A stretch of DNA of 64,000 nt from Minisyncoccota bacterium. GTDB lineage: Bacteria; Patescibacteriota; Minisyncoccia; Phycocordibacterales; UBA2100. Where the stretch lies: NCBI GenBank assembly GCA_043780835.1, contig JAYWCB010000010.1, positions 66,845 to 130,844 of the forward strand. The letters run 5' to 3'. The notes beneath the pieces were generated by a model that was not told the DNA's origin, ran no database searches, and saw nothing but the letters and a program-made list of their open reading frames with translations. How positions within the stretch are numbered: the stretch's first letter is position 1; each line of letters starts with the position of its first letter. A program made the position numbers and the translations under genes. Of this stretch, positions 1 through 64,000 are shown in pieces.

Positions 1-278
1 AAGCGTGTCGTCGATGATTTTGGTATGTGCTATTACTTCAGCTTCGAGCAACGCACTCACGCCTTCGTTGCAGATAATCGTCACGTCTGGATTATTGATG
101 CGCAGCTGTTTGAGTGAATCGAGATGATAGTGATCTGCATGCTCGTGCGTGTAGAGTATCGCGTCAATTCCGGTGAGCGCAACGTGTGTCTCGGCGGTAA
201 AAGCGCCCGGGTCGGTGAGTAACCGTATACCCTTTTCTTCAATCAGAAGGCAGCAGTGGCCATATTTCGTGATTTTCA
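1..278 (-). CDS. MBL-fold metallo-hydrolase; 3' end lies beyond the window edge
   Basis: Reverse-strand ATG at 276-278. Translation MKITKYGHCCLLIEEKGIRLLTDPGAF...ILYTHEHADHYH carries the HxHxDH metallo-beta-lactamase motif. No stop codon before position 1. Confidence 0.55.
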
Positions 279-374
279 TAGTGCGAGTATATCAAAGCGA
301 CTCGTTTTTAATCTTTTAAGCTGCACATTCCATATACACCGATCATGCGCTATAGCGTCATATCGGTGTATGGG

Positions 375-785
375 TCATTTTTGAAGTTTCGATGTTTTAT
401 AAATCTCGGGCTTAAACGGTTTGAGGCGCACAATGCGAGTTTCAAGATCGGCCTTTGCAAGTTCGGCCTGCAGTTCCTGCACATACTCTCCCGATTGATC
501 ATAGCCAAGCGCAATAATATCGGGGCGCTCGACAACAATGTGATCTATATAACCTTCGCGATCACCGAGCACGACTTCGTCTGCCAGCGGACACGCTTCA
601 ACGAGCTTCATGCGCTCGAGTTCACTGTGCCGCGGCTGCGTGCCTTTTATCCGCCGCGCCGATACATCTCGCGCAATCGAAACAATGAGATGCGGATCAG
701 GAACAAGTGCACAGGCTTGGCGAAACAAATCAAGATGCCCCTCGTGGAGCATATCGAACGTACCGAAGACCATGATGCGCTTCAT
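375..785 (-). CDS. Cytidylyltransferase-family nucleotidyltransferase; putative FAD synthase / FMN adenylyltransferase (RibL-like)
   Basis: N-terminal [17 protein letters not shown] carries the (H/T)xGH nucleotidyltransferase motif. About 135 aa. Directly downstream of ribH/ribE on the same strand. Confidence 0.45.
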
Positions 786-791
786 CGTCTT

Positions 792-1271
792 TTATAGAAG
801 TGCGATCTCGAGCGCCGCGGCCGCGGCTTCGTGGCCCTTATTTTCTTTTCCTCGCGAGCGAGCCACAGCCTGTGCAAGATTATTCGTGGTGAGAATGCCG
901 AACGAAATCGGTATATGGTGATCAAGTGACAAACGCATGATTCCGTGGGAAACAGCCGATGAGATGTAGTGGTCGTGCTTGGTGTCACCTTGAATAACGC
1001 ATCCGAGCGCGACAATTGCATGCGGCTTTATTTTCTTAATAAGCTTCTGACACGCGACAGGAATTTCGAATGTCCCCGGTACGCGCACGATTGTGATATT
1101 TCGCACCTGTACATGCCACTCGCGAAGCGTAGAGAGCGCCGCTTCGAGCATATTCTCCGTGATGTCGCTGTTGAACGTTGATACAACGAGCGCTACTCTG
1201 AGCTTTGATGCGTTAGCGACGAAGCGCTCTTTTTTGTACTCCGTTCGCTGCATTGCGGAGTACTGTACCAC
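792..1271 (-). CDS. ribH: 6,7-dimethyl-8-ribityllumazine synthase
   Basis: LRVALVVSTFNSDITENMLEAAL...GTFEIPVACQKL...AIVALGCVIQGDTKHDHYIS is the classic lumazine synthase signature. Start uncertain (several in-frame Met; overlaps ribE stop). Confidence 0.85.
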   Translation of the reverse strand: MVQYSAMQRTEYKKERFVANASKLRVALVVSTFNSDITENMLEAALSTLREWHVQVRNITIVRVPGTFEIPVACQKLIKKIKPHAIVALGCVIQGDTKHDHYISSAVSHGIMRLSLDHHIPISFGILTTNNLAQAVARSRGKENKGHEAAAAALEIALL

Positions 1272-1854
1272 CCTTCAAAGTCGCAGCAATACCGTATCGC
1301 GCGAGGTAATCAACCTCGATATTTACGCCGTCACCTATCGCGATGAGGCCGAGGTTTGTGTGCGTGAGTGTATGGGGAATAAGCGCAACGGTACAGGTGC
1401 GGCTCTTAAGTCGGGCAACCGTGAGCGCGACACCATCGACGGTAATTGATCCGTGCAGTGCGACGTACCGTGTGAGCGCACTCGGCAGGTGCAGAGAGAT
1501 TAATCGCGATGAGCCTTGCGCTGTGATGTCTCTGACTGCAGCTTCTGCGTCCACGTGTCCCAACACGAAGTGCCCATCGATTCGCGCGCCGTACACGAGC
1601 GAGCGCTCAAGATTCACCACCGAATCTTCAGTCATCGCGCGTGCCGTAGTTTTCAATATCGTTTCCGGCATGTAGTCGACTTCAAACGTTGTCGCTGATT
1701 TCGCAACGACCGTTGAGCAAATACCGTCTATTGAAATACTTTGTCCGAGCACCAATTTCCAACCGCGCGGTTTTTCGATGCGCACACGAATCCCCTGGTG
1801 TTGTGACAGTACCGCTTTCACCCTCCCCGTCTTTTCGATAATGCCGGTAAACAT
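1213..1854 (-). CDS. ribE: Riboflavin synthase alpha subunit
   Basis: MFTGIIEKTGRVKAV...SISIDGICSTVV...GHVDAEAAV...SITVDGVALTV shows the two-repeat riboflavin synthase architecture. Confidence 0.85.
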   Translation of the reverse strand: MFTGIIEKTGRVKAVLSQHQGIRVRIEKPRGWKLVLGQSISIDGICSTVVAKSATTFEVDYMPETILKTTARAMTEDSVVNLERSLVYGARIDGHFVLGHVDAEAAVRDITAQGSSRLISLHLPSALTRYVALHGSITVDGVALTVARLKSRTCTVALIPHTLTHTNLGLIAIGDGVNIEVDYLARYGIAATLKGGTVLRNAANGVQKRALRR

Positions 1855-1857
1855 GCG

Positions 1858-2889
1858 CTATGCGACAGCGACTGTCTCGTCGCGATTCTCGCGACTGAGC
1901 ATGAAGAGGGCGAATAGAAGCAGTATGGTTCCGATCCACTGTCCCACAAAAAGACCGAAGTGTGTACCGGGCAACACATTACCTGCGATAAAGTACGCGT
2001 TTACAAATACTGCCGCAAGCGGAAAACCGAGCTCGGCAAGCGTTGCGATCGACGCTTTTGTAAATTGGAGTCCGTAGTAATAAATAGAAAGTGAAAGACT
2101 TCCGGAAACAACCGCAACGATAGCAAGAAAGAGCCAGTCCTTCGGGGTGACGGATTCAAACGGCGGCAGTTGGTCCTGTACCGTCGTCATAAAGAATAGA
2201 AATATAAACGCGATCCCAAAGCGGAGTGCCGTCAGCATTTGAAACGAACTCACGCGTAGTGCGTATTTACCGAGCACTGTTGAGGCACCCCACAGAACCG
2301 CCGCGAGTAACGCATAGAGTACGCCGATGGTATTGGGATTGAAAACCTCTCCTTGATACATGCGCGGTACAAAATCCGGAAAACTGATGAGATACGCGCC
2401 GAGAATGGCAATAGCGGCCCAGAGCCAGAAAAATTTATGCATGTGCTCTTTGAGAAAGAGCGCTGCCAATGAAATAGCAATCAGGGGCTGCACTTTTTGC
2501 AACAGGATTGCAACGGAAGGATTTACGTATTTGAAAGACTGCGTAAACGCGACCGACGCGAGCGCCGAGCCACCGATTGCGATCACGAGAATTGCCGCCC
2601 ACTCACGTCTGGTGAAATTCCGCAGTTCTCGCCAATTGAAAAAGAGTACGGGGATTACAAATAATAAATTTACCGCGTGTTCGGCGAACACAATAAAACT
2701 CGACGATAAATCCTTTGTAAGATGCGCACGAAACGGTGCGTCTGTTGCCCACAGCATTGCTGCGATAAAAACGAGAAGCGGTCCTATAAACGCGAGCGTA
2801 CGCGATACAGGCTTCATCCCGTTAGAAATCGCGCCCGCGCTTTGCGCGCCCGCAGGGCCTGTGGGCGGGCTATTTCTAACGGGATTCAT
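1858..2889 (-). CDS. EamA/DMT-family transporter (about 10 TM); possibly flavin-related given context
   Basis: Polytopic hydrophobic protein with two EamA-like halves. Start overlaps the riboflavin kinase stop (ATGA coupling). Confidence 0.55.
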   Translation of the reverse strand: MNPVRNSPPTGPAGAQSAGAISNGMKPVSRTLAFIGPLLVFIAAMLWATDAPFRAHLTKDLSSSFIVFAEHAVNLLFVIPVLFFNWRELRNFTRREWAAILVIAIGGSALASVAFTQSFKYVNPSVAILLQKVQPLIAISLAALFLKEHMHKFFWLWAAIAILGAYLISFPDFVPRMYQGEVFNPNTIGVLYALLAAVLWGASTVLGKYALRVSSFQMLTALRFGIAFIFLFFMTTVQDQLPPFESVTPKDWLFLAIVAVVSGSLSLSIYYYGLQFTKASIATLAELGFPLAAVFVNAYFIAGNVLPGTHFGLFVGQWIGTILLLFALFMLSRENRDETVAVA

Positions 2890-3236
2890 AGATGCGAAAA
2901 GTATGCACGAACCGCATCAACATCGGAAGCAATGGCTGTCTGCAGTGCTTCATCGGTTTCAAAATGCCGATTGCGGCGGATTTTTTTGTGGAGCACAATT
3001 TTGGCTTCACGACCGTAGAAGTCGTCCGAGACATCGAGAATGTATGCTTCCAGCAACCCGCGAAGCGGATCAGCAAAGGCGGCGGCGATTCGTTCGCGAC
3101 CGTCGATTACGACCGTTGCCGCAAAAATACCGTCTACATTCATGTTGTCGATGCCGAGATTAATCGTCGGATAGCCGAGCGTTGCGGCACGCTGTGAACC
3201 GCGGATGACCGTTCCGGAAAAGGACTTCATCGGCAC
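2886..3236 (-). CDS. Monofunctional riboflavin kinase (RibF C-terminal-domain type)
   Basis: GTVIRGSQRAATLGYPTINLG...DGIFAATVVIDG...EAYILDVSDDFYGREAKIVLHKKIR matches the riboflavin kinase domain. Confidence 0.75.
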   Translation of the reverse strand: MPMKSFSGTVIRGSQRAATLGYPTINLGIDNMNVDGIFAATVVIDGRERIAAAFADPLRGLLEAYILDVSDDFYGREAKIVLHKKIRRNRHFETDEALQTAIASDVDAVRAYFSHL

Positions 3237-3307
3237 AGTGTACTCGTTTTCCTGAAATCGGATACTTGAAAGCCCGTCGCCGACGGGTCATACGCTACAA
3301 TAACCCC

Positions 3308-4132
3308 ATGGCTTCACTCATCAATGCACTGCTTTTGGTAGCTCTTTCCCCATTTTTGTTTGCGCTCGTGATTTTGTGTATCGATATGGTGTGGGTATTT
3401 TTGATCGCGCTATATCTTCGCAATAACGGTATCGTCGATATTGCATACGGCCTCGCGTTTATTCTCGTTGCAGCGACAACGCTCTATAACTTTGGAGCGT
3501 ACCCCCTCGGTGGGATCGTGACGACACTTGTATCGGTGTGGGGCTTGCGCTTGGCCATACGAATTCACGAGCGCACTCGCACCCATCCCGAGGATTTTCG
3601 TTATGCGGCGTGGCGTGAACGATGGGTATGGTTTAAAACCCGCAGCTTCTTTCAAATATATATGTTGCAGGGATTTATCGTATGGCTTATTTCGCTCCCG
3701 GTAATCTTTGCGAACACCAATCCGGCACCTGTATTTTCGATTCTCTCCGCAGTCGGCCTCTTCGTATGGCTTACCGGTTTTTTCTTTGAGGCAGTCGGTG
3801 ATTACCAACTCGACACGTTCATCAAAGACCCGCTCAACAAAGGTGCGTTGATGACGAAAGGTCTGTGGAGCATTACGCGACACCCGAATTACTTCGGTGA
3901 AGCAACGATGTGGTGGGGTATGTGGCTCATCGCACTGCCGTCCATACTGCCCTTTGGAACCGGCATAGTTGTGGCAACGTGCGTTTTCAGCCCAGTACTG
4001 ATCACCGTCTTGCTTCTAAAAATATCCGGTGTTCCGATGCTCGAGGCAGCAATGCAGAAAAAAGACGGTTGGGATGCGTATGCATCGCGTGTTGCTATGT
4101 TTGTCCCCTGGTTTCCGAAACGCACGGATTAA
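3308..4132 (+). CDS. DUF1295 / steroid 5-alpha-reductase-like membrane protein
   Basis: Multi-TM protein with the ITRHPNYFGE motif typical of the DUF1295 / ICMT-like family. Start taken at MASLINALL rather than the upstream Arg-rich extension. Confidence 0.45.
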   Translation: MASLINALLLVALSPFLFALVILCIDMVWVFLIALYLRNNGIVDIAYGLAFILVAATTLYNFGAYPLGGIVTTLVSVWGLRLAIRIHERTRTHPEDFRYAAWRERWVWFKTRSFFQIYMLQGFIVWLISLPVIFANTNPAPVFSILSAVGLFVWLTGFFFEAVGDYQLDTFIKDPLNKGALMTKGLWSITRHPNYFGEATMWWGMWLIALPSILPFGTGIVVATCVFSPVLITVLLLKISGVPMLEAAMQKKDGWDAYASRVAMFVPWFPKRTD

Positions 4133-4214
4133 AACAAGACTCGGTTATCGCTAAACCGAATCTCAGCCGCGTTCTGACGACTCATCCGACACAGAGGGCT
4201 TTTTTCCTGGAAAA

Positions 4215-4919
4215 ATGTACCATAGCGATATGACGATTGGACTCATCCTGCTGTGGATCGGCGTGATATCGCTGATTGGCGTTGGTGCGGCATATTATGC
4301 GCGCATTACTGATCGCGCTGATGCGATCGTTGCGCTCTACGTAACGCTTGTCATTACCTCTAATTTGGTAGCCTCGAAGATCGTCGGATTCGATCTGGGT
4401 TTTACAACACTCTTTGCGCCCGGTGCAACGCTTCTTTTTTCCGTAACATTTCTCCTCACCGACATCGTCAGCGAAAAGTTTGGGCGCGCCGCAACACAAC
4501 GCATGATCTTTATCGCTTTTCTTTCGCAAATCGCATTTCTCATCTTTTCTTACATTGCGGTCTCAGCGACCCCGGCGCCCTTCTTTACCGGACAGGCGGC
4601 ATTCGAAGCGGTATTTGCGTCGGTACCACGCATTGCGGCCGCCGGCCTTGTTACTTTTTTGATCAGTGAATCGCTGGACGCGTATCTGTACCAATGGTTC
4701 CGGCTGAAAACGCACGGACGACATGTATGGATGCGTAATGCATTCAGTTCAATTCCGGCGATGTTGCTCGATAGCGTGCTGTTTGTAACGCTGGCCTTCT
4801 ACGGAGTGACGCCGATTCTGCCGCTGATCATCGGACTCACTGCTATTAAATGGATCGTCGCCGTTATCGATATTCCGTTTATGTACATCGCCCGCGCCGT
4901 CATTGGCGCAGGAAAATAG
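4215..4919 (+). CDS. YhhQ/DUF165-family membrane protein (queuosine-precursor / vitamin uptake transporter family)
   Basis: 6-TM protein. The VTLVITSNLVASKIVGF motif resembles the YhhQ family. Confidence 0.5.
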   Translation: MYHSDMTIGLILLWIGVISLIGVGAAYYARITDRADAIVALYVTLVITSNLVASKIVGFDLGFTTLFAPGATLLFSVTFLLTDIVSEKFGRAATQRMIFIAFLSQIAFLIFSYIAVSATPAPFFTGQAAFEAVFASVPRIAAAGLVTFLISESLDAYLYQWFRLKTHGRHVWMRNAFSSIPAMLLDSVLFVTLAFYGVTPILPLIIGLTAIKWIVAVIDIPFMYIARAVIGAGK

Positions 4920-5081
4920 CTGGATTCCGAAACAAAGCGAGCGGATACGGGCATCTCGGTGATTACAAAAATGCCCAGGAGCTATTGCTTTCTCATGATG
5001 GAATTGTCCCATGTGCACTTATTTCAATCTACAGAGCGGCTCTCTCCGCAACAAGTCGCCGGTATTGTATATTGAAAAGAT

Positions 5082-6203
5082 ATGGAAGGCTGGAAACCAA
5101 AGCGCTTAGAGATTCTCTCTCATGAGGAGTCTGCCTCTGAAGGGCTTGTGAGCGCCGAAGAGCGAACACGTCTGGCGTATCTCGAAGAATGGGAGCAACA
5201 ATGCACCCCTGAGCAGATGAAGCGAATCATCGATAAAGTTCAAGACTTAGACAGAAGAGGAATTGCGTACTCGCGTGTCATGAGACTTTTGCAGCAGGAT
5301 TTTAATTTCGAATCGGCTACGATGAAAGAACTTGAAAAATGCTACCCCGAACAATTCGAAAAAGGCATCGAGAAAGAGGATCGGCGAAAGCTGTACAACG
5401 CTTCTTTGTTCCCGTTACAGATGAATTCTAGTTAGTCGGAATTAGAGAAAATACTTGCGCAAGGATTAATCGGCGGCGTTAAAGACATTCCTATTGAATC
5501 TGCTCGCGACTATAGACGAGTAATCAAGAGCCGATCATCTTATGGCCGACTGGTTCATTTTAATATTACAGGTAGGGAGCAGTGGGAACATGAGCGGAGA
5601 CCCTATAACAAGGATATCGCAGCGGAGACACGTCCGGTCTTAGAGATCGGCTCCAAAAGTTATACAGAGTACGCGGACACCGTTACCGTAATTTTTGATA
5701 TAGATGACCTTAGTGAAGTTTCTCCAGGCGAGAAGACGTTCGACGTAGGTCACACTAGGTCAATTTCAAAAACATTTACATTGGGTGATAAAAGTTCGAT
5801 CCCTTATTCTGTACAAGATTTGGTCCCTCCGGCTGGAACCCCACTGTCAGATGTTGACGAAAACGGTTTTGGAACATTTGATACCGGTAGTGGCCACCGA
5901 GAAACTATTCGAGCCACTGCCGAGTATGGATTTATTACTCCATCAAGAATTCCCCCAAAACGATTCGCCGGAATTGTTTATACACCGATAAAAGAGGGTT
6001 CTGCATATGGACCGGCATCGATATTTTATACGGACGAAGAATTACAACGGCCCGTACGAAATATCGCTGCAACCATGGTCAAGGTGAATGAGAAAACTCC
6101 AGAGAGGATTGTGCCTGTGTACGATTCTAGAGGAAATCTGTTATGGCCTAAACAGATGCATTATGAAAAGGTAAAAGAGCTGGTTCAGAAGAAAACTTCA
6201 TGA
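5082..6203 (+). pseudogene. Hypothetical gene interrupted by an in-frame TAG (5433-5435); the two halves are contiguous in one frame
   Basis: ORF 5082..5435 and the downstream open frame (to 6203) share a frame. The 345 nt after the TAG has no ATG/GTG/TTG before the TTG at 5781. AT-rich relative to its surroundings. Confidence 0.35.
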
Positions 6204-6319
6204 GTCAAAACTTTCGAATAACTATTGCGGGCCGTCTTGAGCTAGAACCGTGGTCGGTCAATCCCTGTTTGACGGAATAGCTACATTCTACACGACCCAA
6301 TCGACGCGACTTGGGCGCG

Positions 6320-6862
6320 CTATTTTACATAGTCTATTTCTAAATCCATTTGAGTTTTAAGTTGTAAAACCCTTTCCATTACATGGTCTCCGATTTCTCC
6401 CCAATCAAAATATTTCTTGTGGTCCTTCGGGTCTATGAGTTCTATCCCAGTAATCTCTTCATCGTCAGGATCTCGTACAAAGGGACCGTATGGCTCAACG
6501 ATACAAACTGACCGTGTTTGAGTAATGATTTTCCCTGGTTCAGATATTTCTTGAAAACCAACAAAACGCTGCTTCAATACCTTCATATTTGTTTCTTCTT
6601 TTACTTCTCGAGTTACTGCATCACGAGCGCTTTCTCCAATTTCTACACTTCCTCCCGGCGGAGTCCAGTATCCTTTTAAGTGGGAATATACGACTACAAG
6701 CTTGTCTTTGTAAAAACAATACGCATGAACTCCCGAAATCTTTTTATCTTTGAAATCGAGTTCGCTTTCAATGTCTTTATATGTGACGTTTAAGGCTTGT
6801 CCGGAGCGATTGGTGAGAGTCGATTGCATTTCCATACAGTAATTGTATCGCCGTTTCAGCAT
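6320..6862 (-). CDS. NUDIX hydrolase
   Basis: Nudix box GGSVEIGESARDAVTREVKEETN (GX5EX7REUXEEXGU). AT-rich compared with flanking core genes. Confidence 0.75.
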   Translation of the reverse strand: MLKRRYNYCMEMQSTLTNRSGQALNVTYKDIESELDFKDKKISGVHAYCFYKDKLVVVYSHLKGYWTPPGGSVEIGESARDAVTREVKEETNMKVLKQRFVGFQEISEPGKIITQTRSVCIVEPYGPFVRDPDDEEITGIELIDPKDHKKYFDWGEIGDHVMERVLQLKTQMDLEIDYVK

Positions 6863-6902
6863 CTAAGAAACGACGCATCTCGAGCGCGATGACCGCGCTC
6901 TA

Positions 6903-6925
6903 ATTGGCGGAGGGGGAGAGATTCG
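6903..6925. repeat. Direct repeat of the tRNA-Ser 3' end (att-like remnant)
   Basis: attg(g)cggagggggagagattcg at 6903-6925 versus attgcggagggggagagattcg at 7084-7105 (T-loop through 3' end of the tRNA-Ser gene). 19/19 identical core. Confidence 0.5.
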
Positions 6926-7087
6926 GTCAAGCGCTCGAAATATTGCCGACGCAATATTCCTCCGCCTGACCACGCTCGCGCCGCTCCATCTGCTGATGGA
7001 GCCTCCGGCGCTCGCCTTCGAATCCCTCCCTCAATCTCGCAATGATGAATCAAAAAAACCCCTTACCGGAGTCTTTTCGAATCATTG

Positions 7088-7172
7088 CGGAGGGGGAGAG
7101 ATTCGAACTCTCGAGACCTTGCGGCCTGGCGCATTTCAAGTGCGCTGGAATCAACCACTATCCGACCCCTCC
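7088..7172 (-). tRNA. tRNA-Ser (anticodon UGA), class II with long variable arm
   Basis: Reverse complement GGAGGGGUCGGAUAGUGGUUGAUUCCAGCGCACUUGAAAUGCGCCAGGCCGCAAGGUCUCGAGAGUUCGAAUCUCUCCCCCUCCG. 7-bp acceptor, 3-bp D stem, anticodon loop CUUGAAA, T-loop UUCGAAU. Confidence 0.8.
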
Positions 7173-7173
7173 G

Positions 7174-7659
7174 TTACGTGACCACAGTACCATTAAGCCA
7201 ACTTTTTCCTAAATGATGCTCTTCGTAGTGACAATTCGGACATATGAGCTCCAGATTTTCAAGTTCATTGTTGTTTCGATTACGATCTCGATGATGTACG
7301 TGTAATATTTCAACCCTGCTGTACCTGCATCGTTCGCATTGTGTGCCACGCACTGCAATCAATCTTAACTTGACCGCTCTCTGATTTTTAACCTTATCTT
7401 TGGGACTTCCTATTTTATATTTGATGCCTGCACGATTTTTATTGGCGCATGCCCTACTACACGTCTTCTTATGTAAACTGGCTAATATAGGAGTCGCACA
7501 AATAATGCACGGATTTTCTTTTCTCGATGCGAGTCCGTAACAAGCTGAACTACAATACGCCATCCCCTTACTTCGAAGCAATTCAATCGGTCTTCGGTAT
7601 ACCGATTTGCCGCATATCCCACATTTCGAATTTGGATGTCTCATATGATACTCAGCCAT
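7174..7659 (-). CDS. HNH endonuclease (free-standing, zinc-finger rich)
   Basis: HVHHRDRNRNNNELENLELICPNCH HNH motif plus several CxxC pairs. AT-rich. Abuts the tRNA-Ser 5' end. Confidence 0.7.
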   Translation of the reverse strand: MAEYHMRHPNSKCGICGKSVYRRPIELLRSKGMAYCSSACYGLASRKENPCIICATPILASLHKKTCSRACANKNRAGIKYKIGSPKDKVKNQRAVKLRLIAVRGTQCERCRYSRVEILHVHHRDRNRNNNELENLELICPNCHYEEHHLGKSWLNGTVVT

Positions 7660-7734
7660 ACAACCATTCTACCATCCACTTTCCGACACCCATTCTGATC
7701 GTGCGAGTGACGCGGTGTTACAATAATTCTATCT

Positions 7735-8205
7735 ATGCCCGATCATACGGTTGTCTTGCGATGGAATGCGTACGAACACGAACACGTTGAGCGCGGGTCG
7801 GAGTGGTTTTGGGCGCTCGGGATTGCTGCCGTCTGCGCCGCACTCACCGCAATTCTCTTGAGCGACATTATGTTTGCAATTCTTATTTTGGTCGCCGCAT
7901 TCACTATCGCGCTGCTTGCGCGCCACGCACCCGATGTTTCCACGTTTGAAATTTCCACAAAGGGCGTGCGCGTGGATCGTGTACTTCACCGCTACGACGA
8001 GATTATTTCGTTTTGGGTAGAAGACGAGCACGACGGGCATCCGCTCCTCTTAATCGATACGATTAAATTTATGTCACCGAATCTTATTATTCCCATCCAC
8101 GATATTGAACCGGGACTCGTGCGGGCATATATGCAGGAGCACACAACGGAAGTGCACATGAAAGAACCCTTCGCACACAAGGTGCTTGAATTCTTTGGTA
8201 TTTAA
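7735..8205 (+). CDS. Hypothetical membrane protein (2 TM)
   Basis: ORF with two hydrophobic helices; no recognizable family. Confidence 0.35.
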   Translation: MPDHTVVLRWNAYEHEHVERGSEWFWALGIAAVCAALTAILLSDIMFAILILVAAFTIALLARHAPDVSTFEISTKGVRVDRVLHRYDEIISFWVEDEHDGHPLLLIDTIKFMSPNLIIPIHDIEPGLVRAYMQEHTTEVHMKEPFAHKVLEFFGI

Positions 8206-9437
8206 CGGGTCGGATGCACGGTCGTGTTCATCTGAGAAACCGTGCCGGAAACGCTGGTACAGGTGAGCGCAATCTCGGTGTCTGTGGTGATTGCAGGAAT
8301 AGTGAGTGCTCCGCTTTGCGGCACGGGGTTTTCAAATCGGGCCGATAGTTCGGTATTGCCGGGAGAAGATAAGTCGCATTGATCCATGCCACGAGTCACC
8401 CACGCGAGGGACGCATTCATATTCACCGCTTGCGAGCTCAAGAGCATAAATGGTTTCATAACCGCAACCGAGCACGAAGCGCTTGCTGAACGTCGTCCGT
8501 CAGAACACGTGAGTGCATATTCCATAGTTCCATTCGGAAGGTTCTCCGCAATACGATCCTCGGTCGCCCCCCAAAGCAATCCACCGGTTGAGAATCCACC
8601 GCCCGCACTCGATACAGAATTCGTACATCCAAATGCAATCCCTACTTTCATTCCTGATTGTGCGATTTTCGGTTGACAGGAAATTTGTGCAACCGGACCG
8701 TTTTCGTTTCGTGATACGTGAACAGTATTGAGATCGCGGCCGATAGCGCGAATAGCATCTGCATCAAAATTGTTTTCTGCGGCGGCATTTGCCGTCTGAT
8801 CGATAATTAAAGCAACCGCTGCTCTGCCGCTCTCTGACAAATGATCGGCAAGCGCGATGTGTCCGCTGCTACCCGTCGCCTGGGCATCTGTCTCTCCCCT
8901 ATCGGTGAGCAATTGTGCCGCGATGATATTTGCCGCTTGCGCAGACTGCGACGCGTTTTGAATAGTGCTCTGGAGACACGATGCGCCGTTCGCAGGATCA
9001 CATGTGCCAATCACGAAACATGTTCCGGATTCCGTAATATACGAAGTTGGCGGACAGTATCGTACGGCACACTTACCCTCTATACCCCGCATGCACTCAG
9101 GCCGATCGCTATCGGGACCGGCAACCATTGCGGCACGATTGTGCGGGTCGGGAACAAAACATTTGAGTGCGTGAACTGAACCGGAGCCAGTACCCATATC
9201 CACCGTATACACTTGTCCGCTCGTGCACGTGTCGTTTGAATGCGTAAATGCTGACGCCGCTGACGCCGATTGCGCACCGGCGTTTTGCGATGCAATTTTG
9301 TATCCAGAAATGAAGAGCACAAAGATCGCTACAAAAACCAGCGCGGCGAGCACCGATGTACCGGACTGGGGCCTTCTCATGTATATATCATCGCGTCGAT
9401 GACGCCGCGGCGCAATGCACACACGGGGATACCTCAC
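8202..9437 (-). CDS. Secreted/anchored Cys-rich surface protein with C-terminal W-x-T-x-G-M-D-x-C Ig-like module
   Basis: N-terminal hydrophobic anchor, Cys-rich body, and C-terminal ASLAWVTRGMDQCDLSSPG...IALTCTSVSG module shared with three other proteins in the window. Confidence 0.5.
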   Translation of the reverse strand: MRYPRVCIAPRRHRRDDIYMRRPQSGTSVLAALVFVAIFVLFISGYKIASQNAGAQSASAASAFTHSNDTCTSGQVYTVDMGTGSGSVHALKCFVPDPHNRAAMVAGPDSDRPECMRGIEGKCAVRYCPPTSYITESGTCFVIGTCDPANGASCLQSTIQNASQSAQAANIIAAQLLTDRGETDAQATGSSGHIALADHLSESGRAAVALIIDQTANAAAENNFDADAIRAIGRDLNTVHVSRNENGPVAQISCQPKIAQSGMKVGIAFGCTNSVSSAGGGFSTGGLLWGATEDRIAENLPNGTMEYALTCSDGRRSASASCSVAVMKPFMLLSSQAVNMNASLAWVTRGMDQCDLSSPGNTELSARFENPVPQSGALTIPAITTDTEIALTCTSVSGTVSQMNTTVHPTR

Positions 9438-9494
9438 ACGTGAAAATCAGTACCGCTGGATTTCGTGTCGACTCTACGCTAGACTCCTCTCGAA

Positions 9495-9566
9495 GCTCCC
9501 GTCGTTCAACGGATAGGATTCATCCTTGCGGAGGATGTGATGTAGGTTCGATTCCTGCCGGGAGCA
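9495..9566 (+). tRNA. tRNA-Arg (anticodon GCG as read by eye)
   Basis: GCUCCCGUCGUUCAACGGAUAGGAUUCAUCCUUGCGGAGGAUGUGAUGUAGGUUCGAUUCCUGCCGGGAGCA. Perfect 7-bp acceptor stem, anticodon stem CAUCC/GGAUG, loop UUGCGGA, T-loop UUCGAUU. Confidence 0.6.
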
Positions 9567-9751
9567 CAATGCACAAAGGCCTGCGCAAGCAGGTCTTTGT
9601 GATTGATGCGACCGAGCATAGCGTCTGCGCGCTATGCGTGCAGGAATCGAACGCCGGAACGATGCGAGGTCAACAGACCGAGCAGTGAGGCGGTGCCCAG
9701 ACAAACTTTTGCGACGGCAAAAGTTTAGTCGAGGGAGATTCCGGCGTAGCC

Positions 9752-12700
9752 TTATTGCGCAAAATTAAAGCTTTGTGTAGACGGATTATCCAAAAATTTC
9801 GGCTCCGGCAAACTCGAGTCTTTGAATTCCCCGAGCGAAGCATTCGGCGGCGTGTAGAGGGACGCCATAATTTGATACGTACGCCCGGATATAAGATCCG
9901 ATCCGCACACCACGGATGACGACGAATTGCACGCATCGTCTGCATGCGGAATGTTCCAGGTAAACGTCCCGGCCTTGGCACGATGTCCCGAAATCAATGC
10001 AACGGTTCGTTTGTCGTCGACGCTATACAACCACAGCGCAACTGCCGAGACGTCGGGCGCACTCGGGAAATTCCAACGAATCGTCGCACTCGAGCCGAGC
10101 GCCACATTGGTGCGATTTTCTATTGAACTTGAAACAGTGCCGGGAGTCACCGCATCGACGGTGATCTTTTCTTGCCGAGTGGAGCCCGTAACGGTTTTGC
10201 AATTGAGGTAAAAATCCGTCTTTTGAGTGATGGCAGAACTCGTGGCGATGCCCGATGGCTTCTTGTTTGATGCGTTACGATCCGTGAAATCCGCCTGATC
10301 AGGACTTGAGATGACACACGAATCCATTCCCGTCGTAACCCATCCGATCAGAGTCGTGTCCCCTACGCGCGGTTTTTCGGGAATGGCGCGGAGCACAACG
10401 GAAATTTTGGCGATCTGCACGGTGCACTGCGCTGCCGCAGAAAGATTACCGTTTTCACACTTGAGCGCAAAGTTTGCAGCGTTTGCGTTTTCAGGCGGCG
10501 CGATGATCGTTGTCGTTGCCCCAGATGTGAATCCGCCTGTCACAAAGCCGTACCCCGTGCTTGAGGATGCATTTCCGCAGGTGTAAGAAATTATCGCCTG
10601 CGCGCCGCTTTCAACAACTCCAGGCTCACACGCAAGTTGGGCCGTTGGGGTGACGCTCGTGCTCACCACGCACTGCCACACAGGACAGACGGTGCCGCTG
10701 ACTAGCGTGCTCGTCATTTGTCGCCATGTGCCGTTGGTGCATGTGCTTGCATCGGGTTGTACGGAAAGCTGCGGGCACTGACCTGTCGTTCCCGTTCCGG
10801 AATTCGTGCACGGCTGTGGTGCTTGCGGCGCAATAGCGTACGACGTGACCCCGTAGAGCGCGCTTTGTTGCTGTTGATAATTATATTGCTGCAACTGGTA
10901 GTTGTACTGCTGCAGTTGTGAATTATATTGCTGTTGGTACTGAGAATATGCTTGTGAATCTGTTGGACATTTTTGTGCCGTTTGTGACGAGGCGCTACCG
11001 GACGAAGTTCCCCCACTCAAGCCTTTCATGAGTCCTCCCAAAAATGACGTGAGTCCGCTCAAGCCACTCCCTGAACCTCTGGAGCTTCCACCTCCACCGC
11101 CATTACCCCCGCCATTTGTGTTCGGTGCTTGATACCCCGGACAACCAGCTCTGGTAGCAGGACAATCTGAAGGATTTTCTTTTCTCGCTGGAGCATCTGC
11201 AGGCCGTTCGCGTGGTAATGGCGCAGCTTTCTCGCAGTATGCGGTTCCAGCTTCATACACACTGCATTTGTATCCTTTTTCTTCAAGTGCTTTTCGATCT
11301 TCGTCGGTTTTCGGTGACGCCGTGCACCGCGCGGGATCGGTAGTGCAATCAGGTTGATTCCGCAACGAGCTATCCTCGCTCTTATACATGTCGTCGTTCC
11401 CGCTATTATTTTTAACGGAGCCGCCGGTAGTTTTACCGGTTTCATCGACGCTCGCAGCTTTCGACAGATCTTTTCCCTCCGTCACCGGCTCAAGACCAGC
11501 CGCCCTAATCTGCTCATTAGTTGGCGGCTCGATACCCAACTTTTCTACAATCCAGTCCCCTCCAGCTTTAACCTTCGCATCAACCCAATTGTATGAATTT
11601 GCAAGGTTACTTTTTACGTTCTCCCATGAGTTCACTGGCTTATAGCCGGTGTCGGCTTCGCGCTGCTGATCGTACGGAACTTTATCGACCGGGAAATCTA
11701 CTTCGCCGGGACCTTGTGTACCTTTTCCAAAAGTACTTGTTTGAGTAAGCGCATTCGGATCGTTTGTCGGATTTTTAGGATCATCTCCCTTCGGCTCTTT
11801 TATCGTTCCGTTTAAATAATCGTTTGACGCGGCACCGGGGCTCATGGTTTTAATTTCTCCACCATTCAAAATAGCTCCCACATTCGACTTTGTATCGGTA
11901 GGATTGCCATGAAAGTTCATATCTGACTCCCCCTTGCCCATTCGCTCAAGCGCCTGCGATACCGTTTCGCCCTCTTTGAGATTCGCGATATTACCGGTGT
12001 TGTTATCAACAACTCGAGTTTCTCCGTTGAGAACCTCAACTTTTACTCCGTCTTTCAGCTCGTATGATTTGGCTCCGCTCTTCGCATCAGTCGTGCCGCC
12101 TGCTGGCGTTGTGCCATTCGTTGCCGACAGAATCGCATTCGGTTTCGTCGCGTTTGGCACTGGATTATCTCCTCCTCCACCCGGTGAGGGAAGCTGCGGC
12201 ATACTAGCAGACGTCGGTTGCGGAACGCCACCTGACTGAGGCGTTACCGACTGCCCTGCCCCGAATTGCTTCGGTGTCTCTGAACAATTACTTCCCGCCG
12301 TGGTGTTGTACGGATTTTTTATCGATGAGCAGACCGTGACTTTGCACTGGCCTTTCTGGACAGATTTATCCGGCTTCGTTTTACCGACCGTACTTTCGGT
12401 AGTAATGGTGACCGTGCCGCTTCTTCCCACACAATCATAGTCTTCCGTTTTCTGACTTGGTTGTTTTCCTGCTTTTACGATCGCACCAAAACACGCATCC
12501 ACGGTTCCGCTCTGCCCTTTATCAGTACTGGTGACTTCCGGACCTTCAGCTTTACCGAGCGCTGCCTGAATTGCTTTCGTGCAGTTTTCCGGTGCGGGAC
12601 TATCGTACTTAGTTGTACTTGGCGGCGCGTTATCGTCCGCGGTAATAGCAGCAGCCTGTGCCACCATCGCTCGCTGTTGAACAGACTCACCCGCGATTGA

Positions 12701-12862
12701 GTTCGTTTGATAAGAAGCATACGTACCACTCGTTGAGTTTTGTGGACCAACCAATTGGAACGATCCGGCCATCACGCCGGCAACAATGAGGAGCGAGAAT
12801 GCCATCAGTGGAGATACCCGCCGCTGGGCAGTCAGAAAATTCGCGATGTCCTCGCGGCGCAT
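9752..12862 (-). CDS. Giant (1036 aa) secreted low-complexity surface protein; Q/Y/N-rich and Gly-rich tracts, repeated Ig-like modules
   Basis: N-terminal TM/signal. Contains QYQQQYNSQLQQYNYQLQQYNYQQQQ and GGGNGGGGGSSRGSGSG tracts. Carries the shared module TTLIGWVTTGMDSCVISSPD...FYLNCKTVTG and a second W-N-x-P variant. Confidence 0.6.
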   Translation of the reverse strand: MRREDIANFLTAQRRVSPLMAFSLLIVAGVMAGSFQLVGPQNSTSGTYASYQTNSIAGESVQQRAMVAQAAAITADDNAPPSTTKYDSPAPENCTKAIQAALGKAEGPEVTSTDKGQSGTVDACFGAIVKAGKQPSQKTEDYDCVGRSGTVTITTESTVGKTKPDKSVQKGQCKVTVCSSIKNPYNTTAGSNCSETPKQFGAGQSVTPQSGGVPQPTSASMPQLPSPGGGGDNPVPNATKPNAILSATNGTTPAGGTTDAKSGAKSYELKDGVKVEVLNGETRVVDNNTGNIANLKEGETVSQALERMGKGESDMNFHGNPTDTKSNVGAILNGGEIKTMSPGAASNDYLNGTIKEPKGDDPKNPTNDPNALTQTSTFGKGTQGPGEVDFPVDKVPYDQQREADTGYKPVNSWENVKSNLANSYNWVDAKVKAGGDWIVEKLGIEPPTNEQIRAAGLEPVTEGKDLSKAASVDETGKTTGGSVKNNSGNDDMYKSEDSSLRNQPDCTTDPARCTASPKTDEDRKALEEKGYKCSVYEAGTAYCEKAAPLPRERPADAPARKENPSDCPATRAGCPGYQAPNTNGGGNGGGGGSSRGSGSGLSGLTSFLGGLMKGLSGGTSSGSASSQTAQKCPTDSQAYSQYQQQYNSQLQQYNYQLQQYNYQQQQSALYGVTSYAIAPQAPQPCTNSGTGTTGQCPQLSVQPDASTCTNGTWRQMTSTLVSGTVCPVWQCVVSTSVTPTAQLACEPGVVESGAQAIISYTCGNASSSTGYGFVTGGFTSGATTTIIAPPENANAANFALKCENGNLSAAAQCTVQIAKISVVLRAIPEKPRVGDTTLIGWVTTGMDSCVISSPDQADFTDRNASNKKPSGIATSSAITQKTDFYLNCKTVTGSTRQEKITVDAVTPGTVSSSIENRTNVALGSSATIRWNFPSAPDVSAVALWLYSVDDKRTVALISGHRAKAGTFTWNIPHADDACNSSSSVVCGSDLISGRTYQIMASLYTPPNASLGEFKDSSLPEPKFLDNPSTQSFNFAQ

Positions 12863-12917
12863 AACGCAATGATGCGCCCTGGAGGGCGCATCAACAATCT
12901 CTTATGCGTGGATAAGC

Positions 12918-13184
12918 CTACTTCAGGGCGACGCTTACCTGTTTTGCGAGACGCGATTTCATCCGCGACGCGGTGTTTTTCTTGATGGTGCCGTTCTTTG
13001 CAGCCTTATCGATTGCCTTGTACAAAGCCGGGAGGGACTTTTCGGCATCCTTGCCTTTCTTTGCAGAAACGAATTTAGTTACCGTTTTAACGGAATCTTT
13101 CATAGTCTTCTTGCGGCGCGCGTTAAACACGTAGCGTCGTTCGGAAACTCGTTCTGCCTTCTTTGCGGATGACGTATTTGCCAT
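12918..13184 (-). CDS. rpsT: 30S ribosomal protein S20
   Basis: MANTSSAKKAERVSERRYVFNARRKKTMKD...KAAKNGTIKKNTASRMKSRLAK. Start taken at the internal Met (the ORF track extends upstream). Confidence 0.75.
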   Translation of the reverse strand: MANTSSAKKAERVSERRYVFNARRKKTMKDSVKTVTKFVSAKKGKDAEKSLPALYKAIDKAAKNGTIKKNTASRMKSRLAKQVSVALK

Positions 13185-13414
13185 TCCCGCGATACTACGC
13201 AAAAAAGCGCTCAAATGCAAGCCCGGTAGGACAATTTGCCGTCGCTCAATGAGCGACACGGTTACATCATCACTGTATTCGAAATCTCACCGCGGTGAAC
13301 CGTTTGGGTAATCAGCTCTCGCGAGCATCATAACGACAAATTGTACTGACCGGGCAAGCGTACAGCCGAGGCTCACGGCTCGGCGAAGGCCAAAGCGCAC
13401 GCTATGATGGATAT

Positions 13415-13984
13415 ATGATCGGCTCCATTTCAGGCGAGGTAACGGTATTACGTGCGACGTTTGCAATCATCGCAGCCGGCGGCGTAGGATATAAAGTAGC
13501 AGCAACCCGCTCAACCCTCGCCACACTTACCATAGGAACCACAGCAACGCTCTGGACTCGTCTCATCGTGCGCGAAGACGTGCTTGATCTCTACGGATTT
13601 GAATCCGAAGAAGAGATGCGGTTTTTTGACATGCTGCTCTCGGTCTCGGGCATCGGCCCAAAGTCCGCACTCGCGGTCTTGGACATCGCATCCATCGAAA
13701 CACTCCGCAGTGCGATTTCGAGCGGCAACGCCGCGTATCTTACAAATGTGTCGGGCATCGGCAGAAAGACGGCAGAAAAAATAGTTATCGAATTGCGCGA
13801 TAAAGTGGGCAAATCGGCCGACGCAACAGACGCATCGCTTCGCGGCGACGAAGACGCACTCGAAGCGATGCGGGCACTTGGGTACTCACCGGCAGAAGCG
13901 CGCGACGCCTTACGCAAAGTGCCGACTTCGATTCAGAGCGGAACGGAGCGCTTGCGCGAAGCGCTCAAGATCATGGGTAAATAA
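13415..13984 (+). CDS. ruvA: Holliday junction branch migration protein RuvA
   Basis: MIGSISGEV... start and HhH motifs (LLSVSGIGPKSA, LTNVSGIGRKTAEKI). Confidence 0.9.
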   Translation: MIGSISGEVTVLRATFAIIAAGGVGYKVAATRSTLATLTIGTTATLWTRLIVREDVLDLYGFESEEEMRFFDMLLSVSGIGPKSALAVLDIASIETLRSAISSGNAAYLTNVSGIGRKTAEKIVIELRDKVGKSADATDASLRGDEDALEAMRALGYSPAEARDALRKVPTSIQSGTERLREALKIMGK

Positions 13985-13985
13985 T

Positions 13986-14816
13986 ATGACTTCAATCTAT
14001 TTATTTTTCAGTTTATTATGGACTGCCGTGTGGTGGTTTTTTTCCTGGTCGCACATTCCTTTGTATTCTGAATATTCCTTCTTCCCGCTCTGGCTTGGAT
14101 ACATAGCGGTTGTAAATGCACTATGTGAAGCGATCTACGGAGATTCTTTGTTTCGTCGAGCGGGGTGGCGGTTTCTGTGGCTCTTCGTTTTCTCGATACC
14201 GCTCTGGTGGGCTTTCGAATATATTAACTCCATAGTTCAAAACTGGCACTACGAGTATCGGCCAATTTCTGAATTACGATATTTTTTTCAATCGTCAATT
14301 GATTTCTCTACCGTTATCCCCGCCGTCCTCTCGGCCGCTTTTTTGTTCTACTTTTTTTTCAAAGACATGCGGTGGCGGTCAGACCAACGCACTCCATCAC
14401 CCGCGCTGCTTATTTTATCAATTGCGCTTGGCGCACTCTCGTTTGCCGTAATGCCTCTGTACCCCAACGAAGTTTTTCCACTCGTTTGGTTAGCTCCGCT
14501 CCTGATACTTGATCCGATCGCCTACGGGCTTGGCTTGCCATCAATATTTGGGTATATGACGAGCGGAGATTGGCGCGTACCTATCGCTACAGCGCTCGCA
14601 TCGCTCTGTACCGGTTTCTTCTGGGAGATGTGGAATTTCTGGTCGTACCCAAAATGGGTTTATACGATTCCCTATGTCGGTTTCTGGAAGATTTTTGAAA
14701 TGCCTATCCTGGGCTTTGGAGGCTACTTACCATTCGGACTCATAATTTTCGTGTACACCGTTCTGATCGCACGGATATTTTTTGCTCGACAGTGGCATGA
14801 TATTGGCTTCAATTAA
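13986..14816 (+). CDS. Polytopic membrane protein, unknown function (Trp/Phe-rich)
   Basis: ATG at 13986 immediately after the ruvA stop. About 8 hydrophobic segments. Confidence 0.4.
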   Translation: MTSIYLFFSLLWTAVWWFFSWSHIPLYSEYSFFPLWLGYIAVVNALCEAIYGDSLFRRAGWRFLWLFVFSIPLWWAFEYINSIVQNWHYEYRPISELRYFFQSSIDFSTVIPAVLSAAFLFYFFFKDMRWRSDQRTPSPALLILSIALGALSFAVMPLYPNEVFPLVWLAPLLILDPIAYGLGLPSIFGYMTSGDWRVPIATALASLCTGFFWEMWNFWSYPKWVYTIPYVGFWKIFEMPILGFGGYLPFGLIIFVYTVLIARIFFARQWHDIGFN

Positions 14817-16092
14817 AAGCATGGAAGCACTCAAAAAGATTCTTACGAGCTTAGGGCTGATGTCTGCGTACCACTTGGCACTCGCCTATTTCGGTGCATT
14901 TGTCTACGGATTTCCCTCTCAAAAAATGCTTGTGATCGGCGTGACCGGCACCAAGGGCAAATCAAGTACAACAGAAATGATCGCTGCAATTTTGGACGAA
15001 GCCGGGTATAAAACCGCGATGTTAAATTCTATTCGAATCAAGGTCGGCGAGGTGTCCGAAGCAAACACCATGCGCATGTCGATGCCGGGGCGAATGTATA
15101 TTCAGCGATTTCTTGCCCGCGCACTTTCCGCCGGCTGCAGCGCGGTGGTGCTTGAAATGACATCCGAAGGCGCTCGTCAGTATCGCCATCGCGGTATCGC
15201 GCTGAATGCGCTCGTGTTTACAAATCTCGCTCCCGAACACATTGAATCTCATGGTTCATACGAAGCATACGCCGACGCTAAGTTTTCGATCGGTCTCTCG
15301 CTCGCAAAATCCGCTAAACGCCCCCGCGTCATAATTGCAAATGCAGCCGATGCACAAGGCGTGCGCTATCTCACCCTTCCTGTGGAAATTGCTATCGGAT
15401 TTGCGCTCGATAATTTTGCGCCGTACGCATCAAATGACCGTGGCGGATATTTCACACTTGATCAGATCCGCATTGCCATGCAATTGCCTGGTGATTTTTC
15501 CTTGCAAAACGGACTCGCTGCCGCACTCGTCACCCGCACGTTCGGCGTTCCGCCTGCCACCATCGCGCTCGCGCTCGGTAAACTTTCCACCATCGCGGGG
15601 CGAGCTGAGCGTATCGAAGCGGGCCAGGACTACACCGTGATTGTGGATTATGCCCACACGCCGGACTCACTGGAAGCGCTCTACAGAGCATTCACCATCC
15701 CCTCGACGTCACTCGGGGTGAAGCGCAAATTGATCTGCGTGTTGGGCTCTACTGGCGGTGGTCGCGATACCTGGAAGCGCCCCGTCATGGGCGGTATCGC
15801 CGACACCTACTGCGATCACGTCATCCTCACCAATGAGGATCCGTACGACGAAAAACCAGAAGCGATTGTAACCGCGCTCGCACAGGACATGAAACGAAAA
15901 CCCGAGGTCATCATGGATAGACGCGCCGCAATTGCAAAAGCACTTTCACTCGCAAAAACCGGCGATGCAGTTTTAATCACCGGCAAAGGAACTGATCCGA
16001 ATATCGCCGGGCCGAACGGAACGTATCAACCATGGAGCGACGCCGTTGTTGCGCGCGAAGAAATCGTAAAACGCTCCTCATCGTCGGTATAA
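14782..16092 (+). CDS. Mur ligase family protein (MurE-like UDP-N-acetylmuramoyl-tripeptide synthetase)
   Basis: P-loop GVTGTKGKSSTTEMIAAIL, DYAHTPDSLEAL, and a C-terminal Mur ligase domain. Somewhat short for canonical MurE. Confidence 0.6.
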   Translation: MLDSGMILASIKSMEALKKILTSLGLMSAYHLALAYFGAFVYGFPSQKMLVIGVTGTKGKSSTTEMIAAILDEAGYKTAMLNSIRIKVGEVSEANTMRMSMPGRMYIQRFLARALSAGCSAVVLEMTSEGARQYRHRGIALNALVFTNLAPEHIESHGSYEAYADAKFSIGLSLAKSAKRPRVIIANAADAQGVRYLTLPVEIAIGFALDNFAPYASNDRGGYFTLDQIRIAMQLPGDFSLQNGLAAALVTRTFGVPPATIALALGKLSTIAGRAERIEAGQDYTVIVDYAHTPDSLEALYRAFTIPSTSLGVKRKLICVLGSTGGGRDTWKRPVMGGIADTYCDHVILTNEDPYDEKPEAIVTALAQDMKRKPEVIMDRRAAIAKALSLAKTGDAVLITGKGTDPNIAGPNGTYQPWSDAVVAREEIVKRSSSSV

Positions 16093-16099
16093 TGATTGC

Positions 16100-17065
16100 A
16101 TGGTACTCACCATATTGAAGTGGGTCGGTATTGCGATGGTGCTTTCGCTCATTGCGCTTTGGCTTTGGGAAGGCGGGTATTGGAAAATCGCAAAGTATGC
16201 CCAAATTATTCCGAACCCGCTGAATGCAACCTCAACTGATCCACTTTACCAATTGCCCGGACAACCGGATTTCTTCCAAGTGCCGGATACCACGTCCGGC
16301 TCGCAAGATATGGAATACGGATCATCCGACTATCAGAATCCCTCGGATGCGCTCACTGATCCTCGGCAATCTGACCCGCGCGCGCACGGTGAGCGATCTC
16401 CCTATGCAGATACGATTGATCTGCAAATCGGCGGAGCGCAAAATTCAAATCCCAACGATGAGTACGTCGTGATCCACATGTCCGACATCGCTCCGGTCGC
16501 GGTCGCGGTTTCGGGATGGACAATTCGCAGCGCGCTCTCGGGTGCGCGCGCTGTTGTACCGCTTGCTGCATCACCGTTTATGCAAGGAGTTGTGAATCGC
16601 GTGGACACCATCGTTCTTTCCGGCGGTGAGAGCGTCATATTGTCGAGCGGCACTTCACCGCTGGGAGTTTCCTTTCGCGAAACAACATGTACCGGTTATC
16701 TCGCACAAACACAGCGATTTTCACCCGCGCTTTCGAACGCATGTCCACGACCAACCGATCAAATGCCGCGCACGAGCGATATCGAGAGTCGCTTCGGAGC
16801 GTCATGCATTGATTTTGTAGAACGCCTCCCGCAGTGCAGTTATCCGACGATCATTCCAAACGATGTGACGCCCTCGTGCAGATCGTTTCTTGCAAACACA
16901 CTCACCTACAGCGGATGCATGCGCTCCTACGGCAGCGGACAAACAGAAAATTTAAATACGTGGCGCGTCTATGAATCATCAGCGAGTGAGCTGTGGAACA
17001 ATGAGCGCGACACGCTTATTTTGTACGATGCTGACGGTCGAGCGGTATCTACACTGAGCTACTGA
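16100..17065 (+). CDS. Secreted protein with lamin-tail-domain (LTD)-like segment
   Basis: N-terminal TM. NDEYVVIHMSDIAPVAVAVSGWTIRS resembles the LTD motif. Cys-rich C-terminus. Confidence 0.4.
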   Translation: MVLTILKWVGIAMVLSLIALWLWEGGYWKIAKYAQIIPNPLNATSTDPLYQLPGQPDFFQVPDTTSGSQDMEYGSSDYQNPSDALTDPRQSDPRAHGERSPYADTIDLQIGGAQNSNPNDEYVVIHMSDIAPVAVAVSGWTIRSALSGARAVVPLAASPFMQGVVNRVDTIVLSGGESVILSSGTSPLGVSFRETTCTGYLAQTQRFSPALSNACPRPTDQMPRTSDIESRFGASCIDFVERLPQCSYPTIIPNDVTPSCRSFLANTLTYSGCMRSYGSGQTENLNTWRVYESSASELWNNERDTLILYDADGRAVSTLSY

Positions 17066-17526
17066 ACCGCGGCAAACAAAATCACCCCCGCCGCAACAGA
17101 TACATTGAGCGATTCTTTTGATCCGAGCATCGGTATTTCGATGATGGTGTCGCACGCGTCGCAGAGTGATTTTGAAAGGCCGCGCACTTCATTCCCGAAC
17201 AGATACAGAGTTGCATCGGCTTCTTTAAATGAGCGGTACGGTAGGGCGCGCTCATCTTGTTCGACACCGACGATATGAACCCCTTCTTTTTTGAAGCGAC
17301 GAATTGTGGGAAGTGGTGTTTTTACATATGACCACGGGATCGTATGCTCGGCGCCAAGCGCTGTTTTTGCGATGTCTTTTTGTGGCCGGCCGAATCGATC
17401 CACCGGGAGGGGTGTATAGCCTGAAAGAATGATTTCGTGTACGCCGGCGCAATCGGCTGTGCGGAAAATGGACCCCACGTTATGAGCACTGCGGATATTA
17501 TGTAAAAGCACGGCGCGTTTTTGCAT
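17059..17526 (-). CDS. TrmH/SpoU-family RNA 2'-O-methyltransferase
   Basis: LHNIRSAHNVGSIFRTADCAGV...LFGNEVRGLS...IEIPMLGSKESLNVSVAAGVILF SpoU motifs. Start taken at MQKRAV. Confidence 0.7.
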   Translation of the reverse strand: MQKRAVLLHNIRSAHNVGSIFRTADCAGVHEIILSGYTPLPVDRFGRPQKDIAKTALGAEHTIPWSYVKTPLPTIRRFKKEGVHIVGVEQDERALPYRSFKEADATLYLFGNEVRGLSKSLCDACDTIIEIPMLGSKESLNVSVAAGVILFAAVQ

Positions 17527-17557
17527 AGGAAGACTGAGAGACTGTATACTACACGAC

Positions 17558-17902
17558 ATGCTTGCGCTGCTTCCCCAAGTCCTCTTTCTCGGTACGTTTG
17601 CCGCGTCCCTCATCCGTATCACCCTCGCGCTCATGTTTGCGTACTCCGCATGGGCCACTGTTTCGAAGCCGGATCTTGCAGTGCGCGGCTTCGCACTGCT
17701 AGAAATTGCGGTTGCAGCGGCACTCTTCGTGGGTGCGTGGACTCAAGCGGTCGCACTCGGTGCCGCGCTCATACTCGCGATTGAATGTGTGTTGCCGCAA
17801 TTCCGCACGTGGCCGCGCTCAACCGTCGCGCTCATGCTTGTAATGACACTCACACTTATTGTGACCGGGCCGGGCGCATTTGCGTTCGACTACCCGCTCT
17901 AA
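17558..17902 (+). CDS. Small membrane protein (DoxX-like, 3-4 TM)
   Basis: Entirely hydrophobic 114-aa ORF. Confidence 0.3.
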   Translation: MLALLPQVLFLGTFAASLIRITLALMFAYSAWATVSKPDLAVRGFALLEIAVAAALFVGAWTQAVALGAALILAIECVLPQFRTWPRSTVALMLVMTLTLIVTGPGAFAFDYPL

Positions 17903-17903
17903 T

Positions 17904-18272
17904 ATGGAGCCGCAGAAACCAATCGGAGGCGGATTGGCCGTTACACTGATTGCGTTTGCCGTTTTTATTGATGTGCTGCAGGCAATATTGACGTTTCTTT
18001 TGATCGGAATCGTTTTGAATCCTGCGATCGACATTCTCGCATCACTCGTGTTTTCGATGCTTCTTGCGTCGCACGGTGGCGGCTTGTTCAAGCGACGCGC
18101 CATTTCAATGATCTTTACCGCAATCGGAGAGTTTATTCCCGTCGTCAATGCGCTTCCTTTATGGACCGCGTTTGCGTTCTATACCGTTTTTATGGACCGC
18201 GCTCGCACTACAATAAAAAAACACTCATCGACTGAACAGATGCCTCGCGGCGGAGGCGGCTGGAGGTTGTAA
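17904..18272 (+). CDS. Small membrane protein, unknown
   Basis: Start MEPQKP; three hydrophobic helices. Confidence 0.3.
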   Translation: MEPQKPIGGGLAVTLIAFAVFIDVLQAILTFLLIGIVLNPAIDILASLVFSMLLASHGGGLFKRRAISMIFTAIGEFIPVVNALPLWTAFAFYTVFMDRARTTIKKHSSTEQMPRGGGGWRL

Positions 18273-18465
18273 TTTTTTGGTTACTATCCCGCGTGCTCGC
18301 GGGCCCCACGCAAAACCTTTCGAATCCTGACGTTCGCTTCGCGAACTCTGGTCACAGCATTATTGTGGTCAGGGATATTTTTCTCGTCGCCACTCGAAAA
18401 ATTCCACGACCCTGGCTCGCGGTCCCGCATGCTTGCGGGACATCGCTCCGCCTCGCACATGTAAA

Positions 18466-18495
18466 GAAAAACAGCACGCAGGTGCTGTTTTTTTA
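18466..18495. terminator. Bidirectional rho-independent terminator
   Basis: aaaaacagcacgcaggtgctgttttttt: GC stem flanked by an A-run and a T-run. Terminates the plus transcript and the minus-strand tRNA-Lys. Confidence 0.6.
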
Positions 18496-18500
18496 TCATG

Positions 18501-18573
18501 TGCGCCCACCAGGATTCGAACCTGGGACCGTCTCCTTAAAAGGGAGCTGCTCTACCAACTGAGCTATGAGCGC
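18501..18573 (-). tRNA. tRNA-Lys (anticodon UUU)
   Basis: Reverse complement GCGCUCAUAGCUCAGUUGGUAGAGCAGCUCCCUUUUAAGGAGACGGUCCCAGGUUCGAAUCCUGGUGGGCGCA. Canonical arms; anticodon loop CUUUUAA. Confidence 0.85.
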
Positions 18574-18636
18574 AAGTGTCGAAAATATAGCACCCCATTG
18601 CGGTGTGAGCGAGCGGAGGTGTGTTACTGTTTTTTT

Positions 18637-19107
18637 ATGGACCCCCTCATTATCTTCGGAGCGAAGTATCTCATCATCGTTTCCGCTGTTATCACACTCT
18701 GGATCATATCAATGCTCCCCTCGCGCGAGCGCGTGCGCTTCACCATACTGCTCATGATCTCGCTTCCGCTCGCGTACGTGCTCGCGAAAATCGCCGGGCA
18801 TTTCTACATCAATCCACGGCCGTTTGTTGTTGGACATTTCATACCGCTTGTACAACACGGAGCGGACAACGGATTTCCGTCTGATCACACCCTCCTTGCC
18901 GCTTCGCTTGCCGCAGCAGTTACCCTGATTCGACCCCGCGTCGGTATCGCACTGTGGATCATCGCTATTGTTGTCGGTATATGCCGAGTACTTGCCGGTG
19001 TTCACCATGGAATCGATATCATCGGCTCAATTGTGATTGCATCCCTTGCGGTATATGCGACACATCGTTTGCTCAGCTCGCGATTGCCGCGCTTCTTGCG
19101 CGACTAA
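18637..19107 (+). CDS. PAP2-family phosphatase (undecaprenyl-diphosphatase-like)
   Basis: Motifs FPSDHT and GVHHGIDI (PAP2 signature). Start MDPLIIF chosen because the track ORF start overlaps the tRNA. Confidence 0.65.
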   Translation: MDPLIIFGAKYLIIVSAVITLWIISMLPSRERVRFTILLMISLPLAYVLAKIAGHFYINPRPFVVGHFIPLVQHGADNGFPSDHTLLAASLAAAVTLIRPRVGIALWIIAIVVGICRVLAGVHHGIDIIGSIVIASLAVYATHRLLSSRLPRFLRD

Positions 19108-20840
19108 AGCGCCATTTGTACGGTTACGTTGTCAGTCAAATGCGCACCGTTTGGCGCAACGCACGAGATTGTAAACGTGGTCGACTGAGTGAGCGGCACC
19201 GTGGAAGCACCGCCCTTGAGAGAGGTGTGTGTAAAGCTGCCGTCCGGCGAGGTTTCGATGCAGTCTTTCACACCCTGTGTGTTCCAAAAAATTGAGGTGC
19301 GCGCTCCGAGTGGCACCGAAGGAGGCGAAGCCCATATATCAACCTTTGCCGTATTTTGAATCGTAGCCGGAGCGGATGTTGCCGTTACAGGCGGTTTTGT
19401 GCCGCCGATCGTTGTTTTTACCGTCGTTGGCCGAAATGTGGTGATCGTCGCAGTCGGCGCAATGGCGCTCGGTGGCTTTTGTCCGACAGTGTAACCGCGC
19501 AATGTGCACAAAGAATCAAAAAATGTGGATGGGATGATAAACGATAAGAAATTCTTTGACCATGGGCGGTTGATGCACATGCGAGCAATAGCCCCTTGTG
19601 ATTTACCTGTCGTGCTGTTCGTTCCATAAAAGCCGGCCACGCCTGAATTGCCGTCGCGAACACCCGCGATGATGGTCGTGCCGTTGGCAAGAATTTTTAC
19701 ATCGCCATATGCACCCGCGGGTACGTTTTTTTGAATAATACTCTGCACAATCGATTGCGGCGTGTTGAAATTGAGTGACGCGCCCGTCGAATTAGACCCA
19801 CCGGTCGAGGCGCTTCCGCCGCTCGTGTTAGACCCGCCAGTTCCGTTATTCGATACCGACCCATTGTCATTCAGATTCGTAAGCGGTGTATTAAAGCGTG
19901 AGCCACTGATATTTGTTGCGTTACCGTTTGTGAATATTGCGTCGTGTGTGTTGGTGGTTCCGCCGGTAGTATTTCCGGATGCACAATCAGGCGCATTGAG
20001 ACAATTACTATGCGTGAGCGGCGTGGGAGTGTCCGGCCGTGGCGTATCTGTTGCAGTCGCGGCTGTAACGTTTAAGTTCACACCGCCGCGCACTTCTGAA
20101 GTCTGTGCGTTTTTGATGCGAGCTGCATACAATCCGATGAGGGTATAGGTATGTGCCGTTGTTTCTGATGTACCGCTGCAGACCGTTGATGTGTGCGTGG
20201 GAAGCTGTTCGGTGTTTCCGTCTCCGTAGTCTATAAGCAAAAGCGATGTTGGGCATGCGGTCGTACCGTTGGTGAACGCAAACGTAACCTTGAGCGGTAC
20301 AGGACCCTCGGTCGGCGTGGCAACGAGGCCGCCGGTTGGATCTGTTGCACTCGTCACCGTGGTGTCGAGGTTTTTGTCATAGAAATAGCAGGTGGAATTA
20401 CTCTGTGAGAGCGCCTTATCACCGGTCGGCTGCATCGTGGTACAGCTGTTTGGATCGGTTGAACCGCTGCCGCTTCCACTACCGCCCCCTCCCCCACCTC
20501 CTTTCATTGCCTCCATGAGTTTACCGAGCAGTTCTCCAAGTTTTGAAAGACCCGCGTCCGGTCCCTTACCGTCACTTGTACCGGTTGCCTGACATTTCGG
20601 CGGAATGGTGCTTACGCATTTTCCATTCGTTGTGAATCCGCTTGTCATATCTTTGCAGGGTTTATTTATCGTCCCGCCTCCTGCCTTATCGCATTTTCCC
20701 GTCGGACCTTTTCCAAGAGGACATTGAGCAGTTCCGATACATTCCATATCTGCTGCCTCGCCTTCCGCCAAAGAAACGAACGGTGCCGCCAGAAGCAGCG
20801 TACAAAATATCAAGAGCACTACACGACTACGTGCCAACAT
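19104..20840 (-). CDS. Secreted Cys/Gly-rich surface protein, paralog A
   Basis: Signal peptide MLARSRVVLLIFCTLLLAAPFVSLAEG. Blocks GTSDGKGPDAGLSKLGELLGKLMEAMKGGGGGGGS, LNFNTPQSIVQSIIQKNVPAGAYGDVKIL and C-terminal DIWASPPSVPLGARTSIFWNTQGVKDCIETSPDGS...TISCV. Confidence 0.55.
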   Translation of the reverse strand: MLARSRVVLLIFCTLLLAAPFVSLAEGEAADMECIGTAQCPLGKGPTGKCDKAGGGTINKPCKDMTSGFTTNGKCVSTIPPKCQATGTSDGKGPDAGLSKLGELLGKLMEAMKGGGGGGGSGSGSGSTDPNSCTTMQPTGDKALSQSNSTCYFYDKNLDTTVTSATDPTGGLVATPTEGPVPLKVTFAFTNGTTACPTSLLLIDYGDGNTEQLPTHTSTVCSGTSETTAHTYTLIGLYAARIKNAQTSEVRGGVNLNVTAATATDTPRPDTPTPLTHSNCLNAPDCASGNTTGGTTNTHDAIFTNGNATNISGSRFNTPLTNLNDNGSVSNNGTGGSNTSGGSASTGGSNSTGASLNFNTPQSIVQSIIQKNVPAGAYGDVKILANGTTIIAGVRDGNSGVAGFYGTNSTTGKSQGAIARMCINRPWSKNFLSFIIPSTFFDSLCTLRGYTVGQKPPSAIAPTATITTFRPTTVKTTIGGTKPPVTATSAPATIQNTAKVDIWASPPSVPLGARTSIFWNTQGVKDCIETSPDGSFTHTSLKGGASTVPLTQSTTFTISCVAPNGAHLTDNVTVQMAL

Positions 20841-20894
20841 GCGATAAATCGTAACACACAGACGAGCACCTAAGGTGCTATGCGCATTCCGTGA

Positions 20895-22394
20895 CTACGG
20901 CGCCATGAGCACCGTCACGTGATTGTTCAAATGCACTCCGTTCGATGCAACACAGGAGATGGTATACGTGGTCGACTGCGTAAGTGGCACGGTCGAGGCG
21001 CCGCCTTTGAGCGATGCGTGTGTAAAACTGCCGTCCGCCGAAGTCTCGATACAATCTGTGACTCCTTGTGTGTTCCAAAAAATCGAAGTGCGCGCACCGA
21101 GCGGAACCGTAGGAGGCGAAGCCCAGATATCAACGACGGCAGTGGGAGCTGATGAAGTTGCCGCGACGGGCTTCTGGGTGGCGGTTCTCTGTATATTCAC
21201 GGTTTTTTGGTTTCCGGTTTTGTCGAATTGCGAAATGACTGCTGCATCGGGTTGAGTTTTTGCTGTGCCAATTACGTATCCCCGACCTGTGCAGAGCGAA
21301 TCAAAGAACGATGCCGGAATAATGTACGCAAGCACATTTGAAGCCCACGGACGGGTGCTGCACAAGCGCGTAACAGTGCCGAACCGCCCGCTCGCGTTGC
21401 GAGCGCTATTCGCTCCGTAGAATCCCGATACTCCTGCATTACCGTCTCGAGCGGCGACGATAATCGTCGTTCCATTGTCGAGGATTTTCACATCGCCATA
21501 CGGACCTGCCGGCACATTTTTCTGAATGATGCTTTGCACAATTGATTGTGGCGTATTGAAATTAAGCGCGGCGCCCACACCGTCGTTTGTACCACCGGTT
21601 GAGGCGCTGCTGCCCGTGGAATAGTTTCCCGCCGACCCGCCCGTCGAAACAGATCCGCTGTTATTCAAATTAGTGAGCGGCGTTGTAAACAACACTTTAC
21701 CGATGTTCGATAGTCCGTTGCCAGTAAACGCAGCGTTATGTATGCCGGCGAGGTCTGCGAGCGAATTTGTACCTCCTGTCGTTGCATGCGTTTCTACCGA
21801 CGGCGTGTCAGACGCGGTAAACGTTGCTGCGTTTACCCTCACATTTAAGCCACCTGATGATTGTTGAGACGCACTCCACGTATCAAATGCATTGAAAGAC
21901 GAGCCTGATGAACCTCCGTACGTACACGCACTGTTCGTCCCGGACGATGACGCGTCTACCGGTTGCATCGTCGTACAAATCTGACTGTTCAAACCGAATG
22001 ATGATGAGGCGTCCCCGCTTTCACCACCGCCACCTCCTCCGCCACCTCCCCCCTTCAAGGACTCCATGAGTTTGCCGAGAATTTCACCGAGCTTGGAGAG
22101 CCCTGCATCGGGCCCTTTACCGTCACTTGTGCCTTCGGCCTGACACTTGAATGTAGAGACGCATTTCCCAGACGTGGTAAATCCATTGGTCGAATCCGAG
22201 CACGGACACATGAACTTGTTCGGTGCGCCGACACATCCTTTTTTTGGAACAAATTTCGGTGAACATATACATGGATCCGGATCCGCAGGTACACACATGG
22301 CATCTGCCTCAGTACCCATTGCACGCGATATAAAAGGAGAAATCAAAAGGATGGCGCCGATGGCGAGCAACGCAACCCGGCCGCGTGTTTTCAT
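20895..22394 (-). CDS. Secreted Cys/Gly-rich surface protein, paralog B (tandem duplicate of A)
   Basis: Signal MKTRGRVALLAIGAILLISPFISRAMG. Same conserved blocks as paralog A and a nearly identical C-terminal 80 aa. Upstream leader catgcgataaatcgta is also duplicated. Confidence 0.55.
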   Translation of the reverse strand: MKTRGRVALLAIGAILLISPFISRAMGTEADAMCVPADPDPCICSPKFVPKKGCVGAPNKFMCPCSDSTNGFTTSGKCVSTFKCQAEGTSDGKGPDAGLSKLGEILGKLMESLKGGGGGGGGGGESGDASSSFGLNSQICTTMQPVDASSSGTNSACTYGGSSGSSFNAFDTWSASQQSSGGLNVRVNAATFTASDTPSVETHATTGGTNSLADLAGIHNAAFTGNGLSNIGKVLFTTPLTNLNNSGSVSTGGSAGNYSTGSSASTGGTNDGVGAALNFNTPQSIVQSIIQKNVPAGPYGDVKILDNGTTIIVAARDGNAGVSGFYGANSARNASGRFGTVTRLCSTRPWASNVLAYIIPASFFDSLCTGRGYVIGTAKTQPDAAVISQFDKTGNQKTVNIQRTATQKPVAATSSAPTAVVDIWASPPTVPLGARTSIFWNTQGVTDCIETSADGSFTHASLKGGASTVPLTQSTTYTISCVASNGVHLNNHVTVLMAP

Positions 22395-22407
22395 GCGATA
22401 AATCGTA

Positions 22408-23037
22408 TCACGCGCTCGAAAGCACAAAGTGCTCAAGCGCGTACTCAAGATCGAATCCCGAACGTCGTGCTTCATGCGGCAATTGCGCGAGCGTCGCTAC
22501 GAGTTTTTTTGCGCGCTCATCGGACGGTTTGCGCAGGAGCGCGTCTTTCGCAGCGTAAAAAAGGATGCCGTGAATGGCTTCAGGGGCTTTCCCCGCGTGT
22601 ATTTCTTTTTGATAGGCAACCCACAAATCTTTTTTCTTGCCGTCTTGGAGTGGCCGCACAAGATTGAAGATCGATTCTTTCACTGCACTTTTGGTCGCGT
22701 CATATTTCTCGCTCTTTTCTGCGAACTTCTCGATCTGTTTTCGCGTAGGCGTATCAATTGCGCCCTCATAGATATAAAACACGTCGGTCGATGCTTTCAG
22801 TTGCGGGAGCCGCTCGAGTACGATGGCGCGCATGTCCTCGTGCGTGAGCGTACTATCAAGCACGACCACGCGCGCTCCCCCGAACATGCCGCCGCCCATG
22901 AGCGCGGCTTCGAGGTCATTGAGCGTGTGTGCGTCGGTGATTCGAAACAATTCTACCTGTGCGACTTTTTCTTCGAGCTCAATATTCAAACGCGTGCGCG
23001 AACGTTCTGTATCTGTCCCGCTATACAAAAACAACAT
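22408..23037 (-). CDS. Short DNA polymerase III delta (HolA)-like protein
   Basis: 209 aa; weak resemblance to the delta N-terminal domain; directly downstream of polA on the same strand. Tentative. Confidence 0.4.
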   Translation of the reverse strand: MLFLYSGTDTERSRTRLNIELEEKVAQVELFRITDAHTLNDLEAALMGGGMFGGARVVVLDSTLTHEDMRAIVLERLPQLKASTDVFYIYEGAIDTPTRKQIEKFAEKSEKYDATKSAVKESIFNLVRPLQDGKKKDLWVAYQKEIHAGKAPEAIHGILFYAAKDALLRKPSDERAKKLVATLAQLPHEARRSGFDLEYALEHFVLSSA

Positions 23038-23149
23038 AGCTCCATCCTACCGTGGAGCGAAATAAATAACATCTTGAGAAGCCCTTCGCAGCGTGGCGAC
23101 GCGAGAAGAGCAAAAACGCAGCAGCGTTTTATGCGTGCTTCGAAAGAAG

Positions 23150-25654
23150 TTATTTATTTCGCGCAACTCTCTCTACATTCCCCCACGTCGTTCCGATCGA
23201 CATGTCTGCAATGATAGGCACTCCGGAAAGCAACGCCGGATCGACGACTGATTCCATGACACTCCGCAGTGCTTCGCCGATTTCTTCCACATCATTGTCA
23301 TCAATTTCGTATACGAGTTCATCGTGAACCTGCATCAAGAGTTTCGCGCGCTCTCGCCATCCTTTTTGTTCTATCATCTCATCGGCAACCACCATCGCAC
23401 GCTTGATGATGTCGGCCTGGGTACCCTGAATTGGTGCGTTGATCGCCATGCGCTCAGCCTGTGCCTTGATATTTGGGAGAGGCGACTGGAATCCCGGAAA
23501 GTATCTCCGTCGTCCGTACAGTGTTTCTGTGTAGCCCTGGCGTTGCGCGTCCGCTTTCGTCTTTTCAATATAGCGCGCAACGCCGGCAAAGTTTTTGAAG
23601 TATTCAGAAAGGAACGTGGCGGCTTCATCGCGACTCACTCCCGCTCCAAGGTTTTGGCGTAATGCATTCACACCCATGCCGTACAAGATGCCGAAATTTA
23701 TTACTTTTGCGCGTCGTCGCATTTCTTTATCGACATGCTCGGGTGGTACGCCGAAAACTTGTGCCGCGGTTGCGGCGTGCACGTCTTCTCCGCGCCGAAA
23801 AACCCCGGTGAGAATTTCGTCACCGGACAACCCGGCCGCGATTCGCAATTCAATCTGCGAGTAATCAATCGCAACAAGCTTCTTACCCTGTGGCGCAATA
23901 AATCCGGTACGAATGCGTCTGCCGAGTTCTGTTTTTATCGGAATATTCTGTAGATTCGGGTCCTGACACGACATGCGCCCCGTGGCTGATCCGTTTTGTA
24001 CAAATTCAGTGCGAAGTCGCCCGTCATCCGACACCATCTTGGGCATCTTTTCAATATAGGTGCCGAGCAGCTTCTGCAATTCGCGATAAGAAAGCACATC
24101 CATGATGATGGGGTGCTGATCTGCCATCTTGAGCAGCTCCTCTTCACGCGTCGTGCGAGCGCCCGTTGCGGTTTTCTTTTGTCTTTCGGGTGTGATTTTC
24201 AGTTCGTCGTAGAGCACATCGCCCAATTGCTTCGGTGAATTGATATTGAACTCATGTCCGACATATCCGAATATGCGCAATCCGATTTTTGAAAGCTCTG
24301 CGGCGTATTCTTTTTCGAGCGCGTTCAAATATTTCACATCAAGCATGATGCCGGTCGCGTTCATGCGATTCACCACAGGAATGAGCGGGCCTTCAATTTC
24401 GTTAAACACGAGTTCAAGACGACCGGTTTCGCGCAGTTGGGCAAATATATAGTCGCGCGCCTCACTAAAATCTTGCGTTTTCGCAAACGAAAGAATGTCT
24501 TGCACGCTCGGCGCAACAACATCGCTTTTCAGCAGCCAGAGCGCAACCGCGAGCTCTTTTATCTGTGCAGCATCAACAACCGCATCGCTCTCACCCACCG
24601 GTTGCACGGTCGCTTCACTCAACCCCAACGCGCCCTTGAGCCGCTGTCGTATGGAGTGAAATTCGAATGCCTCGAGCATTGGGCCGATGGTGTCTGCGAA
24701 TTCTTTCATGTGGTAATGACGCTCGGGCAAGGTGAATCCAATCGGCAAATCGCAATGGATCGTTGCAAGATCTTTTGAAAATTTCGCTTGGCTTTGATTC
24801 ATCGCCACGAGTTCCACGTACTGTTTTCGGACACCCGATTCTTTTGAAACGACTTCTACTCCCTTTTTTTGTAGTGCTTCGTAAATCTTTGGCAATCCGC
24901 CGTATTTCGCAATGAGTTTGCTCGCGCTTCCCGCCCCGACGCCGGGTACGCCAGGAATATTATCGGACGTGTCGCCCACAATGCCTTTGTAATCAATCAC
25001 GTATTCCGGACCGAAACCGTATTTGGCTTTTACTTCTTCTTCGTCATAAATGACCGTATCTGATATGCCGGTACGCATCATAAATACCTTGGTGCGCGGC
25101 CCGACCAATTGCAGGGTGTCGCTATCTCCGGTTGCGATAATGGTTTCCATATCGCTTCGCATACTTGTTTCTCGTGCGATGGTTCCGAGCATGTCGTCGG
25201 CTTCATAGCCGGGCTTTTCATAAACGGGAATGCCAAACGCCTTGAAAATCTCCGGCGCCTGAATGAGTTGTTTGATGAGTGCGTCGTCAATTTGTGCACG
25301 AGTCGCTTTATATGCCTCAAACGTTTCGTGTCGTACTGTTTTTCCTGGCAAGTCACGCGTTGCAATGATGTAGTCAGGTTTGAGCGCATCGTTGATTTTG
25401 AGGAGCATCAAAATAAGCCCATAAAGTGCACCCGTCGGTTCGCCGTTAGTTTTGGCGAAATCCGGTAGCGCGTGATACGCACGGTGCAAAATCGCGTGCG
25501 AATCCAAAAGCACAACTCGTGTCGGCTTGCCGGCATCTTTTGGAAGGGCTTTCCCCATACGCCCGACTGACTTACCCGGTTTATTTGGTTTTTCATCCGT
25601 AGGCGCAACGGAATTTTCAGGCTTCTCCAGTTTTTGCGATGATTTCTTCGCCAT
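23150..25654 (-). CDS. polA: DNA polymerase I (5'-3' exonuclease plus polymerase domains)
   Basis: 5' nuclease motifs (VVLLDSHAILHRAYHAL, GDTSDNIPGVPGVG) and pol motifs (DYSQIELRI, RRRAKVINFGILYGMG, QVHDELV). Start uncertain (Met candidates at 25654 and 25558). Confidence 0.9.
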   Translation of the reverse strand: MAKKSSQKLEKPENSVAPTDEKPNKPGKSVGRMGKALPKDAGKPTRVVLLDSHAILHRAYHALPDFAKTNGEPTGALYGLILMLLKINDALKPDYIIATRDLPGKTVRHETFEAYKATRAQIDDALIKQLIQAPEIFKAFGIPVYEKPGYEADDMLGTIARETSMRSDMETIIATGDSDTLQLVGPRTKVFMMRTGISDTVIYDEEEVKAKYGFGPEYVIDYKGIVGDTSDNIPGVPGVGAGSASKLIAKYGGLPKIYEALQKKGVEVVSKESGVRKQYVELVAMNQSQAKFSKDLATIHCDLPIGFTLPERHYHMKEFADTIGPMLEAFEFHSIRQRLKGALGLSEATVQPVGESDAVVDAAQIKELAVALWLLKSDVVAPSVQDILSFAKTQDFSEARDYIFAQLRETGRLELVFNEIEGPLIPVVNRMNATGIMLDVKYLNALEKEYAAELSKIGLRIFGYVGHEFNINSPKQLGDVLYDELKITPERQKKTATGARTTREEELLKMADQHPIIMDVLSYRELQKLLGTYIEKMPKMVSDDGRLRTEFVQNGSATGRMSCQDPNLQNIPIKTELGRRIRTGFIAPQGKKLVAIDYSQIELRIAAGLSGDEILTGVFRRGEDVHAATAAQVFGVPPEHVDKEMRRRAKVINFGILYGMGVNALRQNLGAGVSRDEAATFLSEYFKNFAGVARYIEKTKADAQRQGYTETLYGRRRYFPGFQSPLPNIKAQAERMAINAPIQGTQADIIKRAMVVADEMIEQKGWRERAKLLMQVHDELVYEIDDNDVEEIGEALRSVMESVVDPALLSGVPIIADMSIGTTWGNVERVARNK

Positions 25655-26072
25655 AGGTAAACGTGATGATACGCCCATCCCCTTCGATGTCGAATCGGAT
25701 GCCGATGGCGTCTTTTGGAATCGCGCCGGGCACTCCCTCGGGCCACTCAAGCACAATAAGGTTTCGTGGATCCGCAATAATCTGCTTCCAGCCGATCGTC
25801 TCAAGTTCCTGTTCATTTTTTAAACGGTACATATCGATATGAATGAGTCTGTCGAACAGCTGGTTTTTCAGTGCATATATTTTCTCAATCACAAACGTCG
25901 GGCTCGTGACAATTTCGCCCACACCGAGTGCCTGTGCGATGCCTTTGGCAAACGTAGTTTTCCCTGCACCCAGCTGTCCGGAGAGCGCTACCACCGTTGC
26001 AGCCTTGCCCGGGCGAAGCGTCGCAACAAAATCTGCTGCTATCTTTGGCATCTCCCGTTCGAGGACTTTCAT
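25617..26072 (-). CDS. tsaE: tRNA threonylcarbamoyladenosine biosynthesis protein TsaE
   Basis: VVALSGQLGAGKTTFAKGIA P-loop and TsaE-like length. Confidence 0.8.
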   Translation of the reverse strand: MKVLEREMPKIAADFVATLRPGKAATVVALSGQLGAGKTTFAKGIAQALGVGEIVTSPTFVIEKIYALKNQLFDRLIHIDMYRLKNEQELETIGWKQIIADPRNLIVLEWPEGVPGAIPKDAIGIRFDIEGDGRIITFTYGEEIIAKTGEA

Positions 26073-26145
26073 ATGCGCATTCTACCCCCTGGAAAACCGA
26101 TCAAAGCGCCATAGGCCACATACTTATGAGATACACTATTGAGAC

Positions 26146-27837
26146 ATGACCGTGTTCAACGAAAAGAAGCAAGACGAACGCCTGCACGAGCTGCGCCTGA
26201 AAGAAGAAGAGGCGCTCGCCGAAATGCTCTCGCATAAATACGGCGTTGATTATGTGGACCTGACGTCAAAATCAATCGATACCGATGCGCTCGGGCTCAT
26301 TCCGGAAGCAGCTGCCCGCTCGTGTGAAATGGCGGCGTTCCGAAAAGTAAATAAACAAGTCATGATGGCGATGCGTTCGCCCGACCGCCCTGATTCCTTA
26401 AAGCAAATCGAAACGGTCGAGCGACTTGGATACCAAGTGCGGCGCTTCATCGCGTCGCAAGCATCGCTTGAGCACGCGTGGGATCGCTATCACGATATTT
26501 CATTTGCTACGCAAACCGAAGCCGGCGTGCTCACGCTCTCGAGCGAGACCATTCAGGAAATGCTGCAGAAGCTCCACACTATAGAAGACGTCAGAAGAGA
26601 AATCGCCGTCAGCACCGAATCAAAAGATGCACACCGTATTTCGCGTGTGCTTGAAATTCTCATGGCGGGCGCGCTTTCACTCGGTGCATCCGACGTGCAC
26701 CTTGAGCCGGAAGATGCGGGCGTTGGCATGCGCTACCGCATGGACGGTGTCCTCTTACAAGTCCTTATGTTTGACGCGCCCACGTATGCGCTTATCTCTG
26801 CGCGATTGAAACTCTTGTCGGGACTGAAACTCAATATAAAAAACATGGCGCAAGACGGCCGCTTCTCGATTGTGGTCGGAGGAAAAGAAATTGAAATACG
26901 TACGTCGATTCTCCCCGGTGCGTATGCAGAAACGATCGTCATGCGTATTCTCGACCCTTCAACGATCGCGCTCCCGATGGAAGTGCTCGGATTCGATAAA
27001 TATTTGATGGAGATCTTTCAGCACGAAATCGCCAAGCCCAACGGGATGATTTTGAATACGGGACCGACCGGTTCCGGGAAAACCACTACCCTCTATGCCT
27101 TCTTGCGCGGCGTTATGAGTTCCGAAATTAAAATCGTAACCATCGAAGATCCGATCGAATACCATTTGCCCGGCGTGGTGCAGACGCAGGTTTCAAAAGA
27201 TTACACATTTGCGCAGGGCTTGCGCTCCACACTACGCCAAGACCCCGATGTGATCATGGTCGGAGAAATCCGCGACGGTGAAGTCGCTTCGACTGCAGTG
27301 AATGCCTCGCTGACCGGCCACCTCGTGTTCTCCACACTGCACACCAACGACGCCGGCGGCACGTTCCCGAGACTTATCGATATGGGTGTCTCACCAGATA
27401 TATTAGGGGCCGCAATCACGACCGCAATGGCGCAACGTCTCGTGCGACGCCTGTGCCCGCACTGCCGTGAAGCGGTGCCAATCCAAGGCGCTGATCGCGC
27501 AACCATGGACAAGCTTCTGAATAACATTCCGCACGCAGACGAATTGCCGGCAAACAAAGACACGATGTGGAAAGCGAAAGGTTGTGTGAAATGCGGCGGT
27601 ATCGGCTACAAAGGACGAATCGCCGTCGTCGAAGTTATTTTGATGGATAAAGAGATAGAAGAATGCGTTCGGCACACGTCGTCGGAGCGCGAAATTTGGG
27701 CGGCGGCCAAACACCAAAGAATCCGCCGCATGGCGCAAGACGGTGCAGTAAAAGTACTCCAAGGCGTAACAACGCTCGACGAACTTGGACGAGTCGTGGA
27801 TTTGAACGACGAAGTAATGCTCTCGACAATCGAATAA
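26146..27837 (+). CDS. pilB: Type IV pilus / type II secretion assembly ATPase (PilB/GspE family)
   Basis: N-terminal GSPII_E N domains, Walker A LNTGPTGSGKTTTLYAFL, Asp/His boxes, and C-terminal tetracysteine CPHC...CVKCGG. Confidence 0.85.
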   Translation: MTVFNEKKQDERLHELRLKEEEALAEMLSHKYGVDYVDLTSKSIDTDALGLIPEAAARSCEMAAFRKVNKQVMMAMRSPDRPDSLKQIETVERLGYQVRRFIASQASLEHAWDRYHDISFATQTEAGVLTLSSETIQEMLQKLHTIEDVRREIAVSTESKDAHRISRVLEILMAGALSLGASDVHLEPEDAGVGMRYRMDGVLLQVLMFDAPTYALISARLKLLSGLKLNIKNMAQDGRFSIVVGGKEIEIRTSILPGAYAETIVMRILDPSTIALPMEVLGFDKYLMEIFQHEIAKPNGMILNTGPTGSGKTTTLYAFLRGVMSSEIKIVTIEDPIEYHLPGVVQTQVSKDYTFAQGLRSTLRQDPDVIMVGEIRDGEVASTAVNASLTGHLVFSTLHTNDAGGTFPRLIDMGVSPDILGAAITTAMAQRLVRRLCPHCREAVPIQGADRATMDKLLNNIPHADELPANKDTMWKAKGCVKCGGIGYKGRIAVVEVILMDKEIEECVRHTSSEREIWAAAKHQRIRRMAQDGAVKVLQGVTTLDELGRVVDLNDEVMLSTIE

Positions 27838-27889
27838 TTCATTGACGCTCCGGTTGCTTTTGTGTACTACGTACGCAGGAGGTAACCCA

Positions 27890-28282
27890 ATGAAACGAGA
27901 CGAGGAACATCGACTCAGTGTGTCGAGACGCGCGGTGTGCTTTGTGCAGTTGATGGACCGTGTATTTGGTGCAAAAAACGGTGTGCCATGGCATCACTGC
28001 ATCGATATTACGGATATGGATGTCGGAAACGCGAAGAGGTGCCCCGTTGCGCAGATCGTGGGCGTTGCCGGTGGCGATTTCTATGCCGCATGCAGATACA
28101 CGGGCATTGAGATCAATGACCGGATACTGCAACATGCGGGCGTATTGTTTTACAACGTAAAAAGTGACAACAAGCCCTGGACGCTCGACTGGAGGAAGCT
28201 CGAGATCGAAAAACTCAATCGGGCACTCCGTGCCAAAATTGAACAGCGGTATCTGGAGCAGCCGAAACTCGAGTTCGCATAA
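27890..28282 (+). CDS. Hypothetical protein
   Basis: RBS aggagg 8 nt upstream of ATG (MKRDEEH). No recognizable family. Confidence 0.3.
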   Translation: MKRDEEHRLSVSRRAVCFVQLMDRVFGAKNGVPWHHCIDITDMDVGNAKRCPVAQIVGVAGGDFYAACRYTGIEINDRILQHAGVLFYNVKSDNKPWTLDWRKLEIEKLNRALRAKIEQRYLEQPKLEFA

Positions 28283-28317
28283 GGCTTCGGTTCGACGACA
28301 TTAGTTGCCATCATGTA

Positions 28318-28360
28318 AAGAAGCGCGGTCTATTGCAAGATCGCGCTTCTAAATTTTCTG
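28318..28360 (+). terminator. Rho-independent terminator candidate
   Basis: agaagcgcggtctattgcaagatcgcgcttct hairpin followed by aaattttctg. Confidence 0.45.
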
Positions 28361-28639
28361 TCGGGTGTTATGGTTCGGGAAGTCCTTCTCTGTTATTTCA
28401 CACAATGTATGGAGATGCACAATTTCGGGCGATCCTTTTGTAGGAAAAGTTGCAGTTGAAATCTAAGGATGGTGAGAGTCGAAACTTTCACGTCCTCGAA
28501 GATACCGCGATCGCCCGAAGCTATGCGTCTCCAAGCCAGCTAAGGAAAAAGCGCCTTTCAGCGCTTCTAAAGGGAATATAGCATAGTATAACTAATTGTC
28601 AAGCCCACGGGATGGCCAAAGCCTTCTCGTGAAAACTAT

Positions 28640-29662
28640 ATGACACATACCGAATCTGACGGTGCAACAAGTCCAAGAGGCTCTCGCACCCTCGACCAAG
28701 CGCTTCGCCCCGACTCGTGGACACAATATGTGGGGCAAACCGCTATCAAAGAGAATCTTCGGATCCTCCTCACTGCCGCTCAGGGCAGAAATCATCAACC
28801 CGAACACGTGCTGCTGTACGGTCCCCCCGGTTTGGGTAAAACCACACTCGCGCATCTCGTTGCCAAAGAGATTGGTGCCAACCTGCGCACTACATCCGGC
28901 CCGGCAATAGAACGAGTCGGCGATCTCGCATCAATTCTCACCAACCTCGCTCCCGGCGATGTGCTCTTTATTGATGAAATCCATCGTTTGAACCGCACTA
29001 TCGAGGAAGTCCTCTATCCTGCCATGGAGGCGGGCGTACTCGATATCATTATCGGTAAAGGCCCCGCGGCACGCACAGTGCAATTGGAATTACCGCCGTT
29101 TACATTAATTGCCGCAACGACGCGCATTTCGATGCTCTCCGCTCCGCTTCGCTCGCGCTTTTCCGGCGGCACATTCCGCCTGCAGTACTACACAGACGAA
29201 GAAATCGCCGAGATTCTTCGGCGCTCGGGTGCGATTCTCGGCATCGAGACAGATGCCGAATCATTGATGGAAATCGCAAAACGATCCCGCTCCACGCCGC
29301 GCACCGCGAATTATCTCTTGAAACGCGCCCGTGATTACGCCTCGGTGAGCGAGCAGGAGCTCAACGTGAAAGCCGTCAAACGAGCACTCGCGATGCTCGA
29401 AATCGATGCGGGCGGGCTCAATCAAACCGATCGCGATATTCTGACACTGCTCATCGAGAAATATAACGGTGCACCGGTTGGACTCAAAACAATTGCTGCC
29501 GCCCTTTCCGAAGAGGAAGCGACCATTGAAGAAGTAAACGAGCCGTATCTCATGCAAACAGGATTAATTGATAGGACTCCTCGGGGACGCATTGTGACAA
29601 AAAAAGGATATCTACACATGGGATACAAGCCGCCCGCACAGCAAAATTCGCTCAATGTATAG
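28640..29662 (+). CDS. ruvB: Holliday junction ATP-dependent DNA helicase RuvB
   Basis: LLYGPPGLGKTTLA Walker A, DEIHRL, and a C-terminal winged helix. Ends with TAG, showing TAG is a normal stop in this genome. Confidence 0.9.
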   Translation: MTHTESDGATSPRGSRTLDQALRPDSWTQYVGQTAIKENLRILLTAAQGRNHQPEHVLLYGPPGLGKTTLAHLVAKEIGANLRTTSGPAIERVGDLASILTNLAPGDVLFIDEIHRLNRTIEEVLYPAMEAGVLDIIIGKGPAARTVQLELPPFTLIAATTRISMLSAPLRSRFSGGTFRLQYYTDEEIAEILRRSGAILGIETDAESLMEIAKRSRSTPRTANYLLKRARDYASVSEQELNVKAVKRALAMLEIDAGGLNQTDRDILTLLIEKYNGAPVGLKTIAAALSEEEATIEEVNEPYLMQTGLIDRTPRGRIVTKKGYLHMGYKPPAQQNSLNV

Positions 29663-29746
29663 GTGTTCATAAACACCTTGTGAAAGACGCGAAATAGCGT
29701 CACCTTGTGGAATAGAACCATTCGGTTCTTAGGGAAGGAGCCTGCC

Positions 29747-30034
29747 ATGACGGCTTTGACTGGACGCGCTTCCGGAGATTTCAAACGGATGATTGCAGGA
29801 CACGGTTTGACGACGGCACAGATCCTGTATCGAATGCCCGACTATCCGCTGATCCTTCAATCTTTTGTCTGGCAGGACTATGATTTGTGTCCGAAATTTC
29901 CCGGACTTTTCAAGTTCCTGACCTTCTGGCAGAAAAAACTTGACGGACCGTTGTTTGCCGTCTCCGTTGCGCACTCAAGCCTCATCAGGCCGGCAGAAAT
30001 CAAAGCTGTCGACGGAGTGTTGCTACTTCACTGA
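29747..30034 (+). CDS. Usg-like family small protein
   Basis: GHGLTTAQILYRMPDYPLILQSFVWQDYDLCPKFPGLFKFLTFWQKKLDGPLFAVSVAHSSLIRPAEIKAVDG matches my recollection of the Usg family pattern. Confidence 0.45.
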   Translation: MTALTGRASGDFKRMIAGHGLTTAQILYRMPDYPLILQSFVWQDYDLCPKFPGLFKFLTFWQKKLDGPLFAVSVAHSSLIRPAEIKAVDGVLLLH

Positions 30035-30129
30035 TCACGATCCTTACGGCGGCCTTGCGGCCGCCGTTTCGTTGCACATCGTTTACAGTGGTTTAGGATG
30101 CCCACAGCTCAAATCCACAGGAGAATCAC

Positions 30130-30825
30130 ATGACGATTCAGTCGCGCCTCCCGAGTACCGCTGAACGGCGCACTATCGAGGATGTGTACAATGCGTTTCA
30201 ATTCAACCCGCAAAGAGACGCGCAGGATAGTGCCAAGAAGAAACTCGCAATGGGAATCGCTTCCGTTGTACTGCGCGATATGTTCCAACACCCGAAAGAA
30301 ATTGTCGCCGCGCTCTTGCGTAGTGATACGCTCTGGGTACAAGAAACAACCGTGCACGCCGAGCGACTGCTGCAATTATCAAAAGAAATGCGCGATATTG
30401 TCGTGGGTATCAAGGGCCTGTCTGTGCAGAAAAAAATAGAACAGTCTGTGCCTCGTAAAAAGCCGCGACAACAAACGCGTAACGCTAAGTGCGCGAATCT
30501 GAATCTTGAAGCAATGAACGACATAGCGTCGATTATCAGCTTCAAACTCGGTATTGCGCTCGAAGACATACGCGGCGATACCCGGGGACTGGCTGAATCA
30601 AACGCCCGATTTATCGCCATGGCAATAACATGCGCACTGCATAAAGACTGGAGACATGGCCACATTGCAGAGTATTTTCGACGTCATGCGTCCGATGTTA
30701 CGTTTGCACTCAGACGCGTTTCTCTCGCCTTAGAGCGCAAATCCAACACCGCCCTCCATCGCGACACGGAGCGAGTCTGCAACGAATTCGGGATTCAGTC
30801 CGTCGTGTTGAAAATCGACCACTGA
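30130..30825 (+). CDS. Protein with DnaA C-terminal (domain IV-like) helix-turn-helix DNA-binding domain
   Basis: C-terminal RGLAESNARFIAMAITCALHKDWRHGHIAEYFRRHASDVTFALRRVS resembles DnaA domain IV (R...ARQIAMYL...IG..FG.RDHTTV.HA). No AAA+ domain. Confidence 0.4.
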   Translation: MTIQSRLPSTAERRTIEDVYNAFQFNPQRDAQDSAKKKLAMGIASVVLRDMFQHPKEIVAALLRSDTLWVQETTVHAERLLQLSKEMRDIVVGIKGLSVQKKIEQSVPRKKPRQQTRNAKCANLNLEAMNDIASIISFKLGIALEDIRGDTRGLAESNARFIAMAITCALHKDWRHGHIAEYFRRHASDVTFALRRVSLALERKSNTALHRDTERVCNEFGIQSVVLKIDH

Positions 30826-30894
30826 AACACATCTGTGGATATGCACATACCTCGTTGCCGTCCAGGCTATAGAATGATCTGGACACACGGTAAC

Positions 30895-30930
30895 GAAAAA
30901 GCCTCCGATCGCTCGGGGGCTTTTTTCGTC
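30895..30930 (+). terminator. Rho-independent terminator
   Basis: aaaaagcctccgatcgctcgggggcttttttcg: GC-rich hairpin plus T-run. Confidence 0.6.
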
Positions 30931-31224
30931 TTCGGCCATTTCGAATCGCCGTACGGTTGTGCACAGCTTGATATGATCTCACCGTACTCGAGCTAGAAAT
31001 GATGCTTGCGCTTCAGTTCCCCGCACGACCACTGTTCTGACCGACTATTCCCACAGTGTGTCTCACTTTCGTTTTGACGGGATCCTGGGAACTGAGATTC
31101 GATTTGCCGATCTTGCGACCAGTCGATCGTTTCTCGCTGACACACGGTAAGGCGTATCAGAAGTCAAATACTACTGCGCCGTTTTACGAGTCAAATAATG
31201 ACCAATCATCTGTTTCGGGGGATT

Positions 31225-31345
31225 AGTCATGCGTAACTATGTGGATAGCGAGGGGATAACGGGGTGGATATCTCCACACTCACCGTATGGTGGCTCTACA
31301 GTGGGGTTTTAACGTAGCGACGGAACACTTCGTGGATGTTCGTTG
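31225..31345. promoter_or_regulatory. Cluster of DnaA-box-like 9-mers (tgtggatag, ggggataac, ggtggatat, cgtggatgt) in a 640-nt non-coding region
   Basis: ctatgtggatagcgaggggataacggggtggatatc closely matches the module upstream of dnaA (ctatgtggataacaaggggatatc) and resembles gggggataacgggataac in the dnaA-dnaN spacer. Confidence 0.4.
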
Positions 31346-31466
31346 GAGCAGGTCATTTCCCTTAATCACCCATCATTGATTTCATGGAAATAAACGCTCG
31401 TTACTATCGGCACAGCATGCAATCTATGAAGTTTGCCATTCGTGTGTAAGCGAATAGAATCAGCGC

Positions 31467-32000
31467 ATGTCGGGACACAATAAATGGAGTCAGATCAAGC
31501 ACAAAAAAGGCGCGACCGATAAGGCAAAGTCTAATGTGTGGGGCAAGCTCGCCAAACGCATCATTGTGGAAAGCCGTCTGGCCGCCGGCGATGTTACCTC
31601 TCCCACGCTCCGCACCATGATCGAAAAAGCGCGCAAGGAAAATATGCCGAAAGAAAATATCGAACGCGCGGTCGCAAAAGGGATTTCCAAAGACGCCGGC
31701 ACTATGGAGAGCATCCTCTACGAGACCTACGGTCCGGGTGGTGCGGCAATTCTTATTGCGACCGTCACCGACAGCCGTAATCGCACCGCGCAAGAAATAA
31801 AACACCTCCTCACAAAAAACGGTCTTGAGCTCGCATCGCAAGGCTCGGCCATGTGGGCGTTTGAAAAGGATATCGAGGGCGGATTCACCGCAAAAACGAC
31901 TGTTCCCCTATCAGAAACTGACAACGACGCGCTCATGAAAGTACTCCAAGAGATCGATGCCAACGACGACGTCGAAGACGTCTACACGAACGCAGAATAA
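31467..32000 (+). CDS. YebC/PmpR-family protein (short form)
   Basis: MSGHNKWSQIKHKKGATDKAKSNVWGKLAKRI matches the YebC N-terminus. Only 177 aa. Confidence 0.6.
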   Translation: MSGHNKWSQIKHKKGATDKAKSNVWGKLAKRIIVESRLAAGDVTSPTLRTMIEKARKENMPKENIERAVAKGISKDAGTMESILYETYGPGGAAILIATVTDSRNRTAQEIKHLLTKNGLELASQGSAMWAFEKDIEGGFTAKTTVPLSETDNDALMKVLQEIDANDDVEDVYTNAE

Positions 32001-32009
32001 ACTTCGTCT

Positions 32010-32495
32010 TTACAGCACGCCGTGGGCAATTGCGCCGATCACAGAGCCGGCAGCGGCAACGTAAGCCAGGTGCCACGCGCTTTTCCAAATTGCTGCGCCC
32101 TTGTGTCCACTCCACAAACCGATGATGAATGCAGCGGCAAACGCGCACACTATCGCGGTCGTAAATGCACGACTCACATCAAGAATCATGTACGGAAGGA
32201 GCGGTACGATACCCGCCAATATATACAGAAGTCCAAGAAGAATTCCCGCCTGCGTTGCGGAAGAATCACTGATCGGCTCTGGGGCATGTTTGGCCGCGAT
32301 CATATATCGTGATGCGGCGGCAATACCTCCGGTGAACACAAAAATCATGCCCACCAATATAACTGTGCTGTGGGAGAGCCCCGCAATGGCGATGCCCGAG
32401 AGCAGTCCAACCGCGAGTACAAGCCCCTCTTCGATATTCGAAACGAGGGTTGAAATAAAGTGTTGACTACGTACGTTAAATGACATGCGCGCCAT
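32010..32495 (-). CDS. VIT1/CCC1-family membrane protein (iron/manganese transporter-like)
   Basis: Small polytopic protein with a VIT-family-like C-terminal arrangement. Tentative. Confidence 0.45.
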   Translation of the reverse strand: MARMSFNVRSQHFISTLVSNIEEGLVLAVGLLSGIAIAGLSHSTVILVGMIFVFTGGIAAASRYMIAAKHAPEPISDSSATQAGILLGLLYILAGIVPLLPYMILDVSRAFTTAIVCAFAAAFIIGLWSGHKGAAIWKSAWHLAYVAAAGSVIGAIAHGVL

Positions 32496-32737
32496 ACTAA
32501 CCTATTGCCAAAATAGTGCAAGTGTGGTCTCGTTTTTCGCGCAGTATGGGTCAAAACATGGGTATTTTTGCGATATACTACTGACTATATGGAAGGAACC
32601 TGTAATCGCTGTAACGCGAATTTATCACAAGGCGGCATTCTTTTTACTCCCCCGGGCGATAACAAGACTTCACAAAATTTGTGCATGACGTGTTTTGAGG
32701 GCACGAGCTCTGCCGACGTCATGCCCGAGCAGGCGGT

Positions 32738-33247
32738 ATGAAAGTCCTCGCCATCGACCCCGGGTACGGGCGATGCGGCATGGCGGTTATTGAACGGGTC
32801 GGTATAAAAGATGTACTCATTTATTCAACCTGTGTGGAAACAGAGCCGAATTCGGATTTTGCCGCTCGGCTGCATGCGGTTGTGTCCGTATGTGAAAATC
32901 TCCTTCGTGTTCATACACCGGACTGCATGGCGATGGAGAAACTATTTTTTAAAGCGAACCGCACCACAGCGCTTCGTGTGGCAGAAGTACGTGGCGCTCT
33001 TTTGAATGCTGCGACCGCGGTATCAGTTCCGGTCCATGAATACTCCCCCGCTGAAGTGAAGAGTGCTGCGGCCGGGTGGGGCGGCGCTGATAAAAAACAA
33101 ATTGCGACTATGTTACACGCGCTCGTAAAAATCGAAAAAATAATCAAGTACGACGATGAATACGACGCGATTGCCGTCGGCGTTACGCATCTTGCACATA
33201 TGCGCATTCCCGCGCATCGCGAAAACAATCGAAAAATTGTACAATAG
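32738..33247 (+). CDS. ruvC: Crossover junction endodeoxyribonuclease RuvC
   Basis: MKVLAIDPGYGRCGMAV... RNase H-fold start; about 165 aa. Confidence 0.85.
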   Translation: MKVLAIDPGYGRCGMAVIERVGIKDVLIYSTCVETEPNSDFAARLHAVVSVCENLLRVHTPDCMAMEKLFFKANRTTALRVAEVRGALLNAATAVSVPVHEYSPAEVKSAAAGWGGADKKQIATMLHALVKIEKIIKYDDEYDAIAVGVTHLAHMRIPAHRENNRKIVQ

Positions 33248-33253
33248 GCTGCA

Positions 33254-35680
33254 ATGGGTAAACTCCGCGAGTTGCGAAAGCGAACGAAGCATCACTTCGG
33301 CCGATTGCCTGAGTGGGCACGCCTGACGATCACCGCTTTGGCGGCGATTATTTTTTTCGGGCTTGGTGGGGTGATTGCGTGGGCCACGTTCATGCCTATC
33401 CCCGCAATCAACAGCTTCGAAAATCGACAGGTTGCTGAGAGCACCAAGATTTACGACCGTACGGGAAACATAGTGCTCTACGACGTGCACGGTTCAATGC
33501 GCCGCACGTCGGTTCCGCTTGAACAAATTTCGCCCTATATCCAAAAGGCTACGATCGCCATAGAAGATGCGACATTTTACGAGCATCACGGCTTTCGACC
33601 GCTTGCGTTCGGCCGCGCAGTCCTCGCAAACCTCACCACCGGCTCCTTTGGACAAGGTGGTTCGACGATCACCCAACAGGTTGTAAAAAATGCATTACTC
33701 ACGCGTAAAAAAACACTGACGCGTAAACTACAGGAAATTATTCTAGCCGTCCGTCTTGAGCGCGTCTTTTCAAAAGATGAAATATTGAGTGTCTACCTCA
33801 ATGAAAACCCGTATGGCGGCACCATCTATGGTGTTGAGGAAGCTGCGCAATATTATTTCGGCGTCGACGCAAAAGATGTCACGCTTGCGCAAGCTGCATA
33901 CATCGCTGCACTTCCCCAAGCGCCAACCTACTACTCTCCCCATGGAAATCATCGGGATGCGCTCGATGCCCGCAAAGACCGCGTACTTGTAGAGATGCGC
34001 GATCACAACTTCATAACAAAAGACCAGTTTGATGAGGCGAAAAGTGAGCAGGTTCAGTTCCGTGACGCTGCGGACGCAGGCATTAAGGCTCCTCATTTCG
34101 TGTTCTACATACAGGAATATCTGGAAAGTAAGTACGGTGTCGATGCGGTGCAAAAAGAAGGCCTCAAGGTGGTTACTACACTGGATTACGATCTGCAGAA
34201 AAAAGCCGAAGACACTGTCGCGGCCTTTGCTCCGACGATGAAAAAGAATTTCGACGCTTCGAACGAGGGCATGGTTGCAATCGAACCGTCAACCGGACAA
34301 ATTCTTTCCATGGTCGGCTCAAAGGGATATTTTGACGACTCCATCGACGGTAAAGTAAACATAGCGCTCGCGCATCGTCAGCCAGGATCGTCGTTCAAAC
34401 CGATTGTGTATGCAACCGCGTTCCAAAAAGGTTACACACCAGACACGATGCTCTTCGATCTCAAAACACAGTTCTCGACCGCGTGCCAACCGAATGATTT
34501 TAATGACACGCCGCCGTGCTATAGCCCGGAAAATTTTGATTTGAAGTTCCATGGCCCGATTTCGATGCGTGATGCGCTCGCCCAATCTATGAATATTCCG
34601 GCGGTGAAAACGTTGTACTTGGCGGGTGTTACCGATTCGCTCACAACCGCGAAGAATCTCGGCATTACCACTCTCACCGATGCCTCTCGCTACGGCCTCA
34701 CCCTGGTGCTTGGCGGTGGAGAGGTCACGCTGCTTGAGATGACAGGCGCGTACAGTGTTTTTGCAAATGACGGCGTTCGTCATCCACCCACCGGCCTCAT
34801 GCGTGTTGAGGATCGTGACGGCGCAGTACTTGAAGAATACAAAGATACGAGCGCTCGCGTTTTGGAACCGGAAATTGCTCGCCAGATGAACGATGTGTTA
34901 TCGGATAATGTTGCTCGAACACCGGAGTTCGGTGCAGATTCCCCGCTCAATTTCTCGGAGTTTAAGGTGGCTGATAAAACCGGTACCACAAACGATTTCC
35001 GCGATGTGTGGATTATCGGCTACACACCGGGTATTTCTGTTGGCGCGTGGGCCGGTAATAACAACAACAGTCAGATGCAGAAAAAAATCGCTGCGTTCAT
35101 CATTGCCCCGATGTGGCATGAATTTATGGCATATGCGATAAAAAAATACCCGGCACAGCCGTTCACCGCCCCTGCCCCCGATCCAGATCATGATTCTTTG
35201 CCGCCGGTACTTCGTGGTGAATGGAATTCCAATCCCTCACAAGGTATCCACGAAATTTTATACTGGGTTAACAAAGACAATCCCCGCACCCCCGGGAAAA
35301 GCACCGGGGATTCACAGTTCCGGTATTGGGATTACCCGGTCCAATTGTGGGCTGCGGGACAACCGACACCTGCCGGTGAAATAGTCGAACCCGTTACCCC
35401 TACGGATCCGAACGCGGGCTCTGCATTCCGCATCCTCACACCGGAAGCAGGCGGATATGTAGGCGTTGGTCGCCCTATGTCGATCACCGCCTATTATCCG
35501 AACCCCGTCAATGTCGTACAAGTGACCTATATGCTCAATGGCGCGCCAATCGGCACCGCATCTCAGCCCCCGTATGCAATTACATACGTCCCCACGAGTC
35601 CCGGTCCGGCAAGTTTGCAGGCGGTCGCCCAGACGACAACGGGTACCGAAACATCACAGGTACCATTCACAGTTCAGTAA
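33254..35680 (+). CDS. Class A penicillin-binding protein (PBP1A-type glycosyltransferase plus transpeptidase)
   Basis: GT51 motifs (EDATFYEHHGF, GGSTITQQ, RKLQE), TP motifs SSFKP and KTGT. N-terminal TM anchor. Confidence 0.85.
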   Translation: MGKLRELRKRTKHHFGRLPEWARLTITALAAIIFFGLGGVIAWATFMPIPAINSFENRQVAESTKIYDRTGNIVLYDVHGSMRRTSVPLEQISPYIQKATIAIEDATFYEHHGFRPLAFGRAVLANLTTGSFGQGGSTITQQVVKNALLTRKKTLTRKLQEIILAVRLERVFSKDEILSVYLNENPYGGTIYGVEEAAQYYFGVDAKDVTLAQAAYIAALPQAPTYYSPHGNHRDALDARKDRVLVEMRDHNFITKDQFDEAKSEQVQFRDAADAGIKAPHFVFYIQEYLESKYGVDAVQKEGLKVVTTLDYDLQKKAEDTVAAFAPTMKKNFDASNEGMVAIEPSTGQILSMVGSKGYFDDSIDGKVNIALAHRQPGSSFKPIVYATAFQKGYTPDTMLFDLKTQFSTACQPNDFNDTPPCYSPENFDLKFHGPISMRDALAQSMNIPAVKTLYLAGVTDSLTTAKNLGITTLTDASRYGLTLVLGGGEVTLLEMTGAYSVFANDGVRHPPTGLMRVEDRDGAVLEEYKDTSARVLEPEIARQMNDVLSDNVARTPEFGADSPLNFSEFKVADKTGTTNDFRDVWIIGYTPGISVGAWAGNNNNSQMQKKIAAFIIAPMWHEFMAYAIKKYPAQPFTAPAPDPDHDSLPPVLRGEWNSNPSQGIHEILYWVNKDNPRTPGKSTGDSQFRYWDYPVQLWAAGQPTPAGEIVEPVTPTDPNAGSAFRILTPEAGGYVGVGRPMSITAYYPNPVNVVQVTYMLNGAPIGTASQPPYAITYVPTSPGPASLQAVAQTTTGTETSQVPFTVQ

Positions 35681-35683
35681 TGA

Positions 35684-35716
35684 AAAACTCGGCCGTTCGG
35701 CCGAGTTTTTCATTAC
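35684..35716. terminator. Bidirectional rho-independent terminator (perfect hairpin)
   Basis: tgaaaaactcggccgttcggccgagtttttca between convergent PBP1A (+) and 35713..36225 (-). Confidence 0.65.
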
Positions 35717-36225
35717 GATACCCGCCGTACCGACCCATCGATAACAAATAGATTTCCCGCGTCATCCTTTCCCAGATTATCGCGACCCGCATCGTCCCAA
35801 GTATATCCATCGTTCGCAAATTCTTTTTGTACCATTGCAACATCGTTGTCAGTAATTGCATCTGTCTGAAGTTTCTTTGAAATAACAACGCTTATTCCGT
35901 CTATTATCTCACTGTGCGAGGGTTTGAGAACACGTCGATGTTCAGGTTTCGCAGTCGGATACATCCCGCTTAACCGAATCACATTGTCCCCTGCGTCAAG
36001 CAAGACGGCGCTCATACCGTACCCGTCTTTAAGGGGTGTAAGGTCGTAAAACCCTTTTTCATGTAAATAACTTTCGACAGATTTCAATGCTGATTTTTTA
36101 GAGACAAGGTATTCGGCAATGGGGTCTGGAACCGCTTCCCCTTCCATTCCCGGTATTGGAGAAAGGCGTGTGAGGCCGCGAATAACATCGATTAACCCTT
36201 TTTTATTTCTTTCGATCGACTCCAT
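35713..36225 (-). CDS. Hypothetical protein
   Basis: Start MESIERNKKG overlaps the dnaN stop (ATGA). No family recognized. Confidence 0.3.
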   Translation of the reverse strand: MESIERNKKGLIDVIRGLTRLSPIPGMEGEAVPDPIAEYLVSKKSALKSVESYLHEKGFYDLTPLKDGYGMSAVLLDAGDNVIRLSGMYPTAKPEHRRVLKPSHSEIIDGISVVISKKLQTDAITDNDVAMVQKEFANDGYTWDDAGRDNLGKDDAGNLFVIDGSVRRVS

Positions 36226-37322
36226 TATCGATTCAGTGGCATCACGAGGTACATGAAAGAACCGTCGGACGCACCGCGTATCACGAGTGGTTTGCCGGGT
36301 CCCGCAAAAGAAAGAGTCACACTGTCGCTTTCTACACTCGAAAGACATTCCGATAGATATCCGATATGAAAATTGATGTCCAAATCATCCCCGGAAAGCG
36401 CCGCATCGATTGAATCCGACATTTCGCCCACATCACTTGAACGGGCGGTCGCACTAAATATCTTTTTCTTCGGGTACACATGCAAGCCGACATGTTGATC
36501 GTTACCGGAAAATACCCGCGCCTTGCGAAGCATTTCTGAAAGATCACCTTTCAGCATTGTGGCTTCTGTCGCTGTTGTTTTCGGAATGATTTCCTTGTAA
36601 TTCGGGAATGTTGCATCAACAACACGTGATACAAACCGTACCCCGCCGCCTGAAAGCACGAGCTGTGCGTCTTCAGTTGCAATAGTTACTATCTCGTCAT
36701 CGATACGCTCGAGAATATGACTGAGCTCAAGAGCGTGCTTGAGAGGTATCAGGAGTTCATTGTTATCTTTTGCGCCGGTGCCGGTAATTGTCTTTTCGGC
36801 CAGTCGAAAAGAATCTGTTGCAACCGTTGTCATCGTTCCGTCTTTAATCACTATGTAGATACTTCCAAGGTCGGGACGAATCATTGAGGGTGATGCTGCA
36901 TACGAGACAGCCTGTAATCCGCGCATAACGCGCTCTCTACTGAGTGCAATACCCTTTTTAGTAGTCGTGGTAGGGAGTACCGGGAATTCAGCTTGTGGCA
37001 CGGCCTTTATGAGCGTTTTCGTTCCACGTGATTCGATTAATAAATTTCCATCTTCACTTGCGAAGGCAATTGTCTCACCGCTGATTGATCGCAGTGTCTG
37101 AGAAAGAATTGTTGCAGGCACCGCAATGGTTCCTTTTTCTTGGATATTTGCAGGTACAGTTATTTCTACACCTGCTTCTAAATTTGTAGCGCGGATAGAA
37201 AGAGTCTCTTGTGCATCTATGAGAATGCACGACAAGATCGGGAGGGATTCTTTTTTACCGACAACACGTTCCGCAATCAGAATCGCATTGAGAATTTTTT
37301 CCTTCGTAGTGTCTATCTTCAT
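36225..37322 (-). CDS. dnaN: DNA polymerase III beta sliding clamp
   Basis: 365 aa with three-domain beta-clamp features; MKIDTTKEKILNAILIAERVVGKKESLPILSCILIDA start; directly downstream of dnaA. Confidence 0.9.
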   Translation of the reverse strand: MKIDTTKEKILNAILIAERVVGKKESLPILSCILIDAQETLSIRATNLEAGVEITVPANIQEKGTIAVPATILSQTLRSISGETIAFASEDGNLLIESRGTKTLIKAVPQAEFPVLPTTTTKKGIALSRERVMRGLQAVSYAASPSMIRPDLGSIYIVIKDGTMTTVATDSFRLAEKTITGTGAKDNNELLIPLKHALELSHILERIDDEIVTIATEDAQLVLSGGGVRFVSRVVDATFPNYKEIIPKTTATEATMLKGDLSEMLRKARVFSGNDQHVGLHVYPKKKIFSATARSSDVGEMSDSIDAALSGDDLDINFHIGYLSECLSSVESDSVTLSFAGPGKPLVIRGASDGSFMYLVMPLNR

Positions 37323-37559
37323 AGTTATTTAATTAAAGACTATTACTACTACTAGTCAGGGGGATAACGGGATAACTCACATTGAGCTAGGAAACACGCG
37401 GTATTTTTGGTAGGGCGCGGTAGTGGATAACTGCTGTGCGAACGATGTGTAACGAGTGGATTCACGCGAACATGAAAAGCGAAAGAGGTTGTTCATGGTG
37501 ACTTCATGGTGCTGTACCTCGTGCTGTCCTACCTGGTATGCACTCGATATCCACATATA
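37323..37559. promoter_or_regulatory. oriC-like dnaA-dnaN intergenic region (AT-rich DUE plus DnaA boxes)
   Basis: AT-rich atagttatttaattaaagactattactactactag. DnaA-box-like agtggataa, gggggataacgggataac, gagtggatt, atatccaca. Confidence 0.5.
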
Positions 37560-38909
37560 CTAGGCGTGAATCAGTGCGCGAATATGGTCGAGCTCCTGTT
37601 CGAGCGAGCTCGAGGTTTTCATTTCTTCCTTTATTTTTTCACATGAGTGAATGACGGTGGTATGGTCGCGACCGCCGAGTTTCTCGCCGATAGACGGATA
37701 CGAAACGGCGAACTCTTCTCGCAAGACGTACATAATGATTTGTCGCGGCTTCACCACCTCCTTCTTTCGGGTTTTTTCGTAAATACTCTTTTCCGGCACT
37801 TCGTAGTATTGCGCGATGCGACGCACCACCTCGTCTATTGAAACGCCCCGGTTGGGCTTCACATTGTGTTTGATGAGTGCGCGTACGTCTGCATGAGAAA
37901 TTGCCTTTCCCTTCAGCTGCGATTTACAGACAATCATATTAAGCACCCCTTCGAGTTCGCGAATGTTGCCGCGTACATTTTCTGCGATGTATTGAATGAT
38001 GTCGTCGGGAATAGAAAAGCCGTGCTGTTCTATCTTTGCACTAATAATTGCAGTGCGTGATTCAACATCGGGTTCCGGTATTTCTGCAATCATTCCGCCT
38101 GAAAAACGTCCCTTGAGGCGGTCTTCAAACCCGGGCAAAAGCGACGGATGTTTATCCGATGAAAATACAATCTGCTTATTGTTATCACGGAGCGCATTAA
38201 ACAAATGGAATAATTCTTCCTGAGTCTTCTCTGTGTTTGCGATGAACTGCACGTCATCCATGATGAGTACATCGTATTGTCGGTACTGGTCCTTGAAATT
38301 ATTGGCATGCCCTGCTCGCACCGCATTGATGTAATCAATCGCAAAGCGTTCCGACGTGACGTACAAGACCTTCTTATTGGCATGGGACTTTTTGAAATAG
38401 TTTCCGATTGCCTGAATAAGATGTGTTTTCCCGTGACCGGTCGATCCGTATATAAAAAGCGGATTATATGCGAGGCCCGGTCGCTCAAGAACGGCCTTTG
38501 AGGCGGCGTGTGCGAGCTGATTGAATGGGCCGACGACAAACGTATCGAACGTGTAGCGTGGATTCAGGTTGTCGCGCTTGTCTATATAGAGCGATTGCAA
38601 ATCAAAAGATGCATTTTGCTGCGGCTCTTGCTTTTGTGGCTTGCGATCCGCCTGTGGAGCAGTTCGATGTACCACGTATTCGACAATCCGAATTGAATTA
38701 TCAAGACTGCGTAGCGCCTTCAAGATTAATTTGTGATGTTTGTCTGAGAGCCACTCTTTTACAATCTTTGAGGGAACGGCAACTTGAATCGTTCCCCCAT
38801 CGCGATGAGAGACGTCAGTATTTCGGAACCATGTGCGAAACGATGCCTCGGACGTGCCTAACTCAATCTGCACGAGTGCGTTCTGCCATAGTTCTCTGTT
38901 AGTCATCAT
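37560..38909 (-). CDS. dnaA: Chromosomal replication initiator DnaA
   Basis: AAA+ motifs (LFIYGSTGHGKTHL, LIMDDVQF), domain IV (RQIIMYVLREEFAVSYPSIGEKLGGRDHTTVIHSCEKI). Start set at MMTNRELWQ. Confidence 0.9.
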   Translation of the reverse strand: MMTNRELWQNALVQIELGTSEASFRTWFRNTDVSHRDGGTIQVAVPSKIVKEWLSDKHHKLILKALRSLDNSIRIVEYVVHRTAPQADRKPQKQEPQQNASFDLQSLYIDKRDNLNPRYTFDTFVVGPFNQLAHAASKAVLERPGLAYNPLFIYGSTGHGKTHLIQAIGNYFKKSHANKKVLYVTSERFAIDYINAVRAGHANNFKDQYRQYDVLIMDDVQFIANTEKTQEELFHLFNALRDNNKQIVFSSDKHPSLLPGFEDRLKGRFSGGMIAEIPEPDVESRTAIISAKIEQHGFSIPDDIIQYIAENVRGNIRELEGVLNMIVCKSQLKGKAISHADVRALIKHNVKPNRGVSIDEVVRRIAQYYEVPEKSIYEKTRKKEVVKPRQIIMYVLREEFAVSYPSIGEKLGGRDHTTVIHSCEKIKEEMKTSSSLEQELDHIRALIHA

Positions 38910-39002
38910 GGTTTTTTGTTGATGTCTTGAGAACAATGTCAGGACATTATACGCACTTCGAGCGCGGTGGGAATCTTGACCGACCCTCAGCGGGGTGTTC
39001 AC

Positions 39003-39179
39003 AACTATGTGGATAACAAGGGGATATCTTTTTTCATTTAAATATGAGCACTCGGCTCGCGTACAAAATGCAAATCCCTTTTTTATGTTCCCCTCACCTC
39101 AGCGTCTCAGAAAACGATGAATTATTTTAATTTACGTGCACGATTGCGTTTTTCATAATCGTGTCGCATACTACGCCGC
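39003..39179. promoter_or_regulatory. dnaA upstream region with perfect DnaA box and AT-rich tracts; also rpmH promoter region
   Basis: tgtggataa at about 39008-39016; AT-rich ttttttcatttaaatatgag and attattttaatttacg. Confidence 0.45.
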
Positions 39180-39320
39180 ATGTCGACCAAGCGAACATAT
39201 CAGCCGAAAAAGAAAAAGCGATTGGCAACGCACGGATTCCGTATCCGTTCCAAAAGCGTTAAGAAAGTATCGGTTCTCACTCGCCGACGCCGCAAGGGGC
39301 GCGCGAAACTCACTGTGTAA
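39180..39320 (+). CDS. rpmH: 50S ribosomal protein L34
   Basis: [46 protein letters not shown] (46 aa); not in the ORF track because it is under 60 aa. Confidence 0.8.
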
Positions 39321-39343
39321 CGAGGTATCTGCATAGCCCGTGT

Positions 39344-39670
39344 ATGCCAAAAAAAAACCGGCTTACAGGGGCACAGATCCGTCGTTTGAAACCGGGAAAA
39401 AGGCTTATTTCAAGCCTTTTTTCGCTATCAGCGACAGTGCAGGAAAGTGCAGTAACGCAGATTGCATGTATTGTCTCAAAAAAAGTATCCGCAAAGGCGG
39501 TGGTACGAAATACCGTGAAGCGGCGGATGCATGCAGCGCTCGCCGGCACCAAACTCCCTACCGGTATGTCTCTTGTGCTAACCGCAAAGAAGACTGCGTC
39601 ACAATGCCCCTATAGCGAGGTGCACAAAGACATCACGATGCTGATCGAACGACTCCGTAGCGGGAAATAG
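39344..39670 (+). CDS. rnpA: Ribonuclease P protein component
   Basis: Basic 108-aa protein directly after rpmH; RNase P protein-like core. Confidence 0.8.
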   Translation: MPKKNRLTGAQIRRLKPGKRLISSLFSLSATVQESAVTQIACIVSKKVSAKAVVRNTVKRRMHAALAGTKLPTGMSLVLTAKKTASQCPYSEVHKDITMLIERLRSGK

Positions 39671-39695
39671 TACCAACAGGTACAATGCACCATCT

Positions 39696-40430
39696 ATGAT
39701 TGGCACTGTTTTCCATACCGTCGTCTATTTACCGATCTATAACGCGCTGGTTTTCTTCGTTGATGCAGTACCGTCACATGATATCGGCATTGCCGTCATC
39801 ATCGTTACTATTATTGTACGGCTTATCCTCTTTCCCCTCGCACGCAAGGCTATCAAATCGCAGATGGCAATGAAGGCTGTGGCACCGGAAGTTGAAGAAC
39901 TGAAGAAAAAATACAAAGATAAACCGGAAGAACAAGGAAAGGCGATGTTTGCCCTCTATCGCGAGCGCAAGGTGAATCCCTTCTCTGGTTTTTTGCTGCT
40001 TTTACTGCAACTCCCGATTCTTTTAGGGCTGTACTGGGTCTTTGCGCGCGGCGGTTTCCCTACCGTTGACCCGAGCATGCTGTATTCCTTTATACGGGTT
40101 CCCGAAACGGTCAACATGCACTTTCTGGGCATACTTGATATGGGCAGCCATAGCATAGTGCTTGCCGTCTTGGTTGCGCTTACGCAGGCGGTATACACGC
40201 GTCTTTCGATGGGTCCCAAAGGTACCATTACGCAAACAGAGGCTTCATTTTCAGATGAAATGGCGAAAAGCTTTGATGTGCAAGCGCGCTACGTGCTTCC
40301 CTGCGTCATCGGCGTCGTCTCGTACTTTGTCGTTGCAGCAGCGCCACTCTACTGGGTAACCAGTAACCTCTTTATGATTGCGCAGGAAGCATTTGTGGGA
40401 CGTCGTTTTCACGGCCGACACATCATGTAG
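39696..40430 (+). CDS. yidC: Membrane protein insertase YidC (short, Gram-positive type)
   Basis: 5-TM 244-aa protein with the YidC conserved core (RLILFPLA...QLPILLGLYWVF); rpmH-rnpA-yidC-jag synteny. Confidence 0.8.
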   Translation: MIGTVFHTVVYLPIYNALVFFVDAVPSHDIGIAVIIVTIIVRLILFPLARKAIKSQMAMKAVAPEVEELKKKYKDKPEEQGKAMFALYRERKVNPFSGFLLLLLQLPILLGLYWVFARGGFPTVDPSMLYSFIRVPETVNMHFLGILDMGSHSIVLAVLVALTQAVYTRLSMGPKGTITQTEASFSDEMAKSFDVQARYVLPCVIGVVSYFVVAAAPLYWVTSNLFMIAQEAFVGRRFHGRHIM

Positions 40431-40486
40431 GGGCATCTATTTCAGGCTGGGCATTCGAGTCGCGCAGCAAAAGAAAAAAGCGTATA

Positions 40487-40954
40487 GTGCCCTTCATGCA
40501 CGATGTCGTCGAAATCATCCTGAAAGAACTGCTCGTAGCAATGGGTATAGCTGATGCAACGATCAGTCGCGGAGAAGTTGCGAGGCAGACTATTTTTTCT
40601 ATTCAAACGTCCGAGGCACGGGCGCTTATCGGTGCACACGGCGATACCGTTCAGGCGATGGACATGCTGGTGAAAAAGATCGCTGAGAAGCGTCTTGTTC
40701 CGGAAGCGGCACAAGATCTGCATTTTCTGGTAGACGTGAACGACTACCGGGTAAAGCAAATTAAGGATTTGCAAACTAAAGCGCTGATGATGGCGGATCG
40801 CGCCCGCAGCTTTCAATATGATGTAGAGCTCACGCCGATGAGCGCATACGAGCGTCTGATCGTGCACACCACCCTTCAAGACGCTCCCAATGTAAAAACG
40901 GAGTCTCAGGGTGAGGGACGAAACCGTCGGGTTGTAATCAAATACTCAGCCTAG
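40487..40954 (+). CDS. jag: Jag/KhpB-like RNA-binding protein (KH plus R3H domains)
   Basis: C-terminal R3H-like YERLIVHTTLQD...GEGRNRRVVIK; position after yidC. Confidence 0.65.
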   Translation: MPFMHDVVEIILKELLVAMGIADATISRGEVARQTIFSIQTSEARALIGAHGDTVQAMDMLVKKIAEKRLVPEAAQDLHFLVDVNDYRVKQIKDLQTKALMMADRARSFQYDVELTPMSAYERLIVHTTLQDAPNVKTESQGEGRNRRVVIKYSA

Positions 40955-40957
40955 TTA

Positions 40958-41365
40958 CTACGAAATGCCCTTTATTTTGAGTTGCAGGATCTGAGGATTG
41001 ATCTGATTAAGAATGAGCCACACGCTCAGCAACAACAAGAGTCCGATTGTGACATCACCAAGAATTTCCTTCGCGTGCGATTTTTCTCCCCACGCGTCAG
41101 ATGACATGTATTGATAGCCGGCCCACGCGATGCGCAGTACCGCAAGAATTGCTCCGATAGAGAGCGTGATTTTGAATGCGGCGTTGATGAACGTCCCGAG
41201 ATCATTTGCTCCGGTTCCGATAGAGCCACCGGTAAGACCGAATATCTTTTGAAAATCAGCATCCTTCGTAAGCGGTACAAAGCCTCCGGCAGCAAGCGCA
41301 AAAGCCGGGAGAACACATGAGAGGGCAAAGGCACTACAGGAGACGAGGAGGTTTCTTTTTATCAT
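40958..41365 (-). CDS. VirB2/TrbC-like T4SS pilin candidate
   Basis: Signal peptide ending AFALAAGG, then two hydrophobic helices separated by a short loop (INAAFKITLSIGAILAVLRIAWAGY ... TIGLLLLLSVWLILNQI). About 135 aa. First gene of the minus-strand T4SS-like operon. Confidence 0.45.
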   Translation of the reverse strand: MIKRNLLVSCSAFALSCVLPAFALAAGGFVPLTKDADFQKIFGLTGGSIGTGANDLGTFINAAFKITLSIGAILAVLRIAWAGYQYMSSDAWGEKSHAKEILGDVTIGLLLLLSVWLILNQINPQILQLKIKGIS

Positions 41366-41372
41366 AGGTACA

Positions 41373-42608
41373 TTATTCACTGATTCTAAGCATCCAGAGC
41401 GACTTATCCGCAGCGTTGCGCCATCCGATATACGATCCTGTTTCGTCGATTGCGGGATCCTCAACATCGAACTCAGCGCGCGTATCGGGTACGAAGAATC
41501 GCTCTGCCGTTCCTTCAGACGCTTGTATTTTCCACCATACGTCTTTTGTGTGTGTCACCCCCTGGTACCAATTCGTGAGATACGATGCGCCCGTCTCCGT
41601 TGTCGGCACCGCGCAATATGCAATAAGTCCTGTGCCAGGCGCCCATGTGCATTTATCGGCCGTGGTTTCAATAGAGAGCTTCACTGCTTTTGATGAGCCG
41701 ACCTTAACGTACAGGGATAGTTTTCCCGCATCTGATGATCCGTACAAGTAGGCAGCGCTTGTTTCGTGATGAAGAACGGTCAGTCCCCTCACGTCGCTCA
41801 TCAGAGTTCTTGTAACGCCATTTGCGGCGACCATGAATGAATAGCCTGCTATGTCGTCTGATGCACTCTGTGTAATAACCACGCGTCCATCGGCAAGCAA
41901 CTGTGCTCGCCACTGGAACAGCGGAGAAGAGAAGATCTTTTTAACTGAACCCCCTTTCCAGTTTGCGCTCACCCCTAACGATCCTCCCTCAGGGAGGTGT
42001 GTCATAAAGAAGAGCCCGTGTGACGTCGGTTGATTGTTAGCAACATCGATCGCCACGATGTCTGGTGGGAGATAGGTACCTTCAAGCACATTCGCGGTCG
42101 ATGTTGATGTAATAACTGTCGTCGTTGCAATCGTTGCGGCAAATGATGTGATCGTCCCGGCGTCGTTTGTAGATCGTAAGATGACGTCTCCGGAGCGGCT
42201 GAAAAGCGCGTCGCGTACTTTTGGAATGAGTGTATTGGTTAAACGTAAAATCGAACTCGTCTGAGGATCAGCACGCAGAATATTTCCGGTCGCCCGCTCG
42301 GCGATGTATACCGATGTCCCACCCGGACCGAATCCAAAGCCTGCCACCGGCGTTTTTGTGACGTGCCATAAGCGGGGCGCTTGCTTTCCAATTTCTGCGA
42401 CCGTAGAGCTACCCGGTTGATCTGCTGTAATGTTTCGATAGGTGCTTCCGACTTGTCCGGTGAACGACGTAGAATCGCTCCCTCGCCCGCCGGCGTCGGC
42501 GATGGTTTGGGCGGTTTTACTTTTAATGAAAAAATACCAACCACCGAATCCGCCGACAATCATCACGATGAGGGCAGCGAGCGTGAACTGGATAATTTTA
42601 TTCTGCAT
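41373..42608 (-). CDS. N-terminally anchored periplasmic/extracytoplasmic protein (possible beta-propeller)
   Basis: Start MQNKIIQFTLAALIVMIVGG (TM), then about 380 aa of beta-rich sequence. Part of the T4SS-like operon. Confidence 0.35.
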   Translation of the reverse strand: MQNKIIQFTLAALIVMIVGGFGGWYFFIKSKTAQTIADAGGRGSDSTSFTGQVGSTYRNITADQPGSSTVAEIGKQAPRLWHVTKTPVAGFGFGPGGTSVYIAERATGNILRADPQTSSILRLTNTLIPKVRDALFSRSGDVILRSTNDAGTITSFAATIATTTVITSTSTANVLEGTYLPPDIVAIDVANNQPTSHGLFFMTHLPEGGSLGVSANWKGGSVKKIFSSPLFQWRAQLLADGRVVITQSASDDIAGYSFMVAANGVTRTLMSDVRGLTVLHHETSAAYLYGSSDAGKLSLYVKVGSSKAVKLSIETTADKCTWAPGTGLIAYCAVPTTETGASYLTNWYQGVTHTKDVWWKIQASEGTAERFFVPDTRAEFDVEDPAIDETGSYIGWRNAADKSLWMLRISE

Positions 42609-42609
42609 A

Positions 42610-43614
42610 TTATTTTCCGGTAAACGCATCGCTACTACCTCCGGCACTTCCCGCGCTCGAGCCGAATGTGACGATCCACGTTCCGTGCGCGTCGAGTTGA
42701 TAGTTGTTCTTGTGGGTGAGGGATAGATCAATTTTTGCCTCACCGCCGGCTGCACCGGCATTAATGGTTAGGGTGTTCGGGTGTTCCGTGTTCGATTCCA
42801 CTGACGCGTTGTTGACCCTCCAGATATACGAAAAAAGATTGTCGTTTGGACCGGATGCTTGCGCAAAATACGGGATAGCTGCGAATGACATTTCAGTATC
42901 CGAAACATGCGTCGTTGATTGAAGCGAATTGTGATACATAGTCCCGTACAGCGGATGTTCAAAATAGAGGCGCACCGGCGGATCGACGGTGAGGATGGAA
43001 AGCGTTCGCTCAGCGCTCAGCGTTTTATCCGACGTAGTGACACTCACCGATATGTCGTTTGTATCCGAGAGTGATGCAGTCGGCGTGGTGAATGATGACT
43101 TGCCTTTACCTGCCAACGCAATCTGCCCATCACGTTTCCACGTGAATGTAAGTTGTGATGCGAGCAATTCTGTTCCCTTTTGAAACATGTGCGGAAATGC
43201 CTGGAGTGTAATGTGTGTACCTTTGCTCGGCAGATGTTTTCCGCGGTAGAGCCCCGGTGCATATGAATCGGATTCCCACATCACGTCGACAGACGAGGGC
43301 GTAAGTGAAAGCGATGCCGTTTCGGGAATTCCTTGTACCGCGACTGAAATATCCATGCGCTCTCCCGTATTTGGAGCCGTAGTTCGATACATCATTTCGC
43401 CCTCGCCTTGCATCACAACAGTACCGCTGTTTTTCCATGTGATTATCCGGTTAGAGATATCAACAAGAGGATTTTGAATGGTGAACGTTACCGCATCATT
43501 TGGTTTGGGATACGGCGGCGATACTGAGAGAAAAAGCGATGGACCGAGATCGACCTGTGCGAAAACGGGTAACGCGAAAAAGAGCGTTATCAGCGGAATG
43601 AGGAAGTGTTTCAT
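42610..43614 (-). CDS. Secreted protein (cleavable signal peptide), unknown function
   Basis: MKHFLIPLITLFFALPVFAQV signal; Ser/Thr-rich. Part of the T4SS-like operon. Confidence 0.35.
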   Translation of the reverse strand: MKHFLIPLITLFFALPVFAQVDLGPSLFLSVSPPYPKPNDAVTFTIQNPLVDISNRIITWKNSGTVVMQGEGEMMYRTTAPNTGERMDISVAVQGIPETASLSLTPSSVDVMWESDSYAPGLYRGKHLPSKGTHITLQAFPHMFQKGTELLASQLTFTWKRDGQIALAGKGKSSFTTPTASLSDTNDISVSVTTSDKTLSAERTLSILTVDPPVRLYFEHPLYGTMYHNSLQSTTHVSDTEMSFAAIPYFAQASGPNDNLFSYIWRVNNASVESNTEHPNTLTINAGAAGGEAKIDLSLTHKNNYQLDAHGTWIVTFGSSAGSAGGSSDAFTGK

Positions 43615-45542
43615 ACGACGCCTGGTGCAAGCGGTGGTTCGGTTGCAGCCGCCGCGGGCTTAGCAATTGAAATATGTGAGCGCTGATCCTCAACAGCAGC
43701 GGTGCGCGCGTCGCTCGCGATTTGAAGATCCTGTTTTGCTTTTTTTATTGCAAGAATTTGAGACGGATCTGATGTGATGATCTGGTCTTCGGTATACGAT
43801 GCGATTACTTTGATTGCCACGTGCTTGAGACCGGCGAAGAAAATACCCTCCCCCACGTCAGACTCAAGGAGAAGGTATTTCTCCTCGTCGGAGAGTTTAA
43901 AAGTCTGCTGCACGAGGTCGACGGATGTCGGCGATTGACGCAGCAGCATTTGGATTGATGAGTTCGTAATCATTGGTACACCGTACGGAGAATTCAAAAA
44001 GTCTGAGACGTCCTGTGTGATGGTTGAGATACCGAGAAAGTATTTTCGTCCGCGCTTTGCGATAGAAAACAAGAACGACGCCGTGTCTTCAGAGCGCATC
44101 ATCCACCAGGCTTCGTCGATAATAAGCAGGCGTTTACGCAATTCTTTGCGGACCGTATTCCAAATGTGGTGCGTAATGATATACATCGCGACCGGTTTCA
44201 GATCGTCTTCCATGTCGCGCACTGAAAAGACGACGAGTTTTTTGTTCATGTCAACGTTTGTCGGCCGATTCATAAATCCGGACCACGTCCCCTTGGTGTA
44301 TTTCGAAAGGCGCGCCACAAGCGACTCAGATCCTTCCATGCCCGAAAGCACGAGTTCGAAGTCGGAAAGCAGCGGTGGCTCCACTGCTGCAAAGTTTGCA
44401 TCCGCAGTGATGTCTTTGAGTGCGTATGTTTCGGTGATGGCGCGATCGATCACCGCGTCTTCTTCCGGGGTTAAACCGCCGAGCATGATACGGAAGAGTC
44501 CGACAAGCGTGATGATGTTGTTGCGAAGCACATCAGAGGCAGCCTCATCTTCACGCGGTATCGGTAGATCAAACGGATTAATGTGATGTTCGGACGAGAG
44601 TGAGATATTGAAATACCGACCGCCCACGGTTTCTGCGAGATATTCATATTCGCGTTCAGGGTCGATAACAATGACCTCCGTGTCGAACATGAGTGAGCGC
44701 AAGATCTCGAGCTTCGTCGTGTATGACTTGCCGGCGCCGGATTTCGCGAATGTTACAGAGTTGTAGTTTTCGAGCGAGAAACGATCGAAAAGAATGAGCG
44801 AAGAATTGTGACGGTTAATGCCGTACAGGATGCCTCGGTCTGAGGTGAGGTCGAACGATATGAACGGAAAGATAGATGAGAGCGGGGCGGAGTTGAGTTT
44901 CGTATGGACATCGAGTTCGTCGGTTGCGATCGGCAATACGGAGCGGAAACCCTGTTCCTGTTGAAAGAGTGCGGGTCGGATGTAAACGAGGCGGGACTCA
45001 AGGATAGAACGGACTTCGGACTCTGTTTTATCGACTTCTTCGCGCGTAGCACCATAAATTGTCATGTACAGTCCTACATCGAAAATACGCTCTTGAGCCT
45101 GTTGCAGCGAATCGCGGAGTTGTTCGAGATCGGAATACGCGGTATCCAGCATCGGGTCTCGCACCATTCCCTTCTCTTCTCGGGTAGAAATTTGACTCTG
45201 GACCTCGGCGACTTTCTTTTGGAATTTGCGCAGCATCTCGTTGGTATCCATCGGGTGGATGAATATGGAAATATCGATCACCTTGTCCATGTTGATGATT
45301 GGTGCAAACCAGCCCGTCGTAAGGAAACGCGGATATGAAATGACGAAAAACGTACGTGCTATTTTCTCGCCCAAGTCCAGTTCATGCGACGAAATCTTGA
45401 GCGCGTGCGGAGCGATGACGTCTTGCAGGTCGAGTACGCCGGTTTGGTAGATTTCATCGGGCAAGACCGGCAGCACATTCGGGCCGAGCTCTTGTCGCTT
45501 ACCTAATCCGAGTGATTCGAACAGTCCCATACCCTTACACAC
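43611..45542 (-). CDS. virB4: Type IV secretion system ATPase VirB4 (Gram-positive PrgJ/TcpF-like)
   Basis: N-domain KIARTFFVISYPRFLTTGWFAPIINMDKVIDISIFIHP; Walker A FAKSGAGKSYTTK, VIVIDPEREY, Walker B LLIIDEAWWMM. Confidence 0.8.
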   Translation of the reverse strand: MCKGMGLFESLGLGKRQELGPNVLPVLPDEIYQTGVLDLQDVIAPHALKISSHELDLGEKIARTFFVISYPRFLTTGWFAPIINMDKVIDISIFIHPMDTNEMLRKFQKKVAEVQSQISTREEKGMVRDPMLDTAYSDLEQLRDSLQQAQERIFDVGLYMTIYGATREEVDKTESEVRSILESRLVYIRPALFQQEQGFRSVLPIATDELDVHTKLNSAPLSSIFPFISFDLTSDRGILYGINRHNSSLILFDRFSLENYNSVTFAKSGAGKSYTTKLEILRSLMFDTEVIVIDPEREYEYLAETVGGRYFNISLSSEHHINPFDLPIPREDEAASDVLRNNIITLVGLFRIMLGGLTPEEDAVIDRAITETYALKDITADANFAAVEPPLLSDFELVLSGMEGSESLVARLSKYTKGTWSGFMNRPTNVDMNKKLVVFSVRDMEDDLKPVAMYIITHHIWNTVRKELRKRLLIIDEAWWMMRSEDTASFLFSIAKRGRKYFLGISTITQDVSDFLNSPYGVPMITNSSIQMLLRQSPTSVDLVQQTFKLSDEEKYLLLESDVGEGIFFAGLKHVAIKVIASYTEDQIITSDPSQILAIKKAKQDLQIASDARTAAVEDQRSHISIAKPAAAATEPPLAPGVV

Positions 45543-45664
45543 GAAACGGCATTGTGCTTACAGCACGTGCCATCCCGTAATTACTGGTAAGTATCGCATT
45601 TAAAATCAGTTGTCGTCGCAAACCAATATCTATTATATTCATGTCGTTTCGTGTGAGGGGCATA

Positions 45665-46327
45665 TTATTGTTGTGCGAGCGACATCGGCTTCGAATCCTC
45701 TCCCGGGTTAAACATTTTATATAACAGCTCAATTGCTTCTTCGGTGCCCAGCTGCACGGTGCGTACCCCGGTGCGTATAAGACCTTGTTGCACGATTGCG
45801 ATACGCTGTTCTAACTGCGTAGCCTGTTCTTCAAACGTGCGATTTTCTTCAGCGGCATTTGCCTTCTTTTTACTGAACGGATTAAACGACGAGACACCGC
45901 CGCTCGTTGAAATAACTGCCGGCGTGTATGGAACCACGACAAAAAAGTTTTTTGTCATAATGTTCGCGGCTTCGGTAAAGCTGCGGATGAATTCTATATA
46001 TTCACGAATTTGAATACGCATGAGGTCATCAAGCTGACCTTTGTAGGCCTCTTCGAGCGTTGCGACGTACGGTCGGATATCGAGTTGGCGAGATTGTACG
46101 AAAATCTGGCACGAAAAATCGAGGGAGTTCAGGAAGTTTTGAAACTGCACAATAAACGCAGTTTGCTCGTCTTCGGATTTCAGTGCGAAGTTGATCGATG
46201 AGGCGAGAAGTACCGCACGTAAGCCGTTGTCTTTCATAATGACGACGCCGTCTCGCACCTCTTTAATCGGCACAAATTCCTGTGTCGATTTATTATCGTT
46301 GCGTGTGTTAGATCCAATTTGGGGCAT
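45665..46327 (-). CDS. Standalone protein resembling the N-terminal domain of VirB4-family proteins (no ATPase domain)
   Basis: VPIKEVRDGVVIMKDNGLRAVLLASSINFALKSEDEQ...FQNFLNSLDFSCQIFVQSRQLDIRPY resembles the PIKDI..DG.I.TKDG..KILEI.PINF.LKSEEEQ start motif of Gram-positive VirB4s. Confidence 0.35.
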   Translation of the reverse strand: MPQIGSNTRNDNKSTQEFVPIKEVRDGVVIMKDNGLRAVLLASSINFALKSEDEQTAFIVQFQNFLNSLDFSCQIFVQSRQLDIRPYVATLEEAYKGQLDDLMRIQIREYIEFIRSFTEAANIMTKNFFVVVPYTPAVISTSGGVSSFNPFSKKKANAAEENRTFEEQATQLEQRIAIVQQGLIRTGVRTVQLGTEEAIELLYKMFNPGEDSKPMSLAQQ

Positions 46328-46331
46328 ACCA

Positions 46332-46838
46332 TTACTGAGTGAGCGACTTCAATGCCTCGCGGGGTGTTCGGATACCGCGGTATACATCTTCGCCGCGGAT
46401 TGCATTTCTGTCTTTTTCATTGCCGTAGCCGGCCGCGATGCGTTCTTTAATGTCGAGGCTCCACGCGAGTTCGTGCAAACGGCTATCGGAGAGCTTCGGT
46501 ACATAGAGGTTTTCCTGCGGCACGACCGGATTCTGACGCTCTTGAGCGATACGCGACTTCGTCTTGTTGTTCCAGAGATAAAGCTTCGTGTGTATGACAT
46601 AGAAAAAGGATGTTTCGAGTGCAATCATGAATGGCCGACCGTTGTATTGCATAAACGCAAGGGCAATTGCAAAACCCATTACGCCGATAACGAGTGGGGC
46701 GGCGATAAACACCGGCAATAAGCGCCACAAGAGGTAGGCGAGTCCTAAGCCGCCCGCAATATAGACGAATTGCTTGAATGTAAAGGGTCCGAAGATTTTA
46801 TCTTCGACCTCAATGAATTGAGGTACTTGGAACTGCAT
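46332..46838 (-). CDS. VirB3/PrgI-like small T4SS membrane protein
   Basis: MQFQVPQFIEVEDKIFGPFTFKQFVYIAGGLGLAYLLW then a second TM helix; located directly upstream of VirB4. Confidence 0.5.
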   Translation of the reverse strand: MQFQVPQFIEVEDKIFGPFTFKQFVYIAGGLGLAYLLWRLLPVFIAAPLVIGVMGFAIALAFMQYNGRPFMIALETSFFYVIHTKLYLWNNKTKSRIAQERQNPVVPQENLYVPKLSDSRLHELAWSLDIKERIAAGYGNEKDRNAIRGEDVYRGIRTPREALKSLTQ

Positions 46839-46913
46839 ACCGTATTAGTATACCTTGCACTTTCTGCAGTCTGCGCGCCTCCGAGCACGCAATATGTTTA
46901 TAGAATCAGATGC

Positions 46914-47507
46914 TTACAAGAGTTGTTCACGATACGGATCCCCTTCGATAGATTTGCGCTCATGGCTCGCGCTCCCTGCATATGTTTGGGCAACCTGGGC
47001 ACGCACCGCCTTTTCTTCGGGAGCGGGCGGCGGTGGTGTGCCGGGTAAAACAGCGGACGTACCAGTTTCAGGACTCGGGGCGGACGTGTTCACCGGAGAC
47101 GCATTTGCCGCAGCGGCGCCGAGCTCTTGCGCACGCACGGCTTCCACGTCTGAAATAGCCGCTTGTACAGCCGCCGGATGATCGAGCGAGCGTTCCATTT
47201 CGCCGCGTATGGGGCTAAATACAATATCGGAGATACTCGTGGCAAGCTCGACTGCCACCTCTTCGGTGATTGCGAGGTCTTTTTGAAGGTGCTGAGTCAA
47301 TTCAGCAACCGGTTGGAAGCCGAGCAATGTGAGCATGACGTTGTTTTCAAGTACCTGCCATTGATCAACATGCAGTTTATGCCCCTCCGCCAAGTCCCGC
47401 ATGTGCTTCTGCACATCGGCAGACGTGATTGCGTCCTGTACTACTTTTGGAAGTGTTTTAAAACGTTCCTCCAGTTTCTTATCGAAGTCTGTTTCCGTGG
47501 AATCCAT
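46914..47507 (-). CDS. Hypothetical acidic protein with Pro/Ala-rich C-terminus
   Basis: ORF in the T4SS-like operon; no family recognized. Confidence 0.3.
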   Translation of the reverse strand: MDSTETDFDKKLEERFKTLPKVVQDAITSADVQKHMRDLAEGHKLHVDQWQVLENNVMLTLLGFQPVAELTQHLQKDLAITEEVAVELATSISDIVFSPIRGEMERSLDHPAAVQAAISDVEAVRAQELGAAAANASPVNTSAPSPETGTSAVLPGTPPPPAPEEKAVRAQVAQTYAGSASHERKSIEGDPYREQLL

Positions 47508-47509
47508 AT

Positions 47510-49870
47510 CTATGCGTGCTCACCCCCGGCCGAGGGATTTTTTTCTTCATTCTTTTCTATCTTCTCCAGCCGGTCGAGCAGTCGTTTCGAATTCGACGTG
47601 CTTTTATATGTTTCGTCCATATGGTGCTGGATGATGTGCTCCGCTTCATGGCCACCACCGCGCAGATTTACATCGCGTTGAACAACTTGTTGAATTCCTT
47701 CCTTTACGCCTTTTTCTGCCTCATCAAGGCGCTCCCTGTATTTTTTATTCACATCAGCGTCTCGCGGTTTTGCTTCTGCGATAGCTTTTTTGTTATTGCT
47801 TACGATTGCTGCCTGCTCTGCCTCTTCTGTACGGTTTAAAATTTCCTGTGCCGCTTTTTGCTGTCGTTTTGTCAGCGCAGCACGAGGTGCCTTTATTTCG
47901 GAGGTTATCTCGTCCACTTTTGCTCGGGCCGCTGTAATGTTTGCGGCTTGTTTCTGAAGTTCTTCAGCGTGCTCCGCTTTGCGAGTTGCGACGGCTCGAA
48001 GTTGATTATCTTTGTCTGCGCCATTTGCCTGTTGCGCCTTTTGCATCATGATGTTGATTTCTGCGCCATGGCTCGCTTCCATTTGCGTCTTACGAGTATC
48101 GTGAATCTCGACTTCTCGCTGCGCAGCATCTAGTGCAGGCGCCTTTTCAATAGAATTTTGAACAACTTGCTTGTCCGCTGCAGCGTTGAGTGTCGGATCA
48201 TCTGCCGCCGCCTTTTCCTTATGCGCTTGTTCGAGCGCAGTTTTGGCAACCTCGAGACCCTTCGCTGCATTTTCAGCGTTTTTATTGTTGGTGGCTTGTA
48301 TTTCGTCTGACGCTTTTTTACGAATGGCATCTTTATCGCTCTGCGTGAGTAGAATCGCCTTCGCCTTCTGCTCCAAATTCTTTGCGCGCTCTTCTGCTGA
48401 CCCAGCAAAGCTCGATTTCTTTTCACCAGCAAGCACACCAGCTAGTCCAGCGGAGCCGGCAGCTGCCTTGCCAAGGTTCGTGTTGAGCGGATTGAAGCTT
48501 GCGTGCGCTCCCTTATCGGCTATCGATTTCAATTTGCGCAAACGCTCCACTTTGTCCCAATCTTTCGGATCTTGCGTTTGAATTGCACGCAGTTTCGCCG
48601 TTTGCATACGTTTGTTTGTCGCATCAGACGCGGCTTGTGATGCGCGACCTATTGAAAGCTGTGCAAGCCGTGCCGCCCCACGTGTGCCGAATGCGAGCGG
48701 GATACCTGCAGCCATTTGACCGATCTTTACGCCGCTGATCGATCCGGCCAGCGAGCTTGAGAGGCGGATCGAAGTAAACAACAGTCCGGTGCCGAGGATA
48801 TAGGCAAAGATGATGTGCCATCCATCTGCGAGCACTTGTTTCATCGGGTCGTTATCAAACGCACCCAGAGTGTTCCCCGGTCCGATTGATCCGGCAGACG
48901 ATTGCATGATGAGAATGGACACCGAGAGAAACATCATAAACAACGGCGCAAATGCCGCGTTATTAATGAGCGCTTTCCACCAATTACCCCAACCGAACTG
49001 GCTCGCTTCAAAATGCGGAGACAGATACGTGGCATATGCGAGTGGCGCAGTGAGCATAAGTAAAATAAACATAATGGCGCGCGCAATAATAAGAAACGCA
49101 CCGTACAGTATAACGACAGACAGAGTCGCAAGAATGAGGAACCCAAACAGACCGAATGCCAACGCCTTTAACGAGCCGCTAAATTCTGATTGGTTGTATA
49201 CGGCCTTTGCGAGATCGGATGTATCCCACGTACCCGATATGTGGAGCGGTTTGAGAATTTTTTCAGCAATGCTAAAGACCACCGGTCCGCCTGCCGCGGG
49301 TGCGGCGCCCGCGGTCTGTGAATAAATGGTATACGCTGCAAAATTTGACGCGTCGATTATAATTTTAGTGAACAATAAACTGAAATTCAGCAAGACTGCA
49401 ATGATGAGTACGCGTGCGATGAGTTTTTTCTGTCCGTATTCCGTCAGTCCGAGAATGAGACTAATGGCAATGAATACGAAAATACCGATGATCAAGATAT
49501 TTGCGAGATCTCGGAAAAATGTCCACCCACCGTTGATGATCGGCATGAGGTGCATTTGTGTATCGAGCGTATCTTTGAAGTTGATGATGATGTGATTGAT
49601 TGCGAAATCAAACATGGCGCCCGAGAAGCGCAAGATTGATCCGCCGAGCTCGAGAAGCATAGAACTGCCCCATTTCGCGAGTGGTATGCCGATACATTGT
49701 GCAAAATCAAACGATACAATGGGGATACAAGCGCTTCCCCTCGATTGAATACTTTTGTCTGCGCTCGTCGCTGCAAGCGCAACAAACGGGACCGCGGCGC
49801 ATACGACCAGAAACAGTGCGAGTACCGCTCCTGCGATAGACCATCGATGAGTGCGAGGTGTCAGCATATT
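47510..49870 (-). CDS. VirB6/TrbL-like polytopic membrane protein with about 350-aa C-terminal coiled-coil extension
   Basis: N-terminal signal/TM and at least 6 TM segments (LANILIIGIFVFIAISLILGL, LIARVLIIAVLLNFSLLFTKIII, ...), then a K/E/A/Q-rich predicted coiled coil. Confidence 0.45.
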   Translation of the reverse strand, partial: NMLTPRTHRWSIAGAVLALFLVVCAAVPFVALAATSADKSIQSRGSACIPIVSFDFAQCIGIPLAKWGSSMLLELGGSILRFSGAMFDFAINHIIINFKDTLDTQMHLMPIINGGWTFFRDLANILIIGIFVFIAISLILGLTEYGQKKLIARVLIIAVLLNFSLLFTKIIIDASNFAAYTIYSQTAGAAPAAGGPVVFSIAEKILKPLHISGTWDTSDLAKAVYNQSEFSGSLKALAFGLFGFLILATLSVVILYGAFLIIARAIMFILLMLTAPLAYATYLSPHFEASQFGWGNWWKALINNAAFAPLFMMFLSVSILIMQSSAGSIGPGNTLGAFDNDPMKQVLADGWHIIFAYILGTGLLFTSIRLSSSLAGSISGVKIGQMAAGIPLAFGTRGAARLAQLSIGRASQAASDATNKRMQTAKLRAIQTQDPKDWDKVERLRKLKSIADKGAHASFNPLNTNLGKAAAGSAGLAGVLAGEKKSSFAGSAEERAKNLEQKAKAILLTQSDKDAIRKKASDEIQATNNKNAENAAKGLEVAKTALEQAHKEKAAADDPTLNAAADKQVVQNSIEKAPALDAAQREVEIHDTRKTQMEASHGAEINIMMQKAQQANGADKDNQLRAVATRKAEHAEELQKQAANITAARAKVDEITSEIKAPRAALTKRQQKAAQEILNRTEEAEQAAIVSNNKKAIAEAKPRDADVNKKYRERLDEAEKGVKEGIQQVVQRDVNLRGGGHEAEHIIQHHMDETYKSTSNSKRLLDRLEKIEKNEEKNPSAGGEHA

Positions 49871-51458
49871 ATGGTGTCGGGCACGTCCCGCTTCCGCTCC
49901 AACAGGCGGTCCATTTGTCTTTTGTTCCCTGACTGTCAGCACACCAGCCAACGGGAGCGTCAACGCTCTCCCAATTCTTAAATGTGTCGGTTATCAATTT
50001 GGACATTTGCTGCGCGATGACGGTTTGATTCGCCGATTCCGCATTTGTGGCGGTGACGTCATGTGGCGCAATCCCCGCGAGGCTCGCGAGCGCTTGCGTT
50101 TGTGCTGCCGCAGATCCGTTCGCCCGCAGATCCGTTATGAGTCCGTTGATCCGATTTTGAATCGGTGTTGAGCTATTCAGTCGAGTGATCGCGGCGTTAG
50201 AAAGCGCTTTGGTACCGGCATCAATCACTGTTTTTGCAAAGGGCGGCTTCGAAAACGTGAGCGTACCACCACTGGTGCCCGTGCAAGCCGTGCTCGTGAT
50301 GGTGCCCGCCTGACATACCGCATTTTGAATGGTAGTGAAACACTGTGTTTCTTTTGCGGTGAGCTGATTGTTGGTCGAAGTAAATAATTGAATGGTTTTG
50401 CCGACCTCGGACGCGTATTTTATCTCTTGTGTGAGTGCCGCCTGCAGGGCTGAAAGCACCACATTATTTGTCGCATCTACATAATCTCCACCGGTTTTTT
50501 GTACGACTTGTAGCATGTATGACGCCGCACCTTGCGTAAGGCCGGCCAGACCCTTGGAACTGCCCGTGAGTACCTGGTTTACAACACCCAAATAGAGCCC
50601 GTCGATCATTTCATTGATATCATCTGCTTGTTGCGCCTGCACATACGGTGATTCAACCGATTGCAATGCAACTGCCCCCACGATCCCGCCCGGCGTGTCG
50701 GTGTATCGGAAGCCATTTTCGTCGTAGTGGGCAACATCGTAAATACCGTTGCCCCAGCTCAACCGTTCTCTGTTCTTGTACAACTCGTATGCGCCTTGGT
50801 TTGTCAGTGCGTTATACCCGATATCGGCCGCAAAGAGCACGCTGCAGGAAGGATTATCTGCGACTGCGTTGAACCCGTCCCAATAATTGCCGACCGGGAC
50901 GCCGTTATACACCGCTTCAAGATCGCCACCATCATCGGCATACTTACATGCAAACGATCTTCGTGGATCGCTCGCGTTGATGTATCCGAGTGCAATTGCC
51001 TGTTTCACTTTTCCCTTGAGCACTGCATTGAATCCTGAAAGACTGTCATTATCTTCAAGGTAGCGAACCATTGTTTTTTCGCTCAGCTTCCATTCTTCTT
51101 GGCCGAGTTCACGGGACGGAAATCCGCCAAACGTAGGATTTCCGCTCCCGTCCGTACTCGAATTAAATCTCGAGAGCACTTTTTCATCAACGGTCGCGAG
51201 CGCGGCTTTACGCTTGCTCGTGACGATCTCCCTTAGCACGCACTCCTTATAGACGAGAATTCCTGTATTGAGCTCAACTGCATAGTCTGCCACCGGCACA
51301 TACGGTCCTCCGAGTGGCTGCGTTGATCCCGCGCTCGCGGTGGAGGCACCGTTTCTGCTGCAATTAAAAACCGTGCTATCAGCAACGTCTGAGAATGTTA
51401 CAAACGGTATCAAGCTGAGACAAGAAACGATGACCGTGATGAGCGCTGTACGTTTCAT
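49869..51458 (-). CDS. Large secreted protein (signal peptide), Gly/Ala/Thr-rich, Cys pairs; unknown
   Basis: MKRTALITVIVSCLSLIPFVTFSDVADS signal. Possible T4SS surface/adhesin component by position. Confidence 0.35.
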   Translation of the reverse strand: MKRTALITVIVSCLSLIPFVTFSDVADSTVFNCSRNGASTASAGSTQPLGGPYVPVADYAVELNTGILVYKECVLREIVTSKRKAALATVDEKVLSRFNSSTDGSGNPTFGGFPSRELGQEEWKLSEKTMVRYLEDNDSLSGFNAVLKGKVKQAIALGYINASDPRRSFACKYADDGGDLEAVYNGVPVGNYWDGFNAVADNPSCSVLFAADIGYNALTNQGAYELYKNRERLSWGNGIYDVAHYDENGFRYTDTPGGIVGAVALQSVESPYVQAQQADDINEMIDGLYLGVVNQVLTGSSKGLAGLTQGAASYMLQVVQKTGGDYVDATNNVVLSALQAALTQEIKYASEVGKTIQLFTSTNNQLTAKETQCFTTIQNAVCQAGTITSTACTGTSGGTLTFSKPPFAKTVIDAGTKALSNAAITRLNSSTPIQNRINGLITDLRANGSAAAQTQALASLAGIAPHDVTATNAESANQTVIAQQMSKLITDTFKNWESVDAPVGWCADSQGTKDKWTACWSGSGTCPTP

Positions 51459-52291
51459 ATCGATTTCTTTGCGAAGTAGGAGCGCAGAGCGTTGTATGCG
51501 TCATGGATTCCCTGCTCTTTTTCATTATAGGTACGCAGCAGTGCAACGGAAGCAAACGGATCGTCGGCGTGATCTGCAAGGCCATCAAGCACGGAGGAGA
51601 ACGCGCGCAACGAATTCAAAACCTCGCGGTGATAATTGACGGCGTCACTGGGAACCGTAAGTGAAGCACCGGCCTTCGCAGCGGCACGGTAGGAGTTGGC
51701 GGCATCTTTTAGTCGCACCAAATATTTTTTGTCGCTGGTTTCAACATATCGTCCGTATATTTCGTATTCAGCATTGGGAATAGATGAGATGGGCGCCAAT
51801 GCGGTGAGTAGATTGTCGCGGTAGGTACGTACACGTTCTGTTGAAACATCAGGATCGGTCTTGAAGTCTCCGTTCTTGAACATGTCGTAGGAAACCGCGG
51901 CCTTCAAATAGACTGCGATTTTTTCTGCGGCGGTGCGCAGATCGTCTTGCGTATAGGCGCCGTTTGCACGGATTGCAGAATACGATCCGAACAGTTCACC
52001 TTTGATCATGGGCCCGATCATTGCGAGGTGATCGGTTGATGTCGTAGCCGAAGAATCGGTAGATGTTGTTTTGCCGAGCAGCAGTAATGCCTGTTGCAGA
52101 TCCGGTGTTCCATCGGACAGATCTTTTTGTGACGGCGTGCTCGATGCGATAGCTGCAATGGGTGATGCCACAGGGGGGCGTATCAGCGCGATGATCCGTG
52201 CGACTGAAACGCCGCCGAGGAGCAATATAGAGAGTGTTGCAGTCACTGCAATAGAAGAAGAGCCGCCGAGAATCCCGCGTAATTTCTGCAC
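51455..52291 (-). CDS. Bitopic membrane protein (N-terminal TM plus about 230-aa extracytoplasmic domain)
   Basis: Topology resembles VirB8-like components; no sequence-level proof. Confidence 0.3.
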   Translation of the reverse strand: MQKLRGILGGSSSIAVTATLSILLLGGVSVARIIALIRPPVASPIAAIASSTPSQKDLSDGTPDLQQALLLLGKTTSTDSSATTSTDHLAMIGPMIKGELFGSYSAIRANGAYTQDDLRTAAEKIAVYLKAAVSYDMFKNGDFKTDPDVSTERVRTYRDNLLTALAPISSIPNAEYEIYGRYVETSDKKYLVRLKDAANSYRAAAKAGASLTVPSDAVNYHREVLNSLRAFSSVLDGLADHADDPFASVALLRTYNEKEQGIHDAYNALRSYFAKKSI

Positions 52292-52366
52292 ACTAAAAGT
52301 ATACCTCGCCGCACTACGCGTCGGTGGCGTACTTTCGGTAAGATATGGGATATCTGCAAGAGGCTA

Positions 52367-53242
52367 TCAGTTGTGACGAAAACTAAACACTGATCCTGCG
52401 TCCGTTTCTTCAAAGGCAACACCGGCGCTCGAAAAAAATGAGGCAAGAGACACAAGTGCGCGAGTATTGACGTCTGCTTTGTTGTTGTAAGCGGTAATCG
52501 CTGCAATAAATGCCTGATCATCCGTCGCATCGGGCACGTGAGCGAGCGCGGTCCCCAGATTTACGTATGACTCACCCAATGTTTTGTGCAGTGCGATCGC
52601 GCTGGGGAGCACATCATGAATGGCAAGAATACTCTCTCCAAGCGATTGATATCTAAGGCCGAGATCGCGTACCGCAGTACCCATCTGCTGATTTGCGCGG
52701 TGATTGATTTGGTCGGTCAGGGTTTGCGTCATATTTAGGTTAACGGCAGAAAATCCCTGCAGGCGCGATCCGATTGCGTTACCGTACGCAAATAATGCGA
52801 TTTGTTCAGGGGCTTTAGTTTTTTCAGCGGGCGCGCTCGTCTTTGGTGAGTACGAAAACGCACTCATCAGTTCCTCGTACGTTTTATTAGCCTGTTGGGC
52901 GGGGGTTGTTGCCGTATCGTGTCGCATTTGCGCAAGCAGCGCGTTGTAATCAAACGTGTCGTCGGATTGGCTTGGTTTTTTTGCAGTGGTCGTTGTTGCT
53001 CGCGGAGCCGGAATGGCGAGTGTATCGGGATCGGTTTGCGTGAGCACGTGTGCGTCGGAACGAGAACTTGTATCAGCCGCAACAGGTGTTTCGGTCGGCG
53101 CGACGTAGCCCCCCTCTGTTTGCCAGGAAACACTGGCACCGTTCGGCGCAACAGCGCTCTCACGTGCTACAAAATAAAATCCGACTGCTACCAGGATGAG
53201 CGCGGCGAGGAGTGTCAGGATAACCGGATGCCTGAAGTTCAT
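52367..53242 (-). CDS. Bitopic membrane protein (N-terminal TM), unknown
   Basis: Start MNFRHPVILTLLAALILVAVGFYF. Ser/Thr/Ala-rich extracytoplasmic part. Confidence 0.3.
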   Translation of the reverse strand: MNFRHPVILTLLAALILVAVGFYFVARESAVAPNGASVSWQTEGGYVAPTETPVAADTSSRSDAHVLTQTDPDTLAIPAPRATTTTAKKPSQSDDTFDYNALLAQMRHDTATTPAQQANKTYEELMSAFSYSPKTSAPAEKTKAPEQIALFAYGNAIGSRLQGFSAVNLNMTQTLTDQINHRANQQMGTAVRDLGLRYQSLGESILAIHDVLPSAIALHKTLGESYVNLGTALAHVPDATDDQAFIAAITAYNNKADVNTRALVSLASFFSSAGVAFEETDAGSVFSFRHN

Positions 53243-53291
53243 TATCAGAAGTATAGCGCACACACGTCCACTGATGTCGTATACTTCATGC

Positions 53292-53615
53292 ATGCGATCA
53301 ATTGCCGGTATGCTTGTGGGAATTTTTCTACTGACAGTTCCGACCGCTGTGTATGCACAGACAAACCCCTTCGGTGGTCCGATCACTCAGATTATCTTTT
53401 GCTACAACCAAGCTATCTGGACCACGATCGGCCCGCCCGTGGGAGGTATTTATATTTGGACACCCTCAACCGTAACGTATCCCTTCGGTCCGCCTGCGCA
53501 CACCGGCCAGTATTTGCTCGGACTCTACGGCGCTCCGTACTATTGTTTGGTTTCGATTGTACCGATTATCGTATACGCCGGCATTTCGATAACTATGATG
53601 GGCAGTTCTCAGTAA
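53292..53615 (+). CDS. Small secreted protein with C-terminal hydrophobic segment (pilin-like candidate)
   Basis: MRSIAGMLVGIFLLTVPTAVYA signal, Pro/Gly/Tyr-rich mature part, C-terminal YYCLVSIVPIIVYAGISITMMG. Divergent from the T4SS-like operon. Confidence 0.3.
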   Translation: MRSIAGMLVGIFLLTVPTAVYAQTNPFGGPITQIIFCYNQAIWTTIGPPVGGIYIWTPSTVTYPFGPPAHTGQYLLGLYGAPYYCLVSIVPIIVYAGISITMMGSSQ

Positions 53616-53775
53616 CAAAATCAGTGCCTGCGCACTGATCTTGTACGAGAACTGAGCCGCAGGTATATCGCGGCGATCACGCCGTGATTCCGAGGCGGGG
53701 TCGCGGAATTTTGTTTTCGTCGGAAAACAAAATATCTGTGACCAAGTTGGTCAGATTTCCCCCGAGGTTCAGCTG

Positions 53776-54552
53776 TTACTGTGTCAGCGCCCTCGTTATC
53801 CCCTTCCACTCCTCAACATGAATAGTTTCCGCGCGCGCTTTTTGCGGTATGCCCGAGCGCGCGAGCGCTGCAAGCGCCTTCTCCTTGCCGAAGGCAACCG
53901 CAAGATTATTTGAAACGAACTTCCGTCTGGATGCGAATCCTGCCCGTACCGCACGAAAGAAATCCGCTTCGCTGACATCGCCAAAAAAATCTTTTGACAC
54001 GTGTTCGATGACGAGTATCGCGGAGTCAACCTTCGGTGCCGGCGAGAAATGTTTTTTTGGAACCTTATCCGTGATGCGCGGCTTCCCGTACGCTTTCACC
54101 GAAAGGGATAGTATGCTTTCTGTCGCGCTCACGATGCGTTGTGCAACTTCTTTTTGTACAAGAAGCGCAAGCGCCCGCGGCTGCACGGTGGCCGTTAGAA
54201 ACTGGCGAATGATTTCACCCGTAATGTAGTACGGAATATTCGCCGCAACGATGTACGCCTCGAGTCCGAGAGATTCCGCGGTCACATTGCGCACGTCGTC
54301 TTCAACGAGGCGAAGTCTTCCCGAAGCGATGTGCTCCTGGAAAGTGGTGCGCAATTTTCCAACCAGCTCGGGATCTTTCTCGATCGCAACCACCGGACCG
54401 AGTGTAAGTAGTTCGCGCGTGAGCATACCCTTCCCGGGACCGATTTCCACATAGGTCTCGGTGCGCTCGAGCGGAATCGCATGCGCAAGTGCTCGCGCAG
54501 CCCATGAATGTATAAGAAAGTGTTGGCCCAATTTGGCTCCAGTGCGACTCAT
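53776..54552 (-). CDS. rsmA: 16S rRNA (adenine1518/1519-N6)-dimethyltransferase RsmA/KsgA
   Basis: KLGQHFLIHSWAARALA..., VEIGPGKGMLTREL SAM motif, NIPYYIT. Confidence 0.85.
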   Translation of the reverse strand: MSRTGAKLGQHFLIHSWAARALAHAIPLERTETYVEIGPGKGMLTRELLTLGPVVAIEKDPELVGKLRTTFQEHIASGRLRLVEDDVRNVTAESLGLEAYIVAANIPYYITGEIIRQFLTATVQPRALALLVQKEVAQRIVSATESILSLSVKAYGKPRITDKVPKKHFSPAPKVDSAILVIEHVSKDFFGDVSEADFFRAVRAGFASRRKFVSNNLAVAFGKEKALAALARSGIPQKARAETIHVEEWKGITRALTQ

Positions 54553-54555
54553 CTG

Positions 54556-56451
54556 TTAACGAATAACATCTTCATCGTCAAGAAGCGAGCGTTTTCGAAC
54601 AACGGGCGCAATGAGGCGAGCATCGATATCGTCGATGAATTCCGATGCAGCTGCGTACTCTCGCGAACCGTACTTCATGCGCTCACTCGCATACGATAAA
54701 TACAACCGTTGTCGTGCTCGCGTAAGCGCCACGTAAAAGAGACGACGTTCCTCTTCTTCATCACGACCGGCATCATTTTGTCGAATTGCGGGAAATAAGC
54801 CCTGTTCGAGTCCTGTTACAAACACCGCATCAAACTCCAATCCTTTCGATGCGTGGATGGTCATGAGGGAAACTTGCTCTTGTTTTTCTTCAAGCTCATC
54901 CTGATCGCTCTGTAAGGCAGCTTCTTCGAGCAGTTTTTCCATACCGGCGACCGGTTCTTCGTAGTCGTATTTGGTTGCAAAGTTCACTAGTTCGCGAACG
55001 TTTTCGAGACGCTCTCTGCCCTCTTCCGTTTTACCGAACACGGACTCCATGCCCGTGATTTCAAGTGCGAATCGAACAGTCTCTGATGGCGGCAATGTAT
55101 TAATTGCGTGAGTAATTTTCGCAATGAGCCCACGAAACGCTGTTACCTTTGCCCCGGTTGCGCCTACGAGTTCTGCGTCTTTTCCATCAAGCATCTTTTC
55201 AAGCGTGACCTTACCGATACCGCGCGGCGGAACGCCGACGATACGCATAAGATCGATGCGACTTTGCGGATTCATCGCCGCGCGCAGGTACGAAAGCATG
55301 TCTTTTACTTCTTTTCGTTCGAAAAACCGAGTGCCGAGCACGCGGTATGGTATCCCGTATCGCATCATTGCTTCTTCAAGCGTACGCGACATAAAATTCT
55401 CACGATAGAGTACGGCGATTTCGCTCGGTTTCATGCCTCCCTGTATTAAAAGAGCGGCTGATTGTGCTATAAACCACGCTTCATCGATTTCATTTTTGGC
55501 TCCGTACAGCGTGATAGGGTCTCCGATACCATTATCGGTATACAGCACCTTCGGTTTGCGATTTTTGTTTTTCTCTATAACAGCATTTGCGGCGGAGAGA
55601 ATGGTGCGGGTCGAACGATAGTTTTGTTCAAGCGTCACCAATTTCGCGCCGGGATACGTGAGCTCGAACTCCATGAGATGCGCAATATCCGCACCGCGCC
55701 AACTGTAAATATTTTGATCGATATCACCCACGACGCAGATGTTGCGCTTTTCTCCTGCAAGACGTCGTGCAATTTCGTACTGAGCTTTGTTGGTGTCTTG
55801 ATATTCATCAATAGTGATGTGCGACCAGCGGTTTTGCAGCAGCGCCTGCACGCGATCGGATTCTCGCAGTAAGGTGAGCGTGCGACACAGTAGGTCATCG
55901 AAATCAAGCGCACCCTCATCGCGGAGTGCTTTTTCGTATTGTTCCCATACCTGGGCTACGACTTGGTCGCGGTAGCTTTTTGTTTTACCCGCGTAATCGC
56001 GTTGCGCAACACCGTCACCTTTCTGACGAGAAATGGAGGAGAGAATGTTTCGCGGCGGCCACTGCTCAATTGAGAGTCGATCGAGCGCAGCTTTTACGCA
56101 GCGAGTACTGTCGTCGCGATCCCATATGGTAAAGCCTTTGGGGAGTGACGCGTCCTCGTGGAACTCACGCAAGAGCCGAACGCCAAGCGAATGGAACGTT
56201 GAAACGGTCGGCATTCCTCTGTTTTCAGGGATGAGTGCACGAATCCGATCGCGCATTTCTCCTGCTGCTTTATTGGTAAAGGTGACTGCGAGTATCTGTC
56301 GGGCCGGAACACCCGTTTCAATGAGATGGGCTATGCGATGCGTAATGGTTTTAGTTTTTCCCGCACCGGCACCCGCAATGATCAAAAGAGGGCCTTCGGT
56401 GTGTCCGGCGGCATCTTGCTGCCTTTCATTGAGCCCTTCAAAGTAATTCAC
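54556..56451 (-). CDS. UvrD/PcrA-family ATP-dependent DNA helicase
   Basis: LIIAGAGAGKTKTITHRIAHL Walker A, HITIDEYQDTN, VGDIDQNIYSWRGA, C-terminal VALTRARQRLYLS. Confidence 0.85.
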   Translation of the reverse strand: MNYFEGLNERQQDAAGHTEGPLLIIAGAGAGKTKTITHRIAHLIETGVPARQILAVTFTNKAAGEMRDRIRALIPENRGMPTVSTFHSLGVRLLREFHEDASLPKGFTIWDRDDSTRCVKAALDRLSIEQWPPRNILSSISRQKGDGVAQRDYAGKTKSYRDQVVAQVWEQYEKALRDEGALDFDDLLCRTLTLLRESDRVQALLQNRWSHITIDEYQDTNKAQYEIARRLAGEKRNICVVGDIDQNIYSWRGADIAHLMEFELTYPGAKLVTLEQNYRSTRTILSAANAVIEKNKNRKPKVLYTDNGIGDPITLYGAKNEIDEAWFIAQSAALLIQGGMKPSEIAVLYRENFMSRTLEEAMMRYGIPYRVLGTRFFERKEVKDMLSYLRAAMNPQSRIDLMRIVGVPPRGIGKVTLEKMLDGKDAELVGATGAKVTAFRGLIAKITHAINTLPPSETVRFALEITGMESVFGKTEEGRERLENVRELVNFATKYDYEEPVAGMEKLLEEAALQSDQDELEEKQEQVSLMTIHASKGLEFDAVFVTGLEQGLFPAIRQNDAGRDEEEERRLFYVALTRARQRLYLSYASERMKYGSREYAAASEFIDDIDARLIAPVVRKRSLLDDEDVIR

Positions 56452-56790
56452 CGATGCACTATAGCATGGCTAGAAATCAGGGTTTTTCGGCAGTTTGGCG
56501 TATGGTCGCGCCTTCATGTTTTTATTGACAAATTCGCTATCCACCGCCAAGCCCGTTTATGAATTGACTATGAATGCCCAATTGGCTACCGTTAACAAGT
56601 CGATGGTCATCTGAAATTCGAAAAAAGGCAATTCCTCTAAATATCGAGGTTTTAAGCCACTTTTCAGCCTGACTGCCCACGCCATCGCAACACTTCGGCT
56701 TACAGCACTTCGCCTTCGGGATAGTTAGCGGACATACCGCATATCCGAGAAGGCACACATAAGTGAATCGGCCGACAACATTGACGTATT

Positions 56791-57903
56791 TTGGCTAAAA
56801 ATAAGGATTCTTCGTCAGCTTTGTCGAAGATGAAATATCGAAAATTGAAGCCCTTGCGAATGGCGGTCTCTTTGATTTCTTTACTGCTCATCGTGGGTAC
56901 TCTGCTTCCGGCGGTCGCGCGAGCAAGTATCATCTCGGATATCATCGGCGCTATCAACATTTCAATTCACGGCAACATCGCGGAAGCAGAAACGGTGACC
57001 GGCTCAGGGAACGTGCAGACAATGCAGCTGCCAAAAGCCGGGCTCAATGCGGGTCAAAATACGGGCGGCACCATTACTGTGGTAGATGATTCTGCGCTCG
57101 TTTCCGACGGTGGACCGGCGGGCACGGTGTACACACCAAAGAATTTGACCGTTTCAACCCATCTTGTGAAAGAGGGTGAGACCATCTCAGGAATTGCCGC
57201 ATCGTATGACGTGAGCCCGGATACGATTCGATGGGCGAACAATTTGTCGAAGACGTCGGTCCTTAAATCCGGTCAATCACTCACAATTTTGCCGGTGACG
57301 GGCACCAAACATACGGTCAAAAAAGGCGATACGCTCGCAGCGATCGCGAAGAAATACGACGGTGATGCAACGGAAATTGCAAGTTACAACGGCGTTGATG
57401 ACACGACGCTGGTCATTGGGTCAGAAGTCATTATTCCGAACGGTGAAATTCAAGCACCTCCGGCTGCGCCTGTTCAGGTTGTAAAGAAATCGAGCGGCAT
57501 TGTGAAGGTGCTTAGCACTACTATCACCAATACGATATCTGCAGGATATTATTCTGCGCCGCTCGCGCACTACATCAAAACACAGGGAATTCATGGCACC
57601 AATGGCGTCGATATCGTTTCTATGGACGGTGTCAACGGATCGATCCTGGCGGCAGCTGAGGGAGACGTGGTCGTTGCGATGGACGGCGGGTACAACGGCG
57701 GGTATGGTAGTTACGTCGTCATTCAACACGATAACGGTTCGCAAACTCTGTATTCGCACATGTCGAGTGTCAGTTCAACGGTTGGAGAACATGTGGTACG
57801 AGGGCAGGTCATCGGTTACCAAGGCCGAACAGGTAAGGTTACAGGACCGACCGGCTACCACCTCCATTTCGAGATTCGTAACGGCATCCGTAATCCGTTC
57901 TAA
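56791..57903 (+). CDS. LysM-domain peptidoglycan DD-metalloendopeptidase (M23 family)
   Basis: Two LysM repeats (HLVKEGETISGIAASYDVS..., HTVKKGDTLAAIAKKYDGD...) and M23 motifs HGTNGVDI...GYHLHFEI. Confidence 0.75.
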   Translation: MAKNKDSSSALSKMKYRKLKPLRMAVSLISLLLIVGTLLPAVARASIISDIIGAINISIHGNIAEAETVTGSGNVQTMQLPKAGLNAGQNTGGTITVVDDSALVSDGGPAGTVYTPKNLTVSTHLVKEGETISGIAASYDVSPDTIRWANNLSKTSVLKSGQSLTILPVTGTKHTVKKGDTLAAIAKKYDGDATEIASYNGVDDTTLVIGSEVIIPNGEIQAPPAAPVQVVKKSSGIVKVLSTTITNTISAGYYSAPLAHYIKTQGIHGTNGVDIVSMDGVNGSILAAAEGDVVVAMDGGYNGGYGSYVVIQHDNGSQTLYSHMSSVSSTVGEHVVRGQVIGYQGRTGKVTGPTGYHLHFEIRNGIRNPF

Positions 57904-57922
57904 AAAGAGATCGCTTCGCTAC

Positions 57923-57955
57923 AAAAAACGCGCTTGTGTAAGCGCGTTTTTTCGT
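57923..57955 (+). terminator. Rho-independent terminator
   Basis: aaaaaacgcgcttgtgtaagcgcgttttttcg. Confidence 0.55.
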
Positions 57956-57997
57956 GTTGAATCGCTCCAGAGATTCATTGAGGCAAGGAGATGCTCG

Positions 57998-58798
57998 ATG
58001 GTGGGAATGATTGTCGTTGCTGCCGGGTATGGGACACTCCGGTCTAAAAACGGGAGACCGGTCTCAAAGCTTATGGAACGAATCCATGGACAACCAATGT
58101 TTATGCATGCGCTTCGGCGAGCCAACATTGTCGGCATTCGGGAAATTGTGATTGTCGCAAATCCGATGTATGTCGATGAGTTTAAGGACGCGGTCCGGCG
58201 GGCCATCGACGTAGACTTTATTCGGAACCAGCCGGTATTTGTGTCGCAACAGAATCGACATGGCGCCGCAGACGCGGTCTCGTATGCAATTCCTTCTTTG
58301 GTGGGCCGCGGCATTCGACGGGCGCTCATTACATACGGCGACATGCCCGAGTGGTCTGCGAACACGTTTCGCACCCTCTTGTGCGAAGACGATGCGCGCG
58401 AGGTGGTAACGATGGTCACCGCGGAACGCTCATTGAGGTATCCGGCACTCGATCGTTATGGTCGCATACTGCGCAATGCGCACGGACACATCGCACGTGT
58501 TATGGAGGTCGATGATCCGCAAATGACTGACGACGTGTACGACATTCATAGCGTGAATCCGTCGCTGTGGATTTGGGACCTTGCGTGGTTGCAGAAAATG
58601 ATTCCTTTGATTCCGCCATTTCAAAAGAAGGATGGTCATGGTGATGAGTTACACATGCCGCGTCTCATCGGCATGGCAACTTCTGAAGGGCGGCACATAC
58701 AAGAAGTGGCGCTATCGTGTGCTCAGAGCAGAGAGGCGCTCGGCGTAAAAACTGCAGAGGAACTCGATGCGCTCGTGCGACGATTTGTTTGTTCGTGA
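57998..58798 (+). CDS. Sugar-phosphate nucleotidyltransferase (NTP_transferase family, GlmU/MurU-like N-domain only)
   Basis: MVGMIVVAAGYGTLRS (G-x-G-T-R-L-like), RBS aaggag 7 nt upstream; about 267 aa. Confidence 0.55.
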   Translation: MVGMIVVAAGYGTLRSKNGRPVSKLMERIHGQPMFMHALRRANIVGIREIVIVANPMYVDEFKDAVRRAIDVDFIRNQPVFVSQQNRHGAADAVSYAIPSLVGRGIRRALITYGDMPEWSANTFRTLLCEDDAREVVTMVTAERSLRYPALDRYGRILRNAHGHIARVMEVDDPQMTDDVYDIHSVNPSLWIWDLAWLQKMIPLIPPFQKKDGHGDELHMPRLIGMATSEGRHIQEVALSCAQSREALGVKTAEELDALVRRFVCS

Positions 58799-58848
58799 TC
58801 AATCACAAAAACAGTCTGGTTCGTCCCGACCGTTTTTTAATTGTGTGT

Positions 58849-59418
58849 TCATTTCATGTTCGGCGCGAGCGTTGTAACAGCCGCATTGTTCAGAAACAAT
58901 TGTACGTTTGAAACATTTGGAAATTGCTTTGCCGTTTCTTCGATTTGAATTTCCGCGCGCAGATCGTCGCAGATACCGGCGAGTCCGGACAGCGATCCGG
59001 TGAGATAAATAGTGGCAGTACCGGAAACAATTGATACATGGTCGAAATGGAGCGTTGCTCCGGTGCGGGAAATAAAATTGAACCATCCGTCAACTGAAGT
59101 TGTAGAAAGCGCAAACAGTATATTGAGTGCGGCCGTGAGCGGCGTGGTCGTACTCGGGATGGATCGATTCACCATGACAATTCTGTCGCATCCGCGCGTC
59201 GCTCCATTTGAAATCTGCGCAGTGTCGAGCATCGCAAGTTGGACGCTCGAAGTTGCCAGCGCACTTTCTGCAATCGGTGTCGCTTGTTCCGGAACTGTCG
59301 TAGGCGGTACGGGCACTCCGCCCATCGGGGGAGAATTCTGCACCCACGTCAGTACGATAAAAAGAATTGCCACCGTAGCGATGATGATGGTGAGGACAAA
59401 ATTTCGGGGACCCATTAC
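58849..59418 (-). CDS. N-terminally anchored protein with GerMN-like domain (tentative)
   Basis: Start MGPRNFVLTIIIATVAILFIV; C-terminal TATIYLTGSLSGLAGICDDLRAEIQIEETAKQFPNVSNVQLFLNN resembles GerMN. Confidence 0.35.
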   Translation of the reverse strand, partial: VMGPRNFVLTIIIATVAILFIVLTWVQNSPPMGGVPVPPTTVPEQATPIAESALATSSVQLAMLDTAQISNGATRGCDRIVMVNRSIPSTTTPLTAALNILFALSTTSVDGWFNFISRTGATLHFDHVSIVSGTATIYLTGSLSGLAGICDDLRAEIQIEETAKQFPNVSNVQLFLNNAAVTTLAPNMK

Positions 59419-59455
59419 AGCGACTGTAGACCTATTTGCTGAAGTTGCAAAGAAG

Positions 59456-61024
59456 TCAGAAATCGCGCTGTCGATACTGCAACGCCTCCAACATATGAGC
59501 GGGTTCGATGGTGTCGCTTCCCGCGAGGTCGGCGATAGTGCGGGCAAGTTTAATGGTTCGGTGAAATCCTCGCGCGGAAAGCTTCATTGCGCGAGCGGCG
59601 CTCATGAGCGTCTCTTCAGCCTTTTGTGTGAGGCCTGCAAGTGATTCTATTTCTTTTGGTCGCATGTCTGCGTTTGTGGTCACGCCGTGTACATCGAGAA
59701 AGCGTGCTTCTTGTCGTGCTCGCGCCTGCAGAATTCTGCCGCGCGCTTTTTCGCTCAAATCGTCAGCTTGTTTCTTTTTCGTTGCGAGTGCTTCCATTGG
59801 CATGTCGCCGACTTGGACCCACATATCGATTCGATCTGCAACAGGGCCGGAAATCTTTTTGCGGTATTTGTCGATCGCATGTGGCATGCACGTGCATTCG
59901 CCGTTGCGGGAACCGTTTGAAGACTGTCCGTATCGTCCGCACGGACACGGGTTGAGCGCGGCAATGAGCATAAAATTTGCAGGAAAAATTGCAGAACCTC
60001 GTGCTCGTGCAACGCTCACCTGCGCATCTTCCAATGGTTCACGGAGTGCGTTCACCACATCGCGGTGAAACTCCGGAAACTCATCGAGAAATAATACTCC
60101 CCTATGAGCGAGCGTCACTTCGCCGGGACGCGGAATTGTACCGCCGCCGATGAGCGATGCGTACGATGATGTGTGATGCGGTGAACGAAATGGCGGCCGT
60201 GTAACCGCGCCGTGTGTCACACCTGCATACGAATGAATCGCCGTAACTTCAATCATTTCACTTTCAGAAAGATCGGGAAGGAGCGAGACCGCGGTGCGCG
60301 CGAGCATGGTTTTGCCGGTACCGGGCGGACCGTAGAGTGCAATATTGTGTCGACCTGCGGCAGCTATTTCGAGTCCGCGTTTCGCACTTTCCTGTCCGCG
60401 TATATCACTGAGTGAAACCGAAAATGTTTCGGGGACTGAACGTCGTTCTTGTTTTTCGAATGCGGAAATGACTAACGGAGAATCAGAAATATGCGCGACG
60501 ACCTCGGCGAACGTTCTGACTGGATAAATTTTTAGACCGGACACGAGTGCAGCTTCTTCGCAGTTTGCATGCGGAATAAAAAGTTCTGTGAAACCCTCGT
60601 CGCGTGCACAGAGTGCTATCGAAAGCGCGCCACGAACGGAGCGCAGCGTACCGTCGAGCGCAAGCTCACCGGAGAATAACTTACCCGTAGGATCAAACGA
60701 GAGTTGACCGGAGGCAAGCAGATACGAAAGCGCGAGTGATAAATCAAAGACAGCACCTTCTTTTTTTAGTTCCGCAGGAGCGAGCGAGAAAACAATTTTT
60801 TTATTGCTCCGTTTTGGAGATTCAAAATGACCGTCAGAATTTTTGATTGCGGCGGCGATGCGATCTTTTGCCTCTTCGACTGCTTTATCGGGAAGACCGA
60901 CAACGGTGAATGCGTGGAGTCCCCGAATGATGTCGCACTCCACCGATACGAGGTGCGCGCGCGGGAGCGCGGGTTGCGCACTGAAGACGCGAGCAAACCC
61001 GGATTCAATTTCGCCGTGAGTCAC
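59456..61024 (-). CDS. comM: YifB/ComM-family Mg-chelatase-like AAA+ ATPase
   Basis: N-terminal Lon-like/ChlI domains, Walker A LYGPPGTGKTMLA, LFLDEFPEF, and a C-terminal Mg-chelatase domain. Confidence 0.85.
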   Translation of the reverse strand: MTHGEIESGFARVFSAQPALPRAHLVSVECDIIRGLHAFTVVGLPDKAVEEAKDRIAAAIKNSDGHFESPKRSNKKIVFSLAPAELKKEGAVFDLSLALSYLLASGQLSFDPTGKLFSGELALDGTLRSVRGALSIALCARDEGFTELFIPHANCEEAALVSGLKIYPVRTFAEVVAHISDSPLVISAFEKQERRSVPETFSVSLSDIRGQESAKRGLEIAAAGRHNIALYGPPGTGKTMLARTAVSLLPDLSESEMIEVTAIHSYAGVTHGAVTRPPFRSPHHTSSYASLIGGGTIPRPGEVTLAHRGVLFLDEFPEFHRDVVNALREPLEDAQVSVARARGSAIFPANFMLIAALNPCPCGRYGQSSNGSRNGECTCMPHAIDKYRKKISGPVADRIDMWVQVGDMPMEALATKKKQADDLSEKARGRILQARARQEARFLDVHGVTTNADMRPKEIESLAGLTQKAEETLMSAARAMKLSARGFHRTIKLARTIADLAGSDTIEPAHMLEALQYRQRDF

Positions 61025-61069
61025 AAAAACAGTATACCAGTATCTCTATGCGGAGATGCTCATATGTCT

Positions 61070-62332
61070 TTAGCGCAGGCACACGGTGCGTTGCGGTTCA
61101 GGAAGTGCGTGACAAAACGCAGCGCGCGCGACCGGGTCACTGCCGAAATAAAACTGCACGTGATCCGCAAAGGTTGAAAGACATGTCTCGGATGCACTTA
61201 GTAAGGAAACGTTTGTACACGCTGCAATTGCTGCGGGTCCCGCGTTCAGATCCTCTTCGAGTATTGCGGATGCGACTGATATGGCGCACACCCCTTGCCA
61301 GAGCTGCGGCAAGTGACTGCACGCGGTGTTGCCCGAGTCGCCGTGGCCCAGACTCGAACGACCTATAATTGCGGTGGCACTTCGGTAGCAATTGTATTCC
61401 TCTTTCGCATTCGGCTGGTGCGCGCAAAATGCGGCAACGCCGGTACCGTTCATGATCGAGATTCGGGAGAACGGCCAGCTTTCTCGCAGGCATGCTCCTT
61501 CGTCGCGGGGATCCTCGTTGTAACTGCTGCAGAACTGACGGATCGTTGAGGTTGCCGGTCGAACCGGCATTTGCTCAATCATAAGAAAATCGTCGGGCTC
61601 AAGCGGTTGATAGATCTGCATGAACACTCCTTCACGGCAGACTTGTCCGTAGTCACCATGAGACGTATCCGTCGTGCGCGCGCAGAGCGAGAGTGCTTTG
61701 TGCAGATGAGCATCGGTAATATAGACGTACAAATGACCAAGACCGTGGTAGCACGTCGCTTGAATAGAGGGTGTTGGTTTCCAATTATCGTGCGCCTCGC
61801 ATGCCTTACGGAAATCCGGGAGCAGCGCGTCAAGCGCATCGTCGGTAAGGACATTGGCACGAAAACGCCCGCCGATGACGCCGTGTGTAAATCCATTGGA
61901 GCACAATCCGTCACTTGGATTGAGCGGCATCGCTTGCATCCATCTATCGGGATCCTGTGCGACTATTTTTTCTCCCAGCTTATGGGCAAGTACGTGGCAG
62001 AACTGGTATGACTGATCACGCTTCCTGATGTTGCGAATGACATCGAAAATAAGAGGAATCGAATATTTTGGAAAAAGTTTTGGTACTTCGCGTTCGTAAC
62101 ATACCGTGTGATCTCTTCCGACATTGCACAGCGACGTCATCTGTACGGCCAGCTCTTCAGGGATGTTCCGTGGTTTGAGGTGTGTATATCGATACAGAGC
62201 AATCGCGCCGTATCCGATGCTCCACAAGAGGAAAAGAAGAAGGAATATTCGCAGTGCGCGTGTATCAAATATGGTATGAAATGAACCTCGAGGATCGCGT
62301 GTAACACGACTCAATTTTTTTTTCAATGCCAC
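61070..62332 (-). CDS. Cys-rich membrane-anchored hypothetical protein
   Basis: N-terminal TM (IFLLLFLLWSIGYGAIAL), at least 20 Cys; no family recognized. Confidence 0.3.
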   Translation of the reverse strand: MALKKKLSRVTRDPRGSFHTIFDTRALRIFLLLFLLWSIGYGAIALYRYTHLKPRNIPEELAVQMTSLCNVGRDHTVCYEREVPKLFPKYSIPLIFDVIRNIRKRDQSYQFCHVLAHKLGEKIVAQDPDRWMQAMPLNPSDGLCSNGFTHGVIGGRFRANVLTDDALDALLPDFRKACEAHDNWKPTPSIQATCYHGLGHLYVYITDAHLHKALSLCARTTDTSHGDYGQVCREGVFMQIYQPLEPDDFLMIEQMPVRPATSTIRQFCSSYNEDPRDEGACLRESWPFSRISIMNGTGVAAFCAHQPNAKEEYNCYRSATAIIGRSSLGHGDSGNTACSHLPQLWQGVCAISVASAILEEDLNAGPAAIAACTNVSLLSASETCLSTFADHVQFYFGSDPVARAAFCHALPEPQRTVCLR

Positions 62333-62356
62333 GGACGCATTGTAACCTCTGTGTCG

Positions 62357-62731
62357 CTAGATTTCTTCAGCGTGCTCTATATCAGTTCGTGCTGAGGGAA
62401 TCGCTTTGAGTCGCTCAAGCGGAATGGTATCACTGCAGACTTCGCATATACCGTACACGCCCTCATCCATTTTCTCGAGTGCGTCCGCAACATCGCGATG
62501 ACGATCCTCAAGCTCTTCCACGAGCGGCACATTGGTAGCGAGTTCTTCTATCTGATCAGCAACATCATTCGGATCGGATTCTTGTCCTTCGAAACCGGAC
62601 GAGGCGCCCTGCCAATCACCCGTGTCAGTTTGCACGCGACCATGGGCAGCCAACTCTTCTTCGAGATTCTCTTTGTCGACCTCGAGCACAGCGCGTAATT
62701 CTTCTAATTCTACTTGTGGAATTTTATTCAT
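62357..62731 (-). CDS. DksA/TraR-family C4 zinc-finger protein
   Basis: C-terminal CEVCSDTIPLERLKAIPSARTDIEH (CxxC-x17-C... DksA-type); acidic coiled-coil N-part. Start at MNKIPQVE. Confidence 0.6.
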   Translation of the reverse strand: MNKIPQVELEELRAVLEVDKENLEEELAAHGRVQTDTGDWQGASSGFEGQESDPNDVADQIEELATNVPLVEELEDRHRDVADALEKMDEGVYGICEVCSDTIPLERLKAIPSARTDIEHAEEI

Positions 62732-62785
62732 GCCGAGAGTATACCCTGACAAATACAAAATTTCGAATGAAGATTGTCCCATTCC

Positions 62786-63931
62786 TCACAGTCGTCGTCC
62801 CGCTTGAAGACGGCTCAAAATCTCAGTAAAGGTATACGGACTTTCCGCGATGATGAGTAAATCTCGCGTGGGGAACGAATAATATAACTGTATAACACCA
62901 TCATCATCTTTCAGTGCACGAACGTCGTAGTTTCGCATTACCAGATCGCTAAACTGACGCTGCGCCTGCAAACCGTCCCGACCCATTTGCAGTCGCGGAA
63001 CAGATGTAAACAGCGGTGCCAGGTCGCCGTTCATATTTTTTTCCCAGGAGAGCATGCCGTCGAACGCACGGTCGTATGATGTCACTTTGATTACTAAGAT
63101 CGGCGCATTCTTGTCGACCGTGTGAATACCGAGAAAAAAATCGTTTCCGACGGCACGCAACAGACTCTCCGGTGGCTCAATGTTCAGCGCGGTAAAAAAT
63201 TCTTGCAGGGTCGCAGGTCGCTGGATGTTTTTACCGTCTAAATCGGTCGTATTTACCATCGGAACGATATGCAATAGTGATCCAAGTGTACCGCTCGAGG
63301 TTCGCGCAAGCGCAAGTTGTGCGCGTAATGATTGCGGCGCATCGCGCGTGAGCGGAAATGGGACGGTTTGTTCGGCAAATACAAGCGATGCGGTATCGCT
63401 CGACTGACTCGGCGCGGATTGCAGTGCGGCGATATAATACACACCGCCGAGCGCACCGAGTCCCAATAGCACAAAGATACAAATTGTGAATATAACCGCC
63501 GGCGCGCGACTCGGGGCGCGTGGCGGTTCGATCACTCGATCCATTCGGGATTTTTTTTCCTGTTCAAGTGCGACCGCTTTCACGATCGACATCTTTTGTT
63601 CCAGCACAACGTGCTGCAAATCTTGTTTAAGCGTGTGCACAGAGGCGACATGTAAATCTTCGTGGAACACGTTTTGTACGGGAACGACAGATGGAGCCGA
63701 TGGCACAGATGCGTGTGTTGACGACGTGGTGGTATTTTCAGTGATATTCGCCGCGAGTATATCGGCCAGCTTTTTTCCTCCTTCAGCCGCAGCGTTAGGA
63801 GCAACGGTGCGTTCGCCGTCAGGTACATACGAACGTTTTTCGGGCAATTTTATGTTCTTCAATATTTTGTCCATGTCGGTACGCATCCCGTCCGGGGATT
63901 TTGATCTTGCACGTGGCTTGACCAGGCCCAC
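62786..63931 (-). CDS. Bitopic membrane protein, unknown
   Basis: Internal TM (VIFTICIFVLLGLGALGGVYYIAAL); no family recognized. Confidence 0.3.
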   Translation of the reverse strand: MGLVKPRARSKSPDGMRTDMDKILKNIKLPEKRSYVPDGERTVAPNAAAEGGKKLADILAANITENTTTSSTHASVPSAPSVVPVQNVFHEDLHVASVHTLKQDLQHVVLEQKMSIVKAVALEQEKKSRMDRVIEPPRAPSRAPAVIFTICIFVLLGLGALGGVYYIAALQSAPSQSSDTASLVFAEQTVPFPLTRDAPQSLRAQLALARTSSGTLGSLLHIVPMVNTTDLDGKNIQRPATLQEFFTALNIEPPESLLRAVGNDFFLGIHTVDKNAPILVIKVTSYDRAFDGMLSWEKNMNGDLAPLFTSVPRLQMGRDGLQAQRQFSDLVMRNYDVRALKDDDGVIQLYYSFPTRDLLIIAESPYTFTEILSRLQAGRRL

Positions 63932-64000
63932 TTCGTCTGCGATCGCGTCTCCGCTGAGGGGAAGTGCCGCAGAAGCCGGTTCCTTTTTTGATTGCGGTTT

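Follow-up and report, generated by a model that had tools for sequence, protein, structure and literature searches.

What does a T4SS-like operon do when it lies beside the replication origin of a patescibacterial chromosome, and is it a conjugation machinery, a mobile element or something that was made to serve the cell itself? T4SSs of this kind have already been described as core chromosomal genes in Patescibacteria, the ultrasmall CPR bacteria (Wang 2023; Quinonero-Coronel 2025; 2025 FEMS review) and are reviewed in PMC12857230, and their position near dnaA, the missing relaxase, and essentiality in a saccharibacterium are part of the literature. The system analysed here is read, with a probability of roughly 0.85, as an origin-adjacent, relaxase-free chromosomal T4SS of Patescibacteria, which derives from MPF_FATA systems and would serve exchange with a host rather than conjugation.

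Operon layout and chromosomal setting

Tabulation of the open reading frames of the window (the whole stretch of 64,000 nucleotides that was analysed) places an 11-gene operon on the minus strand at 40958-53242, with intergenic spacing ranging from a 4-nt overlap up to ~135 nt, and with stop and start codons overlapping at g10/g09 and g04/g03. An earlier note on this DNA had counted twelve minus-strand genes directly following yidC-jag. The run of open reading frames lies where it had been placed and adjoins jag, but its supposed twelfth member (53292-53615) is on the plus strand, and the operon and jag are convergent instead of co-directional. One flank consists of dnaN, dnaA, rnpA, yidC, and jag, the other of rsmA and uvrD, confirming the core chromosomal context by oriC, rsmA, and uvrD that had been claimed. 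The sole perfect DnaA box in the window (39008-39016) adjoins the dnaA start, and the cumulative GC-skew minimum falls at ~36-40 kb of the window.

The divergent gene, g12 (53292..53615, plus strand), encodes a small conserved secreted or membrane protein that found no family match in the family-model searches. Its product is 90% identical at the amino acid level to that of the nearest species, and its position is conserved, on the strand opposite to the operon in all but one of ~25 loci; its membership of the T4SS is uncertain. The only nearby cell-wall hydrolase is a LysM+M23 protein encoded 3.4 kb from the operon on the other strand, and the window also holds genes for a PilB-like ATPase, a ComM-like protein, and RuvB.

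Core components of the T4SS

The pilin, PrgI, and VirB4 assignments that had been made in the earlier note all pass curated HMM cut-offs. The last gene of the operon, g01 (40958..41365, minus strand), encodes a VirB2/TrbC-like T4SS pilin with a signal peptide and two TM helices, which scores 32.6 bits against Pfam T4SS_pilin (cut-off 26.6) and matches the NCBIfam Mbov_0395 pilin-like model (E 5e-5). The g06 product (46332..46838, minus strand) is a PrgI/VirB3-like small membrane protein with two neighbouring hydrophobic segments (Pfam PrgI, 44 bits, cut-off 27). The body of a VirB4 ATPase of the CD1110/MPF_FATA type, without the extreme N-domain, is encoded by g04 (43611..45530, minus strand), which reaches 367.6 bits against the NCBIfam model conju_CD1110 ('VirB4-like conjugal transfer ATPase, CD1110 family'; cut-off 325) and covers positions 185-733 of its 752. 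Moreover, g04 matches Pfam P-loop_TraG at 85.7 bits, displays Walker A (GAGKS) and Walker B (LLIIDEAW) motifs in its translation, and is 95% identical at the amino acid level to its counterpart in the nearest species, with saturated dS.

The TrsD-like protein encoded by g05 (45665..46327, minus strand; 90% amino acid identity to the nearest species) matches VirB4 models and TrsD in their N-terminal parts alone, with E-values of 4e-11 to 4e-5 that stay under the full-length cut-offs. Among these NCBIfam matches are VirB4_plasma (4.3e-11), TrsD (8.6e-6), VirB4_CagE (positions 4-181), and CD1110 (positions 2-117). In a 797-aa clostridial VirB4, residues 22-189 align to the g05 profile and residues 210-758 to the g04 profile. 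Because of this complementary coverage of a full-length VirB4, g05, as the detached VirB4 N-terminal domain, and g04 are better read as one VirB4 divided over two genes than as a full VirB4 accompanied by a standalone VirB4-N-like protein, although the VirB4-N homology itself holds.

The product of g08 (47510..49867, minus strand) is a VirB6-like polytopic membrane protein extended by a C-terminal coiled-coil tail of ~400 aa; at least six hydrophobic segments precede this hydrophilic tail, and the C-terminal half of the protein matches SMC and dynactin coiled coils. The protein itself has no Pfam match, resembles NCBIfam CD3337_EF1877 weakly, and fails every curated threshold, but 9 of 60 orthologues match Pfam TrbL/VirB6 (best E 6.7e-7), and the g08 profile finds a 779-aa Pontibacillus protein (E 1.2e-20). 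The proposed VirB6/TrbL identity is thus supported through the orthologues and the Bacillota homologue only. The operon encodes a cytoplasmic-membrane translocon composed of a PrgI/VirB3-like protein, a split VirB4 (TrsD-like protein and ATPase body), and the extended VirB6-like channel protein.

Accessory genes

The g02 product (41373..42608, minus strand) is anchored by an N-terminal TM segment (residues 5-23) and carries a TolB-like beta-propeller, as had been guessed: its profile matches 12 TolB structures (E 3e-4 to 2e-3), and PD40 repeats are seen in 3 of 63 orthologues. The neighbouring g03 (42610..43614, minus strand), found directly after VirB4 in 77 of 80 loci, encodes a secreted protein with a signal peptide and three Ig-like repeats, in the consensus of which a W..NG motif occurs three times and the profile of which matches the Ig domains of phage T4 Hoc (E 1.1e-4). 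Seven products had been listed as secreted or TM-anchored proteins of no recognizable family, and one of these, encoded by g07 (46914..47507, minus strand), has neither a TM segment nor a signal peptide and is cytoplasmic. In alignment, a helical domain at its N-terminus is conserved, the Pro-rich linker that follows varies, and a DPYRE motif at the C-terminus is invariant. Among 80 loci, 65 have one, and just one, protein that ends in DPYRE; the g07 family of 487 clusters has no Pfam domain and no name, and the protein is a candidate adaptor or docking factor.

A secreted, Cys-containing, mostly helical protein of 529 aa with long helical bundles is encoded by g09 (49869..51458, minus strand). 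It has a weak VirB5-like resemblance, which is a lead; a VirB5 signal was absent at the sequence level, the Foldseek result was not significant, and helical bundles are promiscuous in fold comparison. The protein is ~2.5 times the size of the VirB5/TraC pilus-tip adhesin of diderm T4SSs (PDB 1r8i; TrwJ in 7o3v) and is a candidate tip protein or adhesin. The g10 product (51455..52291, minus strand) is a bitopic membrane protein, the extracytoplasmic part of which, the one VirB8 candidate that was modelled, is a four-helix bundle and not VirB8-like; the search of the operon yielded neither a VirB8-like nor a VirB1-like component. The first operon gene, g11 (52367..53242, minus strand), encodes a bitopic paralogue of g10 (95.6% probability in an hhalign comparison with the g10 family that spans 146 columns), in which a disordered linker connects an N-terminal TM segment (residues 7-25) to a helical domain at the C-terminus, and gave no match in Pfam and NCBIfam. 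The 2025 survey, as far as its Fig. 6 legend goes, reads as leaving neighbours without HMM matches unassigned (PMC12102498); fold-level descriptions are given here for the propeller, the triple-Ig protein, the four-helix-bundle pair, the helical secreted protein, and the DPYRE protein.

Conservation and relatives

GTDB species genomes contain at least 570 relatives of this VirB4, and the best 80 (73-96% identity) are all from Patescibacteria. Within these best 80 of at least 570, the order uvrD-rsmA-[operon]-jag-yidC-dnaA-dnaN is kept in ~80 species, mostly Paceibacteria. All genes are under purifying selection, with amino acid identities of 50-95%, saturated dS, and, where estimable, dN/dS of ~0.01-0.1; conservation is high in the cytoplasmic and core parts, and the surface parts evolve fast. 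These patterns support a probable vertical inheritance of the block.

The Patescibacteria VirB4 clade nests in MPF_FATA, and near its virB4 genes TrsD, PrgI, VirB6, and VirB2-like pilins are found; in Paceibacteria the T4SS lies close to dnaA/dnaN/ksgA, relaxases occur in just 103 of 3,035 genomes, and VirD4-like genes are far from virB4 in most genomes (PMC12102498, Quinonero-Coronel et al. 2025). A T4CP or relaxase may likewise sit elsewhere in the present genome. The present operon has in common with this clade a VirB4 with TrsD, PrgI/VirB3, VirB6, and a nearby VirB2-like pilin, a chromosomal location by dnaA/dnaN/ksgA/rnpA among many unannotated neighbours, and the absence of an adjacent relaxase or T4CP. 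It differs from the Southlakia epibionticum system in having one pilin gene instead of an array of six, and no peptidase or lysozyme directly after virB4, whereas the S. epibionticum T4SS has adjacent hydrolases.

Outside Patescibacteria, MPF_FATA T4SSs of Bacillota (CTn2/CD1110 type, e.g., Clostridium botulinum pCDC3875; pGO1 trs, pIP501 tra) have the VirB4 family in common with g04. Like pCDC3875, the operon encodes a PrgI family protein and a VirB6-like polytopic protein in the order VirB6-PrgI-x-VirB4, and like pGO1 it has a TrsD-type protein before VirB4 (PMC12102498); however, pCDC3875 encodes VirB4 as one undivided protein of 797 aa and has no counterpart of the Patescibacteria-specific accessory genes. 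The Mycoplasma ICE (Mbov_0395 pilin-like, Mbov_0397 VirB4) is grouped as kin, and both g01 and g05 match its NCBIfam models. A megaplasmid cluster of Pontibacillus sp. ALD_SL1 contains pilin-like gene(s), VirB6-like, PrgI-like, TrsD-like, and VirB4 genes in the same order (profile matches of E 1e-10 to 1e-131), and its VirB6-like protein of ~780 aa has a long tail, as g08 does. Neither the tail nor the pilin-like gene is therefore lineage-specific, which for the tail contradicts the earlier view. This cluster is plasmid-borne instead of lying at a chromosomal origin, lacks homologues of g02, g03, g07, g09, g10, g11, and g12, and has a 1,051-aa M23 peptidoglycan endopeptidase directly after VirB4, which is not so here. 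Descent from monoderm MPF_FATA conjugation machinery, in a Paceibacteria/Kaiserbacteria-like organism, is the best explanation, and the reading as a T4SS of monoderm type that has become a fixture of the chromosome by the origin, with lineage-specific surface parts, is supported.

Proposed function and alternative explanations

An ordinary ICE, or the remnant of one, with relaxase, coupling protein, and integrase beyond the window, is very improbable. It is true that g04 clears the threshold for a family that takes its name from a gene of a conjugative transposon (CD1110) and that conjugative plasmids carry g04 relatives, the nearest plasmid VirB4s being all from Bacillota or Actinomycetota (28-36% identity). 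Conjugative Bacillota systems, however, encode in cis a VirD4-like T4CP, a hydrolase of the SLT/CHAP type, and a relaxase. In agreement with the earlier note, the scanned ORFs across the 64 kb (31 ORFs of 66-1036 aa outside the operon, with about ten of 130-224 aa left out) gave no match to domains of a relaxase, T4CP, VirB11, or integrase, which argues against an ICE. The GC content of the operon is that of its flanks and no tRNA gene lies at its borders, the nearest being at 18.5 kb. Since the block recurs within the same housekeeping flanks in ~80 species and all genes are under strong purifying selection, the ordinary-ICE reading is largely refuted, as had been anticipated, and the T4SS is probably not conjugative.

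A T4SS-derived competence machine, comparable to Helicobacter ComB or archaeal Ced, which would take up DNA from the host or the environment as a source of nucleotides or for recombination, appears unlikely. The lack of relaxase and T4CP in the scanned ORFs would fit such a role, as would the ComM-like gene and RuvB in the window and the co-localisation of ABY1-class T4SS loci with comF, recG, and radA (PMC12102498). The weak, partial CedB match of g04 (E 3.3e-9, 35.9 bits) points the same way, but it is limited to the P-loop region and far under the 700-bit cut-off, and no ComEC, ComEA, or DprA gene adjoins the operon. Moreover, competence in S. epibionticum needs T4P and ComEC (PMC10633639, PMC12857230), and its comEC deletion is viable while its T4SS (SEML1_0006-0019) is essential for epibiotic growth (PMC10633639, Wang et al. 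2023), so DNA uptake does not explain that essentiality. There is similarly little to recommend an adhesive pilus or surface structure that only attaches to the host without translocation. The VirB2-like pilin, the many fast-evolving surface proteins (Ig-like, propeller, helical bundles), and the absence of a substrate-recruiting coupling protein from the scanned ORFs of the 64 kb are what it would predict; yet Patescibacteria already adhere by type IV pili (PMC12857230), a PilB-like ATPase being encoded in the window, protein secretion persists in some T4SSs that lack a T4CP, among them Ptl and Brucella VirB (PMC12102498), and the extended VirB6, which is conserved, and the cytoplasmic DPYRE protein point to an interface on the cytoplasmic side.

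In the preferred reading, a T4SS for host exchange, VirB4 and TrsD would power the building of a pilus-like tube from the VirB2-like pilin, with the VirB3/VirB6 platform as its predicted route, and the fast-evolving surface proteins would contact the host cell envelope. The apparatus may thereby exchange proteins or other macromolecules with a host bacterium and serve an epibiotic lifestyle. Host interaction instead of conjugation is what we infer, consistent with the saccharibacterium Tn-seq data (PMC10633639), which concern Saccharimonadia, a class other than Paceibacteria, and may not carry over. Finally, the site by oriC may raise the dosage of the operon genes.

The Operon Belongs to the Described T4SS of Patescibacteria

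[quoted passage not shown] An unusual Gram-positive-like T4SS was reported in Southlakia epibionticum (SEML1_0006-0019; Wang et al., 2023, PMC10633639). Its pilin genes are essential, neither a coupling protein nor a relaxase was recognised in it, and only from Tn-seq in this species is such a system known to be essential for epibiotic growth (PMC10633639). In a survey of 3,035 genomes (Quinonero-Coronel et al., 2025, PMC12102498), the Patescibacteria VirB4 proteins formed a monophyletic clade nested in MPF_FATA, and TrsD, PrgI/VirB3, VirB6, and VirB2-like pilins were encountered near virB4; hardly any VirB8 homologues were present, relaxases were found in only 103 of the genomes, and the Paceibacteria locus was located near dnaA, dnaN, ksgA, rnpA, and rpmH. 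Moreover, a 2025 FEMS review (PMC12857230) discusses the Patescibacteria T4SS as a pilus conduit through which exchange with the host might take place, and a 2026 preprint (10.64898/2026.06.21.733656) describes tubular structures, possibly T4SS pili, where parasite and host meet. According to similarity searches, the VirB4 of the window fits this clade, its closest relatives being patescibacterial and the CD1110 cut-off being passed, and the operon is likewise chromosomal, near dnaA, dnaN, and ksgA, with no relaxase in the scanned ORFs of the window.

Patescibacteria, which live in dependence on host cells, account for a large part of bacterial diversity, and theirs is the only T4SS reported to be essential for the growth of its owner. 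The window contains no new type of system; it is a clean, well-conserved Paceibacteria example. The additions of the present work are the reading of VirB4 as split, the folds described for the accessory genes, the DPYRE protein, and a Bacillota cluster with the same gene order. The gene-by-gene fold assignments, mainly the split VirB4, extended VirB6, propeller, Ig-like protein, four-helix-bundle pair, helical VirB5-like candidate, and DPYRE protein, could guide experiments on how such a machine works without a coupling protein. An earlier note on this DNA had described a domesticated Gram-positive-type T4SS near the origin; its observation was confirmed with small corrections, and its interpretation is supported.

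Locus Layout and Position Relative to the Origin

Eleven tightly packed minus-strand ORFs, designated g11 (first) to g01 (last) and either overlapping by up to 4 nt or separated by up to about 135 nt, occupy the region from 53242 down to 40958 between jag and rsmA/uvrD. Beyond the 3' end of the operon, the convergent jag (40487-40954, plus strand), encoding a Jag/KhpB-like R3H+KH protein, has its stop codon at 3 nt distance, followed by yidC (39696-40430, plus), rnpA (39344-39670, plus), dnaA (37560-39002, minus), and dnaN (36225-37322, minus); on the other side, rsmA/ksgA (53776-54552) and uvrD (54556-56451) are both on the minus strand. The earlier note had counted twelve minus-strand genes, of which the twelfth, reaching 53615, is in fact a plus-strand ORF, g12 (53292-53615), whose 107-aa product has a signal peptide and, at its C-terminus, a hydrophobic, potentially membrane-spanning segment. 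The start codons of g12 and g11 are divergent and only about 50 nt apart, and g12 is kept in this position in some 25 related loci, only one of which has it on the same strand as the operon. Its amino acid identity to the nearest species is 90%, versus 58% for the adjacent g11. No family match was found for g12, and an all-against-all hhalign comparison of the 12 families did not detect pilin likeness. A terminator-like hairpin is located 3' of g12 (53682-53706); scans for promoters and terminators yielded counts at or below shuffle expectation and were uninformative.

The probable origin is a few kb away from the operon. The sole perfect DnaA box in the window (TTATCCACA, 39008-39016) is found immediately upstream of the start of dnaA, a position that by itself is suggestive, with the window-wide number of DnaA boxes (18 observed versus 11 expected) not being significant overall, and the cumulative GC-skew reaches its minimum at about 36-40 kb. 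Taken together, the perfect box and the skew minimum imply that the operon, rsmA, and uvrD are read towards the origin, head-on with replication, an orientation that is kept in all related loci.

A VirB4 Split over Two Genes

The product of g04 (43611-45530, minus) matches the NCBIfam model 'VirB4-like conjugal transfer ATPase, CD1110 family' with 367.6 bits (cut-off 325), as well as Pfam P-loop_TraG and AAA_10, and both of its Walker motifs (A, GAGKS; B, LLIIDEAW) are intact. The product of g05 (45665-46327, minus) matches the TrsD model (E 8.6e-6) and, among the VirB4 models, their N-terminal regions only, i.e., positions 96-233 of VirB4_plasma (E 4.3e-11), 4-181 of VirB4_CagE, and 2-117 of CD1110, while g04 spans only the remainder of these models (293-893, 271-724, and 185-733, respectively). 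When the two family profiles were compared with the full-length 797-aa CD1110-type VirB4 of Clostridium botulinum plasmid pCDC3875 (comparison locus L083, 5365-7758), g05 covered residues 22-189 (E 1.7e-9) and g04 residues 210-758 (E 1e-98). This complementary and contiguous coverage of models and full-length protein indicates that g05 and g04 jointly constitute a single VirB4 separated by gene fission, rather than a complete VirB4 accompanied by an extra VirB4-N-like copy. The earlier note had proposed the latter arrangement. By hhalign, the g05 family did not match the N-terminus of the g04 family (probability 0.2%), as expected if g05 is the missing N-domain and not a duplicate of a domain that g04 retains. 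A profile search of g05 against the PDB yielded nothing useful.

Pilin, PrgI, and VirB6-Like Proteins

Two of the earlier calls passed their Pfam cut-offs: g01 (40958-41365, minus), with a signal peptide and two transmembrane helices, matches T4SS_pilin (32.6 bits versus 26.6), and g06 (46332-46838, minus) matches PrgI (44 bits versus 27). Both the PrgI/VirB3-like g06 and the TrsD-like g05 neighbour virB4. In the more distant species (comparison loci L022 and L028-L080) the pilin and propeller genes have changed places, giving the order g03-g01-g02 instead of the g03-g02-g01 found at 40958-42608 in the window, and many of their pilin homologues are much longer (median of the tblastn set 235 aa, versus 135 aa for g01).

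In the g08 product (47510-49867, minus), six or more hydrophobic segments precede a tail of roughly 400 residues with similarity to the coiled coils of SMC and dynactin. The TrbL/VirB6-like identity proposed earlier is supported by nine of 60 orthologues matching Pfam TrbL/VirB6 (best E 6.7e-7), but not by the window copy, which has no significant Pfam match of its own. With a homologue occupying the VirB6 position in a Pontibacillus plasmid cluster, g08 is accepted here as a putative extended VirB6, a class discussed in PMC12857230, although the window copy itself remains below thresholds.

Accessory Proteins

The seven remaining proteins had been considered secreted or membrane-anchored, which does not apply to g07. 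The N-terminally anchored g02 (41373-42608, minus) is a TolB-like beta-propeller, in agreement with the earlier propeller suggestion: its family profile matches twelve TolB structures (E 3e-4 to 2e-3), and PD40 repeats are present in a few orthologues. In the g03 product (42610-43614, minus), a signal peptide is accompanied by a threefold repeat bearing a W..NG signature, and the g03 profile matches Ig-like domains in the Hoc protein of phage T4 (E 1.1e-4).

The g10 (51455-52291, minus) and g11 (52367-53242, minus) products are paralogues (hhalign 95.6%), the sole paralogy in the all-against-all comparison of the 12 families. A VirB8 identity would fit the bitopic topology of g10 and, by paralogy, g11, but the modelled fold of g10 is a four-helix bundle and not NTF2-like, and the identity is rejected for both; the other operon proteins, being propeller, Ig-like, helical, or polytopic, are not VirB8-like either, so that the VirB8 fold considered earlier was not recovered. 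A PDB profile search with g10 gave nothing useful. Some g10 orthologues in other genomes (L023:3225-4160, L024:3213-4052, L034:2457-3431) carry D-x-D-x-D-G and 'PDWQE' motifs in the linker, which resemble thrombospondin-type calcium-binding repeats.

The secreted, cysteine-containing g09 product (49869-51458, minus) was modelled almost wholly as long helices (pLDDT 74.7 overall, above 90 in the C-terminal half). Foldseek returned nothing significant for this model, with TrwJ/VirB5 at rank 26 (E 1.9), the VirB5 Pfam model was matched by none of the g09 homologues, and the PDB profile search was not useful; its VirB5 likeness is a lead about half as likely to hold as to fail. The family is large, with 2,757 clusters at 50% identity, the matches listed being close relatives only.

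Finally, g07 (46914-47507, minus) encodes a cytoplasmic protein devoid of transmembrane segments, in which a conserved helical domain (about 110 aa) at the N-terminus is followed by a hypervariable proline-rich linker, with an invariant D-P-Y-R-E motif three to four residues before the C-terminus. Of 80 related loci, 65 have exactly one copy of this motif, which looks like a docking peptide. The family comprises at least 487 clusters, none of which is named.

Core Genome, Relatives, and Possible Function

A VirB4 scan of GTDB species genomes identified at least 570 relatives, the best 80 of which are all Patescibacteria MAGs (73-96% identity), labelled Kaiserbacteria, Paceibacterota, Nomurabacteria, Taylorbacteria, and others. 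The alternative that the block is a conjugative T4SS or ICE is rejected on the combined basis of conserved flanks, no mobility domains in the scanned ORFs of the window, flat GC content, and saturated synonymous sites with high amino acid identity. The order uvrD-rsmA-[g11...g04-g03-(g01/g02)]-jag-yidC-dnaA-dnaN is constant in the 80 loci where the contig is long enough, and this synteny with housekeeping flanks in about 80 species bears out the core chromosomal context noted earlier. As the earlier note had observed, no relaxase (MOB), VirD4/TcpA-type coupling protein, or VirB11 was found, nor were integrase or transposase domains, in the scanned ORFs of the 64-kb window (besides the operon, 31 ORFs of 66-1036 aa, with some ten of 130-224 aa excluded). 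The only T2SSE-superfamily ATPase among the scanned ORFs is a PilB-like protein of 563 aa with an MshEN domain (26146-27837). No tRNA gene borders the block, across which the GC content is flat. Synonymous substitutions have reached saturation relative to the nearest species, with amino acid identity still high, at 95% for VirB4, 90% for the TrsD-like g05 and for g12, 82% for PrgI, about 75% for g07, and 50-66% for the surface-exposed proteins.

Outside Patescibacteria, the closest plasmid VirB4 proteins (28-36% identity) derive from Bacillota and Actinomycetota, i.e., monoderms only. Plasmid NZ_CP062975.1 of Pontibacillus sp. ALD_SL1 (Bacillota) carries a pilin-VirB6-PrgI-TrsD-VirB4-M23 cluster (4540-14093). 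Here the g01 profile recognises two pilin-like genes (E 1e-10 and 1e-13) and the g08 profile a protein of 779 aa, the match taking in part of the tail (E 1.2e-20); PrgI-like (E 9e-8) and TrsD-like (E 2.4e-37) proteins, VirB4 (E 1.7e-131), and an M23 endopeptidase are also encoded. VirB2-like pilin genes are therefore not confined to diderm and patescibacterial T4SSs, and the pilin-like gene, the TrsD/VirB4-N split, and the long VirB6 tail, the last of which had been taken for a lineage-specific part, are common to some monoderm relatives rather than lineage inventions. In contrast, neither this cluster nor pCDC3875 has a counterpart of g02, g03, g07, g09, g10, g11, or g12. The Pontibacillus megaplasmid is typed 'non-mobilizable', and its T4SS cluster adjoins flagellar genes.

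Given this inventory, the topologies, and the conservation pattern, with no DNA-processing genes in cis, PrgI/VirB3 may anchor the split VirB4 (TrsD-like N-domain and ATPase body) at the membrane beside the extended VirB6, and the three would jointly build a filament of VirB2-like pilin. A wall-spanning or host-contacting part could be formed by the extracytoplasmic proteins, which evolve fast (triple-Ig protein, propeller, four-helix-bundle pair, and helical g09), and g07 may bridge cytoplasmic partners via its DPYRE tail. The apparatus would serve the host-dependent lifestyle and not conjugation. A role in DNA uptake in Paceibacteria is less likely, considering that S. epibionticum tolerates a comEC deletion. 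A Ced/ComB DNA-import T4SS would call for a CedB- or ComB4-type ATPase with dedicated import partners (CedA; ComEC-coupled), but g04 scored 35.9 bits against the CedB model (cut-off 700), and no ced or com genes adjoin the operon. An unlikely elaboration is a coupling-protein-free conduit of VirB2-like pilin with a VirB5-like g09 cap, in which the g07 DPYRE tail would dock on the split VirB4/TrsD or the VirB6 tail as a new kind of adaptor, and which would draw macromolecules such as RNA or nucleotides from the host rather than exporting DNA.

Six large minus-strand ORFs elsewhere in the window (381-1036 aa; 8202-9437, 9752-12862, 19104-20840, 20895-22475, 61070-62332, and 62786-63931) had no Pfam match even at E 0.1. 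Within about 15 kb of the operon are the genes for the PilB-like type IV pilus ATPase (T2SSE and MshEN, plus strand), a ComM-like Mg-chelatase/MCM-type protein (59456-61024, minus), and a LysM+M23 peptidoglycan endopeptidase (56791-57903, plus), the last of which could be a stand-in for the missing VirB1-type hydrolase.
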